Below are positions 1 to 64,000 of a stretch of 64,000 bases of DNA, piece by piece; positions within the stretch are counted from its first letter, which is position 1, and the number at the start of each line of letters is the position of its first letter. The notes beneath the pieces were generated by a model. That model saw nothing but the letters and a program-made list of their open reading frames with translations. It did no database searches and was not told the DNA's origin. Location of the stretch: sequence record OR670491; one strand, given 5' to 3'. Source of the stretch: Escherichia phage vB_EcoM_JNE01. Both the position numbers and the translations under genes were made by a program.

Positions 1-7
1 TTATAGT

Positions 8-37
8 TTGGGAAATACTCCAGAAAAGTGCTATAAT
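8..37 (+). promoter_or_regulatory. sigma70-like promoter (TTGGGA, 18-nt spacer, TGcTATAAT extended -10)
   Basis: Motif read directly; it precedes about 500 nt with no plus-strand ORF, ending at the terminator near 542-567. Confidence 0.4.
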
Positions 38-44
38 GTATAGT

Positions 45-541
45 GAAAATGACAATGGGCGGTGTAAGCCGGATAACGAGAACCTAATTCTCTTGAAAAT
101 GTAAAGGATAGATGAGCTTTACCATTGTAGCGATGAGCAAAAGAAACCCGTAAGAGTACTAGCAGCCATTCCAACAAGGCATAAGAACTACGAATCACGG
201 CGAAGCGGCTCAATAAAGAACTCCGACAGCATAACAGAGAGTTCCTCGATAGACTTATAAGGATCGCACCTTACCAGATTTGCTAAGGGAGTTTAACTCA
301 ATAAATGCGGTCGCAATTTTTCACAAGAAAGTTGCGTCCAAATTTTGAGTAAACAAGTACTACTTTGGTCGAATAGAGTTAGTACTTTGTGCTGGGGATG
401 AAAAGACCAGTGACCGTTGCATATGACTGCGATAGAGAGAAACAGAGCAACCCGCTTTCGTTCTCTTAAATTAGACGAGAAAGATCCGTCTAAAATTTGA
501 GAAATTCGCAATTCGACAATTCCGATGCCATCAGCGTCAAG
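45..541 (+). ncRNA. candidate noncoding transcript (unclassified) between promoter and intrinsic terminator
   Basis: Only peptides of about 12 codons on plus strand; several short hairpins (GTAAAG/CTTTAC, GAACTC/GAGTTC, AGTACT pair); the two minus-strand ORFs look like noise. Confidence 0.3.
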
Positions 542-567
542 AAGAGACTTAATTGTCTCTTTTTTAT
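542..567 (+). terminator. intrinsic terminator (AAGAGAC/GTCTCTT stem plus T-run)
   Basis: Inverted repeat followed by TTTTTT. Confidence 0.6.
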
Positions 568-700
568 TACTTTCATTCCCCTGCGGGGGGATGAAATGTC
601 CTCAACAAATCCCGTCAAGCTTTTAAAGTACAATATAAAGGAATGAATGAGTTTACGAAGTAAACGATATGAATTCTTGAGTTACGAAGGAACGAAGTGA

Positions 701-1129
701 ATGAGTAACACAGCGAATATTTCAAATAAATCTGAATTCACACAAGAGTTGTTTAATGTGTTTTTCAAATATCAAATATTAGAAGAGAGTCAATGCTTTC
801 AGCTTTATTACAAACAAGTCGGTAGTACATACAACAACTACAAAGAACCTAATTTTTATAAAGAAATTTTGGATTTTGCAGTTAATATAAGAAATAACAG
901 ACCAATAGCAATACTGTTTTTTGACAGATCTATTCCAGTAGAAGTACCTAATCACATTTACTTCATTGAACCAGAAGATTTATCTTCAAAGAATCAATTA
1001 GATTACTTAAGGAATTGTATACTGATAGTATGTGATGAAGTGAAGTATAACCGTCAGTTGAGATGGGATATACGTCATCAAAGAGTACTCAGGGACATGA
1101 ATCCCGAATTAGCCTTTATAATTAACTAA
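701..1129 (+). CDS. hypothetical early protein
   Basis: 142-aa ORF with AGGA upstream; no recognisable motif. Confidence 0.5.
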   Translation: MSNTANISNKSEFTQELFNVFFKYQILEESQCFQLYYKQVGSTYNNYKEPNFYKEILDFAVNIRNNRPIAILFFDRSIPVEVPNHIYFIEPEDLSSKNQLDYLRNCILIVCDEVKYNRQLRWDIRHQRVLRDMNPELAFIIN

Positions 1130-1160
1130 ATATCATAGAAGAACTCTAAGGAGAGATTTT

Positions 1161-1601
1161 ATGGAAAATATTGAAAATTTAAGACATGTAATGGACTTCA
1201 TTGGAAGTACTGAAGAAGATAGTGCATACGATGAAGTACTACTTACTTTTATTGAAAATAGTTTATTTCTATCTAGTTTAGCTCATAGTTGGCATTTACA
1301 ATGTCATTTCTATACTAAGCACTTACAGTTAGATGAACTATATAAAGACTTACCAGAGTACGTTGATGCATTCGTAGAAGGTATTATGAATAATCGCGGT
1401 GCTTTGCAGGTTGGTACTGGACATAGTTACAAATTCACCCCAGTGGAAGAATGTGTTCCTATTCTTGAAGAATATGTTGAGCAATGCAAAGCAATTCATG
1501 CTATGCTTACTGAAGCTGAAGACTATGGCAGTACTAACACACTAGAAGATATTATGAGTTTTGTTGAAGGAATGCTTTACAAACTCAAAGTTTTACAATA
1601 A
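1161..1601 (+). CDS. hypothetical protein (weak Dps/ferritin-like helix pattern)
   Basis: 146-aa ORF with AAGGAG SD; the His/Glu-rich helical stretch LAHSWHLQCHFYTKHLQLDELY is only loosely ferritin-like. Confidence 0.5.
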   Translation: MENIENLRHVMDFIGSTEEDSAYDEVLLTFIENSLFLSSLAHSWHLQCHFYTKHLQLDELYKDLPEYVDAFVEGIMNNRGALQVGTGHSYKFTPVEECVPILEEYVEQCKAIHAMLTEAEDYGSTNTLEDIMSFVEGMLYKLKVLQ

Positions 1602-1650
1602 AATATACGGAGAGTCCATAACGGATTCTCCTTTCTTTTGGAGAAAATTA

Positions 1651-2004
1651 ATGAGTGAATACCGAGTAACAACTGGCCTAATGGCACGTTTAGTAGAAGC
1701 TGTACCTGAAGATGATTATGAATCTGTTTCTGACCGTCTATTCGAAGCTGACTCTGGCCTTCATATTACATATGATGGTTCATTAATTTTCAGTACTGAT
1801 GTTGATGTTCCTGCATATGAATTTGATATTTCAATTGGTACTAAACTAAGCAAAACTGCATTTATTGAAAAGTGCTTACGTGAAGGTTTTTGTGTTGATG
1901 AAAATTCAATTGAACCATATGTATCAGTATGGTGTGATAATGCTGATAGTCCAATGTCAACTACAACAATTGGTGATTTTCTAAATGCAAATCAAAAAGA
2001 TTAA
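1651..2004 (+). CDS. hypothetical protein
   Basis: ORF track starts at 1561; the in-frame ATG at 1651 has a GGAG SD and avoids overlap with the upstream gene. Confidence 0.45.
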   Translation: MSEYRVTTGLMARLVEAVPEDDYESVSDRLFEADSGLHITYDGSLIFSTDVDVPAYEFDISIGTKLSKTAFIEKCLREGFCVDENSIEPYVSVWCDNADSPMSTTTIGDFLNANQKD

Positions 2005-2377
2005 ATTCCATCAGCATTCTTCCTATCATGATTGTGATGACTGTGGGATGATGATAAGTGATATTTACACTGTTTCATGTAAAGGGTTTACATTCACTCA
2101 TGGTGAACCTGCTTATTGCTACGGCAATGAAGAAGGGGATATCGAAATAGTACTAAAAGAGTTGTTTCAGTACTTGCAAAGCGAAGGTCATGATGTTACA
2201 ATGCCCACATATTATGAAGATGATTATGAATCACATGTAGAAGAAAATACATATTATAATCAATTCGTACATGGTAATGGTTTTATTACATACCTTCATG
2301 AGAATGGTATTGAGGTAAAAACCAAGTTCACCAGTGATGACTACGATAGTGATGATTCTATGGAGATTGAAGAATGA
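1985..2377 (+). CDS. hypothetical protein (Cys/His-rich N-terminus)
   Basis: 130-aa ORF; HDCDDCG motif; start uncertain. Confidence 0.4.
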   Translation: MQIKKIKFHQHSSYHDCDDCGMMISDIYTVSCKGFTFTHGEPAYCYGNEEGDIEIVLKELFQYLQSEGHDVTMPTYYEDDYESHVEENTYYNQFVHGNGFITYLHENGIEVKTKFTSDDYDSDDSMEIEE

Positions 2378-2943
2378 AGGCCAAAGATTTAGCGGCATTA
2401 CTGATGCAGAATCCTGAAATGGAAGTGTATCATGAAAATTGGCACAGTGATGATATGTGCGAGGTATATTATTCCCCAGAAACAATTGATGGGATTGAAA
2501 TTACTCCCAGTGGTGTATTCATCAAGACTGCAAGTGTTGATTTCAATGACAGTCGTGAAATTAAACTCCCGTGTGATAAACCAATCATTGGAACAATTGA
2601 CCTAGTATTCCACCAGGAACGTCAGATTGATACTGAAAATGAAGATGGTGAACAGGTTGCTGATGTTGCCAATGTCATTTTCCCTTTTTACTATTCTGAT
2701 TCACAACCAATGCACGGTAATGATTTCTTCCGTGAACTTTTGGAAGATGGTGAGGTATATGGTCGTGATGGAAATGTATTTGCACTTGATGAGAACTACG
2801 AACCAGACCACAACACTTGGCAGTTCTATACACCAGAAGATGTTATGGAAGTAAAAGTACTAACATCATTTGACGAACAGTGGAATGTACAGTATACTTC
2901 AATGAAGTTTGAAGAAGCTAAAAAATACTTTGAAACCAAATAA
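2374..2943 (+). CDS. hypothetical acidic protein
   Basis: 189-aa ORF; ATGA start/stop overlap with the upstream gene. Confidence 0.5.
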   Translation: MKAKDLAALLMQNPEMEVYHENWHSDDMCEVYYSPETIDGIEITPSGVFIKTASVDFNDSREIKLPCDKPIIGTIDLVFHQERQIDTENEDGEQVADVANVIFPFYYSDSQPMHGNDFFRELLEDGEVYGRDGNVFALDENYEPDHNTWQFYTPEDVMEVKVLTSFDEQWNVQYTSMKFEEAKKYFETK

Positions 2944-2968
2944 GATTATCAAATAAGGATCTAATAAT

Positions 2969-3253
2969 ATGAAAATTGTTGCAAGTGCGTGGATGGGATT
3001 TGAGGATAAAACTACTGGTTACGAATCTAGCCTAATCGTTGAAAGTACTGAAGAATTAAAACGATTTAAAGCTGAAACCGATGATGATGTATTTGATATT
3101 GTATACACTTATCATCTCATCCCTAACGATACCGACTATGACAAATATTATTATGATCCAGACAGCCTCATGGAGCTAGTGTCTTGTACTGAAAATGAAG
3201 TAAATGAGACAACGGCACTACTAATGTTGAGTACTGTCCCAGCAAAGGGGTAG
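2969..3253 (+). CDS. hypothetical protein
   Basis: 94-aa ORF with AAGGA SD. Confidence 0.5.
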   Translation: MKIVASAWMGFEDKTTGYESSLIVESTEELKRFKAETDDDVFDIVYTYHLIPNDTDYDKYYYDPDSLMELVSCTENEVNETTALLMLSTVPAKG

Positions 3254-3256
3254 TTT

Positions 3257-3742
3257 ATGTATACACTTATTTTCTTACGTGAGCCAGACGGTGACAGTAC
3301 TGATGGTGTTGTTGAATTTCATGGTGCTGACTCCATTGTTGCAGTAGAACGACTTATCAAAGCTGTTGTTCGTAGGCAGGTTCTTCTTGAACGTACTAAC
3401 AAAGGAAAATACACTTATGGTGAATGTGGCTTTGTACTGCTGAAAAATGGCGAATTAGTTGATGAATACAATAGTTCTTTTTCAAACATGTATTCTGATT
3501 TTGAATGTATTTCTCAATCTAAAGAAAAATACAGCATAAACAAAGTTGTGCAACAAATTTCCAGACTTCTATCAAGACAAACAAGTTTTATCAATGACCA
3601 GAAAACTGATGAGCGATTCGTATCAAATTCATTAAAACCTTTGTATGAACGTTTGGAAAAAGAAAATATGGAGCGTAAACGTCTAAAAGAATTGATGGAA
3701 AAGTATCCTGATATGGTGAAAGAATATGGCAAAGAGATCTAA
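3257..3742 (+). CDS. hypothetical protein
   Basis: 161-aa ORF with GGGG SD. Confidence 0.5.
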   Translation: MYTLIFLREPDGDSTDGVVEFHGADSIVAVERLIKAVVRRQVLLERTNKGKYTYGECGFVLLKNGELVDEYNSSFSNMYSDFECISQSKEKYSINKVVQQISRLLSRQTSFINDQKTDERFVSNSLKPLYERLEKENMERKRLKELMEKYPDMVKEYGKEI

Positions 3743-4046
3743 TTTATCATATGAAGCATGTGAAACATACATGACCAAAGATGGAAAGGAACATCGAGGG
3801 GTTAAGCCAGAGTACGTAGTGCTACGTGAAGTTCTGTTGAATGAAAGTTACGGCAGCAATCGCCGTAACAAGATCTTAGATTTACTAAGAAGCGGAATTG
3901 AAATTGCAGTAAATCGCAAGTACTCTGTCCAGACGAAAGATGATCCAGATATCAAGAAATTGATTAAGGACGGTAAAATTGAAATGTTCAATGTAGCTAC
4001 TGGTCCGAAATCAAAATGCACATACTTAAGGATTAAGAATGGGTAA
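3726..4046 (+). CDS. hypothetical protein
   Basis: 106-aa ORF in a tightly packed operon. Confidence 0.45.
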   Translation: MAKRSNLSYEACETYMTKDGKEHRGVKPEYVVLREVLLNESYGSNRRNKILDLLRSGIEIAVNRKYSVQTKDDPDIKKLIKDGKIEMFNVATGPKSKCTYLRIKNG

Positions 4047-4620
4047 ACTAATATATTACTATGGGAGTATGAGTTCAGGTAAAAGTACTAACTTATTACA
4101 AACAGCATACAACCATAAAAAGAATGGAATGGAAGTGGTTTATCTCACCAGTGCATTAGATGACCGATACGGGGTTGGTACGATTAAATCCAGAATTGGC
4201 ATCGAAGCCCAGGCAGAGATTATCCCAAAAGATGACAGTACTTTATTATTGGACATTAAGAAACGTCTTGAGAAGAACTTAGATATTAACAGTATCTATG
4301 TTGATGAATGCCAGTTCCTGAATAAAGAACAAGTTGATATTCTTTCTGAAATTGCAGATGAATACAATGTTGACGTTTACTGTTATGGTATTCGTACTGA
4401 TTTCGAAACAAATCTTTTTGATGGTTCACGACGTTTGTTCGAAATTGCAGATGAAATCCATCAGCTACATAATGTGTGTGAAAACCAAAAATGTGGTCAC
4501 CCAGCAACAATGAACGTCCGCATAGCAAACAGTACTGATAAAGTTTTCATTGGTGGTGATGAATCATATAAAAGTATGTGCAGAAAATGCTATAAAGAAT
4601 ACATGAGGAAAAAGAAATGA
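4039..4620 (+). CDS. tdk: thymidine kinase
   Basis: P-loop YYYGSMSSGKST, DECQFL, C-terminal Cys-x-x-Cys ... CRKC zinc ribbon; collinear with bacterial Tdk. Confidence 0.85.
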   Translation: MGKLIYYYGSMSSGKSTNLLQTAYNHKKNGMEVVYLTSALDDRYGVGTIKSRIGIEAQAEIIPKDDSTLLLDIKKRLEKNLDINSIYVDECQFLNKEQVDILSEIADEYNVDVYCYGIRTDFETNLFDGSRRLFEIADEIHQLHNVCENQKCGHPATMNVRIANSTDKVFIGGDESYKSMCRKCYKEYMRKKK

Positions 4621-4841
4621 TTGATAACTTTCTAAAATCTATTACTCAAAGAGTATTTGGTGCTTTACTGGATAGTATCAAATTAGTATTCAGTACTGTC
4701 TATATGCTTATTATTGTATGTCTATTTTCTTTAGTACTGCATTTTGTACCAACATGGCTAGTTATTACTGCTATTATTGTATTCCTGGCATTTGGTGTTT
4801 ATGGAACATACCTGGCAGAACTTGAAGATTCAGACGTGTAA
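4617..4841 (+). CDS. small membrane protein (two predicted TM helices, acidic C-terminus; holin-like topology)
   Basis: 74-aa ORF; hydrophobic stretches MLIIVCLFSLVLHF and LVITAIIVFLAFGVYG. Confidence 0.45.
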   Translation: MIDNFLKSITQRVFGALLDSIKLVFSTVYMLIIVCLFSLVLHFVPTWLVITAIIVFLAFGVYGTYLAELEDSDV

Positions 4842-4847
4842 CACATT

Positions 4848-4871
4848 AGACCCTTTATGGGTCTATTTTTT
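4848..4871 (+). terminator. intrinsic terminator (AGACCC/GGGTCT stem plus T-run)
   Basis: Inverted repeat followed by ATTTTTT. Confidence 0.6.
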
Positions 4872-4882
4872 AAGGAAAATAC

Positions 4883-5362
4883 ATGGAACCTATCTTTGGT
4901 GCATTGAAGCGTTTTGTAGATATTATATCTCATACTAACGTTCTCTATAATGACAATGACAGTACTGTAAAAATGATGGAAGTACTGGGATACACAGACG
5001 TACAAAGTGTGTATTATGACGGTATCATGGTCAGAGGTATCGAAGGAGATTGTCGATTATCTTACATGGGTATGATTGACACCTTTGTTGTACAGAAAGG
5101 AAAGATTGAAATTGTCCTTGAAGTACGTTATACAGGTTCATCAAACACAATATATTACAATTGTACCCGTACTGATTGTGCATATGAAACAGACTTTGAC
5201 CAGCAAACGACTATGCAATCCAGACCAATCGATTACCCTGATGATTCTTTTGTGCAAATTCATAAGGATTTATTTGATTTATGTGCTACAATGTCAGAGA
5301 GTGAAGACGTATATTACTTCCCAATCATCACAGTAAGAGAGAATGGTAATGCGATGGCGTAA
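4883..5362 (+). CDS. hypothetical protein
   Basis: 159-aa ORF with AAGGAAA SD. Confidence 0.5.
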   Translation: MEPIFGALKRFVDIISHTNVLYNDNDSTVKMMEVLGYTDVQSVYYDGIMVRGIEGDCRLSYMGMIDTFVVQKGKIEIVLEVRYTGSSNTIYYNCTRTDCAYETDFDQQTTMQSRPIDYPDDSFVQIHKDLFDLCATMSESEDVYYFPIITVRENGNAMA

Positions 5363-5747
5363 ACATAAAGTGAAACAGCTTGAAAAAATTGTCAAGAAGT
5401 TTTATAGCAAAAAAAGTGATCCAATGATGGTTATGCTACGTGACAGTATAGGGGTACGAAAGTATCCTGAATGCTTAACCAACTCTATTGGTCGCATGAA
5501 CAATCGATACTACGTTAATGATTATGCAAGTGCCGAAACCTCTTTTTTCGGAAATCGTGTATCTGTACCATCATACGTTCATTCAAAAGTGAAGCGAAGC
5601 CGTGTTCAAGGTGTTCTGCATGGTTATTTGCTGATTACGATGGAAGAATTAAACAAAGAGTTAGGTACTAACTACACCCAAGGCTGCATAGACAATATCA
5701 AGTTCATAAAAGATTTGGACGAAGAGTTAGATGATGATACAATGTAA
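5343..5747 (+). CDS. hypothetical basic protein
   Basis: 134-aa ORF overlapping the upstream stop. Confidence 0.45.
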   Translation: MVMRWRKHKVKQLEKIVKKFYSKKSDPMMVMLRDSIGVRKYPECLTNSIGRMNNRYYVNDYASAETSFFGNRVSVPSYVHSKVKRSRVQGVLHGYLLITMEELNKELGTNYTQGCIDNIKFIKDLDEELDDDTM

Positions 5748-5777
5748 ATTGTACAACTGGAAAAAGGAAAATGAATA

Positions 5778-5909
5778 ATGAACGGATTAAAGAAGTTTGG
5801 AACTGACGTTCTTAAGTGCATTCGATACACTTATGACGCTAATCCAGAAATGACTGCAATTGTGGGTGTTTTCATTGCACTCGTTGTTTTATCTTGTATT
5901 ATGGTGTAA
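5778..5909 (+). CDS. small membrane peptide (43 aa), not in ORF track
   Basis: ATG preceded by AAAGGAAA; C-terminal hydrophobic helix AIVGVFIALVVLSCIMV. Confidence 0.3.
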   Translation: MNGLKKFGTDVLKCIRYTYDANPEMTAIVGVFIALVVLSCIMV

Positions 5910-5912
5910 AAT

Positions 5913-6116
5913 ATGATTGAAATTAATGCTGATGTATATTGTAGTGCTGCACCAAATTACTTCATTTATGCACTAAGTACTTTTGGTGATACAGAAGGTG
6001 AAACTTTTGTTTTAGTAGATAATACTACATGGTACAAAACAAGTAATAAAATTCCGAAAGATGTTTTGGAAACTTATGTTCGTATTGAAAATAAAAACAT
6101 ATATGTAAATTTATAG
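5913..6116 (+). CDS. hypothetical protein
   Basis: 67-aa ORF. Confidence 0.4.
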   Translation: MIEINADVYCSAAPNYFIYALSTFGDTEGETFVLVDNTTWYKTSNKIPKDVLETYVRIENKNIYVNL

Positions 6117-6123
6117 GTAAAAT

Positions 6124-6534
6124 ATGATTGAAATGGAAGGAACTCTGGTGTATGATCCAGATCGTGGCACTATGAAAAAGAAGAAGGACTTCTGGTTAGT
6201 ACTGCAACTTCCATTACAGTTGGTTCGATACTACCAGTACTTCATCAGAACTGACTTACATATTGATATTAAAGACCCACAATGGGGAGCACATGTCAGT
6301 ATCGTTCGTGGTGAAGTGCCACCAAATCCAGAGTACTGGAAAAAGTACGATGGTATGAAAGTTAAGATTAAGTTCGAACCTTTCATCGAAGAAGTAAAAG
6401 ACAATAAGAAACCTGGGTCATTCTTTATCATAGAGTTTGAAGATGATTTCATTGCACAAATTCGTGATGAACTTGGTTTAGCATCTAAATATTTCAAATA
6501 TCACATCACCATTGGTAGAACATACTACGATTAA
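6124..6534 (+). CDS. 2H phosphoesterase superfamily protein (LigT/cyclic phosphodiesterase-like; possibly Acb1-like)
   Basis: Two H-x-[ST]-x motifs (HVSI near residue 57, HITI near residue 127) in a 136-aa protein, the 2H hallmark. Confidence 0.5.
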   Translation: MIEMEGTLVYDPDRGTMKKKKDFWLVLQLPLQLVRYYQYFIRTDLHIDIKDPQWGAHVSIVRGEVPPNPEYWKKYDGMKVKIKFEPFIEEVKDNKKPGSFFIIEFEDDFIAQIRDELGLASKYFKYHITIGRTYYD

Positions 6535-6557
6535 TGTGGTTATTTGGTAAATAGGTC

Positions 6558-6585
6558 TTGATATAACTAAAAAGTATGCTATACT
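6558..6585 (+). promoter_or_regulatory. sigma70-like promoter (TTGATA, 16-nt spacer, TGcTATACT)
   Basis: Motif upstream of the endolysin gene. Confidence 0.4.
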
Positions 6586-6701
6586 ACTTAAATGTTCCAA
6601 AGAACAACTGAGTACTGTAGAAAGTCCAATGAGGCTTTTGCAAATGGCCTCTTTGCCCTCTTTGTGATTGCTCATTGTTAACAACCAACAAAGGAGGCGT
6701 T

Positions 6702-7628
6702 TTGAAAAAAGCGAAAAAAGCACTGAAAACTAAAATTGCCGTAGGCGTATTAGTTTCATCAGCCCTATTCGCTGCTATTGGATTTTATGGTTTTTCTCAA
6801 AGTGATCATGTACCATCATTAGACGAAAGTCAGGTGCATAATTTAAAACCACAGTTTACTCAAATTCAAAAGCAGGAACTACCACAGGTATCAGTACCAA
6901 AAGCAGTTCCAAGCAGCGAGAAACATTATACGGTTCAACCTGGAGATAGTTATTATTCTATTGCACAGAAATTTAAACCTAAAAATGTACAGATTGAAGA
7001 TTATGTCATTTTGTTGAAGAACATCAACTTAAATGCAACTCTTCATACTTCTCAGGGTATCTTTATCCCAACAAAAGAGGATTTGAAGAACGTATTGTTA
7101 CCAGATGTGACTGTACTGTTTGATTATAAAGATCCAGAAATTGTCAATCACATCAAAGAAGCTGAAGGTTCTATTGAATTTCAGTCCAAGAACAAACGAC
7201 GTTTACTTGGTGGGAAAGTTGGAGTTCCATATCGAAATTCTAAATTTTATCCGTATCGTGATATAAAAGGTAACTTCACTATTGGGTACGGACATTATCT
7301 TGGAAAGAAAGAATCAGATGCAAGTAAGTATCGTAATGGTATTACGAAGTCACAAGCACATAAACTTTTATTGTCTGACATGGAACGAACTAATAATGAT
7401 TTAGTTTTATTATTGAAGAAAAGAAATGCAACAAACCTTACGGCTGAACAGCAACGAATTTTATTTGAGATGGCATTTACATTAGGAGTTGATAAGTTAA
7501 ATACTTTCAATAAATTATGGAAAAGCGTTGATAATCAAAATGATAACAAGTTCAAAAAAGAAATTAAGAATTCTCTATGGTATCGTCAAGTAGGAAACCG
7601 TGCAGAATTGTTAGTTAGTAATTTGTAA
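6702..7628 (+). CDS. endolysin: N-terminal membrane anchor, LysM domain, T4 e-type (GH24) lysozyme domain
   Basis: TIGYGHYLGK and SLWYRQVGNRAELLV match the T4 lysozyme catalytic region; YTVQPGDSYYSIAQKF is LysM; hydrophobic IAVGVLVSSALFAAIGFYGF. Start set to TTG after AAAGGAGG; ORF track begins at 6675. Confidence 0.8.
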   Translation: MKKAKKALKTKIAVGVLVSSALFAAIGFYGFSQSDHVPSLDESQVHNLKPQFTQIQKQELPQVSVPKAVPSSEKHYTVQPGDSYYSIAQKFKPKNVQIEDYVILLKNINLNATLHTSQGIFIPTKEDLKNVLLPDVTVLFDYKDPEIVNHIKEAEGSIEFQSKNKRRLLGGKVGVPYRNSKFYPYRDIKGNFTIGYGHYLGKKESDASKYRNGITKSQAHKLLLSDMERTNNDLVLLLKKRNATNLTAEQQRILFEMAFTLGVDKLNTFNKLWKSVDNQNDNKFKKEIKNSLWYRQVGNRAELLVSNL

Positions 7629-7636
7629 TTTACAAT

Positions 7637-7667
7637 AAAGGATGATATGTATCATCCTTTATTTTTA
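7637..7667 (+). terminator. intrinsic terminator (AAAGGATGAT/ATCATCCTTT)
   Basis: 10-bp stem, 4-nt loop, then ATTTTT. Confidence 0.65.
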
Positions 7668-7677
7668 AGGTAAAAAT

Positions 7678-8310
7678 ATGATATATAATGTTGGTATAAA
7701 TGATGTACCAGGTGATTCTAAATCGGATAGTGATGGTTATTATATATATGTGAAATGGAAAAGTATGATTAAACGATGCTACTCAGTTGAATATCAAAAA
7801 ATACACCATTCATATATTGGAACAACTGTATGTAATGAATGGCTTACATATTCAAATTTTAAAGATTGGTATCTAAATAATTACATAGACGGGTATGTTT
7901 TAGATAAAGACTTGATATCGGGTGATTTACAAGTATACTCACCAGTGACATGTTCATTTGTACCACAAGAATTAAATTGTTCTATTCTTGAAAGTAATAG
8001 TGCTAAAACAAAACTACCATTGGGTGTGTCATATCAACAGAAAACTAAAAATATGATAAATGAACGTTCGAAACCATATGATTCATATATAAAAATGTAT
8101 GGTAAGTTGTATCGTCTTGGTAGTTATGAATGTCCTGAACTTGCACATAAAGAATGGCAAATCGCCAAGAAAAAATATCTCGAAGAACTCATTGACAGAT
8201 ATAAAAATTCTGTTAAAATGGAAGTCATAGAAGGTATTCAGAAACGAATTGATATATTACATAATGATATAGTCAATGACGGTGTTACAATAACAATCAA
8301 TAAGATATAA
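7678..8310 (+). mobile_element. free-standing HNH (HNH_3)/AP2-type homing endonuclease gene
   Basis: Pattern YxxWxxMxxRCY ... VCxEW ... LDKD ... YSPVTC and AP2-like GVSYQQKTKNM; very AT-rich, bracketed by terminators. Confidence 0.5.
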
Positions 8311-8322
8311 GGTAGGTAAATT

Positions 8323-8649
8323 ATGCTAAATTTCGTTATCCAAGGTAATGTAGATGTTACTCCAGCAATTCATGACGCAATCCGCGATGAAGCAACAGTA
8401 CTAAGTAAATTTAGTGATGCTTCAGTACTGAATCTTGGTGTTCATCTGAAGAAAGAGCATAAAACACAGTACACTGTAACACTAACTTCTAATGGTAAGT
8501 CTGTTACTGCAAATGCAGCAGATTTATACAAAGCGATTAGTGATTCATTTGAAAAAATGGAAGTTGTACTTGGTAAAGACAAAAGCATTAAACTGCATCG
8601 TCGTAACCACCCAACACGTCCTCTGGACTTGACAGAAGACGAAGAGTAA
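8323..8649 (+). CDS. ribosome hibernation factor (HPF/RaiA/YfiA family)
   Basis: 108-aa protein collinear with E. coli YfiA/HPF as recalled: VTPAIHDAIRD, NLGVHLKKEHK, TVTLTSNGKSVTANAADLYKAISDSFEKMEVVLGK. Confidence 0.7.
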   Translation: MLNFVIQGNVDVTPAIHDAIRDEATVLSKFSDASVLNLGVHLKKEHKTQYTVTLTSNGKSVTANAADLYKAISDSFEKMEVVLGKDKSIKLHRRNHPTRPLDLTEDEE

Positions 8650-8660
8650 TTTATAATAAA

Positions 8661-8690
8661 GGGACAGTATATTTCTGTCCCTTTTCTTTT
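8661..8690 (+). terminator. intrinsic terminator (GGGACAG/CTGTCCC)
   Basis: Stem-loop followed by TTTTCTTTT. Confidence 0.65.
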
Positions 8691-8704
8691 TGGAGTTTTT
8701 TAAT

Positions 8705-18057: not shown

Positions 18058-18083
18058 GGGAGCCGTTTGGCTCCCTTTTTTTA
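18058..18083 (+). terminator. intrinsic terminator (GGGAGCC/GGCTCCC)
   Basis: Stem-loop followed by TTTTTTT. Confidence 0.7.
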
Positions 18084-18128
18084 TTGTAAAAATTAAATAC
18101 AATACAATATTATTATATGGGTAATTAT

Positions 18129-18248
18129 ATGGAAGAAATATTAAAGTCGATATTACAAGAACTTAGCTCCCATGTATCAACTCAAGATGAATCTCTTGAT
18201 TTACTTTATGCAGTACTGGATATAATCAAAGACTGTCGGTATTATTAA
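18129..18248 (+). CDS. small ORF (39 aa) in the sheath-tube spacer
   Basis: ATG ORF with a weak SD. Confidence 0.2.
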   Translation: MEEILKSILQELSSHVSTQDESLDLLYAVLDIIKDCRYY

Positions 18249-18388
18249 AAGTTTCATTGTGTATAAAAATGGGAAATGGTCGAATGGCATCAGGTACTTA
18301 GATAGTACTGGAGAAACAAAATATCTTTATTGCATTAATATTAATTGGTTTCCAGTTGAAGGTTTCAGTCATTAATATTAAGTTGTTT

Positions 18389-18405
18389 AGATAAATAATA
18401 TAAAG
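18389..18405 (+). promoter_or_regulatory. candidate late-promoter motif (AGATAAATAATATAAAG)
   Basis: Shared AT-rich motif upstream of the tube gene. Confidence 0.3.
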
Positions 18406-18432
18406 ATGTCATTCCATGAAAGGAGAATTTCA

Positions 18433-19119
18433 ATGGCTACAATGCTTGATCGATATGGTGTTCCGCTCGCTGGCGGTGGTCGTATCTCTATGAAACAACC
18501 AAAAGCAAAATACAAATTCCGTGTTATTTTCTTTGGTTTCGGTGCTAATGATGACGGTAATATGATTACACTTGATACTAACACTGTTGGTGCGGTATCA
18601 GTATCACATGAAAACGTAACTGTTCATAGCTATAACAGTTCTGCACACTACAAAGGCAAATATACTTGGGATAGTATCGAAGTTGCATTCCGTGATTCAG
18701 TAGGTAACGCTTCTTCAAAAGCTCTTTACAACCAAATGCGTAAAGAATTTAACTACTACAGTCAAGAATCTCGTATGACTGATTCACAATTCAAATTTGA
18801 AATGTGGATTCAGGAACTTGATGGTTCTAACAGTGAAAATGCTACTAACCTATACGAAGGTACACTAAGTACTTGGGTATGTCAGGGTTGCTTTATTGAA
18901 TCCAGTAACTTTGGCGACTGGGATTATTCATCCAGTGAAGCTCAAGTTATCACCATGACTGTTCAACCTGATGGTTGTGCTAAATTGGGTCCAAATGGCG
19001 AAGCGTTCGGTGATGAAGTTAGTGCGTTCGGTAATCCGTCCACCTCTACCTCTATCAGCGGTGCACAAACCAACATTAGTAGTACTACTCTTCCAGATAG
19101 TAACTTCTACGAAAACTAA
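18433..19119 (+). CDS. tail tube protein
   Basis: Directly downstream of sheath; paralog of the next gene (shared PKAKYKFRVI, RDSVGNAS); AAAGGAGA SD. Confidence 0.6.
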   Translation: MATMLDRYGVPLAGGGRISMKQPKAKYKFRVIFFGFGANDDGNMITLDTNTVGAVSVSHENVTVHSYNSSAHYKGKYTWDSIEVAFRDSVGNASSKALYNQMRKEFNYYSQESRMTDSQFKFEMWIQELDGSNSENATNLYEGTLSTWVCQGCFIESSNFGDWDYSSSEAQVITMTVQPDGCAKLGPNGEAFGDEVSAFGNPSTSTSISGAQTNISSTTLPDSNFYEN

Positions 19120-19133
19120 TTTAATAAAGTTTA

Positions 19134-19161
19134 AGCCTCGAACTTGTTCGGGGCTTTTTTT
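19134..19161 (+). terminator. intrinsic terminator (AGCCTCGAAC/GTTCGGGGCT)
   Basis: Stem-loop with one G-U pair, followed by TTTTTTT. Confidence 0.6.
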
Positions 19162-19164
19162 ATG

Positions 19165-19180
19165 CTAAATAAAGTATATA
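19165..19180 (+). promoter_or_regulatory. candidate late-promoter motif (CTAAATAAAGTATATA)
   Basis: Shared motif. Confidence 0.3.
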
Positions 19181-19206
19181 CCTTAAAAATATAATAAGAG
19201 GTTGCT

Positions 19207-19983
19207 ATGGCAAATAACATGATTAGTAAATATGGCGTTCCTTTACCATCTGGTCGTAACCGTTCCATGTTACAACCTAAAGCAAAGTACAAATTCAGAG
19301 TGATAGTTTATAACTTCGGTACTGAAATTGATGAACGTGACCATATTGCATTAGACGTAGATAAAGTTGATCGTCCTACAGTATCATTCAATACTCATAA
19401 ACTTTTTCAATTTACTACGAACACATCATATATTGGTAGTTACGATTGGGAACCAATTACACTAACAATCCGTGATTCTGTCGGTAACGCTTCTGCAAAA
19501 GCACTATCCAGACAATTACAAAAACAAATTGACTTTCAGCGTAGAATTACATCCAGAACAGACCAAGACTATGGCTCTTATAAGTTCGGCATTGTTATTC
19601 AAATGTTGAATGGGCGAAACTCAGATGATACAATAGATAACTTGGCAAGAAATACTGCTACATCAGCAGCTACATCGTTAACAAATAATGGTGGTCTTGT
19701 CAATGCTGTTGACCAATTTATTGGGGGTTCAACATACAATAGTGCAGGTGTTATGGAATACTTTGTACTAACTGGATGTGTCATTCAAAATATATCTTAT
19801 GATTCGTTGGATTATAGTTCTAGTAATTCTGTGGAAATGACTATTTCAATTAAGCCTGATAACTGTATCCAGTTTGACAACATTGAAGAAATGTACAGTA
19901 CTCGTATTAACTCACTATTACCTGAAAACGTCAATCAAGGATTAGATATAATTGACCGTGTTTTCGGTAGTATCGGATTTTAA
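19207..19983 (+). CDS. tail tube protein paralog
   Basis: 258 aa; clear similarity to the 18433 product. Confidence 0.55.
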   Translation: MANNMISKYGVPLPSGRNRSMLQPKAKYKFRVIVYNFGTEIDERDHIALDVDKVDRPTVSFNTHKLFQFTTNTSYIGSYDWEPITLTIRDSVGNASAKALSRQLQKQIDFQRRITSRTDQDYGSYKFGIVIQMLNGRNSDDTIDNLARNTATSAATSLTNNGGLVNAVDQFIGGSTYNSAGVMEYFVLTGCVIQNISYDSLDYSSSNSVEMTISIKPDNCIQFDNIEEMYSTRINSLLPENVNQGLDIIDRVFGSIGF

Positions 19984-19995
19984 GGGGAGTGAAAT

Positions 19996-22115
<2,120 letters not shown>

Positions 22116-22145
22116 CTTAAACTACTATATTATGGAGTTATTATA

Positions 22146-22679
22146 ATGAACAAATTACAACAAATCCTCACGGATAACAAACCTGTCTATGAATATCGTG
22201 TAAAATTTGCTTTTGAGCCAAGCAACGAACAACTAAGTAAAGTAACACAACGCCTTATGGATCGTTATGATGCTTTCGAAGTTGGTGGCCTTAAGAAAAC
22301 TATCTTCATGGAAAAACCACTTGATTTTTATGATTTAGATTGTGGTGAAATTTGGATGTTTGATTTTAAATGTAACCGTGGTGTTCAATCAAACGTACTA
22401 ATGTATGAAATTGGTAATCTACTAAGCGTAACCGAAGCACTAATTCGTATTCGCAGTAAAGATGAACCACGTCAAATTGAAATGACTGATCTGGAAGATG
22501 ATATCGATTTTGATGATTATGAACCAGTTATTGGTGTACCATTTGGTGCTCCAGAAGACAGTACTGATATCGCTGGTCAGGAACGTGCTGAAACCGCAGT
22601 CAAAGATGCAATTGATGCAGTAAAAAAGGACAATAAATACTCTCAATATATGAGTGCTGGTTTTGGTAAAAAGGATTAA
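22146..22679 (+). CDS. hypothetical protein
   Basis: 177-aa ORF. Confidence 0.5.
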   Translation: MNKLQQILTDNKPVYEYRVKFAFEPSNEQLSKVTQRLMDRYDAFEVGGLKKTIFMEKPLDFYDLDCGEIWMFDFKCNRGVQSNVLMYEIGNLLSVTEALIRIRSKDEPRQIEMTDLEDDIDFDDYEPVIGVPFGAPEDSTDIAGQERAETAVKDAIDAVKKDNKYSQYMSAGFGKKD

Positions 22680-22682
22680 GAT

Positions 22683-23228
22683 ATGAGTATACTCAATGAA
22701 ATGTTTGAATATGACGATCAAGAATTGAATGAAGCTCGTCCTTATAGCCGTTCTCAAGGTGCAATCGATAATGCAAAAGGGAAAGTTAAAGGATTCTTCG
22801 GTAGTGGTCAGGTTGAGCAAGGTGCACAAGAAGTTGGTGCTGAAGCAAACCGTCTATGGGCTGAGTTTAAACGTTATATAGGTCGTAAGTACGGTAAAGC
22901 ACAACCTTCAGTGCCATTTGCTGATGTTGCACAATTTTTTAAAGGTAACAACTTAGATGTTAAGCATCTTGGTAACAATCCACGTCGTTCCTTTACACCT
23001 AAAGATGTAGGTGCAGCATTACTTGCGGCAGCACGTGAAAGTATGGATCTTTATCGTGATCAGGAAGAAGCTCCTGCTGAACAACCTAAGCCGCAAGGTA
23101 AACCACAAGAAGAACCTCAACAACAACCAGAACCTAAAGCTGCTCCACAGCCTGGTGCTAGTGTTCCTGATGTTCTACAAAAACTAAGTCCAGAGCAACG
23201 CGATCAACTATTACGTATGCTTTCGTAA
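22683..23228 (+). CDS. hypothetical protein with Pro/Gln-rich C-terminus
   Basis: 181-aa ORF with AAGGA SD. Confidence 0.5.
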   Translation: MSILNEMFEYDDQELNEARPYSRSQGAIDNAKGKVKGFFGSGQVEQGAQEVGAEANRLWAEFKRYIGRKYGKAQPSVPFADVAQFFKGNNLDVKHLGNNPRRSFTPKDVGAALLAAARESMDLYRDQEEAPAEQPKPQGKPQEEPQQQPEPKAAPQPGASVPDVLQKLSPEQRDQLLRMLS

Positions 23229-23241
23229 GGAGAATTAACAC

Positions 23242-24753
23242 ATGGATAATTTTTTCAGTACTGATAGTACAGTAGTACCTAATTTATATGTGTACACGTC
23301 ACATACTGGTGCAAAATATGTGTTTGTTGAAGGTTTATGGTTCAATGACAGTAATATGTTAATGGTTGATCCTCAAAAATATCCATCTCTATATGCTTGT
23401 GCTCGACAACAGATTGTTGAGCACAATCTTTCAACTAACAATACTTATAAAATTGGTCAGACATATATCCAAGAAGGTATAGAATGCACGTTCTTGGGTG
23501 AAAACCGTTTCAATTCAGCAAAAGGTCTTATCCTAACTGAGAGTGAGATTATTACAGAACTGATGGCTGATGATCATCGTGTATATAACGTCACAAAAGA
23601 AACACTTCAAAAAGAATGGAATGCTTTAAAATTCTACATTCTCCCTCCATATGCTGATGATATTTCAATTCCTGCTGGGATGGAAGTTAATGGTTTTAAA
23701 TTTATTCCTAAGAATCATCGTTTTGTTGATAGTCGTACTGGACGCCCAGTTGATCCTGCAATGACACGTAAACTAAGTGAAGAAGGTCTTAGAATTGCAC
23801 GTCAGTTAGCAACTAAAAACAAACTAGTTCCTATCAAATCTACCTTAGTTCAAGGTAATACCCGTTCAGAATGGAATGGTAAAGAATTTTGTGATAATGA
23901 TGGTAATGTTGTGATTCCTGCTCAAAATGCACATTCTATTATTAGTGCTTACCAACAATTTGTTAAAGCGAACCCTGCTGACTTCCCAAGCCTAACTGGT
24001 GATGATGGTCAGGGTGAACAACGTTTTGGAAGTGGTGAGAAGCCTGAACAACCAAATAATAAAGAAAAACTGCCAGTATTTGCTACTAAAGAATCTATCA
24101 ATGAAGCAGATGAAGAAGAAGTATCAGTAACTGTACCACATGGTTATCGAATTACTTCTAAATCTGGTAAAACTTACATTAAACAAAATGATAAATGGTT
24201 TGATGTAGATACTAAAAAACAACTTAATACTAGTGCCGCTAAAAGTGTTGAACGTGCTGCACAGAATAGTATTATTCAGCACAATGAATCAGGTGCAATG
24301 AAGATTGGAACAACAATTAATTCCAAGAAAGGTAAACAATATAGTTATATTGGTGGTAACCGCTTCATTTCCGACGATGGTAAGATTATACCAAAGTCTG
24401 CTGCTGAACAAATCCTTGCTCGTTATGATGAAGAACGTGCTGCTAAAGAGGACAAGCCTGAAGAAGTTAAACAGGATGAAGTTAAATCCGAAGTTGAAGC
24501 TCCGAAGCCTCCAAAGGAAGAACAGAAACCTAAAGCAGAAGAACCAACAGAGGAACCAGTTAAATCTGATGATGAAGTTTCTCCTGAAGTTCAATCTATT
24601 GCTTCTAAAATTAAAGAATCCCCTCACGCACAAAGGATTAAAGTACTGTTAACTCGTGGTGATGAGGTATCTCTGTTAGCAGCAGATATCCTACTATCGG
24701 GTAAGAAGGATGAAACAGTTCAAATTTTAAAATCATTAAATAAGAATGATTGA
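23242..24753 (+). CDS. hypothetical protein with internal G-K-x-Y repeats and charged Lys/Glu/Pro tail
   Basis: 503-aa ORF with AAGGAGA SD; repeated GAKYVFVEG / GQTYIQEG / GKTYIKQN / GKQYSYIGG. Confidence 0.5.
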   Translation: MDNFFSTDSTVVPNLYVYTSHTGAKYVFVEGLWFNDSNMLMVDPQKYPSLYACARQQIVEHNLSTNNTYKIGQTYIQEGIECTFLGENRFNSAKGLILTESEIITELMADDHRVYNVTKETLQKEWNALKFYILPPYADDISIPAGMEVNGFKFIPKNHRFVDSRTGRPVDPAMTRKLSEEGLRIARQLATKNKLVPIKSTLVQGNTRSEWNGKEFCDNDGNVVIPAQNAHSIISAYQQFVKANPADFPSLTGDDGQGEQRFGSGEKPEQPNNKEKLPVFATKESINEADEEEVSVTVPHGYRITSKSGKTYIKQNDKWFDVDTKKQLNTSAAKSVERAAQNSIIQHNESGAMKIGTTINSKKGKQYSYIGGNRFISDDGKIIPKSAAEQILARYDEERAAKEDKPEEVKQDEVKSEVEAPKPPKEEQKPKAEEPTEEPVKSDDEVSPEVQSIASKIKESPHAQRIKVLLTRGDEVSLLAADILLSGKKDETVQILKSLNKND

Positions 24754-24775
24754 TAACTAAAAGGATTTATTCAAA

Positions 24776-25783
24776 ATGGCTAAAAAAATTAACGAAGCAC
24801 AAGTTAAAATCGATATCGCAGGTCTAGAATCTGAAGATTTAGAAACCCTATCACGTATGCTTGCACTAGCTGGTCAAGCTGAACGCCAAGCACCTACTGT
24901 TGCTCCAGTTCCTTCTATGGGGTCTATGACCCCATCTCTCTCCCCAATTGAACCACTAGATATGGATTCTTTAGGTGGTAGCGAAGAAGAAGTTGGTGTA
25001 GAAGTAGGGGCTGATGTTGCTGAACCAGTACAAGATCCACTAGATTCAGCAGTTGATAGTTTATCTGCTGATGTAGGTGATTTTGGTGCTGATGATGAAA
25101 TTGAAATGGATGCAGAAATTAGTGCTGATCCAGTAGGCGATGATTTCAGTGCAGAAGAAGAAGTTGAAGATATGGGTCTAGGTCTTGGTGGTCAACCGAC
25201 ACTAGAATCTGTTGAAGAAGAAGAGGAAGAAGAAGTAATAGAAGAAGAATTCGATTTCAGCCGTATGCTTTCCCTAGCTGGTATTGATGACGAAGACGAT
25301 TCCTATTCAGTTGAAGACAACCCAGATACTGAAGTTAAAATGTCAGAGAATCAATTCCTACCAGACCTATCTATTTCTGAAGAAGATGAGTCCAGTGATA
25401 CTACTTCATTTGGTCCTTATCCTTCTGAAGCTGACGCTGTTCGTGATGCACAACGCAAGACTAATGGTGTTGAAGGTGATAACTTTGTCGTTACTGCTAA
25501 AGGTAATCAGTTCTACTGGAGTCGTGTTGTTCAAGAAGATCTTGACAATGTTCCAGATCCAGAGTACTATGACAATGAAGGAAACGAGAACCGTGTTCAC
25601 AAGTTTGAACCAAAATTCCCTGGTACTGCGTTAGGTGATAACCCACTAAACGTAAATGAGAGTGAAGAAGATGAAGACTCTCTAGAAAGTAATCCAGAAC
25701 TAGAAGATGATTCTGATGAAGAAGTAGAAGATATCTTTGAAAGTCTCCAAGCTAAGTACGAGAAATTTCTTGGAGGGAAATAA
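24776..25783 (+). CDS. highly acidic protein (Asp/Glu-rich)
   Basis: 335 aa; long D/E runs such as SVEEEEEEEVIEEEF. Confidence 0.55.
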   Translation: MAKKINEAQVKIDIAGLESEDLETLSRMLALAGQAERQAPTVAPVPSMGSMTPSLSPIEPLDMDSLGGSEEEVGVEVGADVAEPVQDPLDSAVDSLSADVGDFGADDEIEMDAEISADPVGDDFSAEEEVEDMGLGLGGQPTLESVEEEEEEEVIEEEFDFSRMLSLAGIDDEDDSYSVEDNPDTEVKMSENQFLPDLSISEEDESSDTTSFGPYPSEADAVRDAQRKTNGVEGDNFVVTAKGNQFYWSRVVQEDLDNVPDPEYYDNEGNENRVHKFEPKFPGTALGDNPLNVNESEEDEDSLESNPELEDDSDEEVEDIFESLQAKYEKFLGGK

Positions 25784-25786
25784 AAA

Positions 25787-26161
25787 ATGGGATATAATTA
25801 CCGTGAACTCGTTGAAGCGTTAGATGAAATTACTTCACAGGAAGACGAAAGTTTTTCTGTGGAAACACCTTCAGATGATGTTGTAATCGATTTACTGAAA
25901 GATATCACCAAATGCCTTATCCACTGTGTGGATAAGGTTAAATCAGGTGAAGATGTTGACGAAATCGCTGAAAAATTACAAAAAGCTCGTGACATACTAG
26001 ATGATATGAAGTATAATGATGAAAGTACTGAAGCAGTTGAAGAAGACTGCTGTTACGGTACTGAAGACATGGCTCCTACAATTGGGAAAGATGGCGTCCA
26101 AGACTACAGTGTTAAAGATGCTCCTTCTTATGCAGCGAGACATGGTTTCGTAGGAATGTAA
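25787..26161 (+). CDS. hypothetical acidic protein
   Basis: 124-aa ORF. Confidence 0.5.
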   Translation: MGYNYRELVEALDEITSQEDESFSVETPSDDVVIDLLKDITKCLIHCVDKVKSGEDVDEIAEKLQKARDILDDMKYNDESTEAVEEDCCYGTEDMAPTIGKDGVQDYSVKDAPSYAARHGFVGM

Positions 26162-26164
26162 GTT

Positions 26165-26542
26165 ATGATGCCTACTCCATCGAACAGTACTGAATATCAG
26201 AATAATGTTCTCCACAAGATAAAGGAGATACATGAGTCAGACGCAGCTATAACAGACCGTATGCTTCTGATGTCAATTTTTGAAAATTTCAGAACTGGCG
26301 GTGGATTGAGATTGAGTAAGTACGGATTTAAATTGTGTGAAGAAAATAAACTTTACGAATTTACAAAAATCCCCTTGCGAAAAGATTTCAAAAGCTCTAT
26401 AATGTTTACATCGCTTGACAGGATATGTGCTGAACCTTACTATGTTGACGGTCAGTACATATACCTCGCAGACATAATGATTGTTACTGAGTTGACATTA
26501 TGCTGCGATGACTTTAAAATGTTATTCTCGAATCATCAGTGA
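26165..26542 (+). CDS. hypothetical protein
   Basis: 125-aa ORF. Confidence 0.45.
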   Translation: MMPTPSNSTEYQNNVLHKIKEIHESDAAITDRMLLMSIFENFRTGGGLRLSKYGFKLCEENKLYEFTKIPLRKDFKSSIMFTSLDRICAEPYYVDGQYIYLADIMIVTELTLCCDDFKMLFSNHQ

Positions 26543-26566
26543 TTCGAAAATAAAGAAAAAAAGTTC

Positions 26567-26594
26567 TTGACAAGTTAAAATGATGTGATATAAT
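26567..26594 (+). promoter_or_regulatory. sigma70 promoter P1 (TTGACA, 16-nt spacer, TGaTATAAT) with A-tract upstream and TGATG/CATCA inverted repeat across the -10
   Basis: Consensus hexamers read directly. Confidence 0.55.
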
Positions 26595-26658
26595 GAGCAT
26601 CACGAAGTAAGTTTTCAAAATCACATGATGTGAGATTGAAAAAAAAGAAAAAAAGTTG

Positions 26659-26686
26659 TTGACAAGGTTGAACGATGTGATATAAT
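26659..26686 (+). promoter_or_regulatory. sigma70 promoter P2 (TTGACA, 16-nt spacer, TGaTATAAT) with GTTGAAC/GTTCAAC inverted repeat flanking the -10
   Basis: Near-duplicate of P1 about 90 bp downstream. Confidence 0.55.
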
Positions 26687-26750
26687 GTTCAACATCAAGA
26701 CGACGAAGTGATTGACCTTTTTAAACACACGGATGATTCATGAAGTAACA

Positions 26751-26798
26751 AAGGAACTGATAAGTTAAAAATACTTTTAACACAGTTCCTTTACTTTT
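26751..26798 (+). terminator. leader stem-loop / possible attenuator (AAGGAACTG/CAGTTCCTT with nested GTTAAAA/TTTTAAC)
   Basis: 9-bp outer stem, U-rich 3' side, between P1/P2 and the proximal promoter. Confidence 0.4.
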
Positions 26799-26808
26799 GC
26801 CATCGGAT

Positions 26809-26817
26809 TGGTATAAT
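26809..26817 (+). promoter_or_regulatory. proximal extended -10 promoter (TGgTATAAT)
   Basis: About 40 nt upstream of ATG 26856. Confidence 0.4.
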
Positions 26818-26855
26818 AGAAATCTCAAATTTATCCAACTAAAAGGAAACTATAC

Positions 26856-28187
26856 ATGTCTACTCAAAACGCTGATATCCTGAACGTAAAACTGACTCCT
26901 AAGAAAGCTAAAGCAGCAATGGCACTGGCTGACATGATTCAAGACAGCCTGATGATTTGGGGTAGCCCTGGTATCGGTAAATCTGCAATTGCCCGTCAAT
27001 ACGCTGATGAGAACTACCCACTGCGTAAAGACAATCTGGCTAAGATTGAGTTCATGAAGCAGCAAATTGAAGTTGATGTAGAAAATGCTGACCAACTACG
27101 CCGTGAACTGGCAGCGTTCGAAGCTAAACTGATTGACCAAGACACCAACTTCATCGACTTCCGTTTGTCACAGATTGAACCAAGTGACCTACGTGGTATC
27201 CCAGTACCAGAGAAGATTTTCCTTGATATGGATGGTAAGCAACTGATTGAATCTGAACTGGAAACTGCACAAAACTACATCGCTGAAACAGCAGTAGTAT
27301 GGGCTGCACCAAAAGTACTGAAACTAAGCCCTGAATGGAAAGGTGTTATCCTGTTCGACGAAATTAACTCTGCAATGCCTATCGTGCAAGCAGCTTCTTA
27401 TCAGCTAATCCTCGACCGCTGTGTTGGTGAGATGAAGCTACCTAAGAAAGCTCTGATTCTGGCAGCAGGTAACCGTGAAACTGATGGCGGTGTAACCTTC
27501 TCTCTAGCTACACCACTGCGTGACCGTATGACTCACATCGAGATGGTTCCTTATCATCAAGATTGGATTAACGACTACGCAATTGCGAAACGTCTGAACC
27601 CAGCAACTGTTGCGTTCATCAACAACACTGGTGCTAAGTACTTCAACACCCTTAGCCCACAAGATCCTTCTCACAGTGGTGGTACTTCCCCACGTTCATG
27701 GGAAGCAGTAGCACGCTACGAAGACCTGAAGAAAGGTGGTCAGAGTATCGATAAAGAAGTGTTCCGTGCTCTAGTTGCAGGTCGTGTTGGTGAAGGTGTT
27801 GCTACCGAGTACATCGAATATGTAGAAAACGTATCTAAACTACCAGATACCATGTCTATCCTAAACGGTGAGATTAAAGAGATTGACGCTTCGCTAGATA
27901 TTTCTGCGAACTACTTCATCTCTCTGAACCTGGTCTATAAAATTATCGACCTGTACAATGAGAAGCAAGAACAACGTCTGGATGTGGCTGAATGGGGTAA
28001 ACTGTGCAACAACTTCATCATCTTCCTAGACCATAACTTCTCTGCAACTCAAGCAGAACTGGCAGTACTAGCGATTCGTACCATCACTCAGGCACGTGTA
28101 GCGATTTCGACTAAAGATGTACCAGCGTTCACTGACTTCATCAAGAAGTACACTGACCTAGTACGTAAAGCACGCTCCCTAAGCTAA
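26856..28187 (+). CDS. MoxR-type AAA+ ATPase (CobS/AAA_5-like) with a long insertion between Walker A and B
   Basis: Walker A GSPGIGKS, Walker B ILFDEIN; coiled-coil-like insert of about 120 aa between them. Confidence 0.75.
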   Translation: MSTQNADILNVKLTPKKAKAAMALADMIQDSLMIWGSPGIGKSAIARQYADENYPLRKDNLAKIEFMKQQIEVDVENADQLRRELAAFEAKLIDQDTNFIDFRLSQIEPSDLRGIPVPEKIFLDMDGKQLIESELETAQNYIAETAVVWAAPKVLKLSPEWKGVILFDEINSAMPIVQAASYQLILDRCVGEMKLPKKALILAAGNRETDGGVTFSLATPLRDRMTHIEMVPYHQDWINDYAIAKRLNPATVAFINNTGAKYFNTLSPQDPSHSGGTSPRSWEAVARYEDLKKGGQSIDKEVFRALVAGRVGEGVATEYIEYVENVSKLPDTMSILNGEIKEIDASLDISANYFISLNLVYKIIDLYNEKQEQRLDVAEWGKLCNNFIIFLDHNFSATQAELAVLAIRTITQARVAISTKDVPAFTDFIKKYTDLVRKARSLS

Positions 28188-28210
28188 TAATTCGAAATAG
28201 TGGTTGACAA

Positions 28211-28240
28211 GGAGGATACCAAATGGTATCCTTCTTTTAT
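28211..28240 (+). terminator. intrinsic terminator (GGATACC/GGTATCC)
   Basis: Stem-loop followed by TTCTTTT; a TTGACA hexamer lies just upstream. Confidence 0.55.
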
Positions 28241-28263
28241 CTTAACTAAACGAGGAATTTAAA

Positions 28264-29688
28264 ATGTCTCAAGAACAAAAATTCAAATTCGAAGAAGTTT
28301 CAGCTTCAGTACAGAAAGAGTGCCAAGACCGTCTTATTCTCGCACGTACATCTTTGATGCTTACTAAACCATTCTTTGGTGTACTGGCATCCCGTCTTCG
28401 TCCAGTACCTAACAACACATGGTGTCGTACTCTGGCAGTAGATGGTAAGCACCTTTTTTATAACGTAGAATTCGTAATGGGTATTCAAGACCCACTCAAG
28501 AAAGACGCATATGAAGCAGCAATGCGTGAAGCTCATCCAGAAATTACTGACGAGCAGTTGAAAGAAATGACCGAAGGCTTGACTGACGAAAACCTGATTG
28601 CAGTTATTTGTCATGAAATTCTTCACTGTGCATACGACCACTTCTTGCGTCGTGGTATGCGTGACCCACAACGTTACAACCGTGCTGCTGACTACGCGAT
28701 TAACCAGATTCTGGTTCGTGAAAAGATTGGTAAAATCCAGAATGGTTGGTTGTATGATCCAAAATATGACGGTATGACCGCAGAAGAGATCTACAACATT
28801 CTTCTAGAAGAAGATGAAAAACAAGAACAACAAGAAGGTGAAGGCGAAGGCCAACCACAACAAGGTGGTAGTGGTCAGGGTGAAGGGCGTTCACGTGGTA
28901 CATTTGGTGACCTTGCTGATGGTAAAGGTAAAGGCACTCCAAAAGGTACTACCATTGACCAACATGACGTTCCACAAGATGGTGATGGCGGTCAGTCTGA
29001 AGAGAAGAAACGTGAATATATGGACGATTTCAAAACCGCAATGATGAACGCGGCTCGTGCAGGTGGTACACCAGCAGAAATCGAACGTATGATCAATAAC
29101 TTCAAAGCACCAAAAATTGACTGGCGTGCAAAACTGCAACGTACTTTGCGTAGCTGGTTGAAATCTGACGCTACTTATCAGAACCCAAACCGTCGTTCAT
29201 GGGGTGCAGGTTTTGGTTCTAACGGTTCATTCTACGGGAACCCAATTTTCCCAGGCATGAAACCAGATGATGATATTGATATCGCAATTGCACTAGATGC
29301 ATCCGGTTCTATCTCTGAAGATATGCTCCGTGACTTCATCAGTGAAGTACTGGGTATCACTAAACAATTCAAACAGTTTAAGATTCGTATCATGACATTT
29401 GATACTCAAGTTTATACTGTAATGGATTACAAAACTGGTGAAGAACGTAAGATTCTTGAATATCCAGTTAAAGGTGGTGGCGGTACTGACTTTGAAGCAG
29501 TGTGGGTTCACATGAAACACGACAACTACAAGCCTAAACAACTTGTAATGTTTACAGATGGTGAGCCGTGGCAGTCATGGGGTGATCCTAACTACTGTAA
29601 GACACTGTTCGTTATTCACAGTAATCCAGAGAAAGTCGCACCATTCGGTGAAACCGTACACTACGAGTACGAAAATAAGAAAAAATAA
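28264..29688 (+). CDS. vWA-domain protein with N-terminal HExxH metallopeptidase-like domain (MoxR partner, CobT/DUF2201-like)
   Basis: HEILH motif; Gly-rich linker; MIDAS-type DASGS at the start of the C-terminal vWA fold. Confidence 0.75.
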   Translation: MSQEQKFKFEEVSASVQKECQDRLILARTSLMLTKPFFGVLASRLRPVPNNTWCRTLAVDGKHLFYNVEFVMGIQDPLKKDAYEAAMREAHPEITDEQLKEMTEGLTDENLIAVICHEILHCAYDHFLRRGMRDPQRYNRAADYAINQILVREKIGKIQNGWLYDPKYDGMTAEEIYNILLEEDEKQEQQEGEGEGQPQQGGSGQGEGRSRGTFGDLADGKGKGTPKGTTIDQHDVPQDGDGGQSEEKKREYMDDFKTAMMNAARAGGTPAEIERMINNFKAPKIDWRAKLQRTLRSWLKSDATYQNPNRRSWGAGFGSNGSFYGNPIFPGMKPDDDIDIAIALDASGSISEDMLRDFISEVLGITKQFKQFKIRIMTFDTQVYTVMDYKTGEERKILEYPVKGGGGTDFEAVWVHMKHDNYKPKQLVMFTDGEPWQSWGDPNYCKTLFVIHSNPEKVAPFGETVHYEYENKKK

Positions 29689-29701
29689 GTAAGTAAATAA
29701 A

Positions 29702-29732
29702 AGGGAATGGTGATGAGCCATTCCTTCTTATT
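29702..29732 (+). terminator. intrinsic terminator (GGAATGG/CCATTCC)
   Basis: Stem-loop followed by a T-rich run. Confidence 0.55.
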
Positions 29733-29736
29733 AAAA

Positions 29737-29764
29737 TGGACAATCACTGAAAGCGTGATATAAT
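29737..29764 (+). promoter_or_regulatory. sigma70-like promoter (TGGACA, 16-nt spacer, TGaTATAAT)
   Basis: Same architecture as P1/P2. Confidence 0.45.
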
Positions 29765-29798
29765 TAAAGTTGTAATCAATAACATGGAGAGTTATACA

Positions 29799-30047
29799 AT
29801 GAGTCAAGAAAACCAACAAGAACAAGTTATCCAACTAGACCTAATCGACCTAATCAATGCTGCACGTATTCTAGAAGCTGCTGTTGCTCGTAATACTTTT
29901 ACCGTTGATGAATTGGTTCAAGTCGCACCAGTTGTTTCTAAAGTTGTTTCTTTTGCACAAACTGCACAAGCAGACATTGAAGCTAAAGAAGCAGCACGTC
30001 TTGCTGCTGAAGCTGGTGAAACTAACAACGTTCAAGAAGGGGAATAA
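29799..30047 (+). CDS. hypothetical small protein
   Basis: ATG with GGAGAG SD; ORF track begins at 29784. Confidence 0.4.
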   Translation: MSQENQQEQVIQLDLIDLINAARILEAAVARNTFTVDELVQVAPVVSKVVSFAQTAQADIEAKEAARLAAEAGETNNVQEGE

Positions 30048-30049
30048 TT

Positions 30050-30691
30050 ATGGCTATTCGTCACACTGGTGTAATGCGTAATACAGGTTCACGAGTTTTC
30101 GTTGTATGGCGTGCACTACCAGATGATCCACAACATTGCTTGGTAATTTATCGTGATTCACTTCCAGAAGCATATGTATATGCCGTGACTGATATTGTCA
30201 ACAATCAAGGTCAAAGCTCAATCGACCTATGGGAAGTTATGCACAAGATTGGTTATCTAGATGGACGTAAAATGCTAGATGTTCTACACAATATGCAGTA
30301 CTTACATCGTGTTCGCACTTGTGACATTGATATGCATACTGGTGGTAACAACAAGATTTCTCTTGACGTTCTAAACGCTGCTATCGATGAAGGTAACAAA
30401 GTACACCAAGATAGCAAAGTAAAAGATTTCAATCCATTTGCACCACAAGAAGTTGATACCAGCGTTGAAGATGCTACTATCGTAGGTCAACTACTAGCTG
30501 ATGCTCGTAAACACGAGAAACTAGCTCAAGACTTCTATGAGCGTGCATATAACCTAGAACCTTCACTTCGTACTGAAGTTAAAGTTGAAGCAGTAACTCC
30601 AGGTACATTCACTGTTGAATTCCCTGAAGGTATTTCACAAACTAAAGCAATCGAACGTGTTAAGAAAGCTCTTGCAGAGCGTAAAGCATAA
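30050..30691 (+). CDS. hypothetical protein
   Basis: 213-aa ORF with GAAGGGG SD. Confidence 0.5.
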   Translation: MAIRHTGVMRNTGSRVFVVWRALPDDPQHCLVIYRDSLPEAYVYAVTDIVNNQGQSSIDLWEVMHKIGYLDGRKMLDVLHNMQYLHRVRTCDIDMHTGGNNKISLDVLNAAIDEGNKVHQDSKVKDFNPFAPQEVDTSVEDATIVGQLLADARKHEKLAQDFYERAYNLEPSLRTEVKVEAVTPGTFTVEFPEGISQTKAIERVKKALAERKA

Positions 30692-30696
30692 GTTCT

Positions 30697-31293
30697 ATGA
30701 AAATAACCGAATTAGATGAAGCAATTCGTGGCTTTTCTAATACGTTTTTCAGTGGCGGGGCAGATGGTGCTGACCGCCATTTTACATTATATGCTCTTGA
30801 AAAGGGATTCAATGTAATCAACTTTTCTTTCAGGGGTCATAATCATAGTGTAGATGAAGATACAATATTAGAAATACCTTCTCATATTTTATGTGATAGT
30901 ACAGTACTGAAACAATTAAACATGGCATGTTACTCTTTGCAGCGTAAAGTACCTAAGCCTGGTTCTTACGTATTCAACTTACTAGCACGTAATCGTTATC
31001 AAATTCTAAACACAGAACGAGTTTATTGTATTGCAAAAATCGAATCACCAACTAGAGTTAGTGGCGGTACTGCATGGGCAGTTCAAATGTATATGGATAG
31101 TGTTGACAATCCTGAAATCTATTGTTATGATATGAATTCAAAAAGTGTGTATACATTTGACAATACAAATAAAGAGTTCGTTGAAGTATTCACTATTCCT
31201 GCACCACATGGTAATTGGACAGGAATTGGTTCTCGAAATGCAACTGTTAAGCATTTTGAGCATTTCAAAACATTTTTCAAGGAAGACAAATGA
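30697..31293 (+). CDS. hypothetical protein with DprA/Smf-like (SLOG-type Rossmann) signature
   Basis: FSGGADGADRHFTLYAL and LARNRYQIL ... SGGTAWAVQ resemble the DprA motifs SGxAxGxDxxAH and RNR...SG; recalled only. Confidence 0.35.
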   Translation: MKITELDEAIRGFSNTFFSGGADGADRHFTLYALEKGFNVINFSFRGHNHSVDEDTILEIPSHILCDSTVLKQLNMACYSLQRKVPKPGSYVFNLLARNRYQILNTERVYCIAKIESPTRVSGGTAWAVQMYMDSVDNPEIYCYDMNSKSVYTFDNTNKEFVEVFTIPAPHGNWTGIGSRNATVKHFEHFKTFFKEDK

Positions 31294-32219
31294 AACAACT
31301 ACAAGAGCTATATCAAAAAATTCTAGATGAAGGCGTAGAAAGCGTTGACCGTACTGGTGTTGGTACAATCAAACTAATCGGACAACAAATGCGTTTTGAT
31401 TTGTCGGAAGGTTTTCCAGCAGTGACAACTAAACGTTTAGCTTGGAAAGCAATGACCTCGGAATTGTTATGGTTCATTGAAGGTTCCCATGATGAACGTC
31501 GTCTATGTGAAATTCTACATGGTACTCGTGATTGGGAAAAAGTGACAATCTGGACTGGTAATTACAAAAACCAAGGTGTTAATCTTGGATACACCGATGG
31601 TGAGTTGGGTCCAGTTTATGGCAAACAATGGCGTTGCTGGGAAGATTACAAATTCAGTGCTGTTACCGAAGAAATTCAAGAATTGAAAGACAAAGGATAC
31701 AAAGTACTGGATTATACAGGTTCACATGGTGTTGTTATGAAACGCACCACTGACCAGCTAATGGATCTAATCAATGGTATCAAAGAAGATCCATACGGTC
31801 GTCGTCACATTCTTTCCGCATGGAACGTTGGTGAACTTGACCAAATGACATTACCACCATGTCATAGCTTTGTTCAGTTCTGTGTTGTTCAAGGTAAACT
31901 AAGCTGCATTCTACATCAACGTAGTGCTGATATGTTCTTGGGTGTTCCATTCAATATTAGTAGCTATTCTCTACTAACACATATTATTGCACAAATTACT
32001 GGGTTAGATGTTGGTGAGTTTATTTGGAATGGTGGAGACTGCCACATTTACAAAAACCACGTTGAACAAGTAAAAGAACAACTACTTCGTGAGCCACACG
32101 AACTACCAGAATTATGGTTAGATCCTTCAATTACTTCTATCGAAGATTTGAAAATGAATTCATTCAAACTACTGAATTACAATCCAATGGCAACAATCAA
32201 AGCACCAATGGCTGTATAA
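31290..32219 (+). CDS. thyA: thymidylate synthase (ThyA type)
   Basis: MRFDLSEGFPAVTTKR, ELLWFIEG, active-site PPCH, SADMFLGVPFNI; 309 aa. Confidence 0.9.
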   Translation: MKQLQELYQKILDEGVESVDRTGVGTIKLIGQQMRFDLSEGFPAVTTKRLAWKAMTSELLWFIEGSHDERRLCEILHGTRDWEKVTIWTGNYKNQGVNLGYTDGELGPVYGKQWRCWEDYKFSAVTEEIQELKDKGYKVLDYTGSHGVVMKRTTDQLMDLINGIKEDPYGRRHILSAWNVGELDQMTLPPCHSFVQFCVVQGKLSCILHQRSADMFLGVPFNISSYSLLTHIIAQITGLDVGEFIWNGGDCHIYKNHVEQVKEQLLREPHELPELWLDPSITSIEDLKMNSFKLLNYNPMATIKAPMAV

Positions 32220-32225
32220 ACGAAA

Positions 32226-32251
32226 GGGAGAACATATGTTCTCCCTTTTTT
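32226..32251. terminator. bidirectional terminator (palindrome GGGAGAACATATGTTCTCCC with A-run/T-run flanks)
   Basis: Perfect palindrome between the convergent thyA and fibre genes. Confidence 0.7.
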
Positions 32252-32252
32252 A

Positions 32253-34217
32253 TTATCTTAATGTTACCAATGTTCTTCCAGCAAACCTTACATCAGGTGA
32301 AGAAGGGATGCTAAAGACCACGTTAGTGCCGTTAAACGTCACGCTATCGACCTCAACTCGTGTATACACACCAGTACTCACTAGTTCCTGAATCTCTGCT
32401 GTAACGATGTTACTGGCTGTTACAGTGAGTGTATAGTAGTCACCACTAAGCACCCATGCAGACGCAGTGAATGGGTCAGTACGAACAGAACCAGAACCGA
32501 TTGGAACCCACTGTCCTTGTACTTTTTGCATTGATGTACGTTCGGTGTTGGAGTATGCAATCATACCATCTACACCTACACTGTTATCAATAGTAGCTAG
32601 TACTGGTAATTGAATACCATAACGGTTGAAACGTGTACGAATAGTACCATTATCAAGAATAGTTACGTCAGCGTAATTACCCATAGATACTTTTAAATCA
32701 GCACTTAGCAATTGAATAGTTGATTGGTTAGCTGTACTTTCTAAAGTAAAGATACCACTTTCCATTAGATTAAGATTTTTGAATCTATTACTTGCAGCAT
32801 TGAATACGGTATTAGCTGCAAAAGTACTTACACCATTGATAGTAACTGTATCAGTATTAGCATCACCTAAAACAGTATTACCTTTAACGTTCAGGTTACC
32901 ACTTGCTGTAATGTTAGTTACGTTCAAACCACCACTAAGAGTAGTTGCACCATCAACTGTCAAATCACCATGAAGTACTGTAATACCATTTCTAAATTCA
33001 GCTTGAACTTTGTTCATTGAACTTAGTGAGATAATATTACTATCACCACTAATACCTACGTTAGTATTAGTTGCATTATCAAAACGTATAGTTGGAGTAG
33101 CTGCTGGTGTTGTATTTGAATAGTAAAGTACTAATGCACCATTAGTTACACGTACACGTTCAGTTCCATTAGTCGTGAAACCAATAGTATCATCTTGTGG
33201 ATGGAAAATACCAGTATTCGGGTCAGACCATTTGGCTGGATCATTACCTGGGTTTGTTATTGGATCAAATGCGTTATTGTTAAATGACAATGCTGGAGCA
33301 GAGGCTGTACCATATGTTATACCAAAACGACCTGCACCTTTAGTTCCATCGTCATACATGGAATCACCATCACGACGAAGACCTTCAACTGCAATGTTAT
33401 CAAGCATAGTTTGAACAGTACTGGAGTTTTTAACGAACTCACGATTGTTTGCAATCATTACTGTATTATCATATAATACTGAAGCCGCTGCAATACTTGC
33501 TCTTGATTGACGCAAACGAATGTTTTTAGTATCAGTTATAATAATCCAGTCACCATCAGAAAGTGCGGTTTGGTTCATAGGTGAACCACTAGCAAATGCG
33601 TTTGTCAAATCAGTGTCTTGTGCAAGATTAACTAAACCAGTGTGACCTGTGGATGGAATTGAAGCAGTTACAATACGAGCAAATGCATAACTTACTAGTT
33701 TAGAACCAGCAACGATTGGATTGGAATCAACGTAATACATTATTTGAATCCAGTTCCCTTGACCAGTTGGGTTGGTAGGCGTAAATGTTACTGGACTTGT
33801 AGCTGGACTGTTTGCTTCAAAGTGAGCTTGTGCCGCGTCCATGATACCACGAACAACATAATAATCACCTTTAATACTTTCAGCAGGGGCTGGAAGTGGG
33901 CTTTGTGTTAGTGGAGGATCAATATCATCTTCAATAGGTGAATATGTACCAACGAATTGAAGACCACTGGTAATTGAATCAGGTAATTGTGAAGTTAATA
34001 GTTTACCATTGTTATCTAAGTTAGCAAATCTTCTATATGAAACCGTCCCATCTTCAAAATCAAGTACACCTTCAAACGCTTTCCATTCTTGGTTGTATCG
34101 AAACATACCAGACCTGATAACATCAGTTGTTTGTTTAGTTGGTGCTTTAGGTAATTCTAGAAAGGATTTACTATCTATAATTACACCGCCATCACCTCTA
34201 ATTCGATTTATACTCAT
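32253..34217 (-). CDS. tail fibre protein
   Basis: 654 aa, Thr/Ser/Asn/Gly-rich beta-type repeats (NGTERVRVTNGALVL); GAGGAAA SD. Confidence 0.55.
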   Translation of the reverse strand: MSINRIRGDGGVIIDSKSFLELPKAPTKQTTDVIRSGMFRYNQEWKAFEGVLDFEDGTVSYRRFANLDNNGKLLTSQLPDSITSGLQFVGTYSPIEDDIDPPLTQSPLPAPAESIKGDYYVVRGIMDAAQAHFEANSPATSPVTFTPTNPTGQGNWIQIMYYVDSNPIVAGSKLVSYAFARIVTASIPSTGHTGLVNLAQDTDLTNAFASGSPMNQTALSDGDWIIITDTKNIRLRQSRASIAAASVLYDNTVMIANNREFVKNSSTVQTMLDNIAVEGLRRDGDSMYDDGTKGAGRFGITYGTASAPALSFNNNAFDPITNPGNDPAKWSDPNTGIFHPQDDTIGFTTNGTERVRVTNGALVLYYSNTTPAATPTIRFDNATNTNVGISGDSNIISLSSMNKVQAEFRNGITVLHGDLTVDGATTLSGGLNVTNITASGNLNVKGNTVLGDANTDTVTINGVSTFAANTVFNAASNRFKNLNLMESGIFTLESTANQSTIQLLSADLKVSMGNYADVTILDNGTIRTRFNRYGIQLPVLATIDNSVGVDGMIAYSNTERTSMQKVQGQWVPIGSGSVRTDPFTASAWVLSGDYYTLTVTASNIVTAEIQELVSTGVYTRVEVDSVTFNGTNVVFSIPSSPDVRFAGRTLVTLR

Positions 34218-34308
34218 GTAATATTTCCTCAGAATAGATTTATATATTATGTATTTATTTTAGATAAAAGAAAAGGCCAACCATAGTTGACCTTAGAATA
34301 GTTATATA

Positions 34309-35091
34309 TTAACGAGTGCGTTCTGGAATTTCTACCCCTTCATACACCCATTTTGCTGCTAACTGTAGTTGGCGAATAGGTTCATCACCTACATCTTGTA
34401 CTGCATTAATTGCAGAAACTTGTGCATCACATTCAGCGAATACTGCATCAATCATAGCAAACAATTCATCATTTAGTTGAGTCATTTCTGCTGCTGAAAG
34501 AGTTAAAATTGCATCTGCAAGATATAAAGAAACTGATTCTTTACCAGCTTGAACTTGTGTGTAATAGTTTAGAACCATTTGACGACCAGCAATATCAGTT
34601 GGAATTAAATGATCTTTGAACTTATAACCAGCGGTTGAACGTTCAGAACGTGCACTATAGGTTCTTGCTACTAGTTCACTTTGTACATCAATGAAATTTG
34701 AATCCACATAATTGTAAGTTTTAAGAGCAGTTAGTGCTTTATAATCCCCTTGTGCTTCTTCAATAAAAGTAACTTCAGGTTGACTGGAATCTTTTAATTT
34801 GACGAATTCTAGATATTCACCAATTGCGTTAGTATTCCCGACATTTTTATTTTCCAACCACCAGAAACCTTCTTCTTTACGTACATCATCATTTCCTACA
34901 GGAGCCGGAGAGTTAGGAGAAACCGAGATGCCGTATAGTGGACGAATGTCAGAATACATGTTAAAATATTCTTTCCCTTCATCTGGGGTTGCGATAGTGC
35001 GAGGCTTCAATCCTTTTACGTTAACTGGATTGGAAATGATATTTCCGAGTTCGTAATTTTCTTGAGAGCTACCCTTAACAAATGTAAACAT
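34309..35091 (-). CDS. hypothetical structural protein (fibre module)
   Basis: ATG with AAGGTGG SD; ORF track begins at GTG 35100. Confidence 0.45.
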   Translation of the reverse strand: MFTFVKGSSQENYELGNIISNPVNVKGLKPRTIATPDEGKEYFNMYSDIRPLYGISVSPNSPAPVGNDDVRKEEGFWWLENKNVGNTNAIGEYLEFVKLKDSSQPEVTFIEEAQGDYKALTALKTYNYVDSNFIDVQSELVARTYSARSERSTAGYKFKDHLIPTDIAGRQMVLNYYTQVQAGKESVSLYLADAILTLSAAEMTQLNDELFAMIDAVFAECDAQVSAINAVQDVGDEPIRQLQLAAKWVYEGVEIPERTR

Positions 35092-35173
35092 ATAAACCAC
35101 CTTATTTTATTTTTTTTTGAATTAGTATCGAAAAACCAGTACTGATCATTGTGACCAGTACTGGGGACATCAA

Positions 35174-38100
35174 TTATGAAGTACGTTGAGCAATAAACAA
35201 GTCAATAACGTTACTTACACCATCATATACTGCTTGGTAGATAGTAACACTGTTCGCTGCTAGGTTCTGTTCACCATCCACAATAGAGTAAGATGGGTCA
35301 GCAGTTAGTACACGGTTACCAGTTGCATCTTGCTTCGCATACATGAAGATAGATGCAGCTTTACCACCACCAATCAGGCCAGCAATTGGTGCTAGTGTGG
35401 TGTTCTGGTCTAGAGTGATAAAGTACACACTAGTAGAGCCATCAGGAGTCCATGTACCAGCCGGAGCAACAGTACTGGAAGTAACTTGTGATGGGATAAC
35501 ATCATACTTCTTAGTAGTTACAGAAGTAGTTACAAAGTTAGCTTCGTCAGTAGTGAATACACCAGCAACTTCAATACCTTTTTCGAAAGTAGCTTTCTCA
35601 ATGAAAGTACTTGTTCCGTTAACTGTGATAACATCTGCTGCTGCATCACCTAGTGTTACGCTACCAGTGGTAGTTAGTGCACCAGATATATTTACAGCCG
35701 CTAGGGTACTTGTACCAGTTACTGCTAGAGTTGAACCGATTGTTGCAGTGCCAGAAGTTGTTAGGTTAGTAACAGAAGCTTCTGCTAGTGTTGCTTTACC
35801 AGTTACACCTAGTGTACCACCAACAGTTGCTGCACCAGTTACGCCTAAAGTAGTTCCAACAGTTACTGCACCAGTGAAGGTTCCACCAACACCACTTACG
35901 TTACCACTGAACTCACCATCAACGCCTTTAACTTTACCAGTACTGGTGATTGCACCAGAACCTAAAGTACCAGTGATTGTCGCTGCTCCACCAACTGTTA
36001 AGTTACCAGTTGATTGCATTGAACCACCTTTAACTAGGTTAGTACTTGTTAGTGATTTAACGTTTACATCAGCATTTGATTGGTCAACGTTGGCATATAG
36101 AACACCACCAACTGTAAAGTTACCAGTAGTAACAACGTTACCGTTAACTGTTAAGTTGTTGTTTTGTGATCCAACTGCACCAAATGTACCAGAGTTTGCA
36201 ATAACTGCTGCGTCAGTTGAAATGTTACCAACTGCGGATAGAGTTGCAGAAGCTTCAATTGCATATGGTTCTAGTGTTTGACCACTTACGTCGATATCGG
36301 CGTTAATGCCACCTTCAACACGTAGTTTACCAGCAATAAAAGTATCAGGGAAAATCTGAACAGTTTCAGGTTGTTCACCAACTTTAACACCAACTACTAG
36401 GTTTGCACCAGTTTTAACTGTACCAGTTTCTAGTGAACCAGAAGTTACTTTGCCAGTTACTTTTGCATCAGCAGCTACAGTTAGTGCATCACCGGAAGCG
36501 GAGGACAATGCCAATGATGGAGCAGAAACAGCACCAGTTACACCTAAAGTGCCACCAACAGTTGCGTTACTTGTTACACCTAGTGTACCACCGAATGTAC
36601 CGTTTGTATCACTGTGGATAGCAGCAGAAGTAGACAAACTCTTCGCAACGATATCAGATGTTGTTAGGTCTAAACCACCAGCAGGAGTAAATGTACCGCT
36701 TACTGTTAGGTCATTAGTGAAAGATGAATTACCAGCCATAGTTAAACCAGCAGTACCAACAATACTTGTTGCAGAAACTGCACCAGTATCTAGTGAACCA
36801 GTTGTTGCTTTACCAGTTACACCTAAAGTATTACCTAAAGTAACAGCACCAGTTGTAGATAAAGTACCAGCTACAATTGCATTACCTTTAACATCAAGAC
36901 CAGTACCAGAAGCATTGGACAATGTTAGGGACGGAGCAGAAACTGCACCAGTTACACCTAGTGTACCAGCGATAGTTGAGTCACCACCAATAGTTGCCCC
37001 CGCAGTGCTCTTAATTGTGGTTGCCACGTCAAGGCTGTTTGCAGTAATATCAGAAGTAGATAGATCCAAACCACCCACTGGAGTGAATACACCGTTAACC
37101 GTTACAGCATCAGCAAATGTTGCAGCACCAGTTACACCTAGTGTACTACTAAATGTTCCAGATGTTGCAGAAACTGCACCAGTATCTAACGAACCAGTAG
37201 TTGCTTTACCTGTTACACCAAGAGTACCACCAACAGTTTGATTTCCGGTAACAGTAAGAGTCCCAGTTTGTGCATCAACAGTTGTGATTTTACCTGAACC
37301 ACTGATATCAGTAGTAGATACACCACCACTTAGAGTACTCAAACCAGTTGCTTTTAGGGTTGTCGCAACATCAAGACTGTTTGCTGTAATGTCTGCACCA
37401 CTTAGATCCAAACCACCTTCAGGAATAAATTCACCTTTAACAGTTAGTTTTTGAACTACTGAATCACCAGTTACGGTTAGAGCAGAAGAAGTTAAACCAC
37501 CGTTCAAAGTTGCTGCACCAGTAACACCAAGTGTACCACCGACAGCCGCATTAGAAGTTACTGAAGCGTTTTCTAGAGTTGCAGTACCGGAGATATTTGC
37601 ACCTTGTGCAGTGATACTACCAGTATCAACACGTACACCACCAGCTACAACTTGAATACCACCTGTATTAACAGTTAGTTTATTACCAACAGTTGCTGCA
37701 CCAGTTAGAGTGCTTGTACCAGCTACAGACAAGTTACCGGAAACGGCTGGGCTACCAGTTACATTACCAGTTGTTAGAACTAGATCAGCACCAACAGTAG
37801 TATTACCGACAGAAGCTAAAGTGTTTGCAGTTACATCAGAAGCAGATAGGTCAAATGTACCAGCTACTACCAAGTCACCACCGATATTTGCACCACCAGT
37901 AGTAGTGATTGATTTAGCACTAACATCAGTTGTTGCTAGGTCAATTGCACCTGGAGTTACAGTTCCGGTTACAGTTAAATCACCTGTTACTTTAGTGTTG
38001 CTTGCAATTTCCACACCAGTTTCGTTAGAAATGGTTGGAGTTACCAAGGAAACAGCAGTTGCTTGACCAGATACTGTTAGTGAAGTTCCAATTACTGCAT

Positions 38101-41100
38101 CTGCACTTGTGCGTAGACTTGTTAGAATTGATGGACCTTCAACAGATAGCTCAGTTGCATTAACTGCATTAATAGTTGCAGTAGTAGATTTAAGTACTGG
38201 AAGTACGTTAGCATTAACTAAGTCAGTACTTTGAATAATACCAGCAGAAGATAGTGATTTAACACTAACATCAGCAGCACTAAGATCAACAGTGCCAGCT
38301 ACTACTAAGTTACCACCAATGTTTGCACCTTCGGTTGTTGTAATAGATTTAGCACTAACATCAGTAGTGGTTAGGTCAATAGAACCTGGAGTTACGGAAC
38401 CAGTCACTACTAGATTACCAGTTACGGTAGTGTCGTTTTTAATTTCAACACCAGCAGCATTTGCAATTGATGGAGTAGTTAGTGAACCAACGGTAGCATT
38501 ACCAGTTACATCAAGAGTAGTACCCACAGATACTGCACCAGTAGCATCGAGTGAAGCTACATTAGATGCACCACTAACATTTAGTGCGGTTACATTTGCA
38601 GTTCCAACAGTTGCTGTGGTACTATTAAGTACTGGAAGTACGTTTGCATCAGTTGCGTTAGTAGAAGTTACAATACCTGGAGTAGTTAAAGATTTAACAC
38701 TAACGTCTGCTGCACTAAGATCAACTGTACCAGCTACTACTAAGTTGCCACCGATAGATGCACCAGCAGTTGTAGATATGGATTGAGCACTAACATCAGT
38801 CGTTGATAGATCAATTGCACCTGGGGTAAGTGTACCAGTGACAGTTACATTATCAGTAAAAGTAGTGTTACCGTTAATAGTTGGTGAAGTTAGAGTTCCA
38901 GTTGATAATGAACCAGTAGTTGCTGCACCAGTTAAATTCATAGAAGAACCAGCGATAGCTACACCTTCGATATTACCAGTTACTTTCAAAGAAGAACCAG
39001 AAATAGCTGCTGCACTAACGTTACCAGTTGCAGTGATTGCACCAGCACTTACATCGGCTAGGGTACTTGCACCAGCAACACTTAGGGTTGTGGTTACATC
39101 AACTTTATTAGGAGCAATATCAAGACCATCAACGTTAGCATCTGCTACAACACCAGTTGTAGTTCCAGTTACTACTAGGTCTTTAACTGTTACTGTTTGA
39201 CCAGTTACTGTCACATTCCCGCTAAATGCACCCGCTGCACCACTTACATCACCACTGAATGTACCGTTCACACCACTTACATTACCAGTAAATGTACCAT
39301 CAACACCGCTCACATTACCACTGAACTCACCACCAACGCCTTTTACGTTACCAGTACTGGTAATTGCTCCAGAGTTTAGTGCTCCAGTCACGTTAGCAGT
39401 TCCACCAACGAGTAAGTTAGCATTAATAGTTGCACCACCAGTTGATTCTAATGATGAAGATTTAATTTCACCAGCCGCAATAACGGAATTAGGTGTTAAA
39501 TCCTGACCACTCACATCAACTGTTAGACCAGTTACGACACCAGTGAAGTCTACATCATTAAGAATGGTTTTACCATTAACTTTTAGACGAGGTGTTGCTG
39601 GGCTTTGTGTTGAGTTACCTAGAATTTCTACATAATCTAATTTGTTTAGACCTTTACCTGTAATACCATAGGTCGCAAGAGACTCATCACCAAAAGTTGC
39701 AGTTTTTTGTACAGTAAGAGTTACCGGAGCCATAGATTCAGACTGGATTTCGTTCTGTAGTAGAACTGTTGGACGTTGACCTGCTGCGGAATAACCAAAA
39801 CCTAGTTTAACGTCAGCATTTGCAACGTTTTGACCAAGGGTAATGGCTTTAACAGTTGCAGTTGTGTTGTTACCAGTGATGTTTGCACCTAATGTAACTG
39901 CTCCGTTAAGACCAGTAGCACCACTTACGTTCAAACTGGTAGCCTGGATATCATCTAAATCAAATGTACCACCTAATGTTCCAGAAACATTGATGTTATT
40001 GAAGTTTGCAGTACCAGTACTTTCAATATTAGGTAATGTTGCAGTTCCAGTTACTTCTAAATCAGTGACCTTAGTTAGTCCTTTGGTTACTTCGAGTAAA
40101 GGAGTACTAGGATCTTGTGTTAAGTTACCACTAATAGTTACATAATCTAATTTGTTTAGACCTTTACTTGCGATACTATAGGTGGAAAGAGATTCATCAC
40201 CAAACGTCGCACTTTTTAGTACGTTTAGGTTAGTTGGTGACATTAATTCGGTTTGAATTTCGTTTTGTAGAACTACAGTTGGGCGAAGCCCTGCCGCTGA
40301 ATATGTAAAACTCAAGCGATCAGTACTACTTGCTGCGTTAGCACCCAATTTAATGTCTTTGAATGTCGCAGTTGTATTGATACCAGTGATGTTTGCACCT
40401 AATGTAACTGCTCCGTTAAGACCAGAAGCACCACTTACGTTCAATGAAGTTGCATTAATGTCATCAAGACTGAATGTACCACCAAGAACACCATTTATGT
40501 TAATATCATTGAAGTTAGCTGTACCAGTACTTTCAATATTAGGAATAGTAGCAGAACCAGTTACTTCGAAATCAGTTACTTTAGTTAAACCTTTAGTAAC
40601 TTCAAGTAAAGGAGTAGTTGGTGATTGAACTGTGTTACCACTAATAGATACATAATCTAATTTGTTTAGACCTTTACCTGTGATACCGTAAGTATCGAGA
40701 GACTCATCACCAAATGTTGCAGTTTTGAGTACGTTTAGGTTTGTTGGTGACATTAATTCAGATTGAATTTCGTTCTGTAGAACAACTGTAGGTCGTTGAC
40801 CTGATGCTGAATAGGTAAAACTCAAGCGATAAGTACTGCTTGCTGAGTTTGCACCCAATTTAATGTCTTTGAATGTCGCAGTACTATTGATACCAGTAAC
40901 GTTAGCACCAAATGTAACAGCACCTTGTAAACCAGAAGCACCACTTACGTTCAATGTAGTTGCATTAATGTCATCAAGGCTGAATGTACCGCCTAGTGTA
41001 CCACTAATATTAACATCTTTGAAGTTTGCTGTACCAGTGCCAGTGATAGTTTCACTAGAAATTGCAGTGATTGTTGCTTCATTTGCAGTTAATTTATCAA

Positions 41101-41536
41101 AAGCAGCAGTTGTGCCTACACCAGCAGTGATGTTACCATCAAATTGTGTAGTTCCGGTGACTTCTAATTGGTCAACTGTTGTGTTTTTAAGAACAGCAGA
41201 ACCAGCAGTTTGATTAATATCGTTGGCAAATGACGCAGTGCCGTTAAAAGATGCATTGGAGTTAACAGTTGCAGTATCAGAACCGACAACAGCATCACCA
41301 ATTACAGAATTACCTTTAATATCTACGCCACCATTAAGAGATGCTTTACCAGCTACGTCTAGGGTAGAAGTGATATTAGCAGTTGCTGCTTCAATTGCAG
41401 TAAATGTTGCATTTGCGAAAGAAACTGTACCATTTACGGTTACATTTTTCTCAAATACAGCATTACCTTTAACCAAAAGATCTTTATTTACCGTAGCACC
41501 ACCAGTAACATCTAGATCCGTCTTTATAGAGTACAT
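35174..41536 (-). CDS. giant repeat-rich tail fibre protein (2120 aa)
   Basis: T/S/G/N/V-rich; three tandem ~165-aa repeats near the N-terminus (LGGTFSLDDINAT ... GKGLNKLDYV); both termini near-identical to the next gene; AATGGAGGG SD. Confidence 0.7.
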   Translation of the reverse strand: MYSIKTDLDVTGGATVNKDLLVKGNAVFEKNVTVNGTVSFANATFTAIEAATANITSTLDVAGKASLNGGVDIKGNSVIGDAVVGSDTATVNSNASFNGTASFANDINQTAGSAVLKNTTVDQLEVTGTTQFDGNITAGVGTTAAFDKLTANEATITAISSETITGTGTANFKDVNISGTLGGTFSLDDINATTLNVSGASGLQGAVTFGANVTGINSTATFKDIKLGANSASSTYRLSFTYSASGQRPTVVLQNEIQSELMSPTNLNVLKTATFGDESLDTYGITGKGLNKLDYVSISGNTVQSPTTPLLEVTKGLTKVTDFEVTGSATIPNIESTGTANFNDININGVLGGTFSLDDINATSLNVSGASGLNGAVTLGANITGINTTATFKDIKLGANAASSTDRLSFTYSAAGLRPTVVLQNEIQTELMSPTNLNVLKSATFGDESLSTYSIASKGLNKLDYVTISGNLTQDPSTPLLEVTKGLTKVTDLEVTGTATLPNIESTGTANFNNINVSGTLGGTFDLDDIQATSLNVSGATGLNGAVTLGANITGNNTTATVKAITLGQNVANADVKLGFGYSAAGQRPTVLLQNEIQSESMAPVTLTVQKTATFGDESLATYGITGKGLNKLDYVEILGNSTQSPATPRLKVNGKTILNDVDFTGVVTGLTVDVSGQDLTPNSVIAAGEIKSSSLESTGGATINANLLVGGTANVTGALNSGAITSTGNVKGVGGEFSGNVSGVDGTFTGNVSGVNGTFSGDVSGAAGAFSGNVTVTGQTVTVKDLVVTGTTTGVVADANVDGLDIAPNKVDVTTTLSVAGASTLADVSAGAITATGNVSAAAISGSSLKVTGNIEGVAIAGSSMNLTGAATTGSLSTGTLTSPTINGNTTFTDNVTVTGTLTPGAIDLSTTDVSAQSISTTAGASIGGNLVVAGTVDLSAADVSVKSLTTPGIVTSTNATDANVLPVLNSTTATVGTANVTALNVSGASNVASLDATGAVSVGTTLDVTGNATVGSLTTPSIANAAGVEIKNDTTVTGNLVVTGSVTPGSIDLTTTDVSAKSITTTEGANIGGNLVVAGTVDLSAADVSVKSLSSAGIIQSTDLVNANVLPVLKSTTATINAVNATELSVEGPSILTSLRTSADAVIGTSLTVSGQATAVSLVTPTISNETGVEIASNTKVTGDLTVTGTVTPGAIDLATTDVSAKSITTTGGANIGGDLVVAGTFDLSASDVTANTLASVGNTTVGADLVLTTGNVTGSPAVSGNLSVAGTSTLTGAATVGNKLTVNTGGIQVVAGGVRVDTGSITAQGANISGTATLENASVTSNAAVGGTLGVTGAATLNGGLTSSALTVTGDSVVQKLTVKGEFIPEGGLDLSGADITANSLDVATTLKATGLSTLSGGVSTTDISGSGKITTVDAQTGTLTVTGNQTVGGTLGVTGKATTGSLDTGAVSATSGTFSSTLGVTGAATFADAVTVNGVFTPVGGLDLSTSDITANSLDVATTIKSTAGATIGGDSTIAGTLGVTGAVSAPSLTLSNASGTGLDVKGNAIVAGTLSTTGAVTLGNTLGVTGKATTGSLDTGAVSATSIVGTAGLTMAGNSSFTNDLTVSGTFTPAGGLDLTTSDIVAKSLSTSAAIHSDTNGTFGGTLGVTSNATVGGTLGVTGAVSAPSLALSSASGDALTVAADAKVTGKVTSGSLETGTVKTGANLVVGVKVGEQPETVQIFPDTFIAGKLRVEGGINADIDVSGQTLEPYAIEASATLSAVGNISTDAAVIANSGTFGAVGSQNNNLTVNGNVVTTGNFTVGGVLYANVDQSNADVNVKSLTSTNLVKGGSMQSTGNLTVGGAATITGTLGSGAITSTGKVKGVDGEFSGNVSGVGGTFTGAVTVGTTLGVTGAATVGGTLGVTGKATLAEASVTNLTTSGTATIGSTLAVTGTSTLAAVNISGALTTTGSVTLGDAAADVITVNGTSTFIEKATFEKGIEVAGVFTTDEANFVTTSVTTKKYDVIPSQVTSSTVAPAGTWTPDGSTSVYFITLDQNTTLAPIAGLIGGGKAASIFMYAKQDATGNRVLTADPSYSIVDGEQNLAANSVTIYQAVYDGVSNVIDLFIAQRTS
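39540..41040 (-). repeat. three tandem ~500-bp intragenic repeats in giant fibre gene 1
   Basis: Repeated DNA such as CATAATCTAATTTGTTTAGACCTTTACCTG near 39641, 40141 and 40661; boundaries approximate. Confidence 0.55.
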
Positions 41537-41570
41537 ATAGTTCCCTCCATTTTGGGTTATTAAAATACCA

Positions 41571-41594
41571 TGTTTATGTTTATATATTTAGTTG
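41571..41594 (-). promoter_or_regulatory. candidate late-promoter motif (minus sense AACTAAATATATAAACAT)
   Basis: Nearly the same motif upstream of both giant fibre genes. Confidence 0.35.
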
Positions 41595-41629
41595 AATTAA
41601 TTGTTTTGGAACTCTCAAAGATAATTATT

Positions 41630-41674
41630 TAGGGAAAAGAAAAAGCCAACACGAGGTTGGCTTTCTTTTATTTG
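41630..41674 (-). terminator. terminator hairpin (AGCCAAC/GTTGGCT) between the giant fibre genes
   Basis: Stem-loop with U-rich flanks on both strands. Confidence 0.55.
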
Positions 41675-44600
41675 TTATACACGTTGAGCAATGAAGGTAT
41701 CAAATACAGTACTGAAACCATCATAAACAACTTGAATGATACTAACTTGGTTCACAACTGAACTTACCTGACCAGATACAACTGCGTATTCAGCAGGGAT
41801 AGTTAGAACAGCATCACTAACAGTTGGTGTTACGTAAATGTATACAGAACACGCTTCACCGCTACCGATTAGACCAGTAATTGGTGCTAGGGTAGTGTTT
41901 TGGTCAAGAGTTAGACGATATACGTTACTAGAACCATCTGGAGTCCATGTACCGGATACAGAAGCGGTAGAAGCTACTACTGAAGTTGGTAGAACAGAGT
42001 ATTTCTTAGTGATTACAGTACTGGTTGTGAAATCAGCATCAGTAGTGTTCAATGCACCAGTCACCGTTAGGGCTTTATCAATCACAACGTTCTCTTTGAA
42101 GGTTGCAGTGCCATTAACAGTGATAGTATCAGCGGCAGCATCACCTAGAACAACATTACCATTAGCGGTTAATGTACCAGTAAAGGTTGCAGAACCAGTT
42201 ACGGCTACACTTGCTAGTGTTGCTAAACCTGTTGTAGTTATGGATGCAGTTGAAATTTCACTTTGAACGCTTAAGTTTTCAGAGAATGTTGCTGCACCTG
42301 TAACGGCTACACCACCATTCAGACTCGCTAGTCCAGTTACTGCAAGGGTAGAGCCGGTTTCTAAACTTCCACCAGTAATTTTACCAGTTGCAGTAATTGT
42401 TGTACCAGCAGAAATTGAAGTCCCCGCATTCACATTGTTGGTTGCAGTTAAAGATTTAACAGCTACATCAGAATCCGCTTGGTTCAATTGTGCGTTTAGT
42501 ACTCCTGTTACTGTGAAGTCACCGTTGGTTACAACGTTACCATTTACGGTTAGGTTGTTGTTTAGTGAACCAGAATCACCAATTGTTGCTGCTTTAGCAA
42601 TCATGGTTGCACCAGAAGTGATGTTACCAACTGCACTAACAGTTGAATCAGCCGCAATTGCGAATGGTTCTAATGTTTGACCGCTTACATCGATATCGGC
42701 GTTAATACCACCATCAACACGTAGTTTACCAGCAATATATGTATCAGGAACAATATGAACTGTTTCTGGTTGAACTGCTAGAGGTGTGCCAACTGTAAAT
42801 GATGTACCAGTTTTCACTGCACCACTTGCGGTTAGATCTGCAACGGTTGTTGCTCCAGTCACACCTAGTGTACCACCAACTGTAGTATTACCAGTAGAAG
42901 ATAAAACTCCTGCCCCGACAGTTCCAGATGCAGTTAATGATGTTGCATTGATGTCTGCTGTTGATATTCCACCACTCAATGTACTCAAACCAGTAACACT
43001 TAAAGTAGTTGATGAAGACAAGCTATTTGCAGAAACATCAGCACCAGTTAGATCCAAACCACCTTGTGGAATCAATGTACCTTCAACTGTTACGTTACCT
43101 TTTGCCACGGTTGCACCAGTTACTTCCAAAGACGCAGCAGTTGCTTTACCAGAGGTAGATAGAGTTGAAACACTTGTTGCACCAGCTTGTACTACACCAA
43201 GAGTTGAGGTTCCAGTAACACCAAGAGTGGTTGTTACGGATGCACTTGATAGGGTACTTGCCCCAGCAGTTAGCCCAGCAAGAGATGTTGTACCAGTTAC
43301 GCCTAGTGTACCACCAACGGTAGTATTACCAGAGATTACAGGAGCACCAGTAATTACCCCAGTTGTTAGTACTAAATCAGCACCAACAGTTGTGTTTCCA
43401 GTACTTGCTAGTGTTGCAGCTTGTAGGTTTGTACCACTTAGGTCAAATGTACCATCAACTGTTAAATTACCTGCAACGTGTGCATTACCAAGAGAGTTAA
43501 GTGACTTAACAGAAACATCAGTAGTGCTTAGATCAATTGCACCAGCAGTTAAAGTACCAGATGCATGGAAATCACCAGTAACATTTGTGGATTTTGAAAT
43601 TTCAACTGTTGCACCAGGAGCCGTGAAGGATGCACCACTAATTGCACCAGTTGCCGCTACAGAACTAGCATCAATTGCAGTTGCAGATACAGCAGCAAGG
43701 GTAGAAGCACCAACAACATCAAGTGAGCCAGAAGCAGAAATATTACTTGTATTAATATTAGCTACAGTACTTTCCCCAGATACATTCAATGTTGTTGCTT
43801 TTGCTGCACCTAATGTACTATCGGTTGAAGATAGTTTAGGGAATGTATTGGTTTTTAATGCATCAGTACTAACAAAACTTAATGCAGATACATCTGCACC
43901 ACTTAAATCAACAGTACCTGCAACAGATAGGTTTCCACCGATAGTAGCACCTTCAGTTGTGGTTATTGAGTTAGAAGTTATGTCAACTGAGCTTAGGTCA
44001 AGACCACCTTGCGGGGTAAAGACACCTGTTACGGTTAGGTCTTTAGCTGCTACTACATTACTAGCAAGATTCAATGTTCCCGCACCAGACGCTCCAGCTT
44101 GAACCGTAGGAGTTGTTACAGAAGTTGAAATTGTAGCAGTTGTAGAAGATAAACGTGAACCAGAAACAACACCAGTACTGGTCAATGTTCCAACTTTTGC
44201 AGCACCAGTAGTTGTGATAGTACCACCAGATACATCACCGGAAGCTACTACAGAAGATGCGTTAACAACACCAAAGGTACTTGGGTTAGTTGCAGTAATA
44301 GATTTTGCAGTTACATCAGCAGAACTAAGATCGATAGCACCAGATACAGCAAGAGAACCACCTACGGTTACGTTTCCAGTAGTAGTTAAAGATGCAGCAC
44401 TTACATCAGTAGTACTTAAATCAATCCCACTTGGAGTTAGTGTTCCAGTGATCGTAACATCATTAGCAAATGTAGTATTCCCACTGATAGTTGGAGCAGT
44501 TAGTGAACCAACAGTCGCAGCACCAGTTACTTCTAAAGAACCAGCAGTTGCTTTACCGGACACACCTAGTGAATTACCTAAAGTAACAGCACCAGTTACA

Positions 44601-46561
44601 CCTAATGTACCACCAACTGTAGCATTACTCACTACATGAAGACCAGTACCAGATGCACCATTTAGTGTTAGATACCCTGCCGATGCTGCACCAGATATAG
44701 TTGCTGAACTTGCATTAACAGCAGCCAATGTGGTTTCACCAGCAACACTTAGTGTTGTTGTTACATCAACTTTATTAGGAGCAATATCAAGGCCATCTAC
44801 GTCGGCTACGGCGGTTACACCAGTTGTGGTTCCAGTTACTACTAGATCCTTAACAGTTACTGTTTGGCCTTGTACGGTTACATTACCATCTAAAATACTA
44901 TCTCCAGTTACACCTAATGTTCCACCAAGAGACGTTCCACCTGTGACTTCTAGATAGCCAGCAGTGGTTTTGCCAGTAGAAGTTAATGTTGTTCCCTGAA
45001 TACCAGACGTTGCAGTTACGGAGTTAGGAGTTAGATCCTGCCCACTAACATCAACAGTTAGGCCAGTAACAGTTCCTGTGAATTCTACATCACCTAGAAC
45101 CGATTTACCAGCAACAGAAAGTTGTGGAGTTCCTGGAGCTTGAGTAGCGTTACCAGCGATTTCTAGATAATCTAGTTTGTTTAGACCTTTACCTGTGATA
45201 CCATATGTTGCTAGTGAAGCATCACCAAAGGTTGCAGTTTTCTGAACAGTTAATGTAGCAGGAGACATTAATTCAGATTGAATTTCGTTCTGTAGAAGAA
45301 CAGTTGGGCGTTGACCAACGGCAGTATAAGCAAAACCAACTTTGGTATCAGCACTTGCAGATGCTGGACCTAGGTTTAGTGCTTTAATATTTGCAGTAGT
45401 GTTAGTACCACTGATATTACCACCTAGAGTTACAGAACCTTCAAGACTAGTTAGGCCAGATACTTTTAGTGTTTGTGCTTCGATATCACCTAAACTGAAT
45501 GTACCACCAAGAACACCACTTACGTTAATGTTATTGAAGTTTGCAGTGCCAGTACTTTCAATATTAGGAATAGTAGCAGAACCAGTTACTTCGAAATCAG
45601 TTACTTTAGTTAAACCTTTAGTAACTTCAAGTAAAGGGGTAGCTGGTGATTGAACTGCGTTACCACTAATAGTTACATAATCTAATTTGTTTAGACCATT
45701 ACCAGTGATACCAAAAGTACTTAAAGATGCATCACCAAAAGTAGCAGACTTAAGAACAGTTAGGGATGCTGGAGACATTAGCTCGGACTGAATTTCGTTT
45801 TGTAGAATTACAGTTGGGCGTTGGCCTGGTGCGGTATAAGTGAAGCTTAAACGGTAAGCACTGCTTGCGGAGTTAGCACCGATTTTGACATCTTTAAATG
45901 TTGCAGTTGTGTTGATACCAGTGATGTTCGCACCTAGAGTAACAGCACCCTGTAGGCTACTTTGACCAGACACAGTTAGGGTAGTTGCGTTTACATCAGA
46001 AAGACTGAATGCACCACCTAGTGTACCACTTATGGTAACATCGTTAAAGCTGGCTGTACCAGTACTATTAATGTCGGTTGCATTTAAAGTTGCAATAGTT
46101 GCTTCGTTTGCAGATAGTTTATCAAATGCAGCAGTAGTTCCTGCGTCAGCATTAATATTACCTTTAAAAGTTGAAATTCCATCAACTGATAGTGAGTCAA
46201 CAGATGTTGCTTTCAAATCAACATTACCAGCAGTTTGACGAATATTACCACCAAATGAAACACCAGAGTTAAAAGTTGCTGCGGAGTTAATTGTAGCAGT
46301 ATCAGTACCTGGTGCTACTGCACCAATCACAGTGCTACCTACCACTTCAACACCACCATTAAGAGATGCTTTACCAGCTACATCTAGGGTAGAAGTGATA
46401 TTAGCAGTTGCTGCTTCAATTGCAGTGAATGTAGCATTTGCAAAAGAAACTGTACCATTTACGGTAAGATTCTTATTGAATACTGCATCACCTTTAACTA
46501 ATAGATCTTTACCGACTACAGCACCACCAGTAATATCTAGATCAGTTTTAATCGAGTACAT
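41675..46561 (-). CDS. giant repeat-rich tail fibre protein, paralog (1628 aa)
   Basis: Same N-terminus (MYSIKTDLD) and C-terminal ~100 aa as gene 1; two copies of the ~165-aa repeat; AATGGAGGG SD. Confidence 0.7.
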   Translation of the reverse strand: MYSIKTDLDITGGAVVGKDLLVKGDAVFNKNLTVNGTVSFANATFTAIEAATANITSTLDVAGKASLNGGVEVVGSTVIGAVAPGTDTATINSAATFNSGVSFGGNIRQTAGNVDLKATSVDSLSVDGISTFKGNINADAGTTAAFDKLSANEATIATLNATDINSTGTASFNDVTISGTLGGAFSLSDVNATTLTVSGQSSLQGAVTLGANITGINTTATFKDVKIGANSASSAYRLSFTYTAPGQRPTVILQNEIQSELMSPASLTVLKSATFGDASLSTFGITGNGLNKLDYVTISGNAVQSPATPLLEVTKGLTKVTDFEVTGSATIPNIESTGTANFNNINVSGVLGGTFSLGDIEAQTLKVSGLTSLEGSVTLGGNISGTNTTANIKALNLGPASASADTKVGFAYTAVGQRPTVLLQNEIQSELMSPATLTVQKTATFGDASLATYGITGKGLNKLDYLEIAGNATQAPGTPQLSVAGKSVLGDVEFTGTVTGLTVDVSGQDLTPNSVTATSGIQGTTLTSTGKTTAGYLEVTGGTSLGGTLGVTGDSILDGNVTVQGQTVTVKDLVVTGTTTGVTAVADVDGLDIAPNKVDVTTTLSVAGETTLAAVNASSATISGAASAGYLTLNGASGTGLHVVSNATVGGTLGVTGAVTLGNSLGVSGKATAGSLEVTGAATVGSLTAPTISGNTTFANDVTITGTLTPSGIDLSTTDVSAASLTTTGNVTVGGSLAVSGAIDLSSADVTAKSITATNPSTFGVVNASSVVASGDVSGGTITTTGAAKVGTLTSTGVVSGSRLSSTTATISTSVTTPTVQAGASGAGTLNLASNVVAAKDLTVTGVFTPQGGLDLSSVDITSNSITTTEGATIGGNLSVAGTVDLSGADVSALSFVSTDALKTNTFPKLSSTDSTLGAAKATTLNVSGESTVANINTSNISASGSLDVVGASTLAAVSATAIDASSVAATGAISGASFTAPGATVEISKSTNVTGDFHASGTLTAGAIDLSTTDVSVKSLNSLGNAHVAGNLTVDGTFDLSGTNLQAATLASTGNTTVGADLVLTTGVITGAPVISGNTTVGGTLGVTGTTSLAGLTAGASTLSSASVTTTLGVTGTSTLGVVQAGATSVSTLSTSGKATAASLEVTGATVAKGNVTVEGTLIPQGGLDLTGADVSANSLSSSTTLSVTGLSTLSGGISTADINATSLTASGTVGAGVLSSTGNTTVGGTLGVTGATTVADLTASGAVKTGTSFTVGTPLAVQPETVHIVPDTYIAGKLRVDGGINADIDVSGQTLEPFAIAADSTVSAVGNITSGATMIAKAATIGDSGSLNNNLTVNGNVVTNGDFTVTGVLNAQLNQADSDVAVKSLTATNNVNAGTSISAGTTITATGKITGGSLETGSTLAVTGLASLNGGVAVTGAATFSENLSVQSEISTASITTTGLATLASVAVTGSATFTGTLTANGNVVLGDAAADTITVNGTATFKENVVIDKALTVTGALNTTDADFTTSTVITKKYSVLPTSVVASTASVSGTWTPDGSSNVYRLTLDQNTTLAPITGLIGSGEACSVYIYVTPTVSDAVLTIPAEYAVVSGQVSSVVNQVSIIQVVYDGFSTVFDTFIAQRV
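45080..46080 (-). repeat. two tandem ~500-bp intragenic repeats in giant fibre gene 2
   Basis: Repeat core near 45160 and 45675; some ~130-nt stretches near-identical to gene 1. Confidence 0.5.
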
Positions 46562-46603
46562 TTAGTTCCCTCCATTTGAATGATTATAAACATAACCATT
46601 CTC

Positions 46604-46630
46604 GTTAATATGTATATATTTAGTTTATGA
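46604..46630 (-). promoter_or_regulatory. candidate late-promoter motif (minus sense AACTAAATATATACATAT)
   Basis: Shared motif. Confidence 0.35.
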
Positions 46631-46633
46631 TAT

Positions 46634-46666
46634 AAAAAAACCAGACCTGATACTAAAGGTCTGGTT
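46634..46666 (-). terminator. terminator hairpin (ACCAGACCT/AGGTCTGGT)
   Basis: 9-bp stem downstream of the 46674 gene stop with A/T runs. Confidence 0.6.
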
Positions 46667-46673
46667 ATATTTT

Positions 46674-47570
46674 TTATTTACCGGATATTACAACCTTGCC
46701 ACTAAATGCAACATAGGATGTGAATATAACATTACCACTAGCATCAATTTGAGTTTCAGCAGTAACAGCTTCAAAAGGTGCAAGAGCAGTACTGCCTTGT
46801 ACTTTATTACCGTATAGAGAAACGTATAGATTGTCAGGGGTTTGTTTATGATCTGCTGCTGGAATAGTTAGAGTGAATTGATCACCGGAAGCTACCCAAT
46901 CAGCCTGATTAATAAGTTTACTGTATGGTACTGTCATAGTTGTTGCTCCTATAATATTAATTTTAACACTTGCGTATTCTGAAAGCTGACCAACTACTTC
47001 TAGAGTTATATCACCAATACCAGAAACTGTAACGTTAGTTTGGAATACAGAATCCAAATCGACATCACCTGGGTCACCTTGCAATTGAACCATAATATCA
47101 GCACCGCGACCATGAATAGATTCAGGAAGAGTGTATGTATATTTGTCAGATGAACCTGGCTCTAATACAAATGCTGAAACTGGAACAGTATGTGTGGTTA
47201 CATAAGAACTATCACTACCAGGAGTAGATGATTTAAGTGGTTTCCATACACCAAGGTCTTTAATATAAATCTGAAGTGTATTTTCAGCATCAACTAGGAA
47301 ATACACATCACCATCGGTTCCCAATGCATCAGCAGGAGCTACAGTACCGCGAAGAATACCACCAGCACCACCGCCACCATGTGCGTTTAAATATCCCAAG
47401 GTTACCAGATGGGTATTAGCTGTTGGGTCAGCCGCAGAAATTGGAAGAAGACCAGTTCCTGTATAGTTTTGAATTTGCACAACACTACCATTCGTAGTGA
47501 TTTGTGCACCATTTTTACCAAGTATGAAGGTCTTCTTCATGGTTCCTTCTAAATTAGAAAAAACTGCCAT
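46674..47570 (-). CDS. tail spike/fibre protein with conserved N-terminal anchor module and Gly-rich hinge
   Basis: N-terminus MAVFSNLEGTMKKTFILGK paralogous to the 49727 module; start set to the second ATG (AAGGAG 9 nt upstream). Confidence 0.5.
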   Translation of the reverse strand: MAVFSNLEGTMKKTFILGKNGAQITTNGSVVQIQNYTGTGLLPISAADPTANTHLVTLGYLNAHGGGGAGGILRGTVAPADALGTDGDVYFLVDAENTLQIYIKDLGVWKPLKSSTPGSDSSYVTTHTVPVSAFVLEPGSSDKYTYTLPESIHGRGADIMVQLQGDPGDVDLDSVFQTNVTVSGIGDITLEVVGQLSEYASVKINIIGATTMTVPYSKLINQADWVASGDQFTLTIPAADHKQTPDNLYVSLYGNKVQGSTALAPFEAVTAETQIDASGNVIFTSYVAFSGKVVISGK

Positions 47571-47584
47571 TTTAATCATCTCCT

Positions 47585-49378
47585 TTATGATAGAGTTATA
47601 TATGTTATTGGCTGTGCCGCTTTTAATAATGCACCTGCTGCTGTAGCAGTTACAATTGGGTCGGCAATGTCAACGCGGTATGCGTTTGATACTACGTAAA
47701 CTGCTCTGGTGATGTATGTTAATAAATCTTCACCATTTGCCCCAGCACCTGTAATGAGTATTTGTGTTCCAGCAGCTTTCGCATATTGGTTATCACCCCA
47801 TGATACGCCTAACGCCTCTATATATGTTTGTCCTACAACCGTTTGTCGTATGGTGTCGTATTTTCCGAAGAAAGAACCACCAACTGTTACAATATATTTA
47901 CTCCCTGACTGGTTGTGAATAATTGTACCTTGTGGGAAATAACGACCACCAGGGAACGTGTCATATGGAACATAATATTGTTCAACTACAGGTATCAGTA
48001 CTGGACCACGGTGACCAGTTCCGTCAATATCAGTTGGTACTTTAAAGTTGTTAGATGATTGGTCAATTCTATCCACATACATTTTAGCAAAACTATATTT
48101 GGATATGTTACAATCATCTTGGACTACACAGTTTGTCCAGTTTGTATATGTATATTTAGAACGGGTATACAAACCACCACCTTCACCTTCTGTTGACAAG
48201 TGTTGACCAATAACATCTAACTCTTTAGTGCGAATATCACTAAACTTAGAAGCTGATGGAAGACCACGCCATTGAATCTTAGTACAAGTTACATTGGATA
48301 ATTCAGTATTGTTTGTCCAGTTATCAGAACAAGATGTATAAACTAAAATAGTTGATTCTGGAATATACAAATTAGATAATTTAAAGTTACGTGGAGGTCC
48401 AGCAAATTTACCAGAAGTTACACCCCAGTTTATAGAAACCATACGTGTAGTTACTGATGCGTCATTTAATAGATGTCCAGTAAGACCATCGACAATAAAG
48501 TCTTTTGAACCATAAGTGATAACACCACAGGTAGTAAGGCCAGTACCAGTCGATACCAATGAGGATGGATATACCTCGTTATCTAAAATTTTAAAATCTT
48601 TACCAACTTCAACGTGAATACACTGACGAACGTTATAAACTCTATTGTTTTTAATAACAAAGTTTTTAACATATTGTGAATCAGGAGCATCAACGTCATA
48701 TGGACCAGAACCCGCTACCCCAATTCCTATACCCCAGTTTGATAATGGGATTGGTGCATTAGTACCGTCAACGTTTTCAATAATATTTCCTTCAATTACA
48801 AAACCATCAGGATAATGAGAGTTGATAACGTTTAGTTCGATTGCATCCCCATAGATATCGTGAATATGGTTATAAGAATAACGCCCTACTGTCATTTTTT
48901 CACCCGTGCCTTGTTGAAGAACTCCATACTTACAAAGAGTCATTTCATTAAAGCAGAAATCAATAGTGCCAGTTTGAGTCATACCTTGCATTAAAAACGC
49001 AGCAGTACTGGTAATGTTTATAAATTTATTAAAATAAAATTTACCATCACCACCAAAGAATTTAAGATAACAACCAGTTAATGTAGCAAATTGTATATGG
49101 CAGTTGATTACAGAAATCATAGTACCGCCGTTACCTGTTATTGTTCCACCAAACCAAGTTATATCTTCCAAGTATAAGGCTGTTTTAATTCTATAATTAC
49201 CTTTACCTTGAACTTGAATTTTATTCTCTTTTGCATATACTGCACAGGCATTTACTGCCGCAGTGTCATCTGTTTCACCATCACCTGCTGCCCCAAACTC
49301 TTCAGGAGTTACATAGAACTGTGCTTGTTGAAGTGTTCCTCCTGTTATCAATCCAATATAATCTCCGTCCGTTAACAC
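47585..49378 (-). CDS. tail spike catalytic part: right-handed beta-helix polysaccharide depolymerase (pectate-lyase-like)
   Basis: FGAAGDGETDDTAAVNAC N-terminal signature; GTG start without SD; probably the C-terminal part of one gene with 49302..49727. Confidence 0.6.
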   Translation of the reverse strand: MLTDGDYIGLITGGTLQQAQFYVTPEEFGAAGDGETDDTAAVNACAVYAKENKIQVQGKGNYRIKTALYLEDITWFGGTITGNGGTMISVINCHIQFATLTGCYLKFFGGDGKFYFNKFINITSTAAFLMQGMTQTGTIDFCFNEMTLCKYGVLQQGTGEKMTVGRYSYNHIHDIYGDAIELNVINSHYPDGFVIEGNIIENVDGTNAPIPLSNWGIGIGVAGSGPYDVDAPDSQYVKNFVIKNNRVYNVRQCIHVEVGKDFKILDNEVYPSSLVSTGTGLTTCGVITYGSKDFIVDGLTGHLLNDASVTTRMVSINWGVTSGKFAGPPRNFKLSNLYIPESTILVYTSCSDNWTNNTELSNVTCTKIQWRGLPSASKFSDIRTKELDVIGQHLSTEGEGGGLYTRSKYTYTNWTNCVVQDDCNISKYSFAKMYVDRIDQSSNNFKVPTDIDGTGHRGPVLIPVVEQYYVPYDTFPGGRYFPQGTIIHNQSGSKYIVTVGGSFFGKYDTIRQTVVGQTYIEALGVSWGDNQYAKAAGTQILITGAGANGEDLLTYITRAVYVVSNAYRVDIADPIVTATAAGALLKAAQPITYITLS

Positions 49379-49727
49379 TTGACAAAATATCTTTATTAAC
49401 GTATAGTGATTTTACCCATTTACCATCAATTTTTAGAAATATATCAACAATCCCTTCACTGTTAGTTTGGAAATATGTATAATTATTTTTACCGATATCA
49501 TCTGAAGGGATGGCTTCACCAAACATTACGGTTGGGTGATCTTCTAGATACTTAACATTGACAGCAGAATCGGCATCAACCGCAGACCCTACTTTAACTG
49601 GTAGAAATTTTTCACCAAATGAATCCTTTATTGAAATGGAATCATCTGAAAAACTAATCAAGGCTCCTTTTTTACCAAGGATGAATGAGGGCTGCATGGT
49701 TCCTTCTAAATTAGAAAAAACTGACAT
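49302..49727 (-). CDS. tail spike N-terminal anchor module (frame-separated from the depolymerase)
   Basis: MSVFSNLEGTMQPSFILGK; GGGGG SD; overlaps the depolymerase ORF by 77 nt in another frame. Confidence 0.5.
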   Translation of the reverse strand: MSVFSNLEGTMQPSFILGKKGALISFSDDSISIKDSFGEKFLPVKVGSAVDADSAVNVKYLEDHPTVMFGEAIPSDDIGKNNYTYFQTNSEGIVDIFLKIDGKWVKSLYVNKDILSSVNGRRLYWIDNRRNTSTSTVLCNS

Positions 49728-49741
49728 AATCAATACCCCCG

Positions 49742-50869
49742 TTAGATGTTATCGCTAATTGGTTGTATTGGTGATTGCCATGCCAAAGTACAGATAATTT
49801 TAATTTGACCATAAGCACTGTTGTTTACAGAGTCGTTGAAAATACAAGAGATAATTTCATCTTTATCAGAAACAGTGTGGTTAACTTCGTTAACAATAAA
49901 ACGCATTTTACGGTTAATGTCAAAATAATCAACTGGAGCAATTACAGTACCCCCAATATCTTCTTGTGCTTCACCACCGAAACGAACAAACATTTCGTTA
50001 ACTGGTAAATCATAAGCTTGTTGTACATCAACATCGATATTAGTAACTAGGTATCCAGCAGGACATGTACCAATAACTAGAACGGCGTTAGTCCATGAAT
50101 GATCAATAGTGTTTACAATAACCAAGGAATCTTTACCTGGAGCACCTGTAGCACCTGGTAGACCTTGTTCACCTTGAATACCCTGTTTACCACGGAATTC
50201 AATACCAGTACTCCACTCTTTGGAAGGCGGGGTTGTGGTGTTTACAATATCAACATAGTATAGTTTACCATCTGTGGTATTATAGAAGCAGTAGTCTTCA
50301 GGAAGGTCAGTAATACTAGGGAATACATCACCAGTACTATCAATATGGAATCGTCCACGTAGACCTTGTGGGCCACGGAATTGTACACCATCACTCCAAG
50401 TTGCAGTTACTGATTGATAGAAATAAACTTTACCATCAGTTGTATTATAGAATGTATAGTTGTTTACGAGGTTAGTAGTTGGGAATGTATCACCAGAGCT
50501 ATCAATATGGAATGATTTACCAGCTTCACCAGTATCACCTTTACCAAATTCTACAACGTTCCAAGTACTATTACTGTCAGTTGCGGCGTTGGTTTTGAAA
50601 TATAGCTTACTAGTTCCGTTTGCAAGACTAAGATAGCACCAGCCAAGTTCTTCACCTACTCGGAATGATTCATCTGGGATTTCAAAACCTATCTCGTTTG
50701 GATAAAAGTTTTTACCATTTGTACCATCTCTACCAACAACAAGACCTAGATCTTGAATTGTGTTGTCAGCGTAAGTTACGATCAAATGTCCAGCAGAGTT
50801 GATAACTAAACTCTTTATGCCGGAATTATTGCATGAACTACTAGTCCCATTATTAAATGAAATTGTCAT
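49742..50869 (-). CDS. tail fibre protein with short collagen-like G-x-y runs
   Basis: Start set to internal ATG with AAAGGAAA SD; motifs GPQGLRG and GKQGIQGEQGLPGATGAPG. Confidence 0.5.
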   Translation of the reverse strand: MTISFNNGTSSSCNNSGIKSLVINSAGHLIVTYADNTIQDLGLVVGRDGTNGKNFYPNEIGFEIPDESFRVGEELGWCYLSLANGTSKLYFKTNAATDSNSTWNVVEFGKGDTGEAGKSFHIDSSGDTFPTTNLVNNYTFYNTTDGKVYFYQSVTATWSDGVQFRGPQGLRGRFHIDSTGDVFPSITDLPEDYCFYNTTDGKLYYVDIVNTTTPPSKEWSTGIEFRGKQGIQGEQGLPGATGAPGKDSLVIVNTIDHSWTNAVLVIGTCPAGYLVTNIDVDVQQAYDLPVNEMFVRFGGEAQEDIGGTVIAPVDYFDINRKMRFIVNEVNHTVSDKDEIISCIFNDSVNNSAYGQIKIICTLAWQSPIQPISDNI

Positions 50870-50981
50870 TATTATTTCCTTTTTATAAGTGAATCGTAAT
50901 ATACCAATATTTATCAGTACAAAATACATTTCGACATCATTAATAAATAAATGAAAGTTCACTACTAAAAAGGGCTTAACA

Positions 50982-51479
50982 ATGGCATTAAGATCAAAAG
51001 ATTTCCTATTCAAGCGTAAAGCTAAAGACGGTTCATGGCAAGAGTTCCCTGAATCTGACAGTTGGTATCCATCAAACCTAGATTATCTCTGGAATGAGCA
51101 AACACTACCTCTTGCAAGTGGTGGTTACTATGGAAGTACAACTGGGTTACATACAATTTCCTTTACCCTGCGTAACTTCATCGGTAGAATTTATGTACTA
51201 GCAACTCTAGCAAGTAACCCGTCAGATGATGATTGGTTCCCTATTAAATTTACCGAAAGCTGCAATTATTATCTTGAATTCACTGATACTGTTATTCTAA
51301 ACCCAAATGGCGGTGATCTTATCAGAGAACAAGGTACAACTGGTACATTTGCTGAAACATTAACTGGTAACTTTACCTATCTCAAAATTGGTATCGACCG
51401 TGACTACATTAGTAAGTACCCTTCTGATGTTCAGAAGAGTTTAGCTGGTAAATTAGAACAAATTTTAATAAACTATTAA
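50982..51479 (+). CDS. hypothetical protein (structural region)
   Basis: 165-aa ORF. Confidence 0.5.
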   Translation: MALRSKDFLFKRKAKDGSWQEFPESDSWYPSNLDYLWNEQTLPLASGGYYGSTTGLHTISFTLRNFIGRIYVLATLASNPSDDDWFPIKFTESCNYYLEFTDTVILNPNGGDLIREQGTTGTFAETLTGNFTYLKIGIDRDYISKYPSDVQKSLAGKLEQILINY

Positions 51480-51492
51480 TTAAGGATTAGAA

Positions 51493-52101
51493 ATGAAGTT
51501 TGAAACAGAACAACCAAAACTATTTGTTAAGGGTCATGTACTAATTACTGATGTTACTGATCCAGAACATGAAAAAATTGTTTTAGACAAGTCCAACGCA
51601 ATTCACCCTGAAAATATGAGTACTGCTATTGCGAATGCTCTAGCTTATAACCAAGATAGTACGGGTATTCCTATCGGTTCTATTAGTGAAATGCGTTTTG
51701 GTAATGGTGGTACAGTAGTATTGAGTACTGGTCGCGTTACTTACAAAAAACCACGTGTAACATCGTTTGGTGGCTTGTATTCTGAAACATATTTGAAGAA
51801 AATCAACCCGCGTATCACTGCTGGTATTGATGCACAATACAATAACATTACAACTGTTCACATCCCAGGCCAATCTTATACTGATATCGTTTGTATCTGT
51901 ACTCTAGGTCTAGGTGAACCATCTGACCAAGCAGTTAGTTCCGGTACAAGCATGGATGGAACCTATGTATTTGATGAATTGGGGTTATATACAGATGGTG
52001 ATAGTGGTATTCCACTTACTCACATCATTTTCCACCCAGTTGAGAAAAGTGCTAACCGTGTATTGCAAATTAAATACACTGTACGTGTACAACTTCAATA
52101 A
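51493..52101 (+). CDS. hypothetical protein
   Basis: 202-aa ORF. Confidence 0.5.
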   Translation: MKFETEQPKLFVKGHVLITDVTDPEHEKIVLDKSNAIHPENMSTAIANALAYNQDSTGIPIGSISEMRFGNGGTVVLSTGRVTYKKPRVTSFGGLYSETYLKKINPRITAGIDAQYNNITTVHIPGQSYTDIVCICTLGLGEPSDQAVSSGTSMDGTYVFDELGLYTDGDSGIPLTHIIFHPVEKSANRVLQIKYTVRVQLQ

Positions 52102-52114
52102 TAAGAGGTAGAAT

Positions 52115-53215
52115 ATGAATATTAACTATACAATTTATCGTAGTGATGGTACAGTTTATGCTACCATCCCTAATAACGTAATTCTTGGACCGAATCAACC
52201 TGGTTCGAACCCAGTACCTCTAAACTTGGTCGGTCGTAACAAAGTTGGTTACGGTCAAGCATGGAATGAAAACTTTTTACATTTAGTTGAGCATTTTAGT
52301 GGTAGTGTTGCTCCACGTGGTAACGTTAAAGGTCAAATCTGGTACAGAAACACTGGTGCTACTGGTGAGTTGCTAATTTCTCTTCTTGACAACGCCAGAC
52401 AACCAGAAGATACTGTTACGGAAGCAGAATGGGCTTCTATCCCAATGATTAGTGTTTTTAACACTATTCCTGATGGTGAAAACAGTGTTATGGGACGTAT
52501 GGTTTTAACCAGCAATGGTGATTCCCTCCGTGTCCTAATGAAAAACAAAGAATGGCGTGAAATCCAGACATCCAGACCAGAAAACAAAGAGTACTCAACT
52601 CTTTTAGATATCAACTATGATACTGGTAAGAAATATATCGAATTTACTCAAAGTGCCAGTACTAAACCACTAGCTTACTTTAATATGGGTGGTACTTCTC
52701 AAGTTGACGAGGATAACTGGACTACTTTCACTAATGGTACTGGTGTATTTGAATTTGGTAGCAACTATTTCTACGAATTAAAAATTATGATTCGTGAAGT
52801 AAGTGATGCAACTGGTTCAGTGGTGTCTTTACCATATAATTCCAAAACATTTATGATTAAAGGTCAATTCTATGTTGATAACCAAGGTACATTTGTTCCT
52901 GGTTCAGTTGGTGCAAGCTCTATCCCTGATCCACGTCGAATTACTCAACTAGAATCAATTAAAGACGTTATTACAAGCAGCCGCCCTAACTGGGATGTTA
53001 ATATTGTAATCAACGGTGTAGATTCAACGATTCCTAATCCAAATGGCGTTACTAAAGCTGATTATGAGAACTGGGTAATCAATTCATTGAACTCTAACAA
53101 AAACTTAGGCTTCAGGATTGATGGTTCAATCAGTAATCTGGTTGCTGGGGAATCTGTTAAGCTTCAGGCTTCAGTACTATTGAATATTACTGGTATCCCA
53201 CTAATTGGTGTATAA
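52115..53215 (+). CDS. hypothetical structural protein
   Basis: 366-aa ORF. Confidence 0.45.
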   Translation: MNINYTIYRSDGTVYATIPNNVILGPNQPGSNPVPLNLVGRNKVGYGQAWNENFLHLVEHFSGSVAPRGNVKGQIWYRNTGATGELLISLLDNARQPEDTVTEAEWASIPMISVFNTIPDGENSVMGRMVLTSNGDSLRVLMKNKEWREIQTSRPENKEYSTLLDINYDTGKKYIEFTQSASTKPLAYFNMGGTSQVDEDNWTTFTNGTGVFEFGSNYFYELKIMIREVSDATGSVVSLPYNSKTFMIKGQFYVDNQGTFVPGSVGASSIPDPRRITQLESIKDVITSSRPNWDVNIVINGVDSTIPNPNGVTKADYENWVINSLNSNKNLGFRIDGSISNLVAGESVKLQASVLLNITGIPLIGV

Positions 53216-53248
53216 AAGAAAAGGAGAGCATTAAGCTCTCCTTTTTTA
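53216..53248. terminator. bidirectional terminator (GGAGAGC/GCTCTCC), same family as 32226 and 58954
   Basis: AAAAGGAGAGCATTAAGCTCTCCTTTTTTATTA between convergent genes. Confidence 0.7.
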
Positions 53249-53713
53249 TTAATAACGATAAGGTAAACTGTTGACAAACTGCTTACCTTGATTTATACTT
53301 TCCCACAATGAAAGGAAATCTTTCATCAAATTAGTGTTAAGTAAAGTGTTTTTAGCTCCTGGGTGAAGCGGCTTAGGCCACGAACCAATTTTTACCCATG
53401 CATATCCTGAACTCTCATGGTTTAGTATTGGAACAAATTCATTTTCAACAACAACAACAAAAGAATAATATCTGAACTTACCATTCTTAGTACAAAATAC
53501 GTCGAATGGAATAATATCAATAATATCAGGTATAGAATCACCCAACTCTTCTTTCATTTCACGATGTAAACCTTGAATCGGAGTTTCCTTATGTTCAAGC
53601 TTCCCACCAACAAACGCCCAGTTATTTGAATATGTACTTCTTTCAGATCGTAGATTCAACATCATATGACCAGTGCTTTTCGATAAAAATATAGCACCTA
53701 CTGCTTCATTCAT
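53249..53713 (-). CDS. Nudix hydrolase
   Basis: Nudix box GGKLEHKETPIQGLHREMKEELG; AAGGAGGTG SD. Confidence 0.7.
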   Translation of the reverse strand: MNEAVGAIFLSKSTGHMMLNLRSERSTYSNNWAFVGGKLEHKETPIQGLHREMKEELGDSIPDIIDIIPFDVFCTKNGKFRYYSFVVVVENEFVPILNHESSGYAWVKIGSWPKPLHPGAKNTLLNTNLMKDFLSLWESINQGKQFVNSLPYRY

Positions 53714-53725
53714 AACAACACCTCC

Positions 53726-55069
53726 TTATTTGTCAGTGAAAGTTATCTTCCAGTATCCTTGACGGTATTGAGACATAATACTATTATGCCATTTGAATTT
53801 GTCATTATAACGATAATAGTGGCTGTCAGTACGGTTGTAAACATAGTTGTGTACTGTTAGCGGATCTATCAATTCAACACCATCATTTGTTATTTTAAAC
53901 AAAGCGTATGCTGGAATTTCTGTATCTTTATAAACGATGCCATGTATAGTGTTATTTACATAATATTGTTCAGGTATAGCGTTATATAATTCAGATGATT
54001 TCGTTACAAATCCAGTCAACGTATAATCAACACGGTAATTAGTGCTGTCAAGTTGGACTACAATCTTATTCGCTTCTGCATCTTCACCATAAGATGTGAT
54101 GACACCCTTAAGCGGATTATCTTCTTCAATTGCTTGTTGGAATTTGATACCAATTTTCTTATTTTTGTATTCAGGTTCCAAATACTCCATGTATTTTTCC
54201 CAAGAATAGATATTTCCACTTGGTGTGATTGGGTTCATAGACTGACTTACTAAAGTAAGAACATAACTATCAGGGATAGAAAGTCTAGAGTCAGTAATTT
54301 CATCAACTTTAATACATAGATTCTTTGGAGTAAACACATCAGTGATTATATCAGTGAAGTTTCCAAATTCCATATCAAATTCATCAATACCACTTTGAAT
54401 ATTCGTTGTGATTTGTTGAATAAGTTTTGGTTTCTCTACAATAGCTGGTAGAGAGAACCAGATTGTTGTTTCAAAAGTTAGAACCATGATATCTAAATCG
54501 GTATCAGTACCCTGTGGGAATCCACGAGTACTGAATTGACAATCGATTAACTCAACATCACTAAGAGAAGTCCAATCCAATGGGTTCTCGGTAAGCTGTA
54601 ACTGAATACTCGGTGCAAACAAAGTTGAGATCTGTTCGAACAATTCCATTTTTGTTTGTGTTTGAGTAACCCAAATATTCAAATCAAACGTAAATGTCCA
54701 AGGCACAGGGTTGTGCCTAGTTACTTTATGTTGCTTATCTAACTTCTTAGTATATTCGTTCTGTGCTGGTGACTCATTAGTACCGAAGATAATAGTTTCA
54801 TTTGCGTTAGAACGAATACTTTTCCTATCCATCTTAAGTTGGTTTACACTAATAGTCATGATTGGTGCTGATGGTAATACGTTTTCACTGTTACCATTGA
54901 TAATAGCAGCAGCCAAACGTGAAATGTCAGCATATCTACATGGAACTTTCTTATATTTCGCCTTCCCTTCACTATCGATTCCGTTCTGAACTTGAAATTC
55001 ACCAAAAACACGAATCAAATGTTTCAGTACTCGACGAAATTGTCCATCATAATAATAATCTACTTTCAT
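53726..55069 (-). CDS. T4 gp15-like tail completion / sheath stabiliser protein (extended)
   Basis: N-terminal region collinear with T4 gp15 as recalled: FRR ... KYKKVP ... NPVPWTFTFDLNIWVTQTQTKMELFEQISTLFAPS. Confidence 0.5.
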   Translation of the reverse strand: MKVDYYYDGQFRRVLKHLIRVFGEFQVQNGIDSEGKAKYKKVPCRYADISRLAAAIINGNSENVLPSAPIMTISVNQLKMDRKSIRSNANETIIFGTNESPAQNEYTKKLDKQHKVTRHNPVPWTFTFDLNIWVTQTQTKMELFEQISTLFAPSIQLQLTENPLDWTSLSDVELIDCQFSTRGFPQGTDTDLDIMVLTFETTIWFSLPAIVEKPKLIQQITTNIQSGIDEFDMEFGNFTDIITDVFTPKNLCIKVDEITDSRLSIPDSYVLTLVSQSMNPITPSGNIYSWEKYMEYLEPEYKNKKIGIKFQQAIEEDNPLKGVITSYGEDAEANKIVVQLDSTNYRVDYTLTGFVTKSSELYNAIPEQYYVNNTIHGIVYKDTEIPAYALFKITNDGVELIDPLTVHNYVYNRTDSHYYRYNDKFKWHNSIMSQYRQGYWKITFTDK

Positions 55070-56556
55070 TCGCTATCCTTATGTACTCTATATACAATGT
55101 TTGGTTTAACTGCGTCATGCAACGGAACTCTGTTTGGATTATTCACAAACGAAGTTAGTGCTAGGTCTGCACCTTCCCACGGTTTTCTTCCACCATAATC
55201 GAAAATTACCCAAGAATTCTTATCAGCACTGTATTCCCATAGTGTTACTGGTGTGTAATCAGTTCTATAGAAGAATTCCCCATCAGAAACATCAGTTGGG
55301 AACTCAGTTCCTTCACCAACAGTTCCACGAGCCGGAGGAATACGAGGACGATAGTCTTGTTGTGAGTCAATGTTGCCATAAACACTATTAGAAGTGAAAG
55401 CATCATTCACGTAAGTTACTTCTGGTAGCTGCCACTCACCATCTCTGTACTGATAAATGGTAGGAACAACATATTTTATGTAAAAATCATCAACCCCTTG
55501 CGGTGGTGTATCTTCTGTTGTATACTGCACATCACAGTTGAGCCACTTTTTAGAAGATTTGTCGTATTGATAGAGAGAATATCCGGTTATATCAGATTCA
55601 TTCTCTTTAAAGAAGAAATCTCCGTCACTTGGCTTACGTGGGAACAGTGTTCCGTTAATAACTGAAACATCTTCCCATGTGCCATTGACAAGTTCTTTCA
55701 GTACTGGTAAACTCTTCTTCAAGAAATACATTTTATCGGCTGGTTCTCCTGGGAATTCATATCCATTGAGAACAAATTTGGATAAATCCATAGTATCGGG
55801 TCTGTCATCAAATAGATGTTCGTTGGTAAAGTGAATATAAGGTACTTCGTCATCAGCTTGCATAATGATACGGTTCATAATATCCATTTCATTACCGTAG
55901 TTGCTGTTTTCGGAGCCGCCATCTGTGTTACCATTACCATTGTTTGGATCATCTGGGTTATCAGGGTAGTTATTGTTGTCAAGTAGCTCTGAATATTCAG
56001 GTGAATCGGTAAGTGGTTTAACACGGAGTTTAAAAATGTGATGTTGCCATGTAACTGAGTAACCTTCAGATGTTCTAAACGCATCTTGTACTACATAGAA
56101 GCGGTTAAGACCTGAATCTTTACCAATTACATCAAAATCACGAAGGTTAGGAAGTTCAATAACATCGCCTGGCATTATTTTTCTTCCCAAGCGTTGCATC
56201 ATAGTGTTATAATGAACTGTAATATCCATTGTGTTAAAGTTAAAGAACAACCCAGGGATTTTTAAATCAGGAGTTGCTTCTTGGACTTGATAAACACAGC
56301 TAAATGTGATAGCCTCTAAGTTGTAGTTACGATTAGGAGTATCACCAAAAATTAAATCACCAATGCTTGACACGGTGCTATCATTTGTGAGATAATCTCC
56401 ACCGTAAGATAAATCAGTGTTGTCGGCAACTTGTTTTGCCCCAACATACGCGTAGAGCCACATGTCTACGCCGCCGATGTTGTACTGTTCGGCTATGGCA
56501 GAATCAATAAACTGATAGTCTTTGGTTCTACCTTTCTTCCACATTTTATATGCCAT
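55066..56556 (-). CDS. hypothetical virion protein
   Basis: Start set to internal ATG with GGAG SD; ATGA overlap with the downstream gene. Confidence 0.45.
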   Translation of the reverse strand: MAYKMWKKGRTKDYQFIDSAIAEQYNIGGVDMWLYAYVGAKQVADNTDLSYGGDYLTNDSTVSSIGDLIFGDTPNRNYNLEAITFSCVYQVQEATPDLKIPGLFFNFNTMDITVHYNTMMQRLGRKIMPGDVIELPNLRDFDVIGKDSGLNRFYVVQDAFRTSEGYSVTWQHHIFKLRVKPLTDSPEYSELLDNNNYPDNPDDPNNGNGNTDGGSENSNYGNEMDIMNRIIMQADDEVPYIHFTNEHLFDDRPDTMDLSKFVLNGYEFPGEPADKMYFLKKSLPVLKELVNGTWEDVSVINGTLFPRKPSDGDFFFKENESDITGYSLYQYDKSSKKWLNCDVQYTTEDTPPQGVDDFYIKYVVPTIYQYRDGEWQLPEVTYVNDAFTSNSVYGNIDSQQDYRPRIPPARGTVGEGTEFPTDVSDGEFFYRTDYTPVTLWEYSADKNSWVIFDYGGRKPWEGADLALTSFVNNPNRVPLHDAVKPNIVYRVHKDSE

Positions 56557-56599
56557 TGTTCGTCTCCAAAATAAATCGGGTATATCTCTATTTACCTTG

Positions 56600-56627
56600 T
56601 TGACAACAGCAAATAATGTGATATAAT
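56600..56627 (+). promoter_or_regulatory. sigma70 promoter (TTGACA, 16-nt spacer, TGaTATAAT) with ATGTGAT/ATCACAT inverted repeat
   Basis: Same GTGATATAATG core as P1/P2; drives the ClpA-like gene. Confidence 0.5.
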
Positions 56628-56667
56628 GTTTATTAATTAGAGTGAGTTTAATCACATAGGAGAACAC

Positions 56668-58953
56668 ATGAACCTGACACAACTATTCAAGAAAAGCGAC
56701 GAACTGGCAACCTCTATGGGTCATACTTTTTTGACAATTGACCATGTGAGTGCTACAGTACTGACAGTTGATAGCATTGTTGACGTATTCAAGTCGATGG
56801 ACATTGACGCTGCAAAGCTTCATGCACGTTTGATTGATTATTTGAAAAACAACCCAGTTCCACCAGCACCAAAAAGTACTTTAGATGATGACTCGAACCG
56901 TACTTCACTTCTAGTGAATCGCGTGATGCAGGAACTGTCTAAAAAAGCAGTGATTGAACAGCTAAATCGTGATGATTTCTCCATTGATGCATATTTTGTT
57001 CTGTTTGAATGTTTGTCCTTCCCAAATACTGCATTCGAAGCAGTACTGAAAGAAGAAGGGGTTTCTTGTACTGAAGTAGCACGTACACTACAGAAACATG
57101 TAGAAGATATTGATACTGGCATCAACCTAAAAAGTATTAGCGACGAACCAACAGGGGACAAAAAAGTGGCTCAACAGCAACCAGCATCTAAGCAGAAAAG
57201 TTTGGAAGATTACACTACCAACCTTACCGCACTAGCGAAGGAAGGTAAACTCGACCCAATGATTGGTCGTCAAAAAGAGCTTGCTTCTCTCGTTGAGACT
57301 CTTGCTCGTAAAACTAAGAAGAACGCAATCCTAACTGGTGAAGCTGGCGTAGGTAAAACTCAAATCGTTGATGGTTTGGCACAAGCAATCGCAAATGGTG
57401 ATGTTCCAGAGCATCTAAAAGATGTGGAACTACTGTCTCTGAACGTTGGTGCACTAACTGCTGGTACAAAATACCGTGGTGAGTTTGAAGAACGCATTGA
57501 CAATCTTCTAAAAGAACTGAAGAAACGCGAAAACACCATCGTCTTCATCGATGAAATCCATATCATGGTTGGTGCTGGTTCTGCGAGCAACGGTTCAATG
57601 GATATGAGCAACATGCTCAAACCTGCTCTATCTCGTGGTGAGATTCGTGTCATCGGTGCAACCACTTATGACGAATATCGTAAAAACATCGAGAAAGACA
57701 GTGCTCTATCACGTCGTTTTATGAAAATTGATGTTGTTGAACCAACAGTTGAAGAAACTCGTGAAATTATCAACGGTCTACAAAAGACTTATGAGAAATT
57801 CCACAATGTAACCTTCACTAAAGGTGCGATGGATGCAGTTATTACACTAAGTGATAAGTTCCTGAAGAACAAACACTTCCCTGACAAAGCAATCGACCTA
57901 ATGGATGCGTCAGCAGCGAAGAAACGTTCTCGTGACAATGGTAATGAAATTACTGTTGGTGATATCCAAGAAGTTGTTGCTGGAATCGCTAACCTAGACC
58001 TGAACGTAGTTGCTTGTACTGAAAGTGAGCGTATGCGTAGTCTTCCTGATGCACTTCGTTCTCGTGTATATGGTCAAGAAGAAGCAGTAACTAAATTGGT
58101 TGATAACGTGATGGTTGCTCGTGCAGGTCTACGTGAATCTTCCAGTGTTCAGGGTGCATTCATGTTTGTTGGACCATCTGGTACTGGTAAAACTGAAATC
58201 ACCAAAGCGTTGGCTGATGCAACTGGTTCTAAACTGATTCGTTTCGATATGTCTGAGTTCTCTCAAGAACACACTGTGTCTAAACTGATTGGTTCACCTC
58301 CAGGTTATGTTGGTCACGATTCTGGTAATGGCCTACTACTAGACCAGATTGAGCAATACCCGAATGCAGTGCTGCTACTTGATGAAATCGAGAAAGCAGA
58401 TCGTAAAGTACTGTTGACTTTCCTTCAAGTTCTTGATGAAGGTCGTCTAACTGGTTCTCAAGGTAAGACTGTTTACTTCAACAACGTAACTGTTGTTATG
58501 ACAACTAACCTTGGTGCAGCAGACTCTACAAAACGTAGTATCGGTATGAGTGGTAGTGATACAGCACAGGATAAAGCGATTAAAGCTTTCCTACCGCCTG
58601 AATTCATCAACCGTATCGACAGTATCGTTACATTCAATGATTTGTCTTCTGATGCAATTCAGAGTATCATTGATAAATTCATGGGTAGTTTGAACGAACA
58701 AGTTAAAGACCGTGGTGTTAAGGTTTCTCTAACTAAAGCGGCTCGTGAATGGTTGGCGAAGAATGGCGTTAAGAACGGAATGGGTGCTCGTCCAATGAAA
58801 CGTACCATTGAACAGAATATCCGTGTTCCTCTGGCGAAAGAAATGCTTTGTGGTTCACTGGTTGATGGCGGTTCAGTAACATTTGATGTTATCAACGGTT
58901 CACTAGGCATTAAGCCAAAGCGTGTTAAAGCAGCAGATAAAGTAGAAGCGTAA
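56668..58953 (+). CDS. clpA: ClpA-like AAA+ unfoldase (N-domain, D1, D2, ClpP-docking loop)
   Basis: D1 GEAGVGKT / VFIDEIH / ALSRRF; D2 GPSGTGKT / LLLDEIEKAD / PPEFINRID; IGM tripeptide where ClpA has IGL; 761 aa. Confidence 0.85.
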   Translation: MNLTQLFKKSDELATSMGHTFLTIDHVSATVLTVDSIVDVFKSMDIDAAKLHARLIDYLKNNPVPPAPKSTLDDDSNRTSLLVNRVMQELSKKAVIEQLNRDDFSIDAYFVLFECLSFPNTAFEAVLKEEGVSCTEVARTLQKHVEDIDTGINLKSISDEPTGDKKVAQQQPASKQKSLEDYTTNLTALAKEGKLDPMIGRQKELASLVETLARKTKKNAILTGEAGVGKTQIVDGLAQAIANGDVPEHLKDVELLSLNVGALTAGTKYRGEFEERIDNLLKELKKRENTIVFIDEIHIMVGAGSASNGSMDMSNMLKPALSRGEIRVIGATTYDEYRKNIEKDSALSRRFMKIDVVEPTVEETREIINGLQKTYEKFHNVTFTKGAMDAVITLSDKFLKNKHFPDKAIDLMDASAAKKRSRDNGNEITVGDIQEVVAGIANLDLNVVACTESERMRSLPDALRSRVYGQEEAVTKLVDNVMVARAGLRESSSVQGAFMFVGPSGTGKTEITKALADATGSKLIRFDMSEFSQEHTVSKLIGSPPGYVGHDSGNGLLLDQIEQYPNAVLLLDEIEKADRKVLLTFLQVLDEGRLTGSQGKTVYFNNVTVVMTTNLGAADSTKRSIGMSGSDTAQDKAIKAFLPPEFINRIDSIVTFNDLSSDAIQSIIDKFMGSLNEQVKDRGVKVSLTKAAREWLAKNGVKNGMGARPMKRTIEQNIRVPLAKEMLCGSLVDGGSVTFDVINGSLGIKPKRVKAADKVEA

Positions 58954-58987
58954 AAAAGAAAAGGAGAGCATATGCTCTCCTTTTTTA
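58954..58987. terminator. bidirectional terminator (palindrome GGAGAGCATATGCTCTCC)
   Basis: Perfect palindrome with A-run/T-run flanks. Confidence 0.7.

Positions 58988-64000: not shown

What the first reader, a model, noticed from the sequence alone, without database searches (positions are those of the whole stretch)
1..570. About 500 nt between a promoter and a terminator with no coding capacity: candidate structured ncRNA
An extended -10 promoter (TTGGGA, 18-nt spacer, TGcTATAAT) at 8-37 is followed by about 500 nt holding only peptides of about 12 codons, several short hairpins and a near-repeat (CGTCCAAATTTTGAG / CGTCTAAAATTTGAG), ending at an intrinsic terminator. I could not match it to tRNA, tmRNA, RNase P or a group I intron core by eye.
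Basis: seen in the sequence. Interest (0 to 1): 0.45.

Follow-up and report, generated by a model that had tools for sequence, protein, structure and literature searches.

The report
New large structured RNA of jumbo phages
This gene-free stretch encodes a roughly 520-700-nt, intricately folded non-coding RNA that matches no catalogued RNA family, occurs in 2-5 diverged copies in every RaK2-like jumbo phage examined and once in some enterobacterial chromosomal islands, and so offers a genetically tractable new example of the mysterious large RNAs carried by phages.

Summary
Window 8-37 is an extended -10 promoter whose TG and -10 hexamer are conserved in 46 homologues. It drives a + strand RNA (about 44-565) that ends at an intrinsic terminator (539-570). 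A further conserved structured tail runs to about 710.

A hand-built fold of 16 helices and 73 pairs, including two pseudoknots, is 95.4% paired across 46 members that are under 95% identical. 54 pairs show compensatory changes. Slid controls give 40-48% pairing, and 0 of 500 shuffles reach the observed values.

No ORF is conserved and there is no codon periodicity. No Rfam, tRNA or tmRNA match was found. The RNA core is at least as conserved as the flanking genes.

The window holds one copy. The near-identical phage Turkey5 has three, at 54, 109 and 192 kb. Paralogues carry different, self-matching pseudoknot sequences. Related copies sit next to integrases in chromosomal islands of Serratia, Citrobacter, Enterobacter and E. 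coli.

I read it as a free-standing, trans-acting structural RNA of a new class, resembling ROOL and GOLLD in lifestyle but not in sequence or fold. Its function is unknown. The main rivals are an RNA-primed replication origin and a cis-acting leader.

The parts
8..37 (+). Promoter: -35-like TTGGGA (8-13), 18-nt spacer, TG (29-30) and -10 TATAAT (32-37). The family consensus for the upstream element is TGAAAC/TGGGAC.
   Evidence: Scan hit. The -10 and TG are invariant in 12 genera-level homologues and T29/T32-35/T37 in 46 members. The same 'TGAAACG + TATA' architecture is described as a second promoter class in phages CBB and GAP32 (PMC5259590).
44..291 (+). 5' domain of the RNA (start about 43-46, inferred from the -10). 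It contains P1 60-62/69-71 (variable), P2 91-94/104-107 with conserved loop GAAAAUGUA, and invariant GAUGAG 111-116. It also contains P3 116-120/127-131, P4 134-138/208-212 enclosing P5 148-151/197-200, and P6 218-223/239-244. Pseudoknot PK-A joins the P6 loop (about 229-231) to 282-284. AAGGGAG 285-291 is invariant.
   Evidence: Per-pair counts (helices 1-7). P3, P4 and P6 each have 3-5 pairs with changes on both sides. PK-A covaries GC:20 / UA:14 / AU:4. Invariant columns are listed.
291..354 (+). P8, a long variable hairpin that is a 4-bp GAAA-capped stem in CBB-type copies. It contains the first half of the near-repeat (335-349).
   Evidence: Base pairs 292-294/350-352 all covary (helix 8). 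Length variation is visible.
355..521 (+). 3' core domain, the most conserved part. It contains P9 362-366/375-379 and pseudoknot PK-B, in which the P9 loop 368-374 (GUCGAAU) pairs with 511-517 (AUUCGAC). It also contains P10 391-394/408-411, invariant GACCGUUGCA 412-421, P12 428-432/506-510 and P13 435-439/455-459. GCAACCCGC 447-455 is invariant. P14 462-465/499-502 closes a variable hairpin holding the second near-repeat (487-501).
   Evidence: Covariance model R1 hits 355-521 on the + strand at 171.6 bits, E 2e-42; the next best hit in 64 kb is 11.9 bits. PK-B is 100% paired with 6 of 7 pairs compensatory (helix 10). P9, P10, P12 and P14 also covary.
522..538 (+). Small 3' hairpin (GAUG 524-527 / CGUC 535-538) containing the conserved AUCAGCGUCA.
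   Evidence: Counts: UG:23 / CG:16 at 526/536. Other members have GACGA/UCGUC, and the divergent member L228 has ACUAC/GUAGU. An alternative partner for CGUC is the invariant GAUG at 111-114; the data do not resolve this.
539..570 (+). Intrinsic terminator: stem 544-548/555-559, loop UUAAUU, U-run 560-565. It marks the 3' end of the short isoform.
   Evidence: Scan. All 5 stem pairs show changes on both sides (helix 15). The T-run is invariant in 25 phage copies. The hairpin is absent (gapped) in roughly 9-18 of 46 members, mostly bacterial-island and metagenomic copies, so it is optional.
571..596 (+). Universal hairpin UUUCAUUCCCC-UGCG-GGGGGGAUGAAA, capped by a C(UNCG)G-type tetraloop.
   Evidence: Present in all 46 members. 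The four C-G pairs next to the loop are near-invariant and the outer pairs change (UA:29 / CG:9 / UG:5) (helix 16).
603..619 (+). Conserved single-stranded CAACAAAUCCCGUCAAG, a second copy of the AUC-CGUCA motif.
   Evidence: A607-A609, C613, C616 and A617 are invariant in 46 members.
651..709 (+). Structured 3' tail. One hairpin is GUUUAC-GAA-GUAAAC (651-665). A second is GUUAC (681-685) / GUAAC (705-709), whose loop holds the family-conserved GAACGAAGUGA (690-700) and the ATG (701) of the next CDS.
   Evidence: Seen by eye in alignments, with covarying stems: AGUAC/GUACU, AAUAC/GUAUU, AUAAC/GUUAU, UCAUAC/GUAUGA. MFE folds of 46 tails recover the hairpins. Not tested with the pair-counting tool.

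Best explanation
Window 8-~710 is a self-contained gene for a large, highly structured non-coding RNA of a previously uncatalogued family.

Shown:
- A conserved extended -10 promoter precedes a + strand RNA that folds into at least 14 covarying helices and two pseudoknots, with long invariant unpaired stretches (GAUGAG, AAGGGAG, GACCGUUGCA, GCAACCCGC).
- The RNA core ends at an optional intrinsic terminator. Where that terminator is read through or missing, the RNA continues into a conserved tail of hairpins.
- The family is present in 2-5 diverged copies per RaK2-like jumbo-phage genome, in unrelated gene contexts, and singly in enterobacterial integrative islands.

Inferred:
- The RNA is made by host RNA polymerase early or mid infection and is released as a stable folded molecule.
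- It acts in trans through its three-dimensional shape, as a scaffold or binding surface for a host or phage macromolecule, or by self-assembly as ROOL and GOLLD do.
- It does not act as an mRNA, a leader or a DNA site.
- The paralogues' different but internally matched PK-B sequences keep each RNA pairing only with itself or its own kind.
For: Structure: the curated fold is 95.4% paired against 40-48% when the 3' partners are slid. 54 of 73 pairs are compensatory, the covariation score is 0.494 against 0.06-0.10, and 0 of 500 shuffles reach it. Independent RNAalifold finds 33 of 55 pairs compensatory. MFE z = -3.9.

Strand: frequent G:U pairs (for example GU:30 in P13, UG:43 in P9, UG:33 in P2) would be A:C mismatches on the other strand. 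The covariance model hits only the + strand.

Not coding: no window ORF is intact in more than 3 of 46 members, and there is no 3-nt periodicity.

Selection: the RNA core is 86.6% identical to phage 121Q, against 67-84% for neighbouring CDSs.

Independence from context: the flanking genes differ between genera. In Turkey5 and BF, copy B is followed by convergent genes and a second terminator, so it has no downstream gene to regulate.

Multi-copy: Turkey5 has copies at 53.9, 108.7 and 192.0 kb; there are up to 4-5 in one IMG/VR genome. Paralogues carry distinct self-complementary PK-B codes.

Wider family: copies in a complete Serratia fonticola chromosome and in Citrobacter, Enterobacter and E. 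coli lie beside integrases and CI/Cro switches. They score 75-104 bits with a model built without them.
Against: - No transcript, 5' end or 3' end has been observed for any member.
- No partner, ligand or activity is known.
- The trans-acting or scaffold mechanism is argued by exclusion and by analogy with ROOL and GOLLD.
- In copy A (this window) and several other copies, the tail runs straight into the ribosome-binding region of a co-oriented gene. A cis role for the tail cannot be excluded there.
- The different PK-B codes may simply reflect ancient divergence of paralogues.
Confidence: 0.65

Rival explanations
1. RNA-primed replication origin. Each copy would be an origin whose promoter-driven, structured transcript forms a persistent RNA-DNA hybrid and primes leading-strand synthesis, like ColE1 RNA II or the promoter-dependent origins oriF/oriG of T4. 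Integrative islands would carry one copy so as to be replicated by an infecting jumbo phage.
For: - Several copies are spread around a 350-kb genome, all on the same strand and independent of gene context.
- The promoter belongs to a phage promoter class reported mainly upstream of DNA-synthesis genes in CBB (PMC5259590).
- A roughly 520-nt structured RNA from its own promoter resembles RNA II in size (own knowledge).
- A universal C4/G6 element and an AT-rich stretch follow the RNA.
- Single copies occur in small mobile islands.
Against: - An intrinsic terminator releases the RNA in the phage copies.
- The ornate fold, with two pseudoknots and long invariant loops, is far more than primer formation needs.
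- No antisense (RNA I-like) promoter lies on the - strand of 1-700, and there is no Rfam RNAI hit.
- GC and AT skew do not change at copies A and C. This is weak evidence, because gene strand dominates skew.
Confidence: 0.12
2. Cis-acting leader or attenuator. The RNA would be a very long sensing 5' leader. Its terminator at 539-570 would be read through conditionally, by a riboswitch-, T-box- or put-like antitermination mechanism, to express the downstream gene.
For: - The layout is promoter, structured RNA, terminator, then a co-oriented gene in this window (CDS 701-1129) and in the copies upstream of ADP-ribosylglycohydrolase genes.
- The tail hairpin encloses the start codon at 701.
Against: - Downstream genes are unrelated between copies.
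- Copy-B-type loci are followed by convergent genes and their own terminator.
- In bacterial islands the RNA converges on the cI-like repressor gene.
- The terminator is missing in many members while the rest of the RNA is kept.
Confidence: 0.1
3. Ribozyme. The invariant unpaired segments would form an active site for self-processing or for acting on another RNA. This is a special case of the structured-RNA reading, not a competitor to it.
For: The size, the pseudoknots and the nucleotide-level invariance of unpaired stretches across all 46 members are typical of large ribozymes (own knowledge).
Against: - No match to any ribozyme family in Rfam, even at E up to 10.
- The GAUGAG...CGAA resemblance to a hammerhead core fails at the essential C3/U4 and A13/A14 positions (sequence inspection).
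- No conserved candidate cleavage site was identified.
Confidence: 0.08
4. Missed protein-coding gene(s), or a purely DNA-level repeat such as a recombination cassette or MITE-like element.
For: - Several GenBank records annotate small CDSs inside the element (121Q_516, A4_511, fHe-Yen9-04 g347/g348, RaK2_00245, 7t3_0550-0552).
- The unit is repeated within genomes.
Against: - ORFs are not conserved and there is no periodicity.
- Compensatory changes that tolerate G:U on one strand only are not expected of a DNA site.
- There are no terminal inverted or direct repeats, and no similar sequence elsewhere in the 64-kb window.
Confidence: 0.02

Closest known systems
ROOL RNA (Rfam RF03087) and GOLLD RNA (RF01998)
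   Same: These are large (about 580-800 nt), 'ornate', multi-pseudoknot ncRNAs encoded by phages and prophages. They have their own transcription signals, no known protein partner and no known function (PMC12286853). The present RNA shares the size class, the pseudoknotted complexity, the extensive covariation and the mobile-element lifestyle.
   Different: - No detectable sequence or structure match to either Rfam model, even at E up to 10.
- The hosts are Enterobacterales rather than mainly Bacillota or environmental lineages.
- There are no neighbouring tRNA genes.
- There are 2-5 diverged paralogues per genome.
- Homo-oligomeric cage formation is untested.
ColE1 RNA II / T4 promoter-dependent origins (oriF, oriG)
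   Same: A sigma-70-type promoter produces a roughly 0.5-kb structured transcript independent of coding context. There are several copies per large genome, and a G-rich element lies downstream.
   Different: - A terminator lies at the RNA's end.
- There is no antisense RNA I-like unit.
- The conserved tertiary-type architecture is much more elaborate.
- There is no skew signal.
- T4 origins need only a promoter plus an unwinding element (own knowledge).
RNA-seq-defined long ncRNAs of other lytic phages (PA5oct ncRNA001-004; the roughly 800-nt ICP1 transcript)
   Same: They are abundant, ORF-less transcripts of 0.25-0.8 kb in large lytic phages, with unknown function (PMC7318152; PMC7567579). 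PA5oct is a relative of the RaK2 group.
   Different: No sequence or covariance-model similarity to PA5oct ncRNA001 or ncRNA002, or to their 17-kb neighbourhood. ncRNA003, ncRNA004 and ICP1 were not tested.
OMEGA/HEARO-type guide RNAs and IS110 bridge RNAs
   Same: They are structured RNAs carried by mobile elements, sometimes next to recombinases.
   Different: - No adjacent IscB, TnpB or IS110 gene.
- The neighbouring integrase is a serine recombinase in some islands and a tyrosine recombinase in others, and is absent in phages.
- No hypervariable unpaired guide segment.
- No Rfam hit.

Membership tests
ROOL / GOLLD (large ornate phage RNAs) | Match to the family covariance model (Rfam RF03087 / RF01998) | tested here: not met
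   There are no hits at gathering score in the 64-kb window or in 8 bacterial loci. Neither family appears among matches up to E = 10 in three diverse members.
ROOL / GOLLD (large ornate phage RNAs) | RNA over 500 nt with many covarying helices and pseudoknots | tested here: met
   The fold has 16 helices, 73 pairs and 2 pseudoknots. 54 pairs are compensatory.
ROOL / GOLLD (large ornate phage RNAs) | Encoded in phages or prophages, often beside tRNA genes | tested here: inconclusive
   The phage and mobile-island location is met. tRNA adjacency is not: there is no tRNA in the window, and 21 of 22 loci have none nearby.
ROOL / GOLLD (large ornate phage RNAs) | Homo-oligomeric RNA-only assembly (nanocage) | not testable with these tools
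   This needs native gels, DLS or cryo-EM. The only hint is paralogue-specific PK-B pairing codes.
tmRNA / tRNA | tRNA-like domain, with a tag reading frame for tmRNA, detectable by ARAGORN | tested here: not met
   ARAGORN finds 0 genes in the window.
RNase P RNA, group I/II introns, 6S, SRP and known ribozymes | Match to the Rfam covariance models | tested here: not met
   Searches return only sub-threshold, inconsistent miRNA, snoRNA and CRISPR-repeat noise.
ColE1-type primer RNA II | Overlapping antisense RNA I unit, with the transcript running into the origin without termination | tested here: not met
   There is no - strand promoter-like site in 1-700, and an intrinsic terminator lies at 539-570. 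There is no RNAI Rfam hit.
Riboswitch / attenuator leader | Consistent co-oriented downstream gene(s) under its control | tested here: not met
   Downstream genes differ between copies. They are convergent in copy-B loci and in bacterial islands.
Protein-coding gene | ORF conserved among homologues, with codon-position substitution bias | tested here: not met
   ORFs are intact in 1-3 of 46 members. Variability by phase is 0.27 / 0.25 / 0.25.

The most novel reading that the evidence does not exclude
This would be a new class of 'ornate' large RNA that works through RNA-RNA assembly. The PK-B pairing (P9 loop with the distal strand) would form between molecules, so each paralogue builds its own homo-oligomer; the 3-5 orthogonal pairing codes per genome would keep the assemblies separate. 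The chromosomal islands carry the same RNA behind the same phage-type TGAAAC...TATAAT promoter. They would be satellites or defence islands that switch the RNA on when a jumbo phage infects, either to exploit or to poison the phage's RNA-dependent process. A ribozyme activity of the invariant core would be an equally novel alternative.
Probability: 0.25. Interest if true: 0.9.

Novelty: categorically new. Interest (0 to 1): 0.75.

Why it matters
Very few large (over 500 nt), intricately folded bacterial or phage RNAs are known: rRNA, RNase P, tmRNA, group I/II introns, OLE, GOLLD, ROOL and HEARO. What ROOL and GOLLD do is still open.

This family adds a new fold. It lives in phages and chromosomes of E. 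coli, Salmonella, Klebsiella, Serratia and Erwinia, where genetics, RNA-seq and cryo-EM are routine. It comes as natural sets of diverged paralogues with matched pseudoknot variants, which amount to ready-made compensatory-mutation series.

It also corrects annotation. Many GenBank records of these jumbo phages place spurious small CDSs on this element or leave a 0.7-kb gap.

The link between lytic jumbo phages and integrase-bearing islands suggests an RNA-level interaction between mobile elements.

Tried and rejected
- Rfam at gathering and at permissive thresholds, on the window and on diverse members: nothing consistent.
- ARAGORN: no tRNA or tmRNA.
- Hammerhead-like GAUGAG...CGAA: rejected, because core positions are not conserved (inspection).
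- RNase P CR-V-like 'ACAGAGCAACCCGCUUU': rejected, because there is no complementary P4 strand and no Rfam hit.
- Conserved small ORFs, including those annotated in GenBank: rejected.
- Second copies inside the 64-kb window: none by blastn, nhmmer or an unfiltered covariance-model search.
- Homology to PA5oct RNA-seq lncRNAs: none in the 7-24 kb region.
- The gapped pattern GACCGTTGCA-N(20-34)-GCAACCCGC on genome and metagenome collections gave many chance hits in GC-rich genomes. These were filtered out with nhmmer.
- GC and AT skew around copies A, B and C: no origin-like inflection.
- Shared proteins between islands and jumbo-phage loci held in session: none. Only a small database was searched.
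- Plasmids (PLSDB): no match.
- E. coli complete genomes: 2 of 5426 carry the RNA.
- A long-range closing helix GAUG(111-114)/CGUC(535-538) predicted by RNAalifold: invariant, so untestable. A local hairpin 524-527/535-538 is an equally good or better partner.
- Literature searches for any description of this RNA: none found.

Full report
**Where the window comes from.** Window 1-3000 is 98.4% identical to Escherichia phage Turkey5 (PQ471516, 351 kb), starting at genome position 108,724. It is about 80% identical to the Asteriusvirus jumbo phages 121Q and PBECO4. In Turkey5 the stretch equivalent to window 7-700 is an unannotated gap between two hypothetical CDSs.

**Checking the observation.**
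- The scan finds TTGGGA-N18-TATAAT with an upstream TG at 8-37, and one terminator-like site at 539-564 plus a T-run.
- The near-repeat is at 335-349 and 487-501.
- The + strand folds better than all shuffles, z = -3.9; the - strand gives z = -3.05.
- No tRNA or tmRNA is present, and no Rfam family matches at gathering or at E up to 10.

**Conservation.**
- blastn finds window 79-617 at about 69% identity in Mimasvirus (CBB, GAP32), Eneladusvirus (BF, fHe-Yen9-04, pEa_SNUABM phages) and Erwinia phages. The 3' part is also found in Salmonella 7t3/Munch, Klebsiella Kae01 and RaK2.
- In each of these the element falls in a 0.6-0.8-kb annotation gap or under tiny dubious CDSs.
- The flanking genes differ between genera.
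- A 12-genome alignment shows an invariant TG-N-TATAAT and long invariant blocks.
- Against 121Q, the RNA core is 86.6% identical, while neighbouring CDSs are 67-84% identical.

**It is multi-copy.**
- Sub-queries showed 3-5 'places' per genome.
- Pattern scans of IMG/VR plus nhmmer recovered full-length paralogues that include the promoter and tail. Examples are 121Q at 247 and 327 kb and BF at 30, 174 and 259 kb, with up to 4-5 in one 366-kb contig.
- In Turkey5 the copies lie at 53,933-54,575, at 108,724 onward (this window) and at 192,011-192,653, all on the + strand.
- The window itself has only one copy by blastn, nhmmer and an unfiltered covariance-model search.

**It is a structured RNA on the + strand.**
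- RNAalifold on 25 sequences predicted 55 pairs, 33 of them with compensatory changes.
- I then collected 46 members that are under 95% identical and located covarying helices by an all-against-all column scan.
- I tested a curated fold of 16 helices and 73 pairs, including two pseudoknots.
  - 95.4% of cells are standard pairs, against 40-48% when the 3' partners are slid by 1-3 columns.
  - 54 pairs have changes on both sides.
  - The covariation score is 0.494, against 0.06-0.10 for the slid controls.
  - 0 of 500 shuffles reach any observed measure.
- The clearest element is PK-B. The loop of hairpin P9 (368-374, GUCGAAU) pairs with 511-517 (AUUCGAC). This appears as GAUUGUAU/AUACAAU, GUUCAUGU/ACAUGA, AUUCAUAC/GUAUGA and other variants in other members. 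It is 100% paired, with 6 of 7 positions compensatory.
- Frequent G:U pairs with few A:C pairs fix the strand.
- None of the window's ORFs survives in more than 3 of 46 members, and substitution shows no 3-nt phase.
- A covariance model of the 3' domain was built from 21 phage-type sequences.
  - It scores the window at 171.6 bits (355-521, + strand).
  - It scores bacterial and metagenomic copies that were not in the model at 75-104 bits, across the full model length.

**Anatomy (window coordinates).**

| Coordinates | Feature |
|---|---|
| 8-37 | Promoter |
| about 44 | Inferred transcription start |
| 44-291 | 5' domain: P1-P7, PK-A, invariant GAUGAG and AAGGGAG |
| 291-354 | Variable hairpin P8 |
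| 355-521 | 3' core: P9, PK-B, P10, P12-P14; invariant GACCGUUGCA and GCAACCCGC |
| 522-538 | Small hairpin |
| 539-570 | Terminator |
| 571-596 | Universal C(UGCG)G-capped hairpin |
| 603-619 | Conserved CAACAAAUCCCGUCAAG |
| 651-665 and 681-709 | Two more hairpins |

- The second of the last two hairpins carries the family-conserved loop GAACGAAGUGA and encloses the ATG at 701.
- The terminator hairpin is absent from many bacterial-island and metagenomic members, while the downstream hairpins are kept.
- Copy-B-type loci end at a second strong terminator after the tail.
- I therefore expect a short core isoform and a longer core-plus-tail isoform. This is inference.
The model gives a weak extra hit at 311-348 to the P14 module.

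**Beyond jumbo phages.** A scan of one genome per species, followed by nhmmer, found true members in several places:
- a complete Serratia fonticola chromosome;
- large contigs of Citrobacter amalonaticus, Enterobacter chinensis, Silvania and Serratia sp.;
- Enterobacteriaceae MAGs.

In these, the RNA lies just downstream of an integrase, which is a large serine recombinase in some and a tyrosine recombinase in others. It converges on a CI-like (HTH plus S24) repressor paired with a Cro-like gene. One such element also carries a Kiwa KwaB gene.

Two of 5,426 complete E. coli genomes carry it. It sits in an island of about 10 kb next to ffs and is not annotated by PGAP. No plasmid matches, and no non-jumbo phage among 50,697 phage records matches.

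A 349-kb metagenomic phage contig carries three copies of the 'bacterial-type' variant, so the two variant types are not separated by element type. A few divergent metagenomic phage contigs keep only the 3' domain and the capped hairpin.

**Promoter class.** The family's upstream element is TGAAAC or TGGGAC rather than TTGACA. The CBB genome paper describes exactly such a 'divergent RpoD-like' class (-35 TGAAACG plus -10 TATA) at 18 sites in CBB and also in GAP32, many of them before DNA-synthesis genes (PMC5259590). The bacterial-island copies keep the same element. Whether it needs a phage factor is unknown.

**Mechanism.** What is shown is a conserved, autonomous transcription unit that produces a compactly folded RNA under strong purifying selection, in several paralogues.

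Three points argue against a leader function:
- the downstream genes are unrelated between copies;
- copy B and the island copies face convergent genes;
- the terminator is dispensable while the fold is not.

Four points argue against a DNA-level site or origin:
- the selection is strand-specific and tolerates G:U;
- there is a terminator;
- there is no antisense unit;
- there is no skew change, although this last point is weak.

I therefore favour a trans-acting structural RNA that works by binding a host or phage macromolecule or by self-assembly (confidence 0.65 for the whole statement; about 0.95 for 'structured ncRNA gene').

Paralogues within one genome always carry different, internally matched PK-B sequences. 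Turkey5 has GGUCGAAU/AUUCGAC, GAUUGUAU/AUACAAU and GUUCAUAU/AUAUGAA. This is compatible with selection against cross-pairing, or simply with old divergence.

**Comparison with known RNAs.**
- The nearest known kind is ROOL and GOLLD: large, ornate, pseudoknotted RNAs of phages and prophages with unknown function that form RNA-only cages (PMC12286853).
- The resemblance is in size, complexity and lifestyle only. The Rfam models do not match, tRNA adjacency is absent, and assembly is untested.
- Abundant ORF-less transcripts are known in the related phage PA5oct and in ICP1 (PMC7318152, PMC7567579). PA5oct ncRNA001 and ncRNA002 are not detectably related.
- No paper describing this RNA was found in the searchable library. 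An unindexed description remains possible; I estimate 10-15%.

**Verdict.** It is a new family of large structured ncRNA, multi-copy in RaK2-like jumbo phages and shared with enterobacterial integrative islands. Its function is unknown, and transcription and activity remain to be demonstrated.

Noticed in passing
window 681-709 (and CDS 701-1129): The last conserved hairpin of the element (GUUAC...GAACGAAGUGA...GUAAC) encloses the annotated ATG at 701 and the putative Shine-Dalgarno AAGGA at 686-690 of the downstream 142-aa ORF. Translation of that gene may be occluded or coupled to the RNA tail, or its start may be mis-annotated.
   Followed up: partly
L280 5934-6576 and L281 16012-16654 (Turkey5 53,933-54,575 and 192,011-192,653): These are two further full-length paralogues of the RNA in the phage nearly identical to the window's source. 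Copy B lies between endonuclease VII and a block of convergent baseplate-side genes. RNA ligase and 'RNA repair' genes lie 8-10 kb downstream of copy C.
   Followed up: partly
L117 3617-4268; L088 3475-4142; L130 2365-3134; L165 8004-8837; L262 8880-9667: Chromosomal copies in Serratia, Citrobacter, Enterobacter and E. coli sit between an integrase (serine or tyrosine type) and a CI/Cro-like switch. The L165 element also carries a Kiwa KwaB gene, and the E. coli island is inserted next to ffs. These could be satellites or defence islands related to jumbo-phage infection.
   Followed up: partly
L002 1844-1999; L003 1804-1953; L005 1757-1909; L013 1989-2195; L011 1559-2096; L006 1471-1975: GenBank records of 121Q, A4, fHe-Yen9-04, RaK2, 7t3 and Hallingskeid annotate small hypothetical CDSs, on either strand, inside the RNA. 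None is conserved across the family, so they are probably spurious calls.
   Followed up: yes
window 8-13 and homologous positions in all 46 members: The promoter's upstream element follows TGAAAC/TGGGAC rather than TTGACA. This matches the 'divergent RpoD-like' promoter class reported for CBB and GAP32. The element is retained in the bacterial-island copies, which suggests a possible dependence on a phage factor.
   Followed up: partly
L228 1010-1540 (- strand), L198, L225: Divergent metagenomic phage contigs (GC 0.44-0.48) keep the 3' domain, PK-B and the capped hairpin (92-104 bits with model R1) but have an unalignable 5' domain. In L228 both CGUCA motifs are replaced by CGAAG.
   Followed up: partly
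L034, L015, L025, L011, L012, L007 (downstream of the RNA): In one orthologous group of copies, spanning several genera, the RNA is followed directly or within two genes by an ADP-ribosylglycohydrolase gene. Whether this is more than inherited synteny is unknown.
   Followed up: no
window 1161-1601: This is a Dps-like ('DpsA' / starvation-inducible DNA-binding protein) gene two genes downstream of the RNA. It is conserved in Asteriusvirus genomes.
   Followed up: no

What the first reader, a model, noticed from the sequence alone, without database searches (positions are those of the whole stretch)
6675..7628. Endolysin with membrane anchor plus LysM plus T4-type lysozyme, apparently starting on TTG
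The catalytic domain matches T4 lysozyme, but it is preceded by a hydrophobic segment and a LysM module, and the only start with a good SD (AAAGGAGG) is a TTG. This suggests signal-anchor-release style export rather than holin-dependent release.
Basis: partly seen in the sequence, partly recalled or inferred. Interest (0 to 1): 0.35.

Follow-up and report, generated by a model that had tools for sequence, protein, structure and literature searches.

The report
Membrane-anchored LysM lysozyme of jumbo coliphage
This gene of a 350-kb "jumbo" E. coli phage encodes a T4-type lysozyme carrying its own membrane anchor and a cell-wall-binding LysM module; the same protein family and the same export idea were already described for related phages in 2017, so it is real and mildly unusual but not new.

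Summary
The ORF runs 6675-7628, but the Shine-Dalgarno AAAGGAGG (6690-6697) serves the in-frame TTG at 6702, giving 308 aa, as annotated in relatives.

The window is an Asteriusvirus-like jumbo coliphage, and the gene is the ortholog of 121Q gp532.

Architecture:
- Lys-rich N-tail
- hydrophobic helix, residues 12-31
- about 43-aa Pro/Gln-rich linker
- LysM, residues 75-121
- T4-lysozyme fold, residues 145-308, with invariant E155, D187 and T193 and a 23-residue insertion between E and D

Buttimer et al. 2017 already described this family (CBB_187, GAP32 gp180, 121Q gp532, RaK2 gp506) as a transmembrane + LysM + lysozyme endolysin. They raised the signal-arrest-release idea and reported toxicity on induction.

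Export independent of holin holes is plausible. Canonical SAR behaviour is doubtful:
- the anchor is separated from the catalytic domain
- the protein has no Cys
- distant family members have long cytoplasmic N-domains or very hydrophobic anchors
- the phages also carry a soluble 162-aa paralog

New details:
- non-ATG starts are conserved (TTG or GTG in 19 of 21 loci)
- a 5' leader is conserved across genera

Novelty: already known. Interest: low to moderate.

The parts
6558..6585 (+). Candidate sigma-70-type promoter: TTGATA, 16 nt, TGcTATACT (extended -10)
   Evidence: scan: 10 of 12 matches, TG present. Such matches are not enriched in this region (13 found against 14.1 expected). The TTG and TATAcT positions are invariant across five Asteriusvirus relatives while the flanks vary (A2). 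Inferred, not shown.
6593..6606 (+). Leader hairpin H0 (TGTTC-CAAA-GAACA)
   Evidence: A hairpin sits at the same place in every lineage with a different stem: CTCACA/TGTGAG, TAGTA/TACTA, TAGTC/GACTA, TTAACTC/GAGTTAA, CAGTAT/ATACTG. This covariation was judged by eye and not tested formally.
6609..6721 (+). Conserved 5' leader plus first codons (match to covariance model R1, built from Eneladus/Mimas-like relatives)
   Evidence: window E 0.004 at exactly this position. GTG-start lineage E 1.4e-5 to 2e-4. Other Asteriusvirus relatives E 0.004 to 0.04. No Rfam family matches.
6616..6642 (+). Leader hairpin A (TGTAGAAAGTCC ... GGCTTTTGCA), the most conserved block
   Evidence: The exact 13-mer occurs once in the window.
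6647..6664 (+). Two CCUCUUU(G) anti-SD-like repeats
   Evidence: In a -75..+21 context the SD is paired with probability 0.85. In the full 136-nt leader the minimum-energy fold leaves the SD open and the z-score is only -0.55. Control genes reach similar pairing. Inconclusive.
6690..6697 (+). Shine-Dalgarno AAAGGAGG, 4 nt before the start
   Evidence: AGGAGG plus a 4-nt spacer is conserved in all TTG-start lineages.
6702..7628 (+). CDS, 308 aa, TTG start: anchored LysM-GH24 muramidase (ortholog of 121Q gp532 / CBB_187)
   Evidence: PHROG 15410 matches over the full length, E 6e-157.
6735..6794 (+). Hydrophobic helix, residues 12-31 (signal anchor; N-in, C-out predicted)
   Evidence: Hessa sum +1.15, Kyte-Doolittle mean 1.99, charge +6 before and -3 after. 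Hydrophobic in all 32 aligned members.
6795..6923 (+). Pro/Gln/Ser-rich linker, residues 32-74, with the nearly invariant IQ of 'QIQKQ'
   Evidence: AlphaFold pLDDT below 50 for residues 1-72. Length is variable in A1; I55 and Q56 are conserved in at least 90% of members.
6924..7064 (+). LysM domain, residues 75-121
7134..7625 (+). GH24 (T4-lysozyme-fold) catalytic domain, residues 145-308
7164..7166 (+). Catalytic Glu155 (equivalent to T4L E11)
   Evidence: Invariant in A1 and in the alignment with T4L and the two paralogs.
7167..7259 (+). 31 residues between Glu155 and Asp187 (T4L has 8): a conserved 23-residue insertion
   Evidence: AlphaFold places extra short strands here. The two paralogs share a shorter version of the insertion.
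7260..7280 (+). Asp187-x5-Thr193 (T4L D20 and T26)
   Evidence: Invariant.
7635..7668 (+). Stem-loop plus U-run after the stop codon (terminator-like)
   Evidence: -15 kcal/mol, z -5.0, 0 of 200 shuffles fold as well. It lies in the segment that most relatives lack.

Best explanation
The gene encodes a Sec-exported, type II (N-in/C-out) membrane-anchored muramidase of an Asteriusvirus-like jumbo coliphage. It is the ortholog of 121Q gp532 / CBB_187 / GAP32 gp180 / RaK2 gp506. Translation starts at TTG 6702. The Lys-rich tail stays in the cytoplasm and the helix (residues 12-31) spans the inner membrane. A disordered linker of about 43 residues carries a compact LysM + T4-lysozyme-fold module into the periplasm, where it can bind and cleave peptidoglycan (E155/D187/T193). 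It most likely serves host lysis, as the endolysin or as one of two. It reaches its substrate without needing holin-made holes. Whether it must leave the membrane (SAR-like) or works while tethered is unresolved. The linker and the distant relatives favour a stable tether. Production appears to be held low at translation initiation by a conserved non-ATG start behind a strong but close SD, with a conserved structured leader. Shown: ORF, start position, domains, fold, conserved catalytic residues, family distribution, conserved start codon and leader. Inferred: topology, export route, lysis role, translational throttling.
For: Identity and orthology. Domains and fold. Catalytic triad invariant in 32 members and shared with T4L. 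Positive-inside hydrophobic helix conserved. Export conserved across the whole family: every one of the 10 distant cluster representatives retrieved (of 12 clusters at E <= 1e-30) has a TM helix or signal-peptide-like N-terminus before LysM-GH24. No SD-linked ATG alternative exists, and the start is TTG or GTG in 19 of 21 distinct loci against about 94% ATG for neighbouring genes. The ortholog was not detected in the CBB virion proteome, and of the two lysozymes predicted for phAPEC6 only the large gp241 was detected in virions. Induction of CBB_187 inhibits E. coli growth (PMC5259590, PMC7247149). No holin or spanin is recognised by automated annotation of the Asteriusvirus ph0011.
Against: There are no experimental data for this protein or any ortholog beyond 'toxic, data not shown'. 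The same phages carry a soluble 162-aa T4-type lysozyme with an intact triad, sited in the baseplate operon and reported muralytic in vitro (LysUE1, PMC12805682). That protein could be the true endolysin. The gene sits among nucleotide-metabolism and translation genes behind a sigma-70-like promoter with no T4-type late promoter motif, which is atypical for a lysis gene. No holin, pinholin or spanin was found in the flanking genes. Topology and signal-peptidase predictors could not be run.
Confidence: 0.6

Rival explanations
1. Canonical SAR endolysin. The weakly hydrophobic helix holds the enzyme inactive in the membrane and leaves the bilayer when a pinholin or holin collapses the proton-motive force, releasing soluble active enzyme.
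For: In this subgroup the helix is marginal: Hessa sum +1.15 and 47% Gly/Ala/Ser/Thr. The cytoplasmic tail is short (11 aa). There is no conserved small-x-small cleavage motif after the helix. The ortholog is toxic on induction.
Against: The catalytic domain is not adjacent to the helix; linker, LysM and connector make about 113 residues between them. The protein has no Cys, so P1-type caging is impossible. The GH24 domain models as complete without the helix (pLDDT above 90), so R21-type refolding is not needed. E-x31-D replaces the E-x8-D of class II SAR enzymes. A 43-residue linker could let the tethered enzyme reach the wall. Relatives have anchors of -1.5 to -2.5 kcal/mol, an Ile/Leu-rich anchor (P0088), or 65-95-aa cytoplasmic N-domains (P0084 and P0087, BLASTP 7e-10). 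No pinholin was identified.
Confidence: 0.25
2. Accessory periplasmic wall-remodelling enzyme rather than the lysis enzyme. It is made from early or middle transcripts at low level, for example to loosen or remodel the sacculus during the long jumbo-phage cycle, while the soluble 162-aa paralog is the holin-dependent endolysin.
For: Genomic setting among early or metabolic genes, with conserved synteny to a 2H-phosphoesterase-like gene and a ribosome hibernation factor. Sigma-70-like promoter and no late-promoter motif. Conserved weak start codon. A soluble T4-like paralog with an intact triad lies in a late structural operon and has reported in vitro activity.
Against: No holin was recognised for a soluble enzyme to depend on. 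The 162-aa gene lies between gp25-like and gp5-like baseplate genes, which suggests a tail role. T4 gene e is also transcribed early (from memory). There are no timing data for any of these phages.
Confidence: 0.15
3. Secreted periplasmic enzyme with a cleavable signal peptide rather than an anchor.
For: In the window protein, Ser-Gln-Ser (residues 32-34) after the helix fits the -3/-1 small-residue rule. One distant member (P0086) has a short, classical-looking signal peptide.
Against: The hydrophobic stretch is about 20 residues, longer than usual Sec signal-peptide cores. The SQS motif is not conserved: relatives have SHN, YQN or NSH. No predictor was available, so this rests on sequence inspection.
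Confidence: 0.08
4. Virion-associated wall-piercing lysozyme used at infection.
For: The best non-self PHROG match is the C-terminal lysozyme domain of the tail hub (phrog_13211, E 3e-20), and internal-virion lysozymes also match.
Against: Virion proteomics of CBB and phAPEC6 detected the roughly 890-aa hub lysozyme but not this protein. An N-terminal membrane anchor is not expected for a tail protein. The gene is not in a structural operon.
Confidence: 0.03

Closest known systems
CBB_187 / GAP32 gp180 / 121Q gp532 / RaK2 gp506 (Rak2-like jumbo phage 'endolysin', Buttimer et al. 2017, PMC5259590)
   Same: Orthologous family. The window protein is the 121Q gp532 equivalent: its neighbours in Ecwhy_1 are labelled 121Q 531 and 534, and identity to TH47 is 99%. 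The TM + weak LysM + lysozyme architecture and the SAR suggestion are identical.
   Different: Nothing substantive. This report adds the conserved non-ATG start, the conserved leader, the E-D insertion shared with paralogs, and the distant members that argue against SAR release.
T4 lysozyme (gp e, GH24) and the T4 gp5 lysozyme domain
   Same: Same fold (Foldseek probability 1.00, TM-score normalised to target about 0.6). Profile E 4e-17. Glu/Asp/Thr triad and Asp-x5-Thr conserved.
   Different: About 22-26% identity. There are 31 rather than 8 residues between Glu and Asp. It carries an N-terminal anchor, linker and LysM, whereas T4 e is a soluble, holin-dependent cytoplasmic enzyme.
SAR endolysins P1 Lyz and phage 21 R21 (GH24)
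   Same: GH24 catalytic domain preceded by an N-terminal, weakly hydrophobic, uncleaved helix with a short basic tail. Export without holin holes is expected.
   Different: In SAR enzymes the helix abuts the catalytic domain and takes part in its regulation, and they have the E-x8-D-x5-T motif. Here about 113 residues, including a LysM, intervene, there is no Cys, and the spacing is E-x31-D.
Paralogs in the same phages: the 162-aa T4-type lysozyme (LysUE1 / CBB_239) and the roughly 890-aa gp5-like hub lysozyme (CBB_240 / phAPEC6 gp241)
   Same: About 31% identity to the window catalytic domain. They share the insertion motif YQxK...F(K/R)NxKF(W/Y)xY(K/R)D and the triad.
   Different: The paralogs lack the anchor and LysM, lie in the baseplate operon, and lack the extra 10 residues RRLLGGKVGV.
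Modular Gram-negative endolysins KZ144 / EL188
   Same: An N-terminal peptidoglycan-binding module plus a C-terminal catalytic module in a phage of a Gram-negative host, which is rare.
   Different: A different binding-domain type (not LysM), a lytic transglycosylase rather than GH24, and no membrane anchor (as stated in PMC5259590).
Translational control of T4 gene e by an RBS-occluding hairpin in early transcripts (McPheeters et al. 1986; recalled from memory)
   Same: A lysozyme gene with a structured leader that can pair with the SD or start codon. In the Eneladus/Mimas-like lineages a 13-14-bp stem covers the SD and an invariant 8-bp stem covers the TTG.
   Different: No late promoter lies inside the hairpin. 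In the window itself the occlusion is not thermodynamically distinctive. This is an analogy only.

Membership tests
GH24 / Pfam Phage_lysozyme (PF00959) | Significant match to the family profile | tested here: met
   38.3 bits against a gathering cut-off of 22.3, E 2e-9. All 32 members match. The profile hits T4 lysozyme chains at E 4e-17.
GH24 / Pfam Phage_lysozyme (PF00959) | T4-lysozyme fold | tested here: met
   AlphaFold model has pLDDT above 90 for residues 73-308. Foldseek top hits are T4L and gp5 with probability 1.00.
GH24 / Pfam Phage_lysozyme (PF00959) | Catalytic Glu, Asp and Thr present | tested here: met
   E155, D187 and T193 are invariant in A1 and align with T4L E11, D20 and T26.
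GH24 / Pfam Phage_lysozyme (PF00959) | Canonical E-x8-D-x5-T spacing | tested here: not met
   The spacing is E-x31-D-x5-T. Asp-x5-Thr is kept, and a conserved 23-residue insertion separates Glu and Asp.
LysM (PF01476) | Profile match above the curated cut-off | tested here: met
   21.4 bits against 20.9, but only profile positions 1-17 of 43 are covered. 19 of 32 family members match, best E 1.3e-6.
LysM (PF01476) | Beta-alpha-alpha-beta fold | tested here: met
   AlphaFold elements: strand 75-77, helix 84-91, helix 98-108, strand 119-121, with pLDDT about 90.
SAR (signal-arrest-release) endolysin | N-terminal uncleaved TM helix with a short basic cytoplasmic tail | tested here: met
   Residues 12-31, tail net charge +6. 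Absence of cleavage was judged only from the lack of a conserved small-x-small motif.
SAR (signal-arrest-release) endolysin | Helix rich in weakly hydrophobic residues (Gly/Ala/Ser/Thr), marginal for membrane retention | tested here: inconclusive
   Window: 47% and +1.15 kcal/mol, close to P1 Lyz and R21 computed the same way. The family ranges from -2.5 to +5 kcal/mol and 21-53%. This is a simple additive scale, not a full predictor.
SAR (signal-arrest-release) endolysin | SAR helix directly precedes the catalytic domain and regulates it (Cys caging or refolding) | tested here: not met
   About 113 residues (linker, LysM, connector) intervene. The protein has no Cys. The catalytic domain models as complete on its own.
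SAR (signal-arrest-release) endolysin | Release from the membrane on loss of proton-motive force; Sec-dependent export | not testable with these tools
   Needs fractionation with and without CCCP, and SecA inhibition.
SAR (signal-arrest-release) endolysin | Partner pinholin or holin | tested here: inconclusive
   None among nine flanking ORFs by Pfam or PHROGs. None annotated in the Asteriusvirus ph0011. Lysis genes of T4-like phages are scattered, so absence nearby says little.
Endolysin (functional class) | Required for host lysis at the end of infection | not testable with these tools
   Only indirect evidence: absent from the virion proteomes of CBB and phAPEC6, and the ortholog is toxic on induction.
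PHROG 15410 (Rak2-like TM-LysM-lysozyme family) | Full-length profile match | tested here: met
   E 5.9e-157 over residues 1-308 and profile positions 1-311 of 311.

The most novel reading that the evidence does not exclude
The family is a permanently tethered muramidase. Its long flexible linker lets the LysM-GH24 module reach the sacculus from the inner membrane. Its action is then timed not by a holin but at translation, through a conserved multi-hairpin 5' leader that is not in Rfam, together with an evolutionarily fixed TTG or GTG start. This would be a holin-independent, RNA-gated route to lysis or wall remodelling in Rak2-like jumbo phages.
Probability: 0.12. Interest if true: 0.6.

Novelty: already known. 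Interest (0 to 1): 0.25.

Why it matters
Lysis of Gram-negative hosts by jumbo phages is poorly understood. No holin or spanin has been recognised in Asteriusvirus genomes, and two different lysozymes have each been treated as the lysis enzyme in the literature. A self-exporting, wall-binding, membrane-anchored lysozyme would explain lysis without a classical holin. It is also a modular Gram-negative enzyme of possible use in enzybiotic design. For this scan, the value is mainly in showing that the finding is real, correctly read, already published as a prediction, and still untested. The specific 'SAR' label is weaker than it looks.

Tried and rejected
1. Start at 6675 was rejected. It has no SD, the SD lies downstream of it, and all annotated orthologs start at the 6702 equivalent.

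2. SD occlusion as a distinctive feature of this gene was not sustained for the window.
   - P(SD paired) of 0.82-0.85 in a 96-nt context is matched by several control genes.
   - The full 136-nt leader folds no better than shuffles (z -0.55) and leaves the SD open in the minimum-energy fold.
   - In the Eneladus/Mimas group the stem is 96% paired, against 40-63% for slid controls, but only 2 pairs covary and 28 of 500 shuffles reach the score.

3. A T4-gene-e-style late promoter inside the leader was not found. There is no TATAAATA or ATAAATA near the gene.

4. Rfam gave no match anywhere in the window.

5. The motif GTAGAAAGTCCAA as a repeated promoter or regulatory site was rejected. It has one exact copy, and near matches are at chance level.

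6. Paralogs inside the window: none.

7. Lysis partners among nine flanking ORFs: none by Pfam or PHROGs.

8. The covariance model did not detect the leader in the RaK2-like or L027 lineages.

9. No paper reporting transcriptome data for these phages was found.

10. The holin, endolysin and spanin mentioned in the ph0011 paper belong to the co-described T4-like phage, not to the Asteriusvirus.

11. A whole-genome inventory of one relative for holins and spanins was not done.

Full report
**What is in the sequence**

The + strand carries an ORF from 6675 to 7628. It is followed after four bases by an in-frame TTG at 6702. The gene is therefore 6702..7628, 308 codons.

The TTG at 6675 has no ribosome-binding site. 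There is no in-frame ATG before residue 226. Seven annotated relatives all start at the TTG equivalent to 6702.

**Where the window comes from**

Megablast places the region in Asteriusvirus-like jumbo coliphages of about 350 kb: 97.5% to TH47, 96.8% to Ecwhy_1, and 85-92% to PBECO4/121Q-type phages. In Ecwhy_1 the gene is flanked by genes labelled 121Q 531 and 534, so it is the ortholog of 121Q gp532.

Gene order is conserved across Asteriusvirus, Eneladusvirus and Mimasvirus genomes: a 2H-phosphoesterase-like gene, then the lysozyme, then a ribosome hibernation factor.

**Domains**

- Pfam gives Phage_lysozyme (residues 184-299, E 2e-9) and a partial LysM (76-92, 21.4 bits against a cut-off of 20.9).
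- PHROG 15410, annotated 'unknown function', matches end to end (E 6e-157). The next best PHROG match is the C-terminal lysozyme domain of the tail hub (E 3e-20).
- 78 homologs were found, almost all 300-320 aa.
- In an alignment of 32 homologs down to 39% identity, E155, D187 and T193 are invariant and the N-terminal hydrophobic stretch is conserved.
- 19 of the 32 hit LysM individually.
- AlphaFold2 with this alignment models residues 73-308 at pLDDT above 90. It gives a beta-alpha-alpha-beta LysM at 75-121, a structured connector, and a helical lysozyme domain. Residues 1-72 are unconfident.
- Foldseek against the PDB returns T4 lysozyme and T4 gp5. The family profile hits T4 lysozyme chains at E 4e-17.
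- Glu155 and Asp187 are separated by 31 residues, against 8 in T4 lysozyme. The insertion is conserved.

**The anchor**

Residues 12-31 (IAVGVLVSSALFAAIGFYGF) follow a tail of net charge +6 and precede an acidic stretch, which predicts N-in/C-out.

I summed the Hessa biological hydrophobicity scale over the best 19-residue window.

| Protein | Hessa sum (kcal/mol) | Gly/Ala/Ser/Thr |
|---|---|---|
| Window protein | +1.15 | 47% |
| P1 Lyz SAR segment (sequence from memory) | +0.46 | 53% |
| R21 SAR segment (sequence from memory) | +0.78 | 63% |
| Stable anchors (T4 holin T, FtsI; sequences from memory) | about -1.3 to -1.4 | 21-26% |

Across the family the value runs from -2.5 to +5 kcal/mol. 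The SQS that could be a cleavage site in the window protein is not conserved. No topology or signal-peptide predictor was available.

**Prior knowledge**

Buttimer et al. 2017 (PMC5259590) described CBB_187 and named its homologs GAP32 gp180, 121Q gp532 and RaK2 gp506. They reported:

- it is the predicted endolysin
- it has an N-terminal transmembrane domain, a weak LysM and a C-terminal lysozyme domain
- the TM domain recalls signal-arrest-release endolysins

**Why strict SAR is doubtful**

In the characterised SAR enzymes the helix abuts the catalytic domain and controls it. Here about 113 residues intervene. The protein has no cysteine, and the GH24 domain is modelled as complete without the helix.

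A 43-residue disordered linker is long enough in principle for a tethered enzyme to reach the wall. This is an inference from length alone.

An exhaustive profile search found only 12 clusters (at 50% identity) with the full architecture. The 10 retrieved all keep an export signal, but of different kinds:

- P0088 has an Ile/Leu-rich anchor.
- P0086 has a signal-peptide-like N-terminus.
- P0084 and P0087 share a homologous 65-95-residue cytoplasmic domain ahead of the helix (BLASTP 7e-10). Such a domain could not be drawn through the membrane.

Export is the conserved property. Release is not.

**Is it the endolysin?**

These phages have three related GH24 proteins.

- The roughly 890-aa gp5-like hub lysozyme is found in virions.
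- A 162-aa soluble lysozyme lies between the gp25-like and gp5-like baseplate genes.
- The third is the present protein.

In Turkey5 the two other genes are at L032 30877-31365 and 31404-34067. All three share the triad and a version of the Glu-Asp insertion. The present protein has ten extra residues.

The 162-aa protein (LysUE1) was purified and reported muralytic (PMC12805682). In phAPEC6 only the hub lysozyme was detected in virions. Automated annotation of the Asteriusvirus ph0011 lists three lysozymes and no holin or spanin.

Which non-virion lysozyme drives lysis is therefore open. I favour the anchored one for three reasons:

- it does not need a holin that nobody has found
- its ortholog is toxic on induction
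- the small paralog sits in a baseplate operon

**Start codon and leader (new details)**

Start codons across 21 distinct homolog loci:

| Lineage | Start codon | SD and spacer |
|---|---|---|
| Asterius-, Eneladus- and Mimas-like | TTG | AGGAGG, or AAGGAG in two lineages; 4-5 nt (4 nt in most) |
| Salmonella SE_PL-like and one other | GTG | 6 nt |
| RaK2-like | ATG | 11 nt |

Neighbouring annotated genes are about 94% ATG. A weak start is thus a conserved trait of the family.

The 5' leader is conserved across genera.

- The most conserved block is GTAGAAAGTCCAA followed by a hairpin.
- A covariance model built from Eneladus/Mimas-like leaders finds the corresponding site upstream of the gene in the GTG lineage (E 1e-5 to 2e-4) and in Asteriusvirus (window 6609-6721, E 0.004).
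- It does not find the site in RaK2-like phages.
- A further hairpin just upstream has a different stem in every lineage.
- In the Eneladus/Mimas group a 13-14-bp stem covers the SD and an invariant 8-bp stem covers the TTG.
- In that group the first 42 or so codons are nearly frozen at synonymous sites: nucleotide diversity 0.04-0.09 against 0.2-0.39 in most of the rest of the gene.

Caution is needed.

- In the window, SD pairing is no stronger than in control genes.
- The full leader folds no better than shuffles.
- Formal covariation is weak.
- No late promoter lies within the leader.

I read the leader as a real conserved element of unknown mechanism, plausibly limiting translation of a dangerous protein.

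**Verdict**

The feature is real and correctly read apart from the start coordinate. It belongs to a known, published but experimentally untested family. The self-export idea is reasonable, but the strict SAR label is weak. Novelty: already known. Interest is low to moderate, mainly because jumbo-phage lysis is unresolved and because of the conserved weak start and leader.

Noticed in passing
window 6590-6725, and L002, L004, L005, L011-L023 upstream of the lysozyme start: A 5' leader of about 110-130 nt is conserved across genera and absent from Rfam. It comprises a lineage-specific hairpin H0, a highly conserved hairpin A (GUAGAAAGUCC...GGCUUUGUGCA) and stems over the SD and start codon. Covariance model R1 finds it in three lineage groups. 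Its mechanism is unknown.
   Followed up: partly
L002, L004, L005, L011, L016, L018, L020, L022, L023: first ~126 nt of the lysozyme CDS: Synonymous sites are almost invariant over the first 42 or so codons (cytoplasmic tail plus TM). Nucleotide diversity is 0.04-0.09 there against 0.2-0.39 in most of the rest of the gene. This suggests RNA-level constraint or recent recombination.
   Followed up: partly
window 7678-8310 (+): A 210-aa ORF matches only the C-terminal half of the HNH endonuclease PHROG 953 (positions 198-398 of 420). It sits between the lysozyme and hibernation-factor genes, where most relatives have only 16-25 nt. It is likely a degenerate homing-endonuclease insertion.
   Followed up: partly
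window 8323-8649 (+): A phage-encoded ribosome hibernation factor (Pfam Ribosomal_S30AE, E 4e-11) lies immediately downstream of the lysozyme gene in all genera examined.
   Followed up: partly
window 6124-6534 (+): A 136-aa protein has two H-x-S/T motifs and a sub-threshold match to the 2H-SAK phosphoesterase domain (23.8 bits against a cut-off of 27). It lies immediately upstream of the lysozyme gene in the Asteriusvirus relatives examined.
   Followed up: partly
window 5778-5909 (+); L002 1626-1766; L004 143-283; L005 152-292: A 43-46-aa protein has an invariant Asn-Pro and a C-terminal hydrophobic segment. It keeps its place two to three genes upstream of the lysozyme in all genera (PHROG 37784, unknown function). 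It is a speculative membrane partner.
   Followed up: partly
proteins P0084, P0087 (and P0083) from the exhaustive profile search: These distant family members carry a cytoplasmic domain of about 65-95 aa ahead of the TM helix. The P0084 and P0087 domains are homologous (BLASTP 7e-10). This subfamily is bitopic and has an unknown cytoplasmic function.
   Followed up: partly
L032 (Turkey5) 30468-34067 (-): The baseplate operon carries a gp25-like gene, a 162-aa T4-type lysozyme and an 887-aa hub with a C-terminal lysozyme domain. Both lysozymes share the Glu-Asp insertion motif with the window protein.
   Followed up: partly
window, whole + strand: There is no exact TATAAATA (the T4 late promoter) anywhere on the + strand, and only five ATAAATA, although the window contains structural genes such as the tail sheath (15383-18046).
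   Followed up: no
window 7635-7668 (+): A strong stem-loop with a U-run follows the lysozyme stop codon (-15 kcal/mol, z -5.0). The simple terminator scan missed it because the stem is A/T-rich.
   Followed up: yes

What the first reader, a model, noticed from the sequence alone, without database searches (positions are those of the whole stretch)
7628..8320. Free-standing HNH/AP2-type homing endonuclease downstream of the endolysin
The ORF has the W-x-x-M-x-x-R-C-Y ... VC-x-E-W N-terminal pattern and an AP2-like segment typical of phage HNH_3 homing endonucleases. It is markedly AT-rich and isolated by terminators on both sides, consistent with a mobile insertion.
Basis: partly seen in the sequence, partly recalled or inferred. 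Interest (0 to 1): 0.4.

Follow-up and report, generated by a model that had tools for sequence, protein, structure and literature searches.

The report
Selfish endonuclease-type gene in jumbo phage
A 210-codon selfish "homing endonuclease"-type gene of a known phage family (IPA-HNH, with an AP2 DNA-binding domain) sits between the lysozyme and ribosome-hibernation genes of an E. coli jumbo phage, absent from that site in all 32 E. coli relatives on record; this is ordinary biology, but it sits exactly at a recombination boundary and lacks the usual catalytic histidine.

Summary
The ORF is real (7678..8310, +, 210 aa) and is a free-standing, sporadically distributed gene. It belongs to a 686-bp cassette (7623..8308) that replaces 16 bp between the lysozyme and HPF genes. 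The site is empty in all 32 Escherichia Asteriusvirus records searched. About 52%-identical homologues occupy the same junction in Salmonella 7t3/Munch/SE_PL (intact) and in fENko-Kae01 and GAP32 (split). The window is 98-100% Turkey5-like, except for a TH47-like tract (~5906..7622) that abuts the cassette. The right-hand crossover lies within 8322..8329, which looks like homing with one-sided co-conversion.

Verdict: a new member of a known kind, of modest interest.

The parts
5906..7622 (+). TH47/Ecwhy_1-type tract inside an otherwise Turkey5-type genome. It is the putative one-sided co-conversion tract that abuts the cassette. It carries a 67-aa ORF (5913-6116), a 2H-phosphoesterase-like ORF (6124-6534) and the lysozyme gene.
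   Evidence: Sliding identity: 99-100% to TH47 and 46-85% to Turkey5 in this tract, against 97-100% to Turkey5 over nearly all of 1-5750 (one 250-bp bin at 94%) and 98-100% from ~8330 to 16000. The left switch maps between 5901 and 5906.
6702..7628 (+). Upstream flanking gene: LysM + T4-type lysozyme with an N-terminal membrane anchor (endolysin or tail lysozyme). The longest ORF starts at TTG 6675.
   Evidence: Pfam Phage_lysozyme 2.1e-09 and LysM 2.5e-04. phrog_15410 1.9e-156. Relatives annotate a 927-nt CDS.
7623..8308 (+). The 686-bp cassette. In HEG-less genomes a 16-nt stretch (CTTTAAAACTAAAAAA in TH47) stands in its place. The cassette supplies a new last Leu codon and stop for the lysozyme gene (TTG TAA instead of CTT TAA), then the hairpin, the RBS and the ORF.
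   Evidence: Junction alignments with TH47, Ecwhy_1, WPEC5, Turkey5 and A4. The Salmonella phage 7t3 cassette shares the same TTG-TAA lysozyme end and a related hairpin.
7638..7667 (+). Stem-loop (10-bp stem, 4-nt loop) plus T-run. It is a probable intrinsic terminator or attenuator upstream of the ORF and is part of the cassette.
   Evidence: RNA fold of -15 kcal/mol, z = -3.3, 0 of 200 shuffles as stable. It was not called by the consensus scan. A related hairpin (GGGATG..CATCCC + T-run) occurs at the same place in 7t3 and fENko-Kae01.
7678..8310 (+). ORF of 210 aa, an IPA-HNH family protein (putative free-standing homing endonuclease).
   Evidence: phrog_953 'HNH endonuclease' 8.3e-68. BLASTP to ICP1 gp59 2e-20. 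AF2 model pLDDT 89.7, pTM 0.82.
7678..7992 (+). N-terminal domain (residues 1-105): a helical bundle plus a beta-omega loop-beta-alpha unit, i.e. a putative His-less His-Me finger. Invariant residues are D76-K77-D78 (7903-7911), Y87 (7936-7938) and N100 (7975-7977).
8014..8202 (+). AP2/ERF-type DNA-binding domain (residues ~113-175: a three-stranded sheet at 117-119, 134-140 and 143-150, plus helix 153-175). A C-terminal helix follows at 181-199 (8218-8274).
8309..8329 (+). Right junction. It holds the TH47-type HPF ribosome-binding region (AAGGTAGGTAAATT), then the crossover to Turkey5-type sequence between 8322 and 8329.
   Evidence: Three-way comparison of window, TH47 and Turkey5.
8323..8649 (+). 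Downstream flanking gene: ribosome hibernation promoting factor (S30AE/HPF/RaiA), Turkey5-type allele.
   Evidence: Pfam Ribosomal_S30AE 4e-11. 98.8% identity to Turkey5 over 8309-16000.
8658..8684 (+). First terminator downstream. It follows HPF, not the endonuclease-type ORF.
   Evidence: Terminator scan: 10-bp stem, 5 GC pairs, T-run.

Best explanation
What it is. [quoted passage not shown] It lies in a 686-bp cassette at the lysozyme|HPF junction of an Asteriusvirus (121Q/PBECO4-like E. coli jumbo phage).

Likely mechanism.
1. (Inferred) The gene is transcribed by read-through of its own upstream hairpin from lysozyme transcripts.
2. (Fold shown by model, function inferred) The C-terminal AP2 domain binds a specific DNA site.
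3. (Inferred) The N-terminal beta-omega-beta-alpha domain nicks or cuts the cassette-less allele of a co-infecting relative, at or near the lysozyme 3' end / HPF 5' end.
4. (Inferred) The break is repaired by recombination with the cassette-bearing genome, which copies the cassette and a stretch of flanking donor DNA into the recipient.
5. (Shown) The window looks like such a product. It has a Turkey5-type backbone carrying the cassette plus ~1.7 kb of TH47-type left flank, with the right crossover within 20 bp of the cassette end.
6. (Inferred) Chemistry: a single metal ion held by D76 (or D78) and N100. Either the invariant omega-loop Y87 (as in PacI) or K77 takes the role of the missing histidine.
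For: Insertion polymorphism.
- The lysozyme stop and HPF ATG are 14-24 bp apart in TH47, Ecwhy_1, WPEC5, Turkey5 and A4, against 694 bp here.
- A joined lysozyme-3'/HPF query gives single-piece matches spanning 706-758 bp in all 32 Escherichia records, so all of those sites are empty.

Sporadic occupancy of the same junction.
- Intact homologues sit there in Salmonella 7t3, Munch and SE_PL (7t3 record read directly; Munch and SE_PL inferred from hit coordinates).
- The homologues in Klebsiella fENko-Kae01 and Cronobacter GAP32 are split into two CDSs.
- Family members also occupy other loci, in TH47, A4 (frameshifted), RCIP0023, CBB and Muenster.

Recombination boundary.
- The window is ~97-100% Turkey5-like over 1-5750 (one 250-bp bin at 94%) and 98-100% from ~8330 to 16000, but 99-100% TH47-like in ~5906-7622.
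- A Logan contig (L005) carries a 98% copy with TH47-type sequence on both sides. This is the donor-type context.
- The same recombinant occurs on at least 5 contigs from other samples at 99.5-100% identity.

Family.
- phrog_953 8.3e-68.
- ICP1 gp59 2e-20, 36% identity over 139 aa, with DKD, Y and N conserved.
- 23,518 cluster representatives at E <= 1e-3.
- Barth et al. define IPA-HNH as HNH-like domains that Pfam HNH_3 misses, paired with a C-terminal AP2 domain, and show that such genes sit at boundaries of genetic exchange.

Fold.
- PacI uses Asp and Asn as metal ligands and an omega-loop Tyr in place of His.
- The family's invariant D76, N100 and Y87 sit at the corresponding secondary-structure positions.
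- The annotators of phage Muenster recorded HHpred 97.9% to 1U3E (I-HmuI) and 5WX9 (AP2) for a 47%-identical homologue.
Against: - There is no experimental evidence of nuclease activity for any IPA-HNH protein in the papers I could read.
- Pfam and NCBIfam give no hit, and 0 of 135 members hit an HNH model.
- hhalign against a genuine HNH_3 alignment gives probability 0.4-0.6%.
- The canonical general-base histidine is replaced by an invariant lysine. His-Me groups lacking both His and the Tyr substitute are regarded as inactive.
- PacI's Cys4 zinc sites are absent.
- The mosaic cannot be polarised with only two Turkey5-type genomes, and ordinary homologous recombination could have produced it.
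- The cleavage site is unknown.
Confidence: 0.65

Rival explanations
1. Catalytically dead, domesticated relative of an HNH-AP2 endonuclease. The protein only binds DNA, as a transcription regulator, an anti-defence factor or an exclusion factor. The cassette moves passively by ordinary homologous recombination between co-infecting jumbo phages, like a moron.
For: - The catalytic His is absent and a Lys stands in its place.
- No HNH profile or profile-profile signal was found.
- His-Me domains without the His are known to have become DNA-binding modules, e.g. Smad MH1.
- AP2 and other HEG-derived DNA-binding domains have been co-opted as repressors, e.g. CapR and CasPR.
- The cassette carries an upstream terminator-like hairpin, as morons often do.
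Against: - D76, K77, D78, Y87 and N100 are invariant across 135 sequences of 28% mean column identity. They sit exactly at the beta1-end, omega-loop and alpha-helix positions used for catalysis in His-Me fingers, with a D+N+Y set as in active PacI.
- Copies occupy many different loci, and frameshifted copies occur. This is the homing life cycle rather than a retained host-beneficial regulator.
- The recombination boundary coincides with the cassette end to within 20 bp.
Confidence: 0.22
2. Ancestral resident gene rather than an insertion. The gene sat between the lysozyme and HPF genes in the common ancestor of these jumbo phages and has been deleted in most E. coli Asteriusviruses. The window simply retains it, or received it with a block of neighbouring DNA.
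For: - Homologues occupy the same junction in 7t3, Munch, SE_PL, fENko-Kae01 and GAP32.
- Window against 7t3 amino-acid identity is 52% for this gene. That is comparable to the flanking lysozyme (55%), HPF (41%) and CCA enzyme (62%).
- The 5' leader hairpin and the TTG-TAA lysozyme end are shared with 7t3.
Against: - All 32 Escherichia records have a clean empty site with a conserved short spacer. There are no remnants of the ORF, which would require precise loss or spread of an empty allele.
- TH47 is 99.3% identical to the window in the last 556 bp of the lysozyme gene (552/556), up to the cassette, yet lacks the cassette.
- Copies at other loci are just as similar (~50%) as the same-locus copies, so orthology is not demonstrated.
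- This reading is not exclusive of homing. Long residence, decay, loss and re-invasion are the expected cycle of a homing element.
Confidence: 0.1

Closest known systems
IPA-HNH homing endonuclease genes (ICP1 gp59, gp115-116, gp209; Barth et al. 2023, PMC10448857)
   Same: - Direct sequence homology to gp59 (2e-20), including the DKD...Y...N motif.
- An N-terminal HNH-like domain that the Pfam HNH_3 profile misses, plus a C-terminal AP2 domain.
- Free-standing, variably present, often frameshifted, and located at boundaries of genetic exchange.
   Different: - The host lineage is an E. coli jumbo phage (Asteriusvirus) and the site is the lysozyme|HPF junction. The family was reported mostly near polymerase, RNR and terminase genes.
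- Only ~36% identical to gp59 over the N-domain.
- No member has been shown biochemically to cut DNA.
HNH-AP2 homing endonucleases of cyanobacteria, ciliates and phages (Magnani et al. 2004, as cited in PMC10448857 and PMC5714182 group 2); I-HmuI / Pfam HNH_3
   Same: - Architecture of a nuclease-type N-domain followed by an AP2 DNA-binding domain.
- A selfish-element lifestyle.
- A third-party HHpred note links a homologue to 1U3E.
   Different: - No HNH_3 profile match, and hhalign probability below 1%.
- The catalytic His is replaced by an invariant Lys.
Restriction endonuclease PacI (His-Me finger group 20; PDB 3M7K/3LDY)
   Same: - Best structural match of the N-domain model.
- PacI lacks the general-base His. 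It uses Asp and Asn as metal ligands and an omega-loop Tyr.
- The family here has invariant D76, N100 and omega-loop Y87.
   Different: - PacI is a 142-aa homodimer with two Cys4 zinc sites and no AP2 domain. Those cysteines are not present here.
- No detectable sequence similarity.
Free-standing homing endonucleases of T4-like phages (Seg and Mob proteins, e.g. SegG, MobE)
   Same: - An intergenic selfish gene between conserved genes.
- Spread by double-strand-break repair during co-infection, with co-conversion of flanking markers. This is established knowledge, and SegG is cited in PMC10448857.
- An upstream hairpin or terminator that limits expression, as reported for mobE (from my own knowledge, not checked here).
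   Different: - Different nuclease families: GIY-YIG, or canonical HNH with zinc fingers.
- Activity is demonstrated for those proteins but only inferred here.

Membership tests
IPA-HNH homing endonuclease genes (Barth et al. 2023) | Sequence homology to ICP1 gp59 / gp115-116 / gp209 | tested here: met
   BLASTP to gp59 (NC_015157 27261-28079): E = 2e-20, 36% identity over 139 aa, with LDKD, Y and N conserved. Only gp59 was compared; gp115-116 and gp209 were not tested.
IPA-HNH homing endonuclease genes (Barth et al. 2023) | N-terminal HNH-like domain too divergent for the Pfam HNH_3 profile | tested here: met
   No Pfam hit at E <= 10. 0 of 135 members hit any HNH model. ICP1 gp59 likewise has no Pfam hit.
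IPA-HNH homing endonuclease genes (Barth et al. 2023) | C-terminal AP2 DNA-binding domain | tested here: met
   [not shown]
IPA-HNH homing endonuclease genes (Barth et al. 2023) | Variable presence between related phages, with decayed copies | tested here: met
   Empty site in 32 Escherichia records. Split copies in GAP32, fENko-Kae01 and A4.
Pfam HNH_3 (PF13392) / I-HmuI-type His-Me finger nucleases | Profile match at or above the family threshold | tested here: not met
   No hit in Pfam or NCBIfam. hhalign of the family against a 42-sequence HNH_3 alignment gives probability 0.4-0.6%.
Pfam HNH_3 (PF13392) / I-HmuI-type His-Me finger nucleases | General-base histidine at the C-terminal end of beta-strand 1 | tested here: not met
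   The residue after strand 73-76 is K77, invariant in 135 sequences.
Pfam HNH_3 (PF13392) / I-HmuI-type His-Me finger nucleases | beta-beta-alpha-metal fold with Asp/Asn metal ligands | tested here: inconclusive
   [not shown]
PacI-like His-less His-Me fingers (group 20 of Jablonska et al. 2017) | No catalytic His; a tyrosine in the omega-loop takes its role | tested here: inconclusive
   [not shown]
PacI-like His-less His-Me fingers (group 20 of Jablonska et al. 2017) | Two Cys4 zinc-binding motifs around the catalytic site | tested here: not met
   Only C34 and C92 are nearly invariant. No Cys4 pattern appears in the alignment.
AP2/ERF domain (PF00847) | Pfam profile match | tested here: not met
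   No hit for this protein at E <= 10. 14 of 135 relatives hit it, all below the gathering score of 33.3 bits.
AP2/ERF domain (PF00847) | Three-stranded antiparallel sheet packed on one helix | tested here: met
   [not shown]
Free-standing homing endonuclease gene (functional class) | Presence/absence polymorphism at one site among close relatives, outside any intron or intein | tested here: met
Free-standing homing endonuclease gene (functional class) | Flanking-marker co-conversion or a recombination tract adjoining the gene | tested here: met
   A TH47-type tract at 5906-7622 in a Turkey5-type backbone, with the right crossover at 8322-8329. The direction of transfer is inferred.
Free-standing homing endonuclease gene (functional class) | Site-specific cleavage of the gene-less allele | not testable with these tools
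   This needs a biochemical assay or phage crosses.

The most novel reading that the evidence does not exclude
The whole IPA-HNH family (more than 23,000 clusters at 50% identity, and very common in phages) may be a His-less His-Me finger. It would cut DNA with a PacI-like Asp/Asn-metal site and an omega-loop tyrosine (Y87), or with a lysine (K77), in place of the canonical histidine. That would make it a distinct catalytic variant of homing endonucleases that no Pfam or NCBIfam HNH model recognises. The window, together with TH47, Turkey5 and contig L005, would supply a natural recipient, donor-type and product set from which the cut site and co-conversion tract can be mapped.
Probability: 0.35. 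Interest if true: 0.5.

Novelty: new member of a known kind. Interest (0 to 1): 0.3.

Why it matters
For genome annotation, this is an ordinary selfish gene. It should be labelled an IPA-HNH / AP2-domain putative homing endonuclease, not HNH_3.

Two points give it some value beyond that:
- It is a clean natural example of a nuclease-type gene sitting exactly at a boundary of genetic exchange between jumbo phages. A recipient-type genome (Turkey5), a donor-type context (L005, TH47) and the recombinant product (the window, re-sampled in at least 5 data sets) are all available.
- A very large phage protein family that is routinely annotated "HNH endonuclease" has an invariant Lys at the catalytic His position and an invariant loop Tyr. 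Whether and how these proteins cut DNA is therefore an open question that can be tested directly.

The insertion also places a terminator-like hairpin and 0.7 kb between the lysozyme and HPF genes, which may change HPF expression in this phage.

Tried and rejected
- Pfam and NCBIfam scans of the ORF at E <= 10: nothing.
- phmmer of the ORF against PDB sequences: only spurious coiled-coil maquette hits.
- hhalign of the family (A2) against a genuine HNH_3 alignment built from ICP1 gp80 relatives (A3). I ran it on the full length and on the N-domain only, in local, relaxed and global modes. No significant alignment, probability below 1%.
- Paralogues or other HNH_3 genes in the 64-kb window: none by tblastn or by hmmsearch with the A2 and A3 models.
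- Near-identical copies in IMG/VR and JGI metagenome contigs: none; best 50% and 49%.
- Rfam search of 6000-10000 and a tRNA scan of the window: nothing.
- The idea that same-junction copies form a closer group than other-locus copies: rejected, since all pairs are ~45-57% identical.
- A PD-(D/E)xK reading of "DKD" (phrog_8790 is labelled "restriction endonuclease"): rejected, because neither the motif spacing nor the predicted fold fits.
- Reading the PacI structure paper (PMC2886031): not held. PacI chemistry was taken from two reviews instead.
Full report
**Observation**

The region holds one convincing ORF, 7678..8310 on the + strand. It encodes 210 aa and starts at an ATG preceded by AAGGT. 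The stated motifs are present: W27xxM30xxR33C34Y35 and V51C52xE54W55.

The ORF is AT-rich, at 28.9% GC against a window mean of 37.7% (lowest 1.2% of equal-sized windows). The two ORFs at 8690-9481 are equally AT-rich.

A strong hairpin with a T-run lies upstream at 7638-7667. It folds at -15 kcal/mol, z = -3.3, although the consensus scan did not list it. No terminator lies between the ORF and the next gene. The nearest one, 8658-8684, follows HPF.

**Genomic setting**

The window comes from an Asteriusvirus, a 121Q/PBECO4-like E. coli jumbo phage.
- The upstream gene encodes a LysM + T4-type lysozyme.
- The downstream gene encodes an S30AE/HPF ribosome hibernation factor.
- A CCA-adding enzyme gene lies further on.

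**It is an insertion relative to every close relative**

In TH47, Ecwhy_1, WPEC5, Turkey5 and A4, the lysozyme stop and the HPF ATG are 14-24 bp apart. Here they are 694 bp apart.

I joined the last 400 bp of the lysozyme gene to the HPF gene and used this as a query. It gave single-piece matches spanning 706-758 bp in all 32 Escherichia records. All of those sites are therefore empty.

Base-level alignment defines a 686-bp cassette, 7623..8308. It replaces 16 nt (CTTTAAAACTAAAAAA in TH47). It supplies a synonymous last Leu codon and stop for the lysozyme gene, then the hairpin, the RBS and the ORF. The HPF ribosome-binding region is kept on its right side.

No phage record holds a copy more than 52% identical in protein or more than 67% identical in DNA. 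IMG/VR and the JGI metagenomes hold none either.

The exact protein does occur on at least 6 contigs from other samples (5 retrieved and compared), always in the same context at 99.5-100% DNA identity. A 98% variant sits on a Logan contig, L005.

**The same junction is occupied in more distant jumbo phages**

Homologues about 52% identical lie between the lysozyme and HPF genes in several other phages:
- Salmonella phages 7t3, Munch and SE_PL carry intact copies.
- Klebsiella phage fENko-Kae01 carries a copy split into two CDSs.
- Cronobacter phage GAP32 also carries a split copy.

The 7t3 cassette shares the TTG-TAA lysozyme end and a related leader hairpin. Between the window and 7t3 the gene is 52% identical. 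That is similar to the flanking lysozyme (55%), HPF (41%) and CCA enzyme (62%). The element therefore looks like an old but sporadic resident of this junction.

Other family members lie at unrelated loci. These are in TH47, A4 (frameshifted), RCIP0023, Muenster and CBB. The CBB copy sits between homologues of two genes that are adjacent in GAP32.

All of these copies are about 45-57% identical to one another, whatever their locus. Sporadic occupancy, many loci and decayed copies together form the pattern expected of a homing element.

**It sits exactly at a recombination boundary**

The window is 97-100% identical to phage Turkey5 over nearly all of 1-5750 (one 250-bp bin at 94%) and 98-100% from about 8330 to 16000. 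Between about 5906 and 7622 it is only 46-85% identical to Turkey5, but 99-100% identical to TH47 and Ecwhy_1.

On the right, the TH47-type HPF ribosome-binding region is retained. The sequence switches to Turkey5-type between 8322 and 8329.

Contig L005 carries the cassette with TH47-type sequence on both sides. This gives a donor-type context (L005), a recipient-type genome (Turkey5) and a product (the window). In the product, the cassette has arrived together with about 1.7 kb of donor left flank.

That is what double-strand-break repair with one-sided co-conversion would leave. It also matches the published finding that nuclease genes occupy boundaries of genetic exchange. The direction of transfer is inferred. 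Ordinary recombination cannot be excluded.

**The protein**

PHROGs places it in phrog_953, "HNH endonuclease", at 8.3e-68. A profile of the protein and 14 homologues found 23,518 cluster representatives at E <= 1e-3. Most are about 200 aa long.

It is homologous to ICP1 gp59, a founding member of the IPA-HNH family (2e-20). Barth et al. defined that family as HNH-like domains too divergent for the Pfam HNH_3 profile, joined to a C-terminal AP2 domain.

*AP2 domain.* This part is well supported.
- The AlphaFold model has pLDDT 89.7. It shows a three-stranded sheet plus a helix at residues 113-175.
- The family profile matches the WRI1 AP2 sequence at 1.4e-5.
- Pfam's AP2 model does not reach this protein. 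It touches 14 of 135 relatives, all below threshold.

*HNH label.* This is much less secure in my tests.
- No Pfam or NCBIfam model hits the protein.
- None of 135 relatives hits an HNH model.
- hhalign against a 42-sequence alignment of Pfam-positive HNH_3 proteins (the ICP1 gp80 family) gives probability below 1%, for the full length and for the N-domain alone.
- Whole-model fold searches list no HNH structure.

*Points in favour.*
- The N-domain has a strand (73-76), a loop, a strand (93-96) and a helix (97-102).
- D76, K77, D78, Y87 and N100 are invariant across 135 sequences of 28% mean column identity.
- The annotators of phage Muenster recorded HHpred 97.9% to I-HmuI (1U3E) for a 47%-identical homologue.

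*Active site.* The residue at the canonical general-base position, the end of strand 1, is Lys and not His.
- PacI is the known precedent for a His-less active His-Me finger. Its metal is held by an Asp and an Asn, and an omega-loop Tyr takes the role of the His.
- The invariant D76, N100 and loop Y87 fit that pattern.
- PacI's Cys4 zinc sites are missing here.
- His-Me domains that lack both the His and the Tyr are considered inactive, so the conserved Tyr matters.
- I could not superpose coordinates to test the equivalence.

**Mechanism, with confidence**

I judge it about 85% likely that this is a selfish, mobile IPA-HNH family cassette. I judge it about 55-60% likely that the protein is itself an active site-specific nuclease that drives its own spread. 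The combined statement gets 0.65.

- Shown: the insertion polymorphism, family membership, the AP2 fold (by model), the invariant motif and the recombination tract.
- Inferred: expression by read-through of the leader hairpin, target recognition by the AP2 domain, cleavage near the junction, repair-mediated copying and the Tyr/Lys chemistry.

The rivals are:
- a dead, DNA-binding-only derivative that moves by general recombination (0.22);
- a purely ancestral gene lost in most E. coli Asteriusviruses (0.10). This second reading is compatible with a long homing cycle.

**Comparison with what is known, and verdict**

It is a member of the IPA-HNH family, which already accounts for it. It works like the free-standing Seg and Mob endonuclease genes of T4-like phages. 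It is not a member of Pfam HNH_3, because both the profile and the catalytic-His features were tested and not met. Its N-domain may be a PacI-like variant.

Novelty: a new member of a known kind, at a site and in a phage lineage not described for the family. Interest is modest, at 0.3. The open question about the active site applies to the whole, very large family rather than to this locus.

Noticed in passing
L002 (TH47, MT446416.1) 8588-9655; corresponds to window ~9483-9802: TH47 carries a 355-aa ORF with a DUF4379 treble-clef / CapR-like zinc finger (Pfam 1.7e-07) just upstream of the CCA-adding enzyme gene. The window has no such gene there. It looks like a second endonuclease-type insertion polymorphism about 1.5 kb downstream.
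   Followed up: partly
window 5913-6116: A 67-aa ORF of unknown function is present in the window, TH47 and Ecwhy_1 but absent from Turkey5. It lies at the left edge of the TH47-type tract.
   Followed up: partly
window 8192-8219 and 8629-8657: There is a promoter-like site (TTGACA-16-TAAAAT with TG, 11 of 12) inside the 3' end of the endonuclease-type ORF, about 100 nt upstream of the HPF start. It might restore HPF transcription behind the cassette's hairpin. A perfect 12 of 12 site lies inside the HPF 3' end, directly abutting the terminator at 8658-8684. The overall number of promoter-like sites equals the shuffle expectation.
   Followed up: no
window 8690-9481: Two ORFs of unknown function (phrog_36582 for the first) form a block as AT-rich as the cassette, at 27.6-29.4% GC. 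Their similarity to Ecwhy_1 jumps to 91% at 9000-9500 amid 68-84% around them, which suggests another small mosaic patch.
   Followed up: no
L015 (Pectobacterium phage CBB, NC_041878.1) 1501-2109: The CBB family member lies between homologues of GAP32_059 and GAP32_060, which are consecutively numbered in GAP32. This would be another presence/absence site for the family.
   Followed up: no
L007 (Escherichia phage A4, ON286972.1) 3016-3662: The A4 paralogue at a different locus is split by a frameshift into two annotated CDSs. A further CDS annotated "putative HNH endonuclease" lies 1.7 kb downstream.
   Followed up: partly
L005 (Logan SRR13434628) versus window 7089-7223: 12 of the 14 lysozyme-gene mismatches between L005 and the window cluster in 135 bp. 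This is a mini-mosaic inside the flank.
   Followed up: no
window 6124-6534: A 136-aa ORF has a sub-threshold match to the 2H-phosphoesterase 'Swiss Army Knife' domain (PF22547, 5.9e-05, 23.8 bits against a cut-off of 27). It lies next to a phage HPF gene and a CCA-adding enzyme gene, so this may be a cluster of RNA/translation-related genes.
   Followed up: no
window 1-64000: ARAGORN finds no tRNA or tmRNA gene in the whole 64-kb window.
   Followed up: yes

What the first reader, a model, noticed from the sequence alone, without database searches (positions are those of the whole stretch)
8323..8649. Phage-encoded ribosome hibernation factor homologue
The 108-aa product is collinear with bacterial HPF/RaiA over its whole length and sits in the early region behind its own terminator. 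A phage copy could silence host ribosomes or modulate translation during takeover.
Basis: partly seen in the sequence, partly recalled or inferred. Interest (0 to 1): 0.6.

Follow-up and report, generated by a model that had tools for sequence, protein, structure and literature searches.

The report
Jumbo phage RaiA-like ribosome factor
This gene of a ~350-kb E. coli phage does encode a relative of the bacterial proteins that park idle ribosomes, but it is already annotated and published for this phage group, and what it does during infection has never been tested.

Summary
The ORF at 8323..8649 (+, 108 aa) is real and codes for protein. It scores above Pfam's threshold for Ribosomal_S30AE (43.9 bits against 23.7). 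[quoted passage not shown] The window is an Asteriusvirus-like jumbo coliphage (121Q/PBECO4 group). The identical protein is already annotated "ribosome hibernation promoting factor" in phage Turkey5, and RefSeq calls the 121Q and PBECO4 orthologues "HPF/RaiA family". The syntenic orthologue in Cronobacter phage GAP32 was reported by Mizuno et al. 2019.

What I add:
- The protein is built like RaiA, not like HPF. It is a short form with a conserved tail whose R93-R94 align with RaiA R95-R96, and it ends in acidic residues. No phage record encodes RMF.
- It is the last gene of a lysozyme-(HNH)-HPF unit that ends at a conserved terminator.
- A conserved sigma70-consensus promoter has its -35 hexamer inside the tail codons.

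The most likely mechanism, which is inferred, is RaiA-like occupation of the 30S decoding centre on vacant ribosomes, excluding RMF. "Early region" is plausible but not shown. The existence of the gene is already known; its function is open.

The parts
8323..8649 (+). CDS of a 108-aa HPF/RaiA-family protein: S30AE domain about residues 2-94, disordered tail 95-108 ending in LTEDEE
   Evidence: conserved in 42 phage records; dN/dS 0.18-0.27
8310..8316 (+). Shine-Dalgarno-like AGGTAGG, 6 nt before the ATG; the same sequence precedes the 121Q orthologue
   Evidence: read from the sequence
8658..8694 (+). Intrinsic terminator ending the HPF transcription unit: AAAGGGACAG-N7-CTGTCCCTTT followed by a T-run
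   Evidence: the hairpin is conserved in 121Q, A4, Ecwhy1, Hallingskeid, Munch, GAP32 and a metagenomic contig
8629..8657 (+). Perfect sigma70 consensus TTGACA-17-TATAAT. The -35 hexamer lies in HPF codons L103-T104 and the -10 lies just after the stop codon. It would start a transcript at about 8664, inside the 5' arm of the terminator stem, and so escape termination and serve the next gene (ATG 8705)
   Evidence: the start site is inferred, not mapped
6558..6585 (+). Candidate promoter of the lysozyme-(HNH)-HPF unit: TTGATA-16-TATACT with an extended -10 TG, conserved within Asteriusvirus
   Evidence: consensus match only
6675..7628 (+). LysM plus phage-lysozyme gene, the first gene of the putative unit (the true start is probably the TTG at 6702, after AAGGAGG). 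It abuts the HPF gene directly in relatives that lack the HNH insert
7678..8310 (+). HNH homing-endonuclease-like ORF inserted between the lysozyme and HPF genes. It contains a promoter-like site at 8192-8219 (11 of 12, with TG) that could also drive HPF in this phage

Best explanation
The gene encodes a vertically inherited jumbo-phage member of the HPF/RaiA (S30AE) family with the architecture of RaiA (YfiA/pY). It has a single b-a-b-b-b-a domain followed by a short flexible tail that carries a basic pair and an acidic end. Shown here: the family membership, the fold, purifying selection, conserved synteny, the position of the gene at the end of a transcription unit closed by a conserved terminator, and sigma70-type promoter matches upstream. 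Inferred: it is made from host-RNA-polymerase promoters together with the LysM-lysozyme gene. It binds vacant host 30S/70S ribosomes in the decoding centre, as RaiA does, using K29-F30, the beta-sheet centre and the basic face of helix 2. There it overlaps the mRNA and the A/P-site tRNA positions. Its tail runs towards the RMF site, so the ribosome is held as a stable, idle 70S monomer and RMF/HPF-driven 100S dimerisation is excluded. The likely benefit to the phage is to keep the pool of idle ribosomes intact and out of the host's own hibernation programme during a long infection. Family membership is about 0.97 certain; the mechanistic part is much less so, and the confidence given is for the whole statement.
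For: - Family and fold: Pfam PF02482 above its gathering score; predicted fold b-a-b-b-b-a with all 37 top PDB hits HPF/RaiA/pY, TM 0.6-0.78.
- Closer to RaiA than to HPF: BLASTP against E. coli RaiA gives 30% identity over 80 aa (E 2e-5) and no alignment to E. coli HPF. NCBIfam RaiA scores 22.1 bits against 17.4 for HPF.
- Tail: phage R93-R94 align with RaiA R95-R96, and the acidic end LTEDEE matches RaiA VEEVEEE. R94 and the terminal E are invariant across the 12-member phage clade. In K. quasipneumoniae YfiA, R95 and R96 are strong ribosome contacts (R96 also contacts uS7), and the tail heads to the RMF site (10.1101/2025.10.07.680626).
- Other contact positions retained in the alignment: K29-W30 -> K29-F30, K80 -> K78, K87 -> K85, T53 -> T53.
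- Charge: overall charge equals that of E. coli RaiA (pI 6.19 against 6.20).
- Partner: no RMF in any phage record.
- Selection and synteny: dN/dS 0.18-0.27. The order lysozyme-HPF-...-CCA enzyme-Nudix-glutaredoxin is kept in Asteriusvirus, Hallingskeid, Munch, GAP32 and a metagenomic contig.
- Transcription signals: promoter and terminator layout.
- Precedent: Mizuno et al. proposed that viral HPF might compete with the host homologue and prevent ribosome dimers.
Against: - No experiment exists for this lineage.
- The rV5 phage HPF, from another lineage, was expressed in E. coli but not found in high-salt-washed 70S ribosomes.
- The equivalent of RaiA/HPF R83, a conserved rRNA contact, is V or T in the phage clade. 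K91 is I in Asteriusvirus. Helix 1 is 3 charges less basic than in RaiA.
- The protein fails the equivalog cutoffs of TIGR00741, NF007654 and NF007780.
- The L-T residues of the tail are at least partly constrained by the overlapping -35 hexamer, so tail conservation is not purely a protein-level signal.
- A RaiA-like factor would also inhibit ribosomes the phage needs, so the benefit is not obvious.
- Expression timing is unknown.
Confidence: 0.5

Rival explanations
1. HPF-like hibernation promoter or host shut-off factor. The protein binds host ribosomes early and, alone or with host RMF, drives them into inactive 70S/100S particles to silence host translation during takeover.
For: Same family and fold as HPF. 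The host supplies RMF. Sigma70-type promoter matches nearby are compatible with early expression.
Against: No BLASTP similarity to E. coli HPF. It carries a RaiA-type tail, which in RaiA heads into the RMF site. It has no long-HPF dimerisation domain at 108 aa. No phage record encodes RMF. HPF/RaiA factors bind only vacant ribosomes and would not discriminate host from phage messages (established knowledge of the family).
Confidence: 0.15
2. Diverged domain that no longer acts in the canonical ribosomal site. It could be a decoy that titrates a host factor, or a binder of another RNA; the fold resembles double-stranded-RNA-binding domains.
For: The rV5 phage HPF was not recovered with 70S ribosomes. 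The R83 equivalent is lost and helix 1 is less basic. The clade is isolated, with only 4 representatives below E 1e-10 among 1.84 billion proteins. It is below the equivalog cutoffs. Weak BFVD matches to DRBM proteins.
Against: Most contact positions and the RR pair are retained and invariant. The overall charge pattern is the same as RaiA. All strong structural matches are ribosome-bound hibernation factors. The rV5 preparation used stringent salt washes, which the authors themselves give as a possible cause.
Confidence: 0.17
3. Ribosome shield against damage. The protein has the same binding site, but its selected function is to protect 16S rRNA and the subunit interface from host nucleases or defence effectors, as part of a local module that maintains RNA and the translation apparatus.
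For: Neighbours include a weak 2H-phosphoesterase match, a CCA-adding enzyme and a Nudix hydrolase, with an RNA ligase nearby in Hallingskeid. Hibernation factors are reported to protect ribosomes (abstracts).
Against: This is guilt by association only. No defence system that targets the decoding centre is tied to these phages here. The reading overlaps with the best explanation and does not exclude it.
Confidence: 0.13

Closest known systems
E. coli RaiA (YfiA, protein Y; b2597)
   Same: S30AE fold. Similar length (108 against 113 aa). 30% identity over 80 aa. K29-aromatic30. Basic residues of helix 2 at K80/K87. An RR pair at the end of helix 2. A flexible tail with an acidic end. Identical counts of K+R, D+E and H.
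   Different: Far below the RaiA equivalog cutoff (22.1 against 158 bits). The R83 and K91 equivalents are not basic. Helix 1 is less basic. A 3-residue shorter beta2-beta3 loop. Encoded by a phage and placed behind a lysozyme gene.
E. coli short HPF (YhbH; b3203) acting with RMF
   Same: Same Pfam family and fold; same predicted binding pocket on the 30S subunit.
   Different: No BLASTP alignment. HPF ends just after helix 2 (95 aa) and has no tail. It works with RMF, which no phage record encodes.
Phage HPF homologues of Mizuno et al. 2019 (GAP32 gp183; rV5-like phages)
   Same: GAP32_183 is the syntenic orthologue: lysozyme - HNH - S30EA - ... - CCA enzyme - Nudix - glutaredoxin. It has the same tail type (KGKR...STEDNEE) and the same promoter-hairpin layout downstream.
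   Different: GAP32 is only ~24% identical in the structural alignment. The rV5-type proteins (105 aa) were not found by tblastn with this protein, so they appear to be a separate lineage; that is the lineage tested experimentally.
Long HPF of Firmicutes, Thermus and others
   Same: The N-terminal domain is homologous. The best Foldseek hit is Listeria HPF 8uu7_w, and the best sequence-based PDB hit is the HPF chain 9t0z_9.
   Different: It lacks the C-terminal dimerisation domain (108 against ~180-190 aa), so it cannot dimerise ribosomes by that route.

Membership tests
HPF/RaiA superfamily (Pfam PF02482 Ribosomal_S30AE) | Profile score above the curated gathering threshold | tested here: met
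   43.9 bits against 23.7, E 4e-11, profile positions 7-84 of 88
HPF/RaiA superfamily (Pfam PF02482 Ribosomal_S30AE) | [quoted passage not shown] | tested here: met
   AF2 elements E2-8, H14-30, E36-46, E49-56, E59-65, H68-94. All 37 best PDB matches are HPF/RaiA/pY
HPF/RaiA superfamily (Pfam PF02482 Ribosomal_S30AE) | Basic track on helix 2 and the K29-aromatic30 contact to 16S rRNA (positions 80, 83, 87, 91, 95 in YfiA) | tested here: inconclusive
   By alignment only: K29-F30, K78, K85, R93 and R94 are retained; the R83 equivalent is V/T and the K91 equivalent is I, with K87 and K90 flanking it
HPF/RaiA superfamily (Pfam PF02482 Ribosomal_S30AE) | Binds the 30S decoding centre of vacant ribosomes | not testable with these tools
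   Needs ribosome co-sedimentation or cryo-EM. The only phage test (rV5 HPF) was negative under high salt
NCBIfam TIGR00741 (HPF/YfiA equivalog) | Score above the curated cutoff | tested here: not met
   34.3 against 40.9 bits
RaiA / YfiA subtype | Short form with a C-terminal tail beyond helix 2 (RR pair, acidic end) | tested here: met
   R93-R94 align with RaiA R95-R96; LTEDEE against VEEVEEE. The tail is conserved across the phage clade and disordered in the model
RaiA / YfiA subtype | NCBIfam NF007654 equivalog cutoff | tested here: not met
   22.1 against 158 bits
RaiA / YfiA subtype | Excludes RMF and prevents 100S formation | not testable with these tools
   Needs sucrose-gradient profiles
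Short HPF (gammaproteobacterial YhbH type) | NCBIfam NF007780 equivalog cutoff; ~95 aa ending after helix 2 | tested here: not met
   17.4 against 125 bits; no BLASTP alignment; the phage protein has a 14-20 aa tail
Short HPF (gammaproteobacterial YhbH type) | Co-occurring RMF partner in the same genome | tested here: not met
   No RMF homologue in 50,697 phage records; the host has rmf
Long HPF | C-terminal dimerisation domain (~180-190 aa in total) | tested here: not met
   108 aa, single domain

The most novel reading that the evidence does not exclude
The phage protein is an anti-hibernation factor. By occupying the HPF/RaiA pocket and projecting its tail into the RMF site, it stops the host from locking ribosomes into 100S dimers. 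The host might do this on entering stationary phase, or as part of a dormancy-type antiphage response; RMF is reported to rise in DRT2-mediated defence (PMC13434031). The phage would then release or tolerate the 70S pool for its own translation. The arrangement in which the tail codons double as the -35 element of the next operon would then be a compact early-gene switch conserved across Rak2-like jumbo phages.
Probability: 0.2. Interest if true: 0.65.

Novelty: already known. Interest (0 to 1): 0.3.

Why it matters
Phage-encoded hibernation-factor homologues are one of the few cases where a virus carries a protein that plugs the decoding centre of the ribosome, and no one has shown what any of them does. 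If the RaiA-like reading is right, these jumbo phages interfere with the host's ribosome hibernation programme and do not simply copy it. That would connect ribosome dormancy with phage-host conflict. As a genome-scan finding, though, the gene is already annotated in several GenBank and RefSeq records and discussed in two papers. The value here lies in a sharper subtype assignment and clear experiments, not in discovery.

Tried and rejected
- The word-indexed homologue search returned only 10 close phage relatives. The exhaustive profile search was needed to reach other lineages.
- Two strong-looking hits there, P0011 (1605 aa, 29 stretches) and P0037, are tandem-repeat proteins whose weak repeat matches add up. 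I rejected them as spurious.
- BLASTP to E. coli HPF gave nothing.
- tblastn of E. coli RaiA against phages did not reach this clade at E 1e-3, so recent capture from the host is rejected.
- The RMF search in phages found nothing.
- The search for related loci in viral contigs returned only 2 loci, too few for a distribution analysis.
- The conserved non-coding block upstream of the lysozyme gene had no Rfam match at E<=1, no covariation in its 6-bp hairpin and an unremarkable fold energy (z -0.41). It occurs once per contig in 4 viral contigs and is not repeated in the window beyond chance. A general promoter motif is therefore rejected, and a structured RNA is unsupported.
- The idea that the gene is kept only as a carrier of the promoter is rejected, because dN/dS is 0.18-0.27 over the whole gene, and because in GAP32 the -35 lies after the stop codon yet the acidic tail is kept.
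- The 'peptidyl-tRNA hydrolase' annotated nearby in Turkey5 is not supported by Pfam for the window orthologue.

Full report
**Observation.** The window holds an ATG-initiated ORF at 8323..8649 on the + strand, 108 codons, exactly as reported. A Shine-Dalgarno-like AGGTAGG lies at 8310-8316. The product scores 43.9 bits (E 4e-11) against Pfam PF02482 Ribosomal_S30AE, above the gathering score of 23.7, with residues 9-87 covering profile positions 7-84 of 88. The NCBIfam HPF/YfiA equivalog TIGR00741 aligns residues 5-88 but stays below its cutoff (34.3 against 40.9). The RaiA and HPF equivalog models score 22.1 and 17.4 bits against cutoffs of 158 and 125. PHROGs places it in phrog_34864 (unknown function, E 2e-45) and more weakly in the S30EA phrog_8990. 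By sequence, the 16 best PDB hits, and 18 of the 24 listed at E up to 10, are HPF/RaiA/pY-family chains. [quoted passage not shown] All 37 best Foldseek matches in the PDB are HPF, RaiA/YfiA or pY chains, most of them solved on ribosomes.

**What genome this is, and whether the gene is new.** The surrounding DNA matches Asteriusvirus-type jumbo coliphages (121Q, PBECO4, Ecwhy_1, Turkey5, 347-386 kb).
- tblastn finds the protein in 42 phage records. It is 100% identical in Escherichia phage Turkey5, where it is annotated "ribosome hibernation promoting factor". The RefSeq records of 121Q and PBECO4 call the orthologue "HPF/RaiA family ribosome-associated protein". Others use "ribosome-associated inhibitor A" or "sigma 54 modulation protein / S30EA".
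- The Sharanji genome paper lists it among translation-related genes (PMC11895373).
- Mizuno et al. 2019 (PMC6375957) reported PF02482 proteins in Cronobacter phage GAP32 and in rV5-like coliphages. I checked that GAP32_183 sits in the same gene order (lysozyme - HNH - S30EA - ... - tRNA nucleotidyltransferase - Nudix - glutaredoxin), so it is the syntenic orthologue of the window gene.

The existence of the gene is therefore already known. I found no functional study of this lineage.

**Is it a working gene?** Within Asteriusvirus, pairwise dN/dS is 0.18-0.27 at dS 0.54-0.79. The gene order lysozyme - HPF - ... - CCA-adding enzyme - Nudix - thioredoxin/glutaredoxin is kept in 121Q, A4, Ecwhy_1, Erwinia phage Hallingskeid (51% identity), Salmonella phage Munch (38%), GAP32 and a 103-kb metagenomic contig. 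An exhaustive profile search of 1.84 billion representatives gave only 41 hits at E<=1e-3 and 4 below 1e-10. The nearest non-Asteriusvirus relatives lie on contigs of up to 258-351 kb. tblastn with host RaiA does not reach this clade. The gene is thus an old, vertically inherited component of this jumbo-phage lineage, not a recent capture from E. coli.

**Which kind of hibernation factor?** At 108 aa the protein lacks the dimerisation domain of long HPFs.
- Against the host's own paralogues, taken from the K-12 record, BLASTP gives 30% identity over 80 residues to RaiA (E 2e-5) and no alignment to HPF.
- In multiple alignments, E. coli HPF ends just after helix 2. The phage protein continues with a tail of the same length as RaiA's. 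Phage R93-R94 align with RaiA R95-R96, and the acidic terminus LTEDEE aligns with VEEVEEE.
- Across a 12-member alignment of the phage clade, K29, K87, L91, R94 and the terminal E are invariant. GAP32 also ends KGKR...STEDNEE.
- A recent cryo-EM study of YfiA-bound ribosomes reports a basic track at positions 80, 83, 87, 91 and 95. It reports strong contacts by R95, R96 (R96 also to uS7) and K29-W30, contact of T53 with m2G966, and a tail that runs towards the RMF site (10.1101/2025.10.07.680626).
- By alignment the phage protein keeps K29-F30, T53, K78 (=K80), K85 (=K87) and R93-R94. It has V/T at the R83 position and I at the K91 position, with K87 and K90 flanking it. Helix 1 is three charges less basic than in RaiA, while overall pI and charged-residue counts equal those of RaiA.
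- No RMF homologue exists in any of 50,697 phage records.

I conclude that the protein has RaiA-like architecture within the HPF/RaiA family. It is an orthologue of neither E. coli protein.

**Transcription context.** A strong hairpin with a T-run lies 9 nt after the stop codon (8658-8694; -15.2 kcal/mol, z -4.0). It is conserved in every relative examined. It follows the gene, and no terminator-like site lies between the gene and its upstream neighbours.

In relatives the LysM-lysozyme gene abuts the HPF gene with a 14-25 nt gap. The HPF gene is therefore most simply the last gene of a unit that starts upstream of the lysozyme gene, where Asteriusvirus genomes share TTGATA-16-TG-TATACT (window 6558-6585).

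A perfect TTGACA-17-TATAAT lies at 8629-8657. Its -35 hexamer is formed by codons L103-T104. GAC TTG ACA GAA is identical at synonymous sites in Hallingskeid and Munch, although synonymous differences elsewhere are near saturation (pS 0.55-0.68). The other leucine nearby uses CTG, TTA, TTG and CTA. A transcript started about 7 nt after the -10 would begin inside the 5' arm of the hairpin and would lack the terminator. The layout therefore reads as "stop the upstream unit, start the next one".

Matches of at least 11 of 12 to the sigma70 consensus number 16 in the window, all on the + strand, against 3.6 expected. Five lie between 8.1 and 11.4 kb. This makes transcription by host RNA polymerase, and hence early or middle expression, plausible. 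It is still a consensus argument, and the same + strand block continues into the tail sheath gene at 15383. "Early region" is therefore unproven.

**Mechanism.** Established knowledge of the family is that RaiA binds vacant ribosomes in the 30S decoding region, overlaps mRNA and the A/P-site tRNAs, stabilises 70S, and antagonises RMF/HPF-dependent 100S formation through its tail. On that basis the best-supported reading is that the phage protein does the same on host ribosomes. Membership, fold, retained contact residues and the tail are shown. Binding, RMF exclusion and the benefit to the phage are inferred. Mizuno et al. had already suggested that viral HPF might compete with the host protein to prevent dimers.

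Evidence against this reading:
- The rV5 protein was absent from salt-washed 70S ribosomes. That is a different lineage, and the washes were stringent.
- The R83 equivalent is lost.
- The tail's L-T residues are also constrained at the DNA level.

Rival readings are an HPF-like silencer used for host shut-off, a diverged non-ribosomal RNA binder or decoy, and a shield against nucleases suggested by the RNA-maintenance genes nearby.

**Verdict.** The finding is already known at the level of annotation and literature. The increments here are the RaiA-type assignment, the lack of a phage RMF, the operon layout, and the promoter embedded in the tail codons.

Noticed in passing
window 7678-8310 (+): A 210-aa HNH homing-endonuclease-like ORF (phrog_953, E 8e-68) sits between the lysozyme and HPF genes. 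It is absent at this site in Turkey5, 121Q, A4 and Ecwhy_1. A ~51% identical homologue occupies the same junction in Salmonella phages Munch, 7t3 and SE_PL and in Klebsiella phage fENko-Kae01, and a split copy does so in GAP32. This looks like a recurrently invaded site.
   Followed up: partly
window 8629-8694 (+): A composite signal: a perfect sigma70 consensus promoter whose -35 lies in the last codons of the HPF gene, followed at once by the terminator hairpin. It is conserved from Asteriusvirus to Munch, GAP32 and a metagenomic contig. In GAP32 the -35 lies after the stop codon.
   Followed up: yes
window 6615-6651 (+), upstream of the lysozyme gene: The non-coding block TGTAGAAAGTCCAATGAGGCTTTTGCAAATGGCCTC is almost invariant across Asteriusvirus, Hallingskeid, Munch and a metagenomic contig, although the flanks diverge. 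It contains a 6-bp hairpin with no covariation. It has no Rfam match and occurs once per genome. Its function is unexplained.
   Followed up: partly
window 6654-6698 (+): The predicted leader fold pairs GCCCUCUUUG with CAAAGGAGGC, which would sequester the Shine-Dalgarno sequence of the lysozyme gene. Hallingskeid has a matching CUCCU/AGGAG, but support is weak and the fold energy is not better than shuffles.
   Followed up: no
whole window: All 16 matches of at least 11 of 12 to the sigma70 promoter consensus are on the + strand (3.6 expected on both strands together). This includes sites at 49379, 53271, 56367 and 62838, in stretches where the long ORFs are on the - strand.
   Followed up: no
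window 6124-6534, 9803-10915, 11023-11424 (+): The neighbourhood holds RNA- and translation-related genes: a weak 2H-phosphoesterase (2H-SAK) match, a CCA-adding tRNA nucleotidyltransferase and a Nudix hydrolase. Hallingskeid has an RNA ligase just upstream. No tRNA genes lie in this window.
   Followed up: partly
window 6675 vs 6702: The mechanical ORF for the LysM-lysozyme gene starts at the TTG at 6675. The conserved AAGGAGG and the annotations of relatives point to the TTG at 6702 as the real start.
   Followed up: no

What the first reader, a model, noticed from the sequence alone, without database searches (positions are those of the whole stretch)
24776..26161. Two consecutive strongly acidic proteins
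The 335-aa and 124-aa products are dominated by Asp/Glu runs. They could be scaffold or internal virion proteins or DNA-mimic inhibitors of host nucleic-acid enzymes; sequence alone cannot tell these apart.
Basis: inference. Interest (0 to 1): 0.35.

Follow-up and report, generated by a model that had tools for sequence, protein, structure and literature searches.

The report
Acidic virion proteins of jumbo coliphage
The two very acidic proteins are real, conserved, mostly disordered virion proteins of a 350-kb Rak2/121Q-like E. coli phage; they most likely sit inside the phage head rather than acting as DNA-mimic enzyme inhibitors, and their exact job is still untested.

Summary
ORFs 24776-25783 (335 aa, 28.7% D/E, net -78) and 25787-26161 (124 aa, 25.8% D/E, net -20) are the two most acidic of about 65 genes in the window.

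The window is an Asteriusvirus jumbo myophage, 99.4% identical to Escherichia phage Turkey5. Both proteins belong to families found only in Rak2-like jumbo phages (PHROG 15988 and 14971, "virion structural protein").

Orthologues were detected in purified virions of RaK2, CBB and phAPEC6.

The genes lie in a tight, late-type operon with tail-tube and head-completion genes. AlphaFold shows a mostly disordered polyanion with short conserved docking elements, not a rigid DNA-like surface.

Both proteins, and a neighbour, start with an [L/I]-x-E motif at residues 5-10. In this phage group, and in T4, that motif marks the prohead proteins, which in T4 are cut by the S77 prohead protease.

Best reading (about 0.5): internal head cargo, analogous to but not homologous with T4 gp67 and the T4 internal proteins. 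They are candidate parts of the uncharacterised inner body of 121Q-type capsids. A DNA-mimic role is not excluded (about 0.1). The finding is ordinary to moderately interesting.

The parts
24776..25783 (+). Gene for the 335-aa polyanionic virion protein (orthologues: 121Q gp560, phAPEC6 gp267c, CBB_213, RaK2 gp050, GAP32_207)
   Evidence: ORF and composition. PHROG 15988, E=1.8e-116. Orthologues. Virion MS.
24776..24796 (+). Residues 1-7, MAKKINE|A: conserved N-terminal [LI]xE motif, putative prohead-protease site and capsid-targeting peptide
   Evidence: I-x-E7|A8 is present in 67/74 homologues, and E7 and A8 are invariant. The same signature is found in the MCP, scaffold, protease, gp228c and gp229c of phAPEC6.
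24830..24889 (+). Residues 19-38: amphipathic helix with the first 'LSRMLALAGQ' motif
   Evidence: Nearly invariant block in A1/A3. AF2 helix 19-38, pLDDT 72-81. Peptides 12-27 and 28-38 were seen in CBB virions.
25244..25294 (+). Residues 157-173: second 'FDFSRMLSLAGI' motif, a repeat of the first, flanked by acidic disordered linkers
   Evidence: These are the only two matches to the motif in all six frames of the window. Conserved columns. Resemblance to the scaffold C-terminal tail is significant in only some phages.
25406..25525 (+). Residues 211-250: roughly 40-aa beta-alpha-beta-beta mini-domain (GPY..TNG..F.V..G..FYWxR), the only confidently folded part
   Evidence: pLDDT above 90. Invariant G213, P214, T229, N230, G231, F237, W248, R250. 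Multiplied in tandem in some homologues. Peptides 207-239 were seen in CBB virions. No PDB or BFVD fold match.
25724..25771 (+). Residues 317-332: C-terminal helix VEDIFE|SLQAKYEKF, containing a fully conserved I-x-E|S motif
   Evidence: E322|S is present in 74/74 homologues. AF2 helix 317-332, pLDDT about 88.
25787..26161 (+). Gene for the 124-aa acidic virion protein (orthologues: 121Q gp561, phAPEC6 gp266c, CBB_214, RaK2 gp051). It starts 3 nt after the previous stop.
   Evidence: PHROG 14971, E=1e-39. MS: RaK2 gp051, 2 peptides; CBB_214 peptide ELSGMIADGSVQDLSTLTSDLK in two gel slices.
25787..25816 (+). Residues 1-10, MGYNYRELVE|A: L-x-E ending at residue 10, the same register as the T4 IPII/IPIII targeting peptide MKTYQEFIAE|A and gp24 MAKINELLRE|S
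   Evidence: Strict motif in 14/17 homologues, relaxed P3 in 17/17. T4 sequences. T4 protease motif and CTS: PMC9026906.
26054..26158 (+). Residues 90-124: conserved C-terminal motif YGTEDMAP..DGVQDY..APSYAARHGFVG, the only part kept in the 69-aa Vibrio-phage counterpart
   Evidence: Alignment A2. Vibrio phage 2.275.O ORF 9238-9447 of L011.
22683..23228 (+). Neighbouring 181-aa virion protein (RaK2 gp048 family) that also carries N-terminal L-x-E motifs (MSILNE|M, ELNE|A)
21090..26542 (+). Tightly packed co-oriented gene array: gp4-like head completion, then six small genes including the two acidic ones. Gaps are 3-30 nt and no terminator-like site separates the genes (the scan's one site in this stretch, 21265-21289 on the + strand, lies inside the gp4-like gene). 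Late-type ATAAATA motifs lie at 22108 and 22633.
   Evidence: The same gene order is found in phAPEC6, Ecwhy_1, CBB, RaK2, 121Q and Vibrio phage 2.275.O.

Best explanation
Both genes encode late, virion-packaged, largely disordered polyanionic proteins specific to Rak2/121Q-like jumbo myophages. They most likely are internal head cargo.

Proposed mechanism:
1. They are made late, from the tail-tube and head-completion operon.
2. They enter the prohead core through a short N-terminal T4-CTS-like peptide ending in [L/I]-x-E. The large protein may also use two amphipathic 'RMLxLAG' helices.
3. The phage's T4-type S77 prohead protease trims them at conserved [L/I]-x-E sites.
4. The processed polyanions stay in the DNA-filled head. 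Because they repel rather than bind DNA, they would occupy DNA-free volume (the axial inner body seen in 121Q and phAPEC6) and/or leave with the DNA at ejection.

Shown: real genes, conserved acidity, disorder, virion association of the orthologues, operon context, presence and conservation of the motifs.

Inferred: head-interior location, protease cleavage, and the physical role.
For: Identity and family:
- The window is 99.4% identical to Escherichia phage Turkey5, an Asteriusvirus.
- PHROG 15988 and 14971 are 'virion structural protein' families.
- The families are confined to Rak2-like phages: 90 and 14 clusters, and 83 representatives out of 1.84 billion proteins.

Virion MS of orthologues:
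- RaK2 gp050 (1 peptide) and gp051 (2 peptides).
- CBB_213 (5 peptides) and CBB_214 (1 peptide). Four CBB_213 peptide sequences map to residues 12-38 and 207-239, with a fifth inferred from coverage.
- phAPEC6 gp267c (1 peptide, 16 aa, equal to residues 12-27 by coverage arithmetic).
- Low peptide counts are expected, because K/R-free stretches of more than 100 aa make few tryptic peptides.

Late context:
- The gene array is tight, and ATAAATA motifs lie upstream of structural genes.
- The strong sigma70 promoters appear only after the block.

Head machinery:
- The congeneric phage phAPEC6 has a Peptidase_S77 protease and a Gp23-type MCP.
- T4 gp21 cuts after L/I-x-E, and a 10-residue N-terminal CTS targets the internal proteins (PMC9026906).

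The N-terminal signature ([LI]xE with E at residue 6-10):
- Present in 5/5 prohead genes of phAPEC6 and in 22/25 across phAPEC6, RaK2, CBB, Vibrio 2.275.O and PA5oct.
- Present in T4 gp21, gp22, gp24, gp67, gp68, IPII and IPIII.
- Present in only 3 of about 91 other Asteriusvirus genes examined, and in none of the sheath or tube genes.
- Carried by the 335-aa, the 124-aa and the 181-aa ORF at 22683, and conserved within the families.

Structure: mean pLDDT 59.8, with 130/335 residues below 50; 63.2 for the small protein.

Precedents and open slot:
- T4 gp67 is 44% D/E.
- A third acidic virion protein (phAPEC6 gp228c, RaK2 gp091) sits between portal and protease.
- 121Q and phAPEC6 have an inner body whose proteins are unidentified (PMC7247149; PMC5646251).
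Against: - No experiment places either protein in the head rather than the neck, tail or surface fibres.
- The genes sit next to tail-tube genes, far from the portal-protease-scaffold-MCP module.
- MS counts are low. The phAPEC6 list also contains thymidylate synthase and the MoxR ATPase, so single-peptide hits there are weak. phAPEC6 did not report gp266c, and the CBB comparison table shows no entry in its second Yes/No column, which I read as GAP32, for orthologues 207 and 208.
- The [LI]xE signature is short and was found post hoc. Background is about 3% here and about 9% in T4 loci, and it is more likely by chance in E-rich proteins.
- Three metagenomic orthologues of the small protein have F at P3, and the 69-aa Vibrio-phage counterpart lacks a strict motif in its first 10 residues.
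- There is no detectable homology to T4 gp22, gp67, gp68 or to phAPEC6 gp228c (hhalign probabilities 0.1-2.7%).
- The resemblance to the scaffold tail is not significant in the window's own genus (P=0.38).
- A net -78 protein among packed DNA is electrostatically costly.
Confidence: 0.5

Rival explanations
1. The proteins are virion-associated but not head-internal. They would be parts of the neck or head-completion complex, tail accessories, or the hair-like fibres that decorate phAPEC6 and CBB capsids and tails. A long acidic disordered chain would make a flexible, non-sticking filament.
For: The genes lie directly after the tail sheath, three tail-tube paralogues and the gp4-like head-completion gene. 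phAPEC6 and CBB carry unassigned fibres on capsid and sheath (PMC5259590). The protein is mostly disordered.
Against: The family is present in all Rak2-like phages, and the CBB authors expected the hair genes to be absent from GAP32. None of the window's sheath or tube genes carries the N-terminal [LI]xE signature that these proteins share with prohead proteins. Low MS signal argues against a protein present on every hexamer.
Confidence: 0.2
2. The proteins are DNA-mimic or polyanionic decoys against host nucleic-acid enzymes or defence systems. They would act in the cytoplasm, or be packaged and ejected ahead of the DNA, as T4 IPI* is delivered.
For: Extreme conserved negative charge. Virion packaging would allow delivery before any gene expression. 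The small protein is predicted as three helices carrying many carboxylates. Nothing tested here excludes it.
Against: The large protein has no rigid fold to display a DNA-like charge array (130/335 residues with pLDDT below 50). There are no Pfam, NCBIfam, PDB-sequence or fold matches to any protein, known mimics included. The genes are in a late structural operon with no early promoter. The most conserved parts are not the acidic stretches but short hydrophobic motifs and a mini-domain, as expected for docking elements joined by spacer-like linkers.
Confidence: 0.1
3. The proteins are non-structural assembly factors (scaffold-like chaperones) that are removed from the finished particle. The MS signals would then be traces or contaminants.
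For: Only 1-5 peptides were found per study. Non-virion enzymes appear in the phAPEC6 list. Acidic scaffold and core proteins such as T4 gp22 and gp67 are largely degraded and expelled.
Against: The large protein was detected independently in three phages from three laboratories, and the small one in two of them (RaK2, CBB). The same N-terminal peptide was inferred from coverage arithmetic in phAPEC6 and RaK2 and read directly in CBB, and CBB peptides came from both ends of the large protein in several gel slices. Few peptides are expected from the sequence itself.
Confidence: 0.12

Closest known systems
T4 gp67 (prohead core protein, precursor of an acidic internal peptide) and gp68
   Same: Proteins of a T4-type prohead with an S77 protease. 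gp67 is 44% D/E, with an N-terminal helical part carrying L/I-x-E sites followed by a polyacidic tail. By my own recollection of the T4 literature, fragments stay in the head; the review read here says most core-protein fragments leave it.
   Different: No detectable homology (hhalign probability 2.7% or less). The gene position differs: the phage has its own small genes between portal and protease (gp229c, gp228c). The window protein is four times larger, with a folded mini-domain and repeated LAG motifs.
T4 internal proteins IPII/IPIII (and gp24) with the 10-residue capsid targeting sequence
   Same: An N-terminal decapeptide ending in [LI]-x-E followed by A or S: MKTYQEFIAE|A (T4) versus MGYNYRELVE|A (124-aa protein). 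The products are packaged in the head.
   Different: The T4 IPs are basic (IPIII has 34 K/R and 25 D/E), whereas these proteins are strongly acidic. There is no sequence relationship beyond the motif. Cleavage and targeting are untested here.
phiKZ inner-body proteins (gp89, gp90, gp93, gp95, gp97, gp162)
   Same: Clustered genes for head-internal proteins of a jumbo phage that has an inner body (PMC13282480). The title of Thomas et al. 2012, cited there, says they are processed by the prohead protease. 121Q and phAPEC6 show the same bubblegram feature.
   Different: phAPEC6 proteins have no similarity to phiKZ inner-body proteins according to PMC7247149. The protease family and phage lineage differ. 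Membership of these acidic proteins in the inner body is only a hypothesis.
DNA-mimic anti-restriction proteins (T7 Ocr, ArdA, T4 Arn)
   Same: Small to medium, very acidic phage or plasmid proteins.
   Different: By my own knowledge, those are compact rigid folds expressed early. Here the large protein is mostly disordered, the genes are in a late structural operon, the products are in virions, and no family or fold match exists.
phAPEC6 gp228c / RaK2 gp091 / CBB_254 (acidic virion protein between portal and protease)
   Same: Same phages, 26-31% D/E, N-terminal MANLKLLQE|A signature, detected in virions.
   Different: Not homologous (hhalign probability 0.4%). Located in the head gene module.

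Membership tests
PHROG 15988 / 14971 (Rak2-like 'virion structural protein' families) | Full-length profile match | tested here: met
   E=1.8e-116 over residues 1-335 and E=1e-39 over residues 3-124. Orthologues are syntenic in 121Q, phAPEC6, CBB, RaK2 and Vibrio 2.275.O.
PHROG 15988 / 14971 (Rak2-like 'virion structural protein' families) | Detected in purified virions | not testable with these tools
   Not testable for this phage itself. Published MS shows it for the orthologues in RaK2, CBB and phAPEC6.
T4-type prohead-core cargo (CTS-bearing substrates of the S77 protease) | The phage encodes a T4 gp21-type (Peptidase_S77) prohead protease and a Gp23-type capsid | tested here: met
   phAPEC6 gp227c matches PF03420 at E=9.9e-21, and gp225c matches PF07068 at E=1.3e-89. 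These come from the congeneric genome, because the head module lies outside the window.
T4-type prohead-core cargo (CTS-bearing substrates of the S77 protease) | [L/I]-x-E motif within the first 10 residues, conserved in the family | tested here: met
   INE7|A in 67/74 homologues. LVE10|A/S in 14/17 (strict) or 17/17 (relaxed). Controls.
T4-type prohead-core cargo (CTS-bearing substrates of the S77 protease) | Actual cleavage at those sites, and dependence of packaging on the N-terminal peptide | not testable with these tools
   In the CBB peptide table, residues 12-27 and 28-38 occur six times each and residues 4-11 never. This is compatible with trimming at E7 but is not proof.
T4-type prohead-core cargo (CTS-bearing substrates of the S77 protease) | Location inside the capsid | not testable with these tools
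   No head/tail fractionation data were found. No solved structure of any Rak2-like phage exists in the PDB.
T4 gp22 / gp67 / gp68 protein families (homology) | Detectable sequence or profile similarity | tested here: not met
   hhalign probabilities 0.1-2.7%.
DNA-mimic proteins (Ocr, ArdA and similar) | Compact rigid fold displaying a DNA-like array of carboxylates | tested here: not met
   For the 335-aa protein: mean pLDDT 59.8, 130 residues below 50, and only a 40-aa domain is confident. For the 124-aa protein: three helices at pLDDT about 80 plus disordered acidic linkers, which is inconclusive for that one.
DNA-mimic proteins (Ocr, ArdA and similar) | Match to a known mimic family or fold | tested here: not met
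   No Pfam or NCBIfam family above threshold. No PDB sequence hit. No Foldseek hit.
DNA-mimic proteins (Ocr, ArdA and similar) | Binding and inhibition of a DNA-binding host enzyme | not testable with these tools
   Needs biochemistry or plating assays.
Inner-body proteins (phiKZ sense: abundant, DNA-embedded, axial head proteins) | The phage has an inner body | not testable with these tools
   Reported for 121Q and phAPEC6 by bubblegram imaging. Not known for Turkey5.
Inner-body proteins (phiKZ sense: abundant, DNA-embedded, axial head proteins) | High copy number (100-200 per virion) and axial location | not tested
   Spectral counts for CBB_213 and CBB_214 are low (2-4 per slice, against 44 for CBB_210). 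However, few tryptic peptides are possible.
gp22-like scaffold C-terminal tail motif (...L[SA]GI-x-KK) | Significant similarity between the scaffold tail and the LAG motifs of the acidic protein of the same phage | tested here: inconclusive
   Vibrio 2.275.O: rank 1 of 2526 ORFs, P<0.0005. CBB: rank 4, P=0.02. phAPEC6: P=0.38. RaK2: P=0.32. A narrow motif HMM does not find scaffold tails.

The most novel reading that the evidence does not exclude
The conserved five-to-six-gene block at 22146-26161, with the two polyanionic disordered proteins as its DNA-repelling elements, encodes the so far unidentified inner body of 121Q/phAPEC6-type capsids. This axial spool would be built independently of, and without homology to, the phiKZ inner body. 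Recruitment into the prohead would use a T4-like N-terminal [LI]xE targeting peptide and 'LAG' helices that imitate the C-terminal tail of the scaffolding protein. The proteins might then be ejected as a polyanionic decoy ahead of the genome.
Probability: 0.2. Interest if true: 0.6.

Novelty: new member of a known kind. Interest (0 to 1): 0.33.

Why it matters
Rak2/121Q-like phages are among the largest cultured phages and are used as therapy candidates, yet over 80% of their genes have no assigned function. The proteins that form their capsid inner body are unknown.

If these acidic proteins are protease-processed head cargo, they give concrete, testable candidates for that structure. They would also extend the T4 rule of a short N-terminal targeting peptide ending in L/I-x-E to a distant jumbo-phage lineage. 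That rule could be used to load foreign cargo into very large capsids.

If instead they are ordinary minor virion proteins, the finding simply confirms existing annotation.

Tried and rejected
1. Homology routes gave nothing beyond the phage group.
   - Pfam, NCBIfam, PDB sequence profiles and Foldseek against PDB gave no match; Foldseek against BFVD returned two significant matches, both unnamed entries (73% and 24% identical to the query) that I take to be family members.
   - hhalign against T4 gp22, gp67, gp68 and phAPEC6 gp228c gave probabilities of 2.7% or less.
2. I guessed that the single CBB_214 peptide was semi-tryptic, starting after an L-K-E site. This is wrong. The raw table shows the fully tryptic 22-mer, and the odd coverage value comes from a longer ORF model.
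3. The T4 late promoter TATAAATA is absent from the whole window (0 found against 6.5 expected). Only the shorter ATAAATA reported for CBB fits.
4. An HMM built from the two LAG motifs of close homologues did not retrieve scaffold C-termini. The pairwise and shuffle test is significant only for the Vibrio phage and marginal for CBB, so this stays a lead.
5. I tried to read proteolytic fragments from the distribution of CBB_213 peptides over gel slices. Slices 02 and 05 show only N-terminal peptides, and slices 09 and 11 show both ends. The slices could not be calibrated by size, so I drew no conclusion.
6. The genomic context of a distant homologue (P0147, contig L010) showed a T4-like or jumbo phage with a gp15-like gene nearby, but nothing that settles head versus tail.
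7. Literature searches found no paper that discusses these acidic proteins.
Full report
**What is there.** The window carries ATG-initiated ORFs at 24776-25783 (335 aa) and 25787-26161 (124 aa), three nucleotides apart, each with a Shine-Dalgarno-like sequence.
- The large product has 96 D/E and 18 K/R (net -78, pI 4.05). It has ten acidic runs of three or more residues, including EEEEEEE.
- The small product has 32 D/E and 12 K/R (net -20, pI 4.12), but only two short acidic runs.
- They are the two most acidic of about 65 putative genes in the window (D+E 0.287 and 0.258, against a mean of 0.142 and sd of 0.042).
- The acidity is conserved across homologues (median 27% and 25% D/E).

The one qualification is that "runs" is overstated for the small protein.

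**Whose genes they are.** Nine kilobases around the finding are 99.4% identical to Escherichia phage Turkey5 and about 81% identical to many Asteriusvirus jumbo myophages (121Q, PBECO4, phAPEC6).
- The orthologues are 121Q gp560/561, phAPEC6 gp267c/266c, CBB_213/214 and RaK2 gp050/051, and GAP32_207/208 by the notes in the CBB record.
- The gene order is conserved out to a marine Vibrio jumbo phage. It runs: sheath, three tail-tube paralogues, gp4-like head-completion protein, then six small genes that include the acidic pair, then a MoxR-type AAA ATPase and a DUF2201 metallopeptidase/VWA protein.
- Both proteins match PHROGs labelled "virion structural protein" (15988 at E=1.8e-116; 14971 at E=1e-39).
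- They have no Pfam or NCBIfam family.
- The large family has 90 clusters in 5.8 billion proteins, and 83 representatives in 1.84 billion. The strong full-length matches that carry a source name are Rak2-like phages or enterobacterial records; the weaker ones match only parts of the profile in proteins of other lengths.

- RaK2 virion MS lists gp047-gp051, with gp050 at 1 peptide and gp051 at 2 peptides (PMC3622015 Table S3).
- CBB lists CBB_213 (5 peptides, 18.9%) and CBB_214 (1 peptide) (PMC5259590).
- The CBB raw peptide table places four CBB_213 peptides at residues 12-27, 28-38, 207-217 and 233-239, with a fifth (218-232) inferred from the coverage figure. It places the CBB_214 peptide at residues 43-64, in several gel slices.
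- phAPEC6 lists gp267c with one peptide and 4.9% coverage (PMC7247149). By arithmetic this is the 16-residue peptide 12-27, and the same holds for RaK2 gp050.
- Low counts are expected. The proteins contain K/R-free stretches of more than 100 residues and offer only about eight usable tryptic peptides.
- Caveat: the phAPEC6 list also contains thymidylate synthase and the ATPase, so single-peptide hits there are weak. Its list does not include gp266c (the term 'gp266' occurs nowhere in the text), and the CBB comparison table shows no entry in its second Yes/No column, which I read as GAP32, for orthologues 207 and 208.

**Anatomy (alignments A1 to A4).** The large protein has these parts, in order:
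1. A nearly invariant N-terminus, MxKK-INEA-..GLESxDLETLSRMLALAGQAE.
2. A variable acidic linker.
3. A second copy of the motif (FDxxRMxSLAGI). The two copies are the only such matches in the window.
4. Another acidic linker, followed by LLPDLSLDED.
5. A roughly 40-residue mini-domain, GPF..TNG..F.V..G..FYWxR. It is multiplied up to four times in some homologues.
6. PGTALGDNPL, an acidic tail, and a C-terminal helix VEDIFESLxxKY.

AlphaFold with 74 sequences gives a mean pLDDT of 59.8. Of the 335 residues, 130 score below 50. Only the mini-domain (211-250, beta-alpha-beta-beta) scores above 90, and there are helices at 19-38, 161-167 and 317-332.

The small protein is predicted as three helices (5-17, 30-52, 57-73), then a disordered acidic linker, then a conserved C-terminal motif YGTEGMGP..DGVQ.Y..SYAARQGFVG. 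That motif is the only part retained in the 69-aa Vibrio counterpart.

No solved or predicted structure resembles either model.

This is the architecture of spacer-like polyanionic linkers joining short docking elements. It is not a rigid DNA-shaped surface.

**Expression context.**
- The genes from 21090 to 26542 are packed with 3-30 nt gaps, and no terminator-like site separates them; the scan's one site in the stretch (21265-21289) lies inside the gp4-like gene.
- The CBB authors' late motif ATAAATA occurs on the coding strand only five times in the window. Four of these lie just upstream of structural genes, at 15326, 18391, 22108 and 22633.
- Two perfect sigma70 promoters appear only after the block, at 26567-26594 and 26659-26686, ahead of the ATPase gene.
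- The acidic pair therefore looks like late structural genes, not early anti-defence genes. This step is an inference.

**A prohead signature.** The congeneric phAPEC6 has a Peptidase_S77 (T4 gp21-type) prohead protease and a Gp23-type capsid protein. T4 gp21 cuts after L/I-x-E, and the first ten residues of IPIII (MKTYQEFIAE|A) target proteins into the prohead core (PMC9026906; sequences).

In phAPEC6, all five consecutive head-module proteins start with [LI]xE whose E falls at residue 6-10:

| Protein | N-terminus |
|---|---|
| MCP | MSQLLNE\|S |
| scaffold | MSKLEKLLKE\|S |
| protease | MSSMIRE\|W |
| gp228c | MANLKLLQE\|A |
| gp229c | MLKDIFE\|S |

.

- Across phAPEC6, RaK2, CBB, Vibrio 2.275.O and PA5oct the count is 22 of 25.
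- In T4 the same signature picks out gp21, gp22, gp24, gp67, gp68, IPII and IPIII.
- Elsewhere it is rare: 3 of about 91 other Asteriusvirus genes examined, and none of the sheath or tube genes. In the T4 loci it occurs in about 5 of 57 other genes.
- In the window, the 335-aa protein (MAKKINE|A), the 124-aa protein (MGYNYRELVE|A) and the 181-aa protein at 22683 (MSILNE|M, ELNE|A) all carry it.
- It is conserved within the families: 67/74 for the large protein, and 14/17 strict or 17/17 relaxed for the small one. Further conserved sites lie at about E172, at E202, and at E322|S (74/74).
- In CBB virions the peptide covering residues 4-11 was never seen, while its two neighbours were each seen six times. 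This is compatible with trimming but is not proof of it.

The signature is short and was noticed after the fact, so I treat it as moderate evidence.

**A second lead.** The C-terminal tails of the gp22-like scaffolds end in ...L[SA]GI-x-KK and resemble the LAG motifs.
- For the Vibrio phage the match is striking: DFSMDLDRLTKIAGI against DFMEDLDRLGKLTGL. It ranks first of 2526 ORFs, with P<0.0005 by shuffling.
- For CBB the match is marginal (P=0.02).
- For phAPEC6 and RaK2 it is not significant (P=0.38 and 0.32).
- A narrow motif HMM does not find the scaffold tails.

This lead is inconclusive.

**Interpretation.** The best-supported reading (about 0.5) is that both proteins are internal head cargo of a T4-type prohead. 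They would be targeted by the N-terminal peptide, trimmed by the S77 protease and retained in the filled head.

They are functional analogues, not homologues, of T4 gp67 (44% D/E) and of the T4 internal proteins. hhalign probabilities against gp22, gp67, gp68 and gp228c are 2.7% or less.

Bubblegram imaging shows that 121Q and phAPEC6 have a 91 x 18 nm inner body with no assigned proteins and no similarity to phiKZ inner-body proteins. This gene block is therefore a reasonable candidate for that structure. That is the most novel reading (about 0.2).

The rivals are:
- a neck, tail or hair component (about 0.2), favoured by gene position;
- a packaged or cytoplasmic DNA-mimic decoy (about 0.1), not excluded but disfavoured by disorder, late context and the lack of any family match;
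- an assembly factor seen only as a trace (about 0.12).

Virion association of the family is already in the literature and in the annotation. What this work adds is the domain anatomy, the prohead-type N-terminal signature and the link to the unassigned inner body, all of which are untested. Interest is modest.

Noticed in passing
window 26543-26855 (sites at 26567-26594 and 26659-26686, + strand): Two perfect sigma70 consensus promoters (TTGACA-16-TATAAT, each with an extended -10 TG) lie in the 313-bp gap before the ATPase gene. They form an early or middle transcription island inside an otherwise late structural region.
   Followed up: partly
window 26856-28187 and 28264-29688: A MoxR-type AAA ATPase is paired with a DUF2201 metallopeptidase/VWA protein (N4 gp24/gp25-like). 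The ATPase orthologue, phAPEC6 gp265c, was reported in virion MS with 6 peptides. Its role in this phage is unknown.
   Followed up: partly
whole window; ATAAATA at 15326, 18391, 22108, 22633 (+): The T4 late promoter TATAAATA is absent from the window (0 found against 6.5 expected). The shorter ATAAATA sits just upstream of the sheath, the first tube gene, and the genes at 22146 and 22683.
   Followed up: partly
window 18406-21090: Three tandem tail-tube paralogues of 237, 258 and 364 aa (PHROG 4542 and 13438).
   Followed up: no
window 21090-21518: The gp4-like head-completion protein has a TnsA-endonuclease N-terminal fold (PF08722). In the Turkey5 record it is labelled 'Tn7 transposition protein tnsA', which is probably a misnomer.
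   Followed up: partly
window 22683-23228: A 181-aa virion protein (RaK2 gp048 family) whose PHROG is labelled 'Hsp70 heat shock protein' without any Pfam support. It also carries N-terminal L-x-E motifs and may be prohead cargo too.
   Followed up: partly
window 1651-3253: Four consecutive small acidic ORFs (20-22% D/E, net -13 to -27). All match PHROGs of unknown function.
   Followed up: no
window 31290-32219: Thymidylate synthase begins MKQLQE|L, a chance or real [LI]xE signature. Its phAPEC6 orthologue gp259c appears in the virion MS list with 3 peptides.
   Followed up: no
L008 9216-10064 (phAPEC6 gp228c); L012 1496-2269 (RaK2 gp091); L013 1414-2238 (CBB_254): A third strongly acidic virion protein (26-31% D/E, net -40 to -54) is encoded between portal and protease. 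That is the position held by gp67 and gp68 in T4.
   Followed up: partly
homologues P0022, P0046, P0057, P0071 (alignment A1, columns 300-450): The 40-aa mini-domain GPF..FYWxR of the large acidic protein is duplicated in tandem, up to four copies. This behaviour is typical of a binding module.
   Followed up: no
L010 (metagenomic phage contig) 10001-11563, 8060-8533 (-), 6922-7452 (-): The motif 'LR[IL]AGIQ' recurs in three different ORFs of one distant phage. In several distant homologues the MxKLNEAQ module lies about 115 residues inside a longer protein.
   Followed up: no
window 35174-41536 (-), 41675-46561 (-), 58988-63973 (-): Three very large minus-strand ORFs (2120, 1628 and 1661 aa). 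They are presumably tail or baseplate proteins, as annotated in relatives, and were not examined.
   Followed up: no
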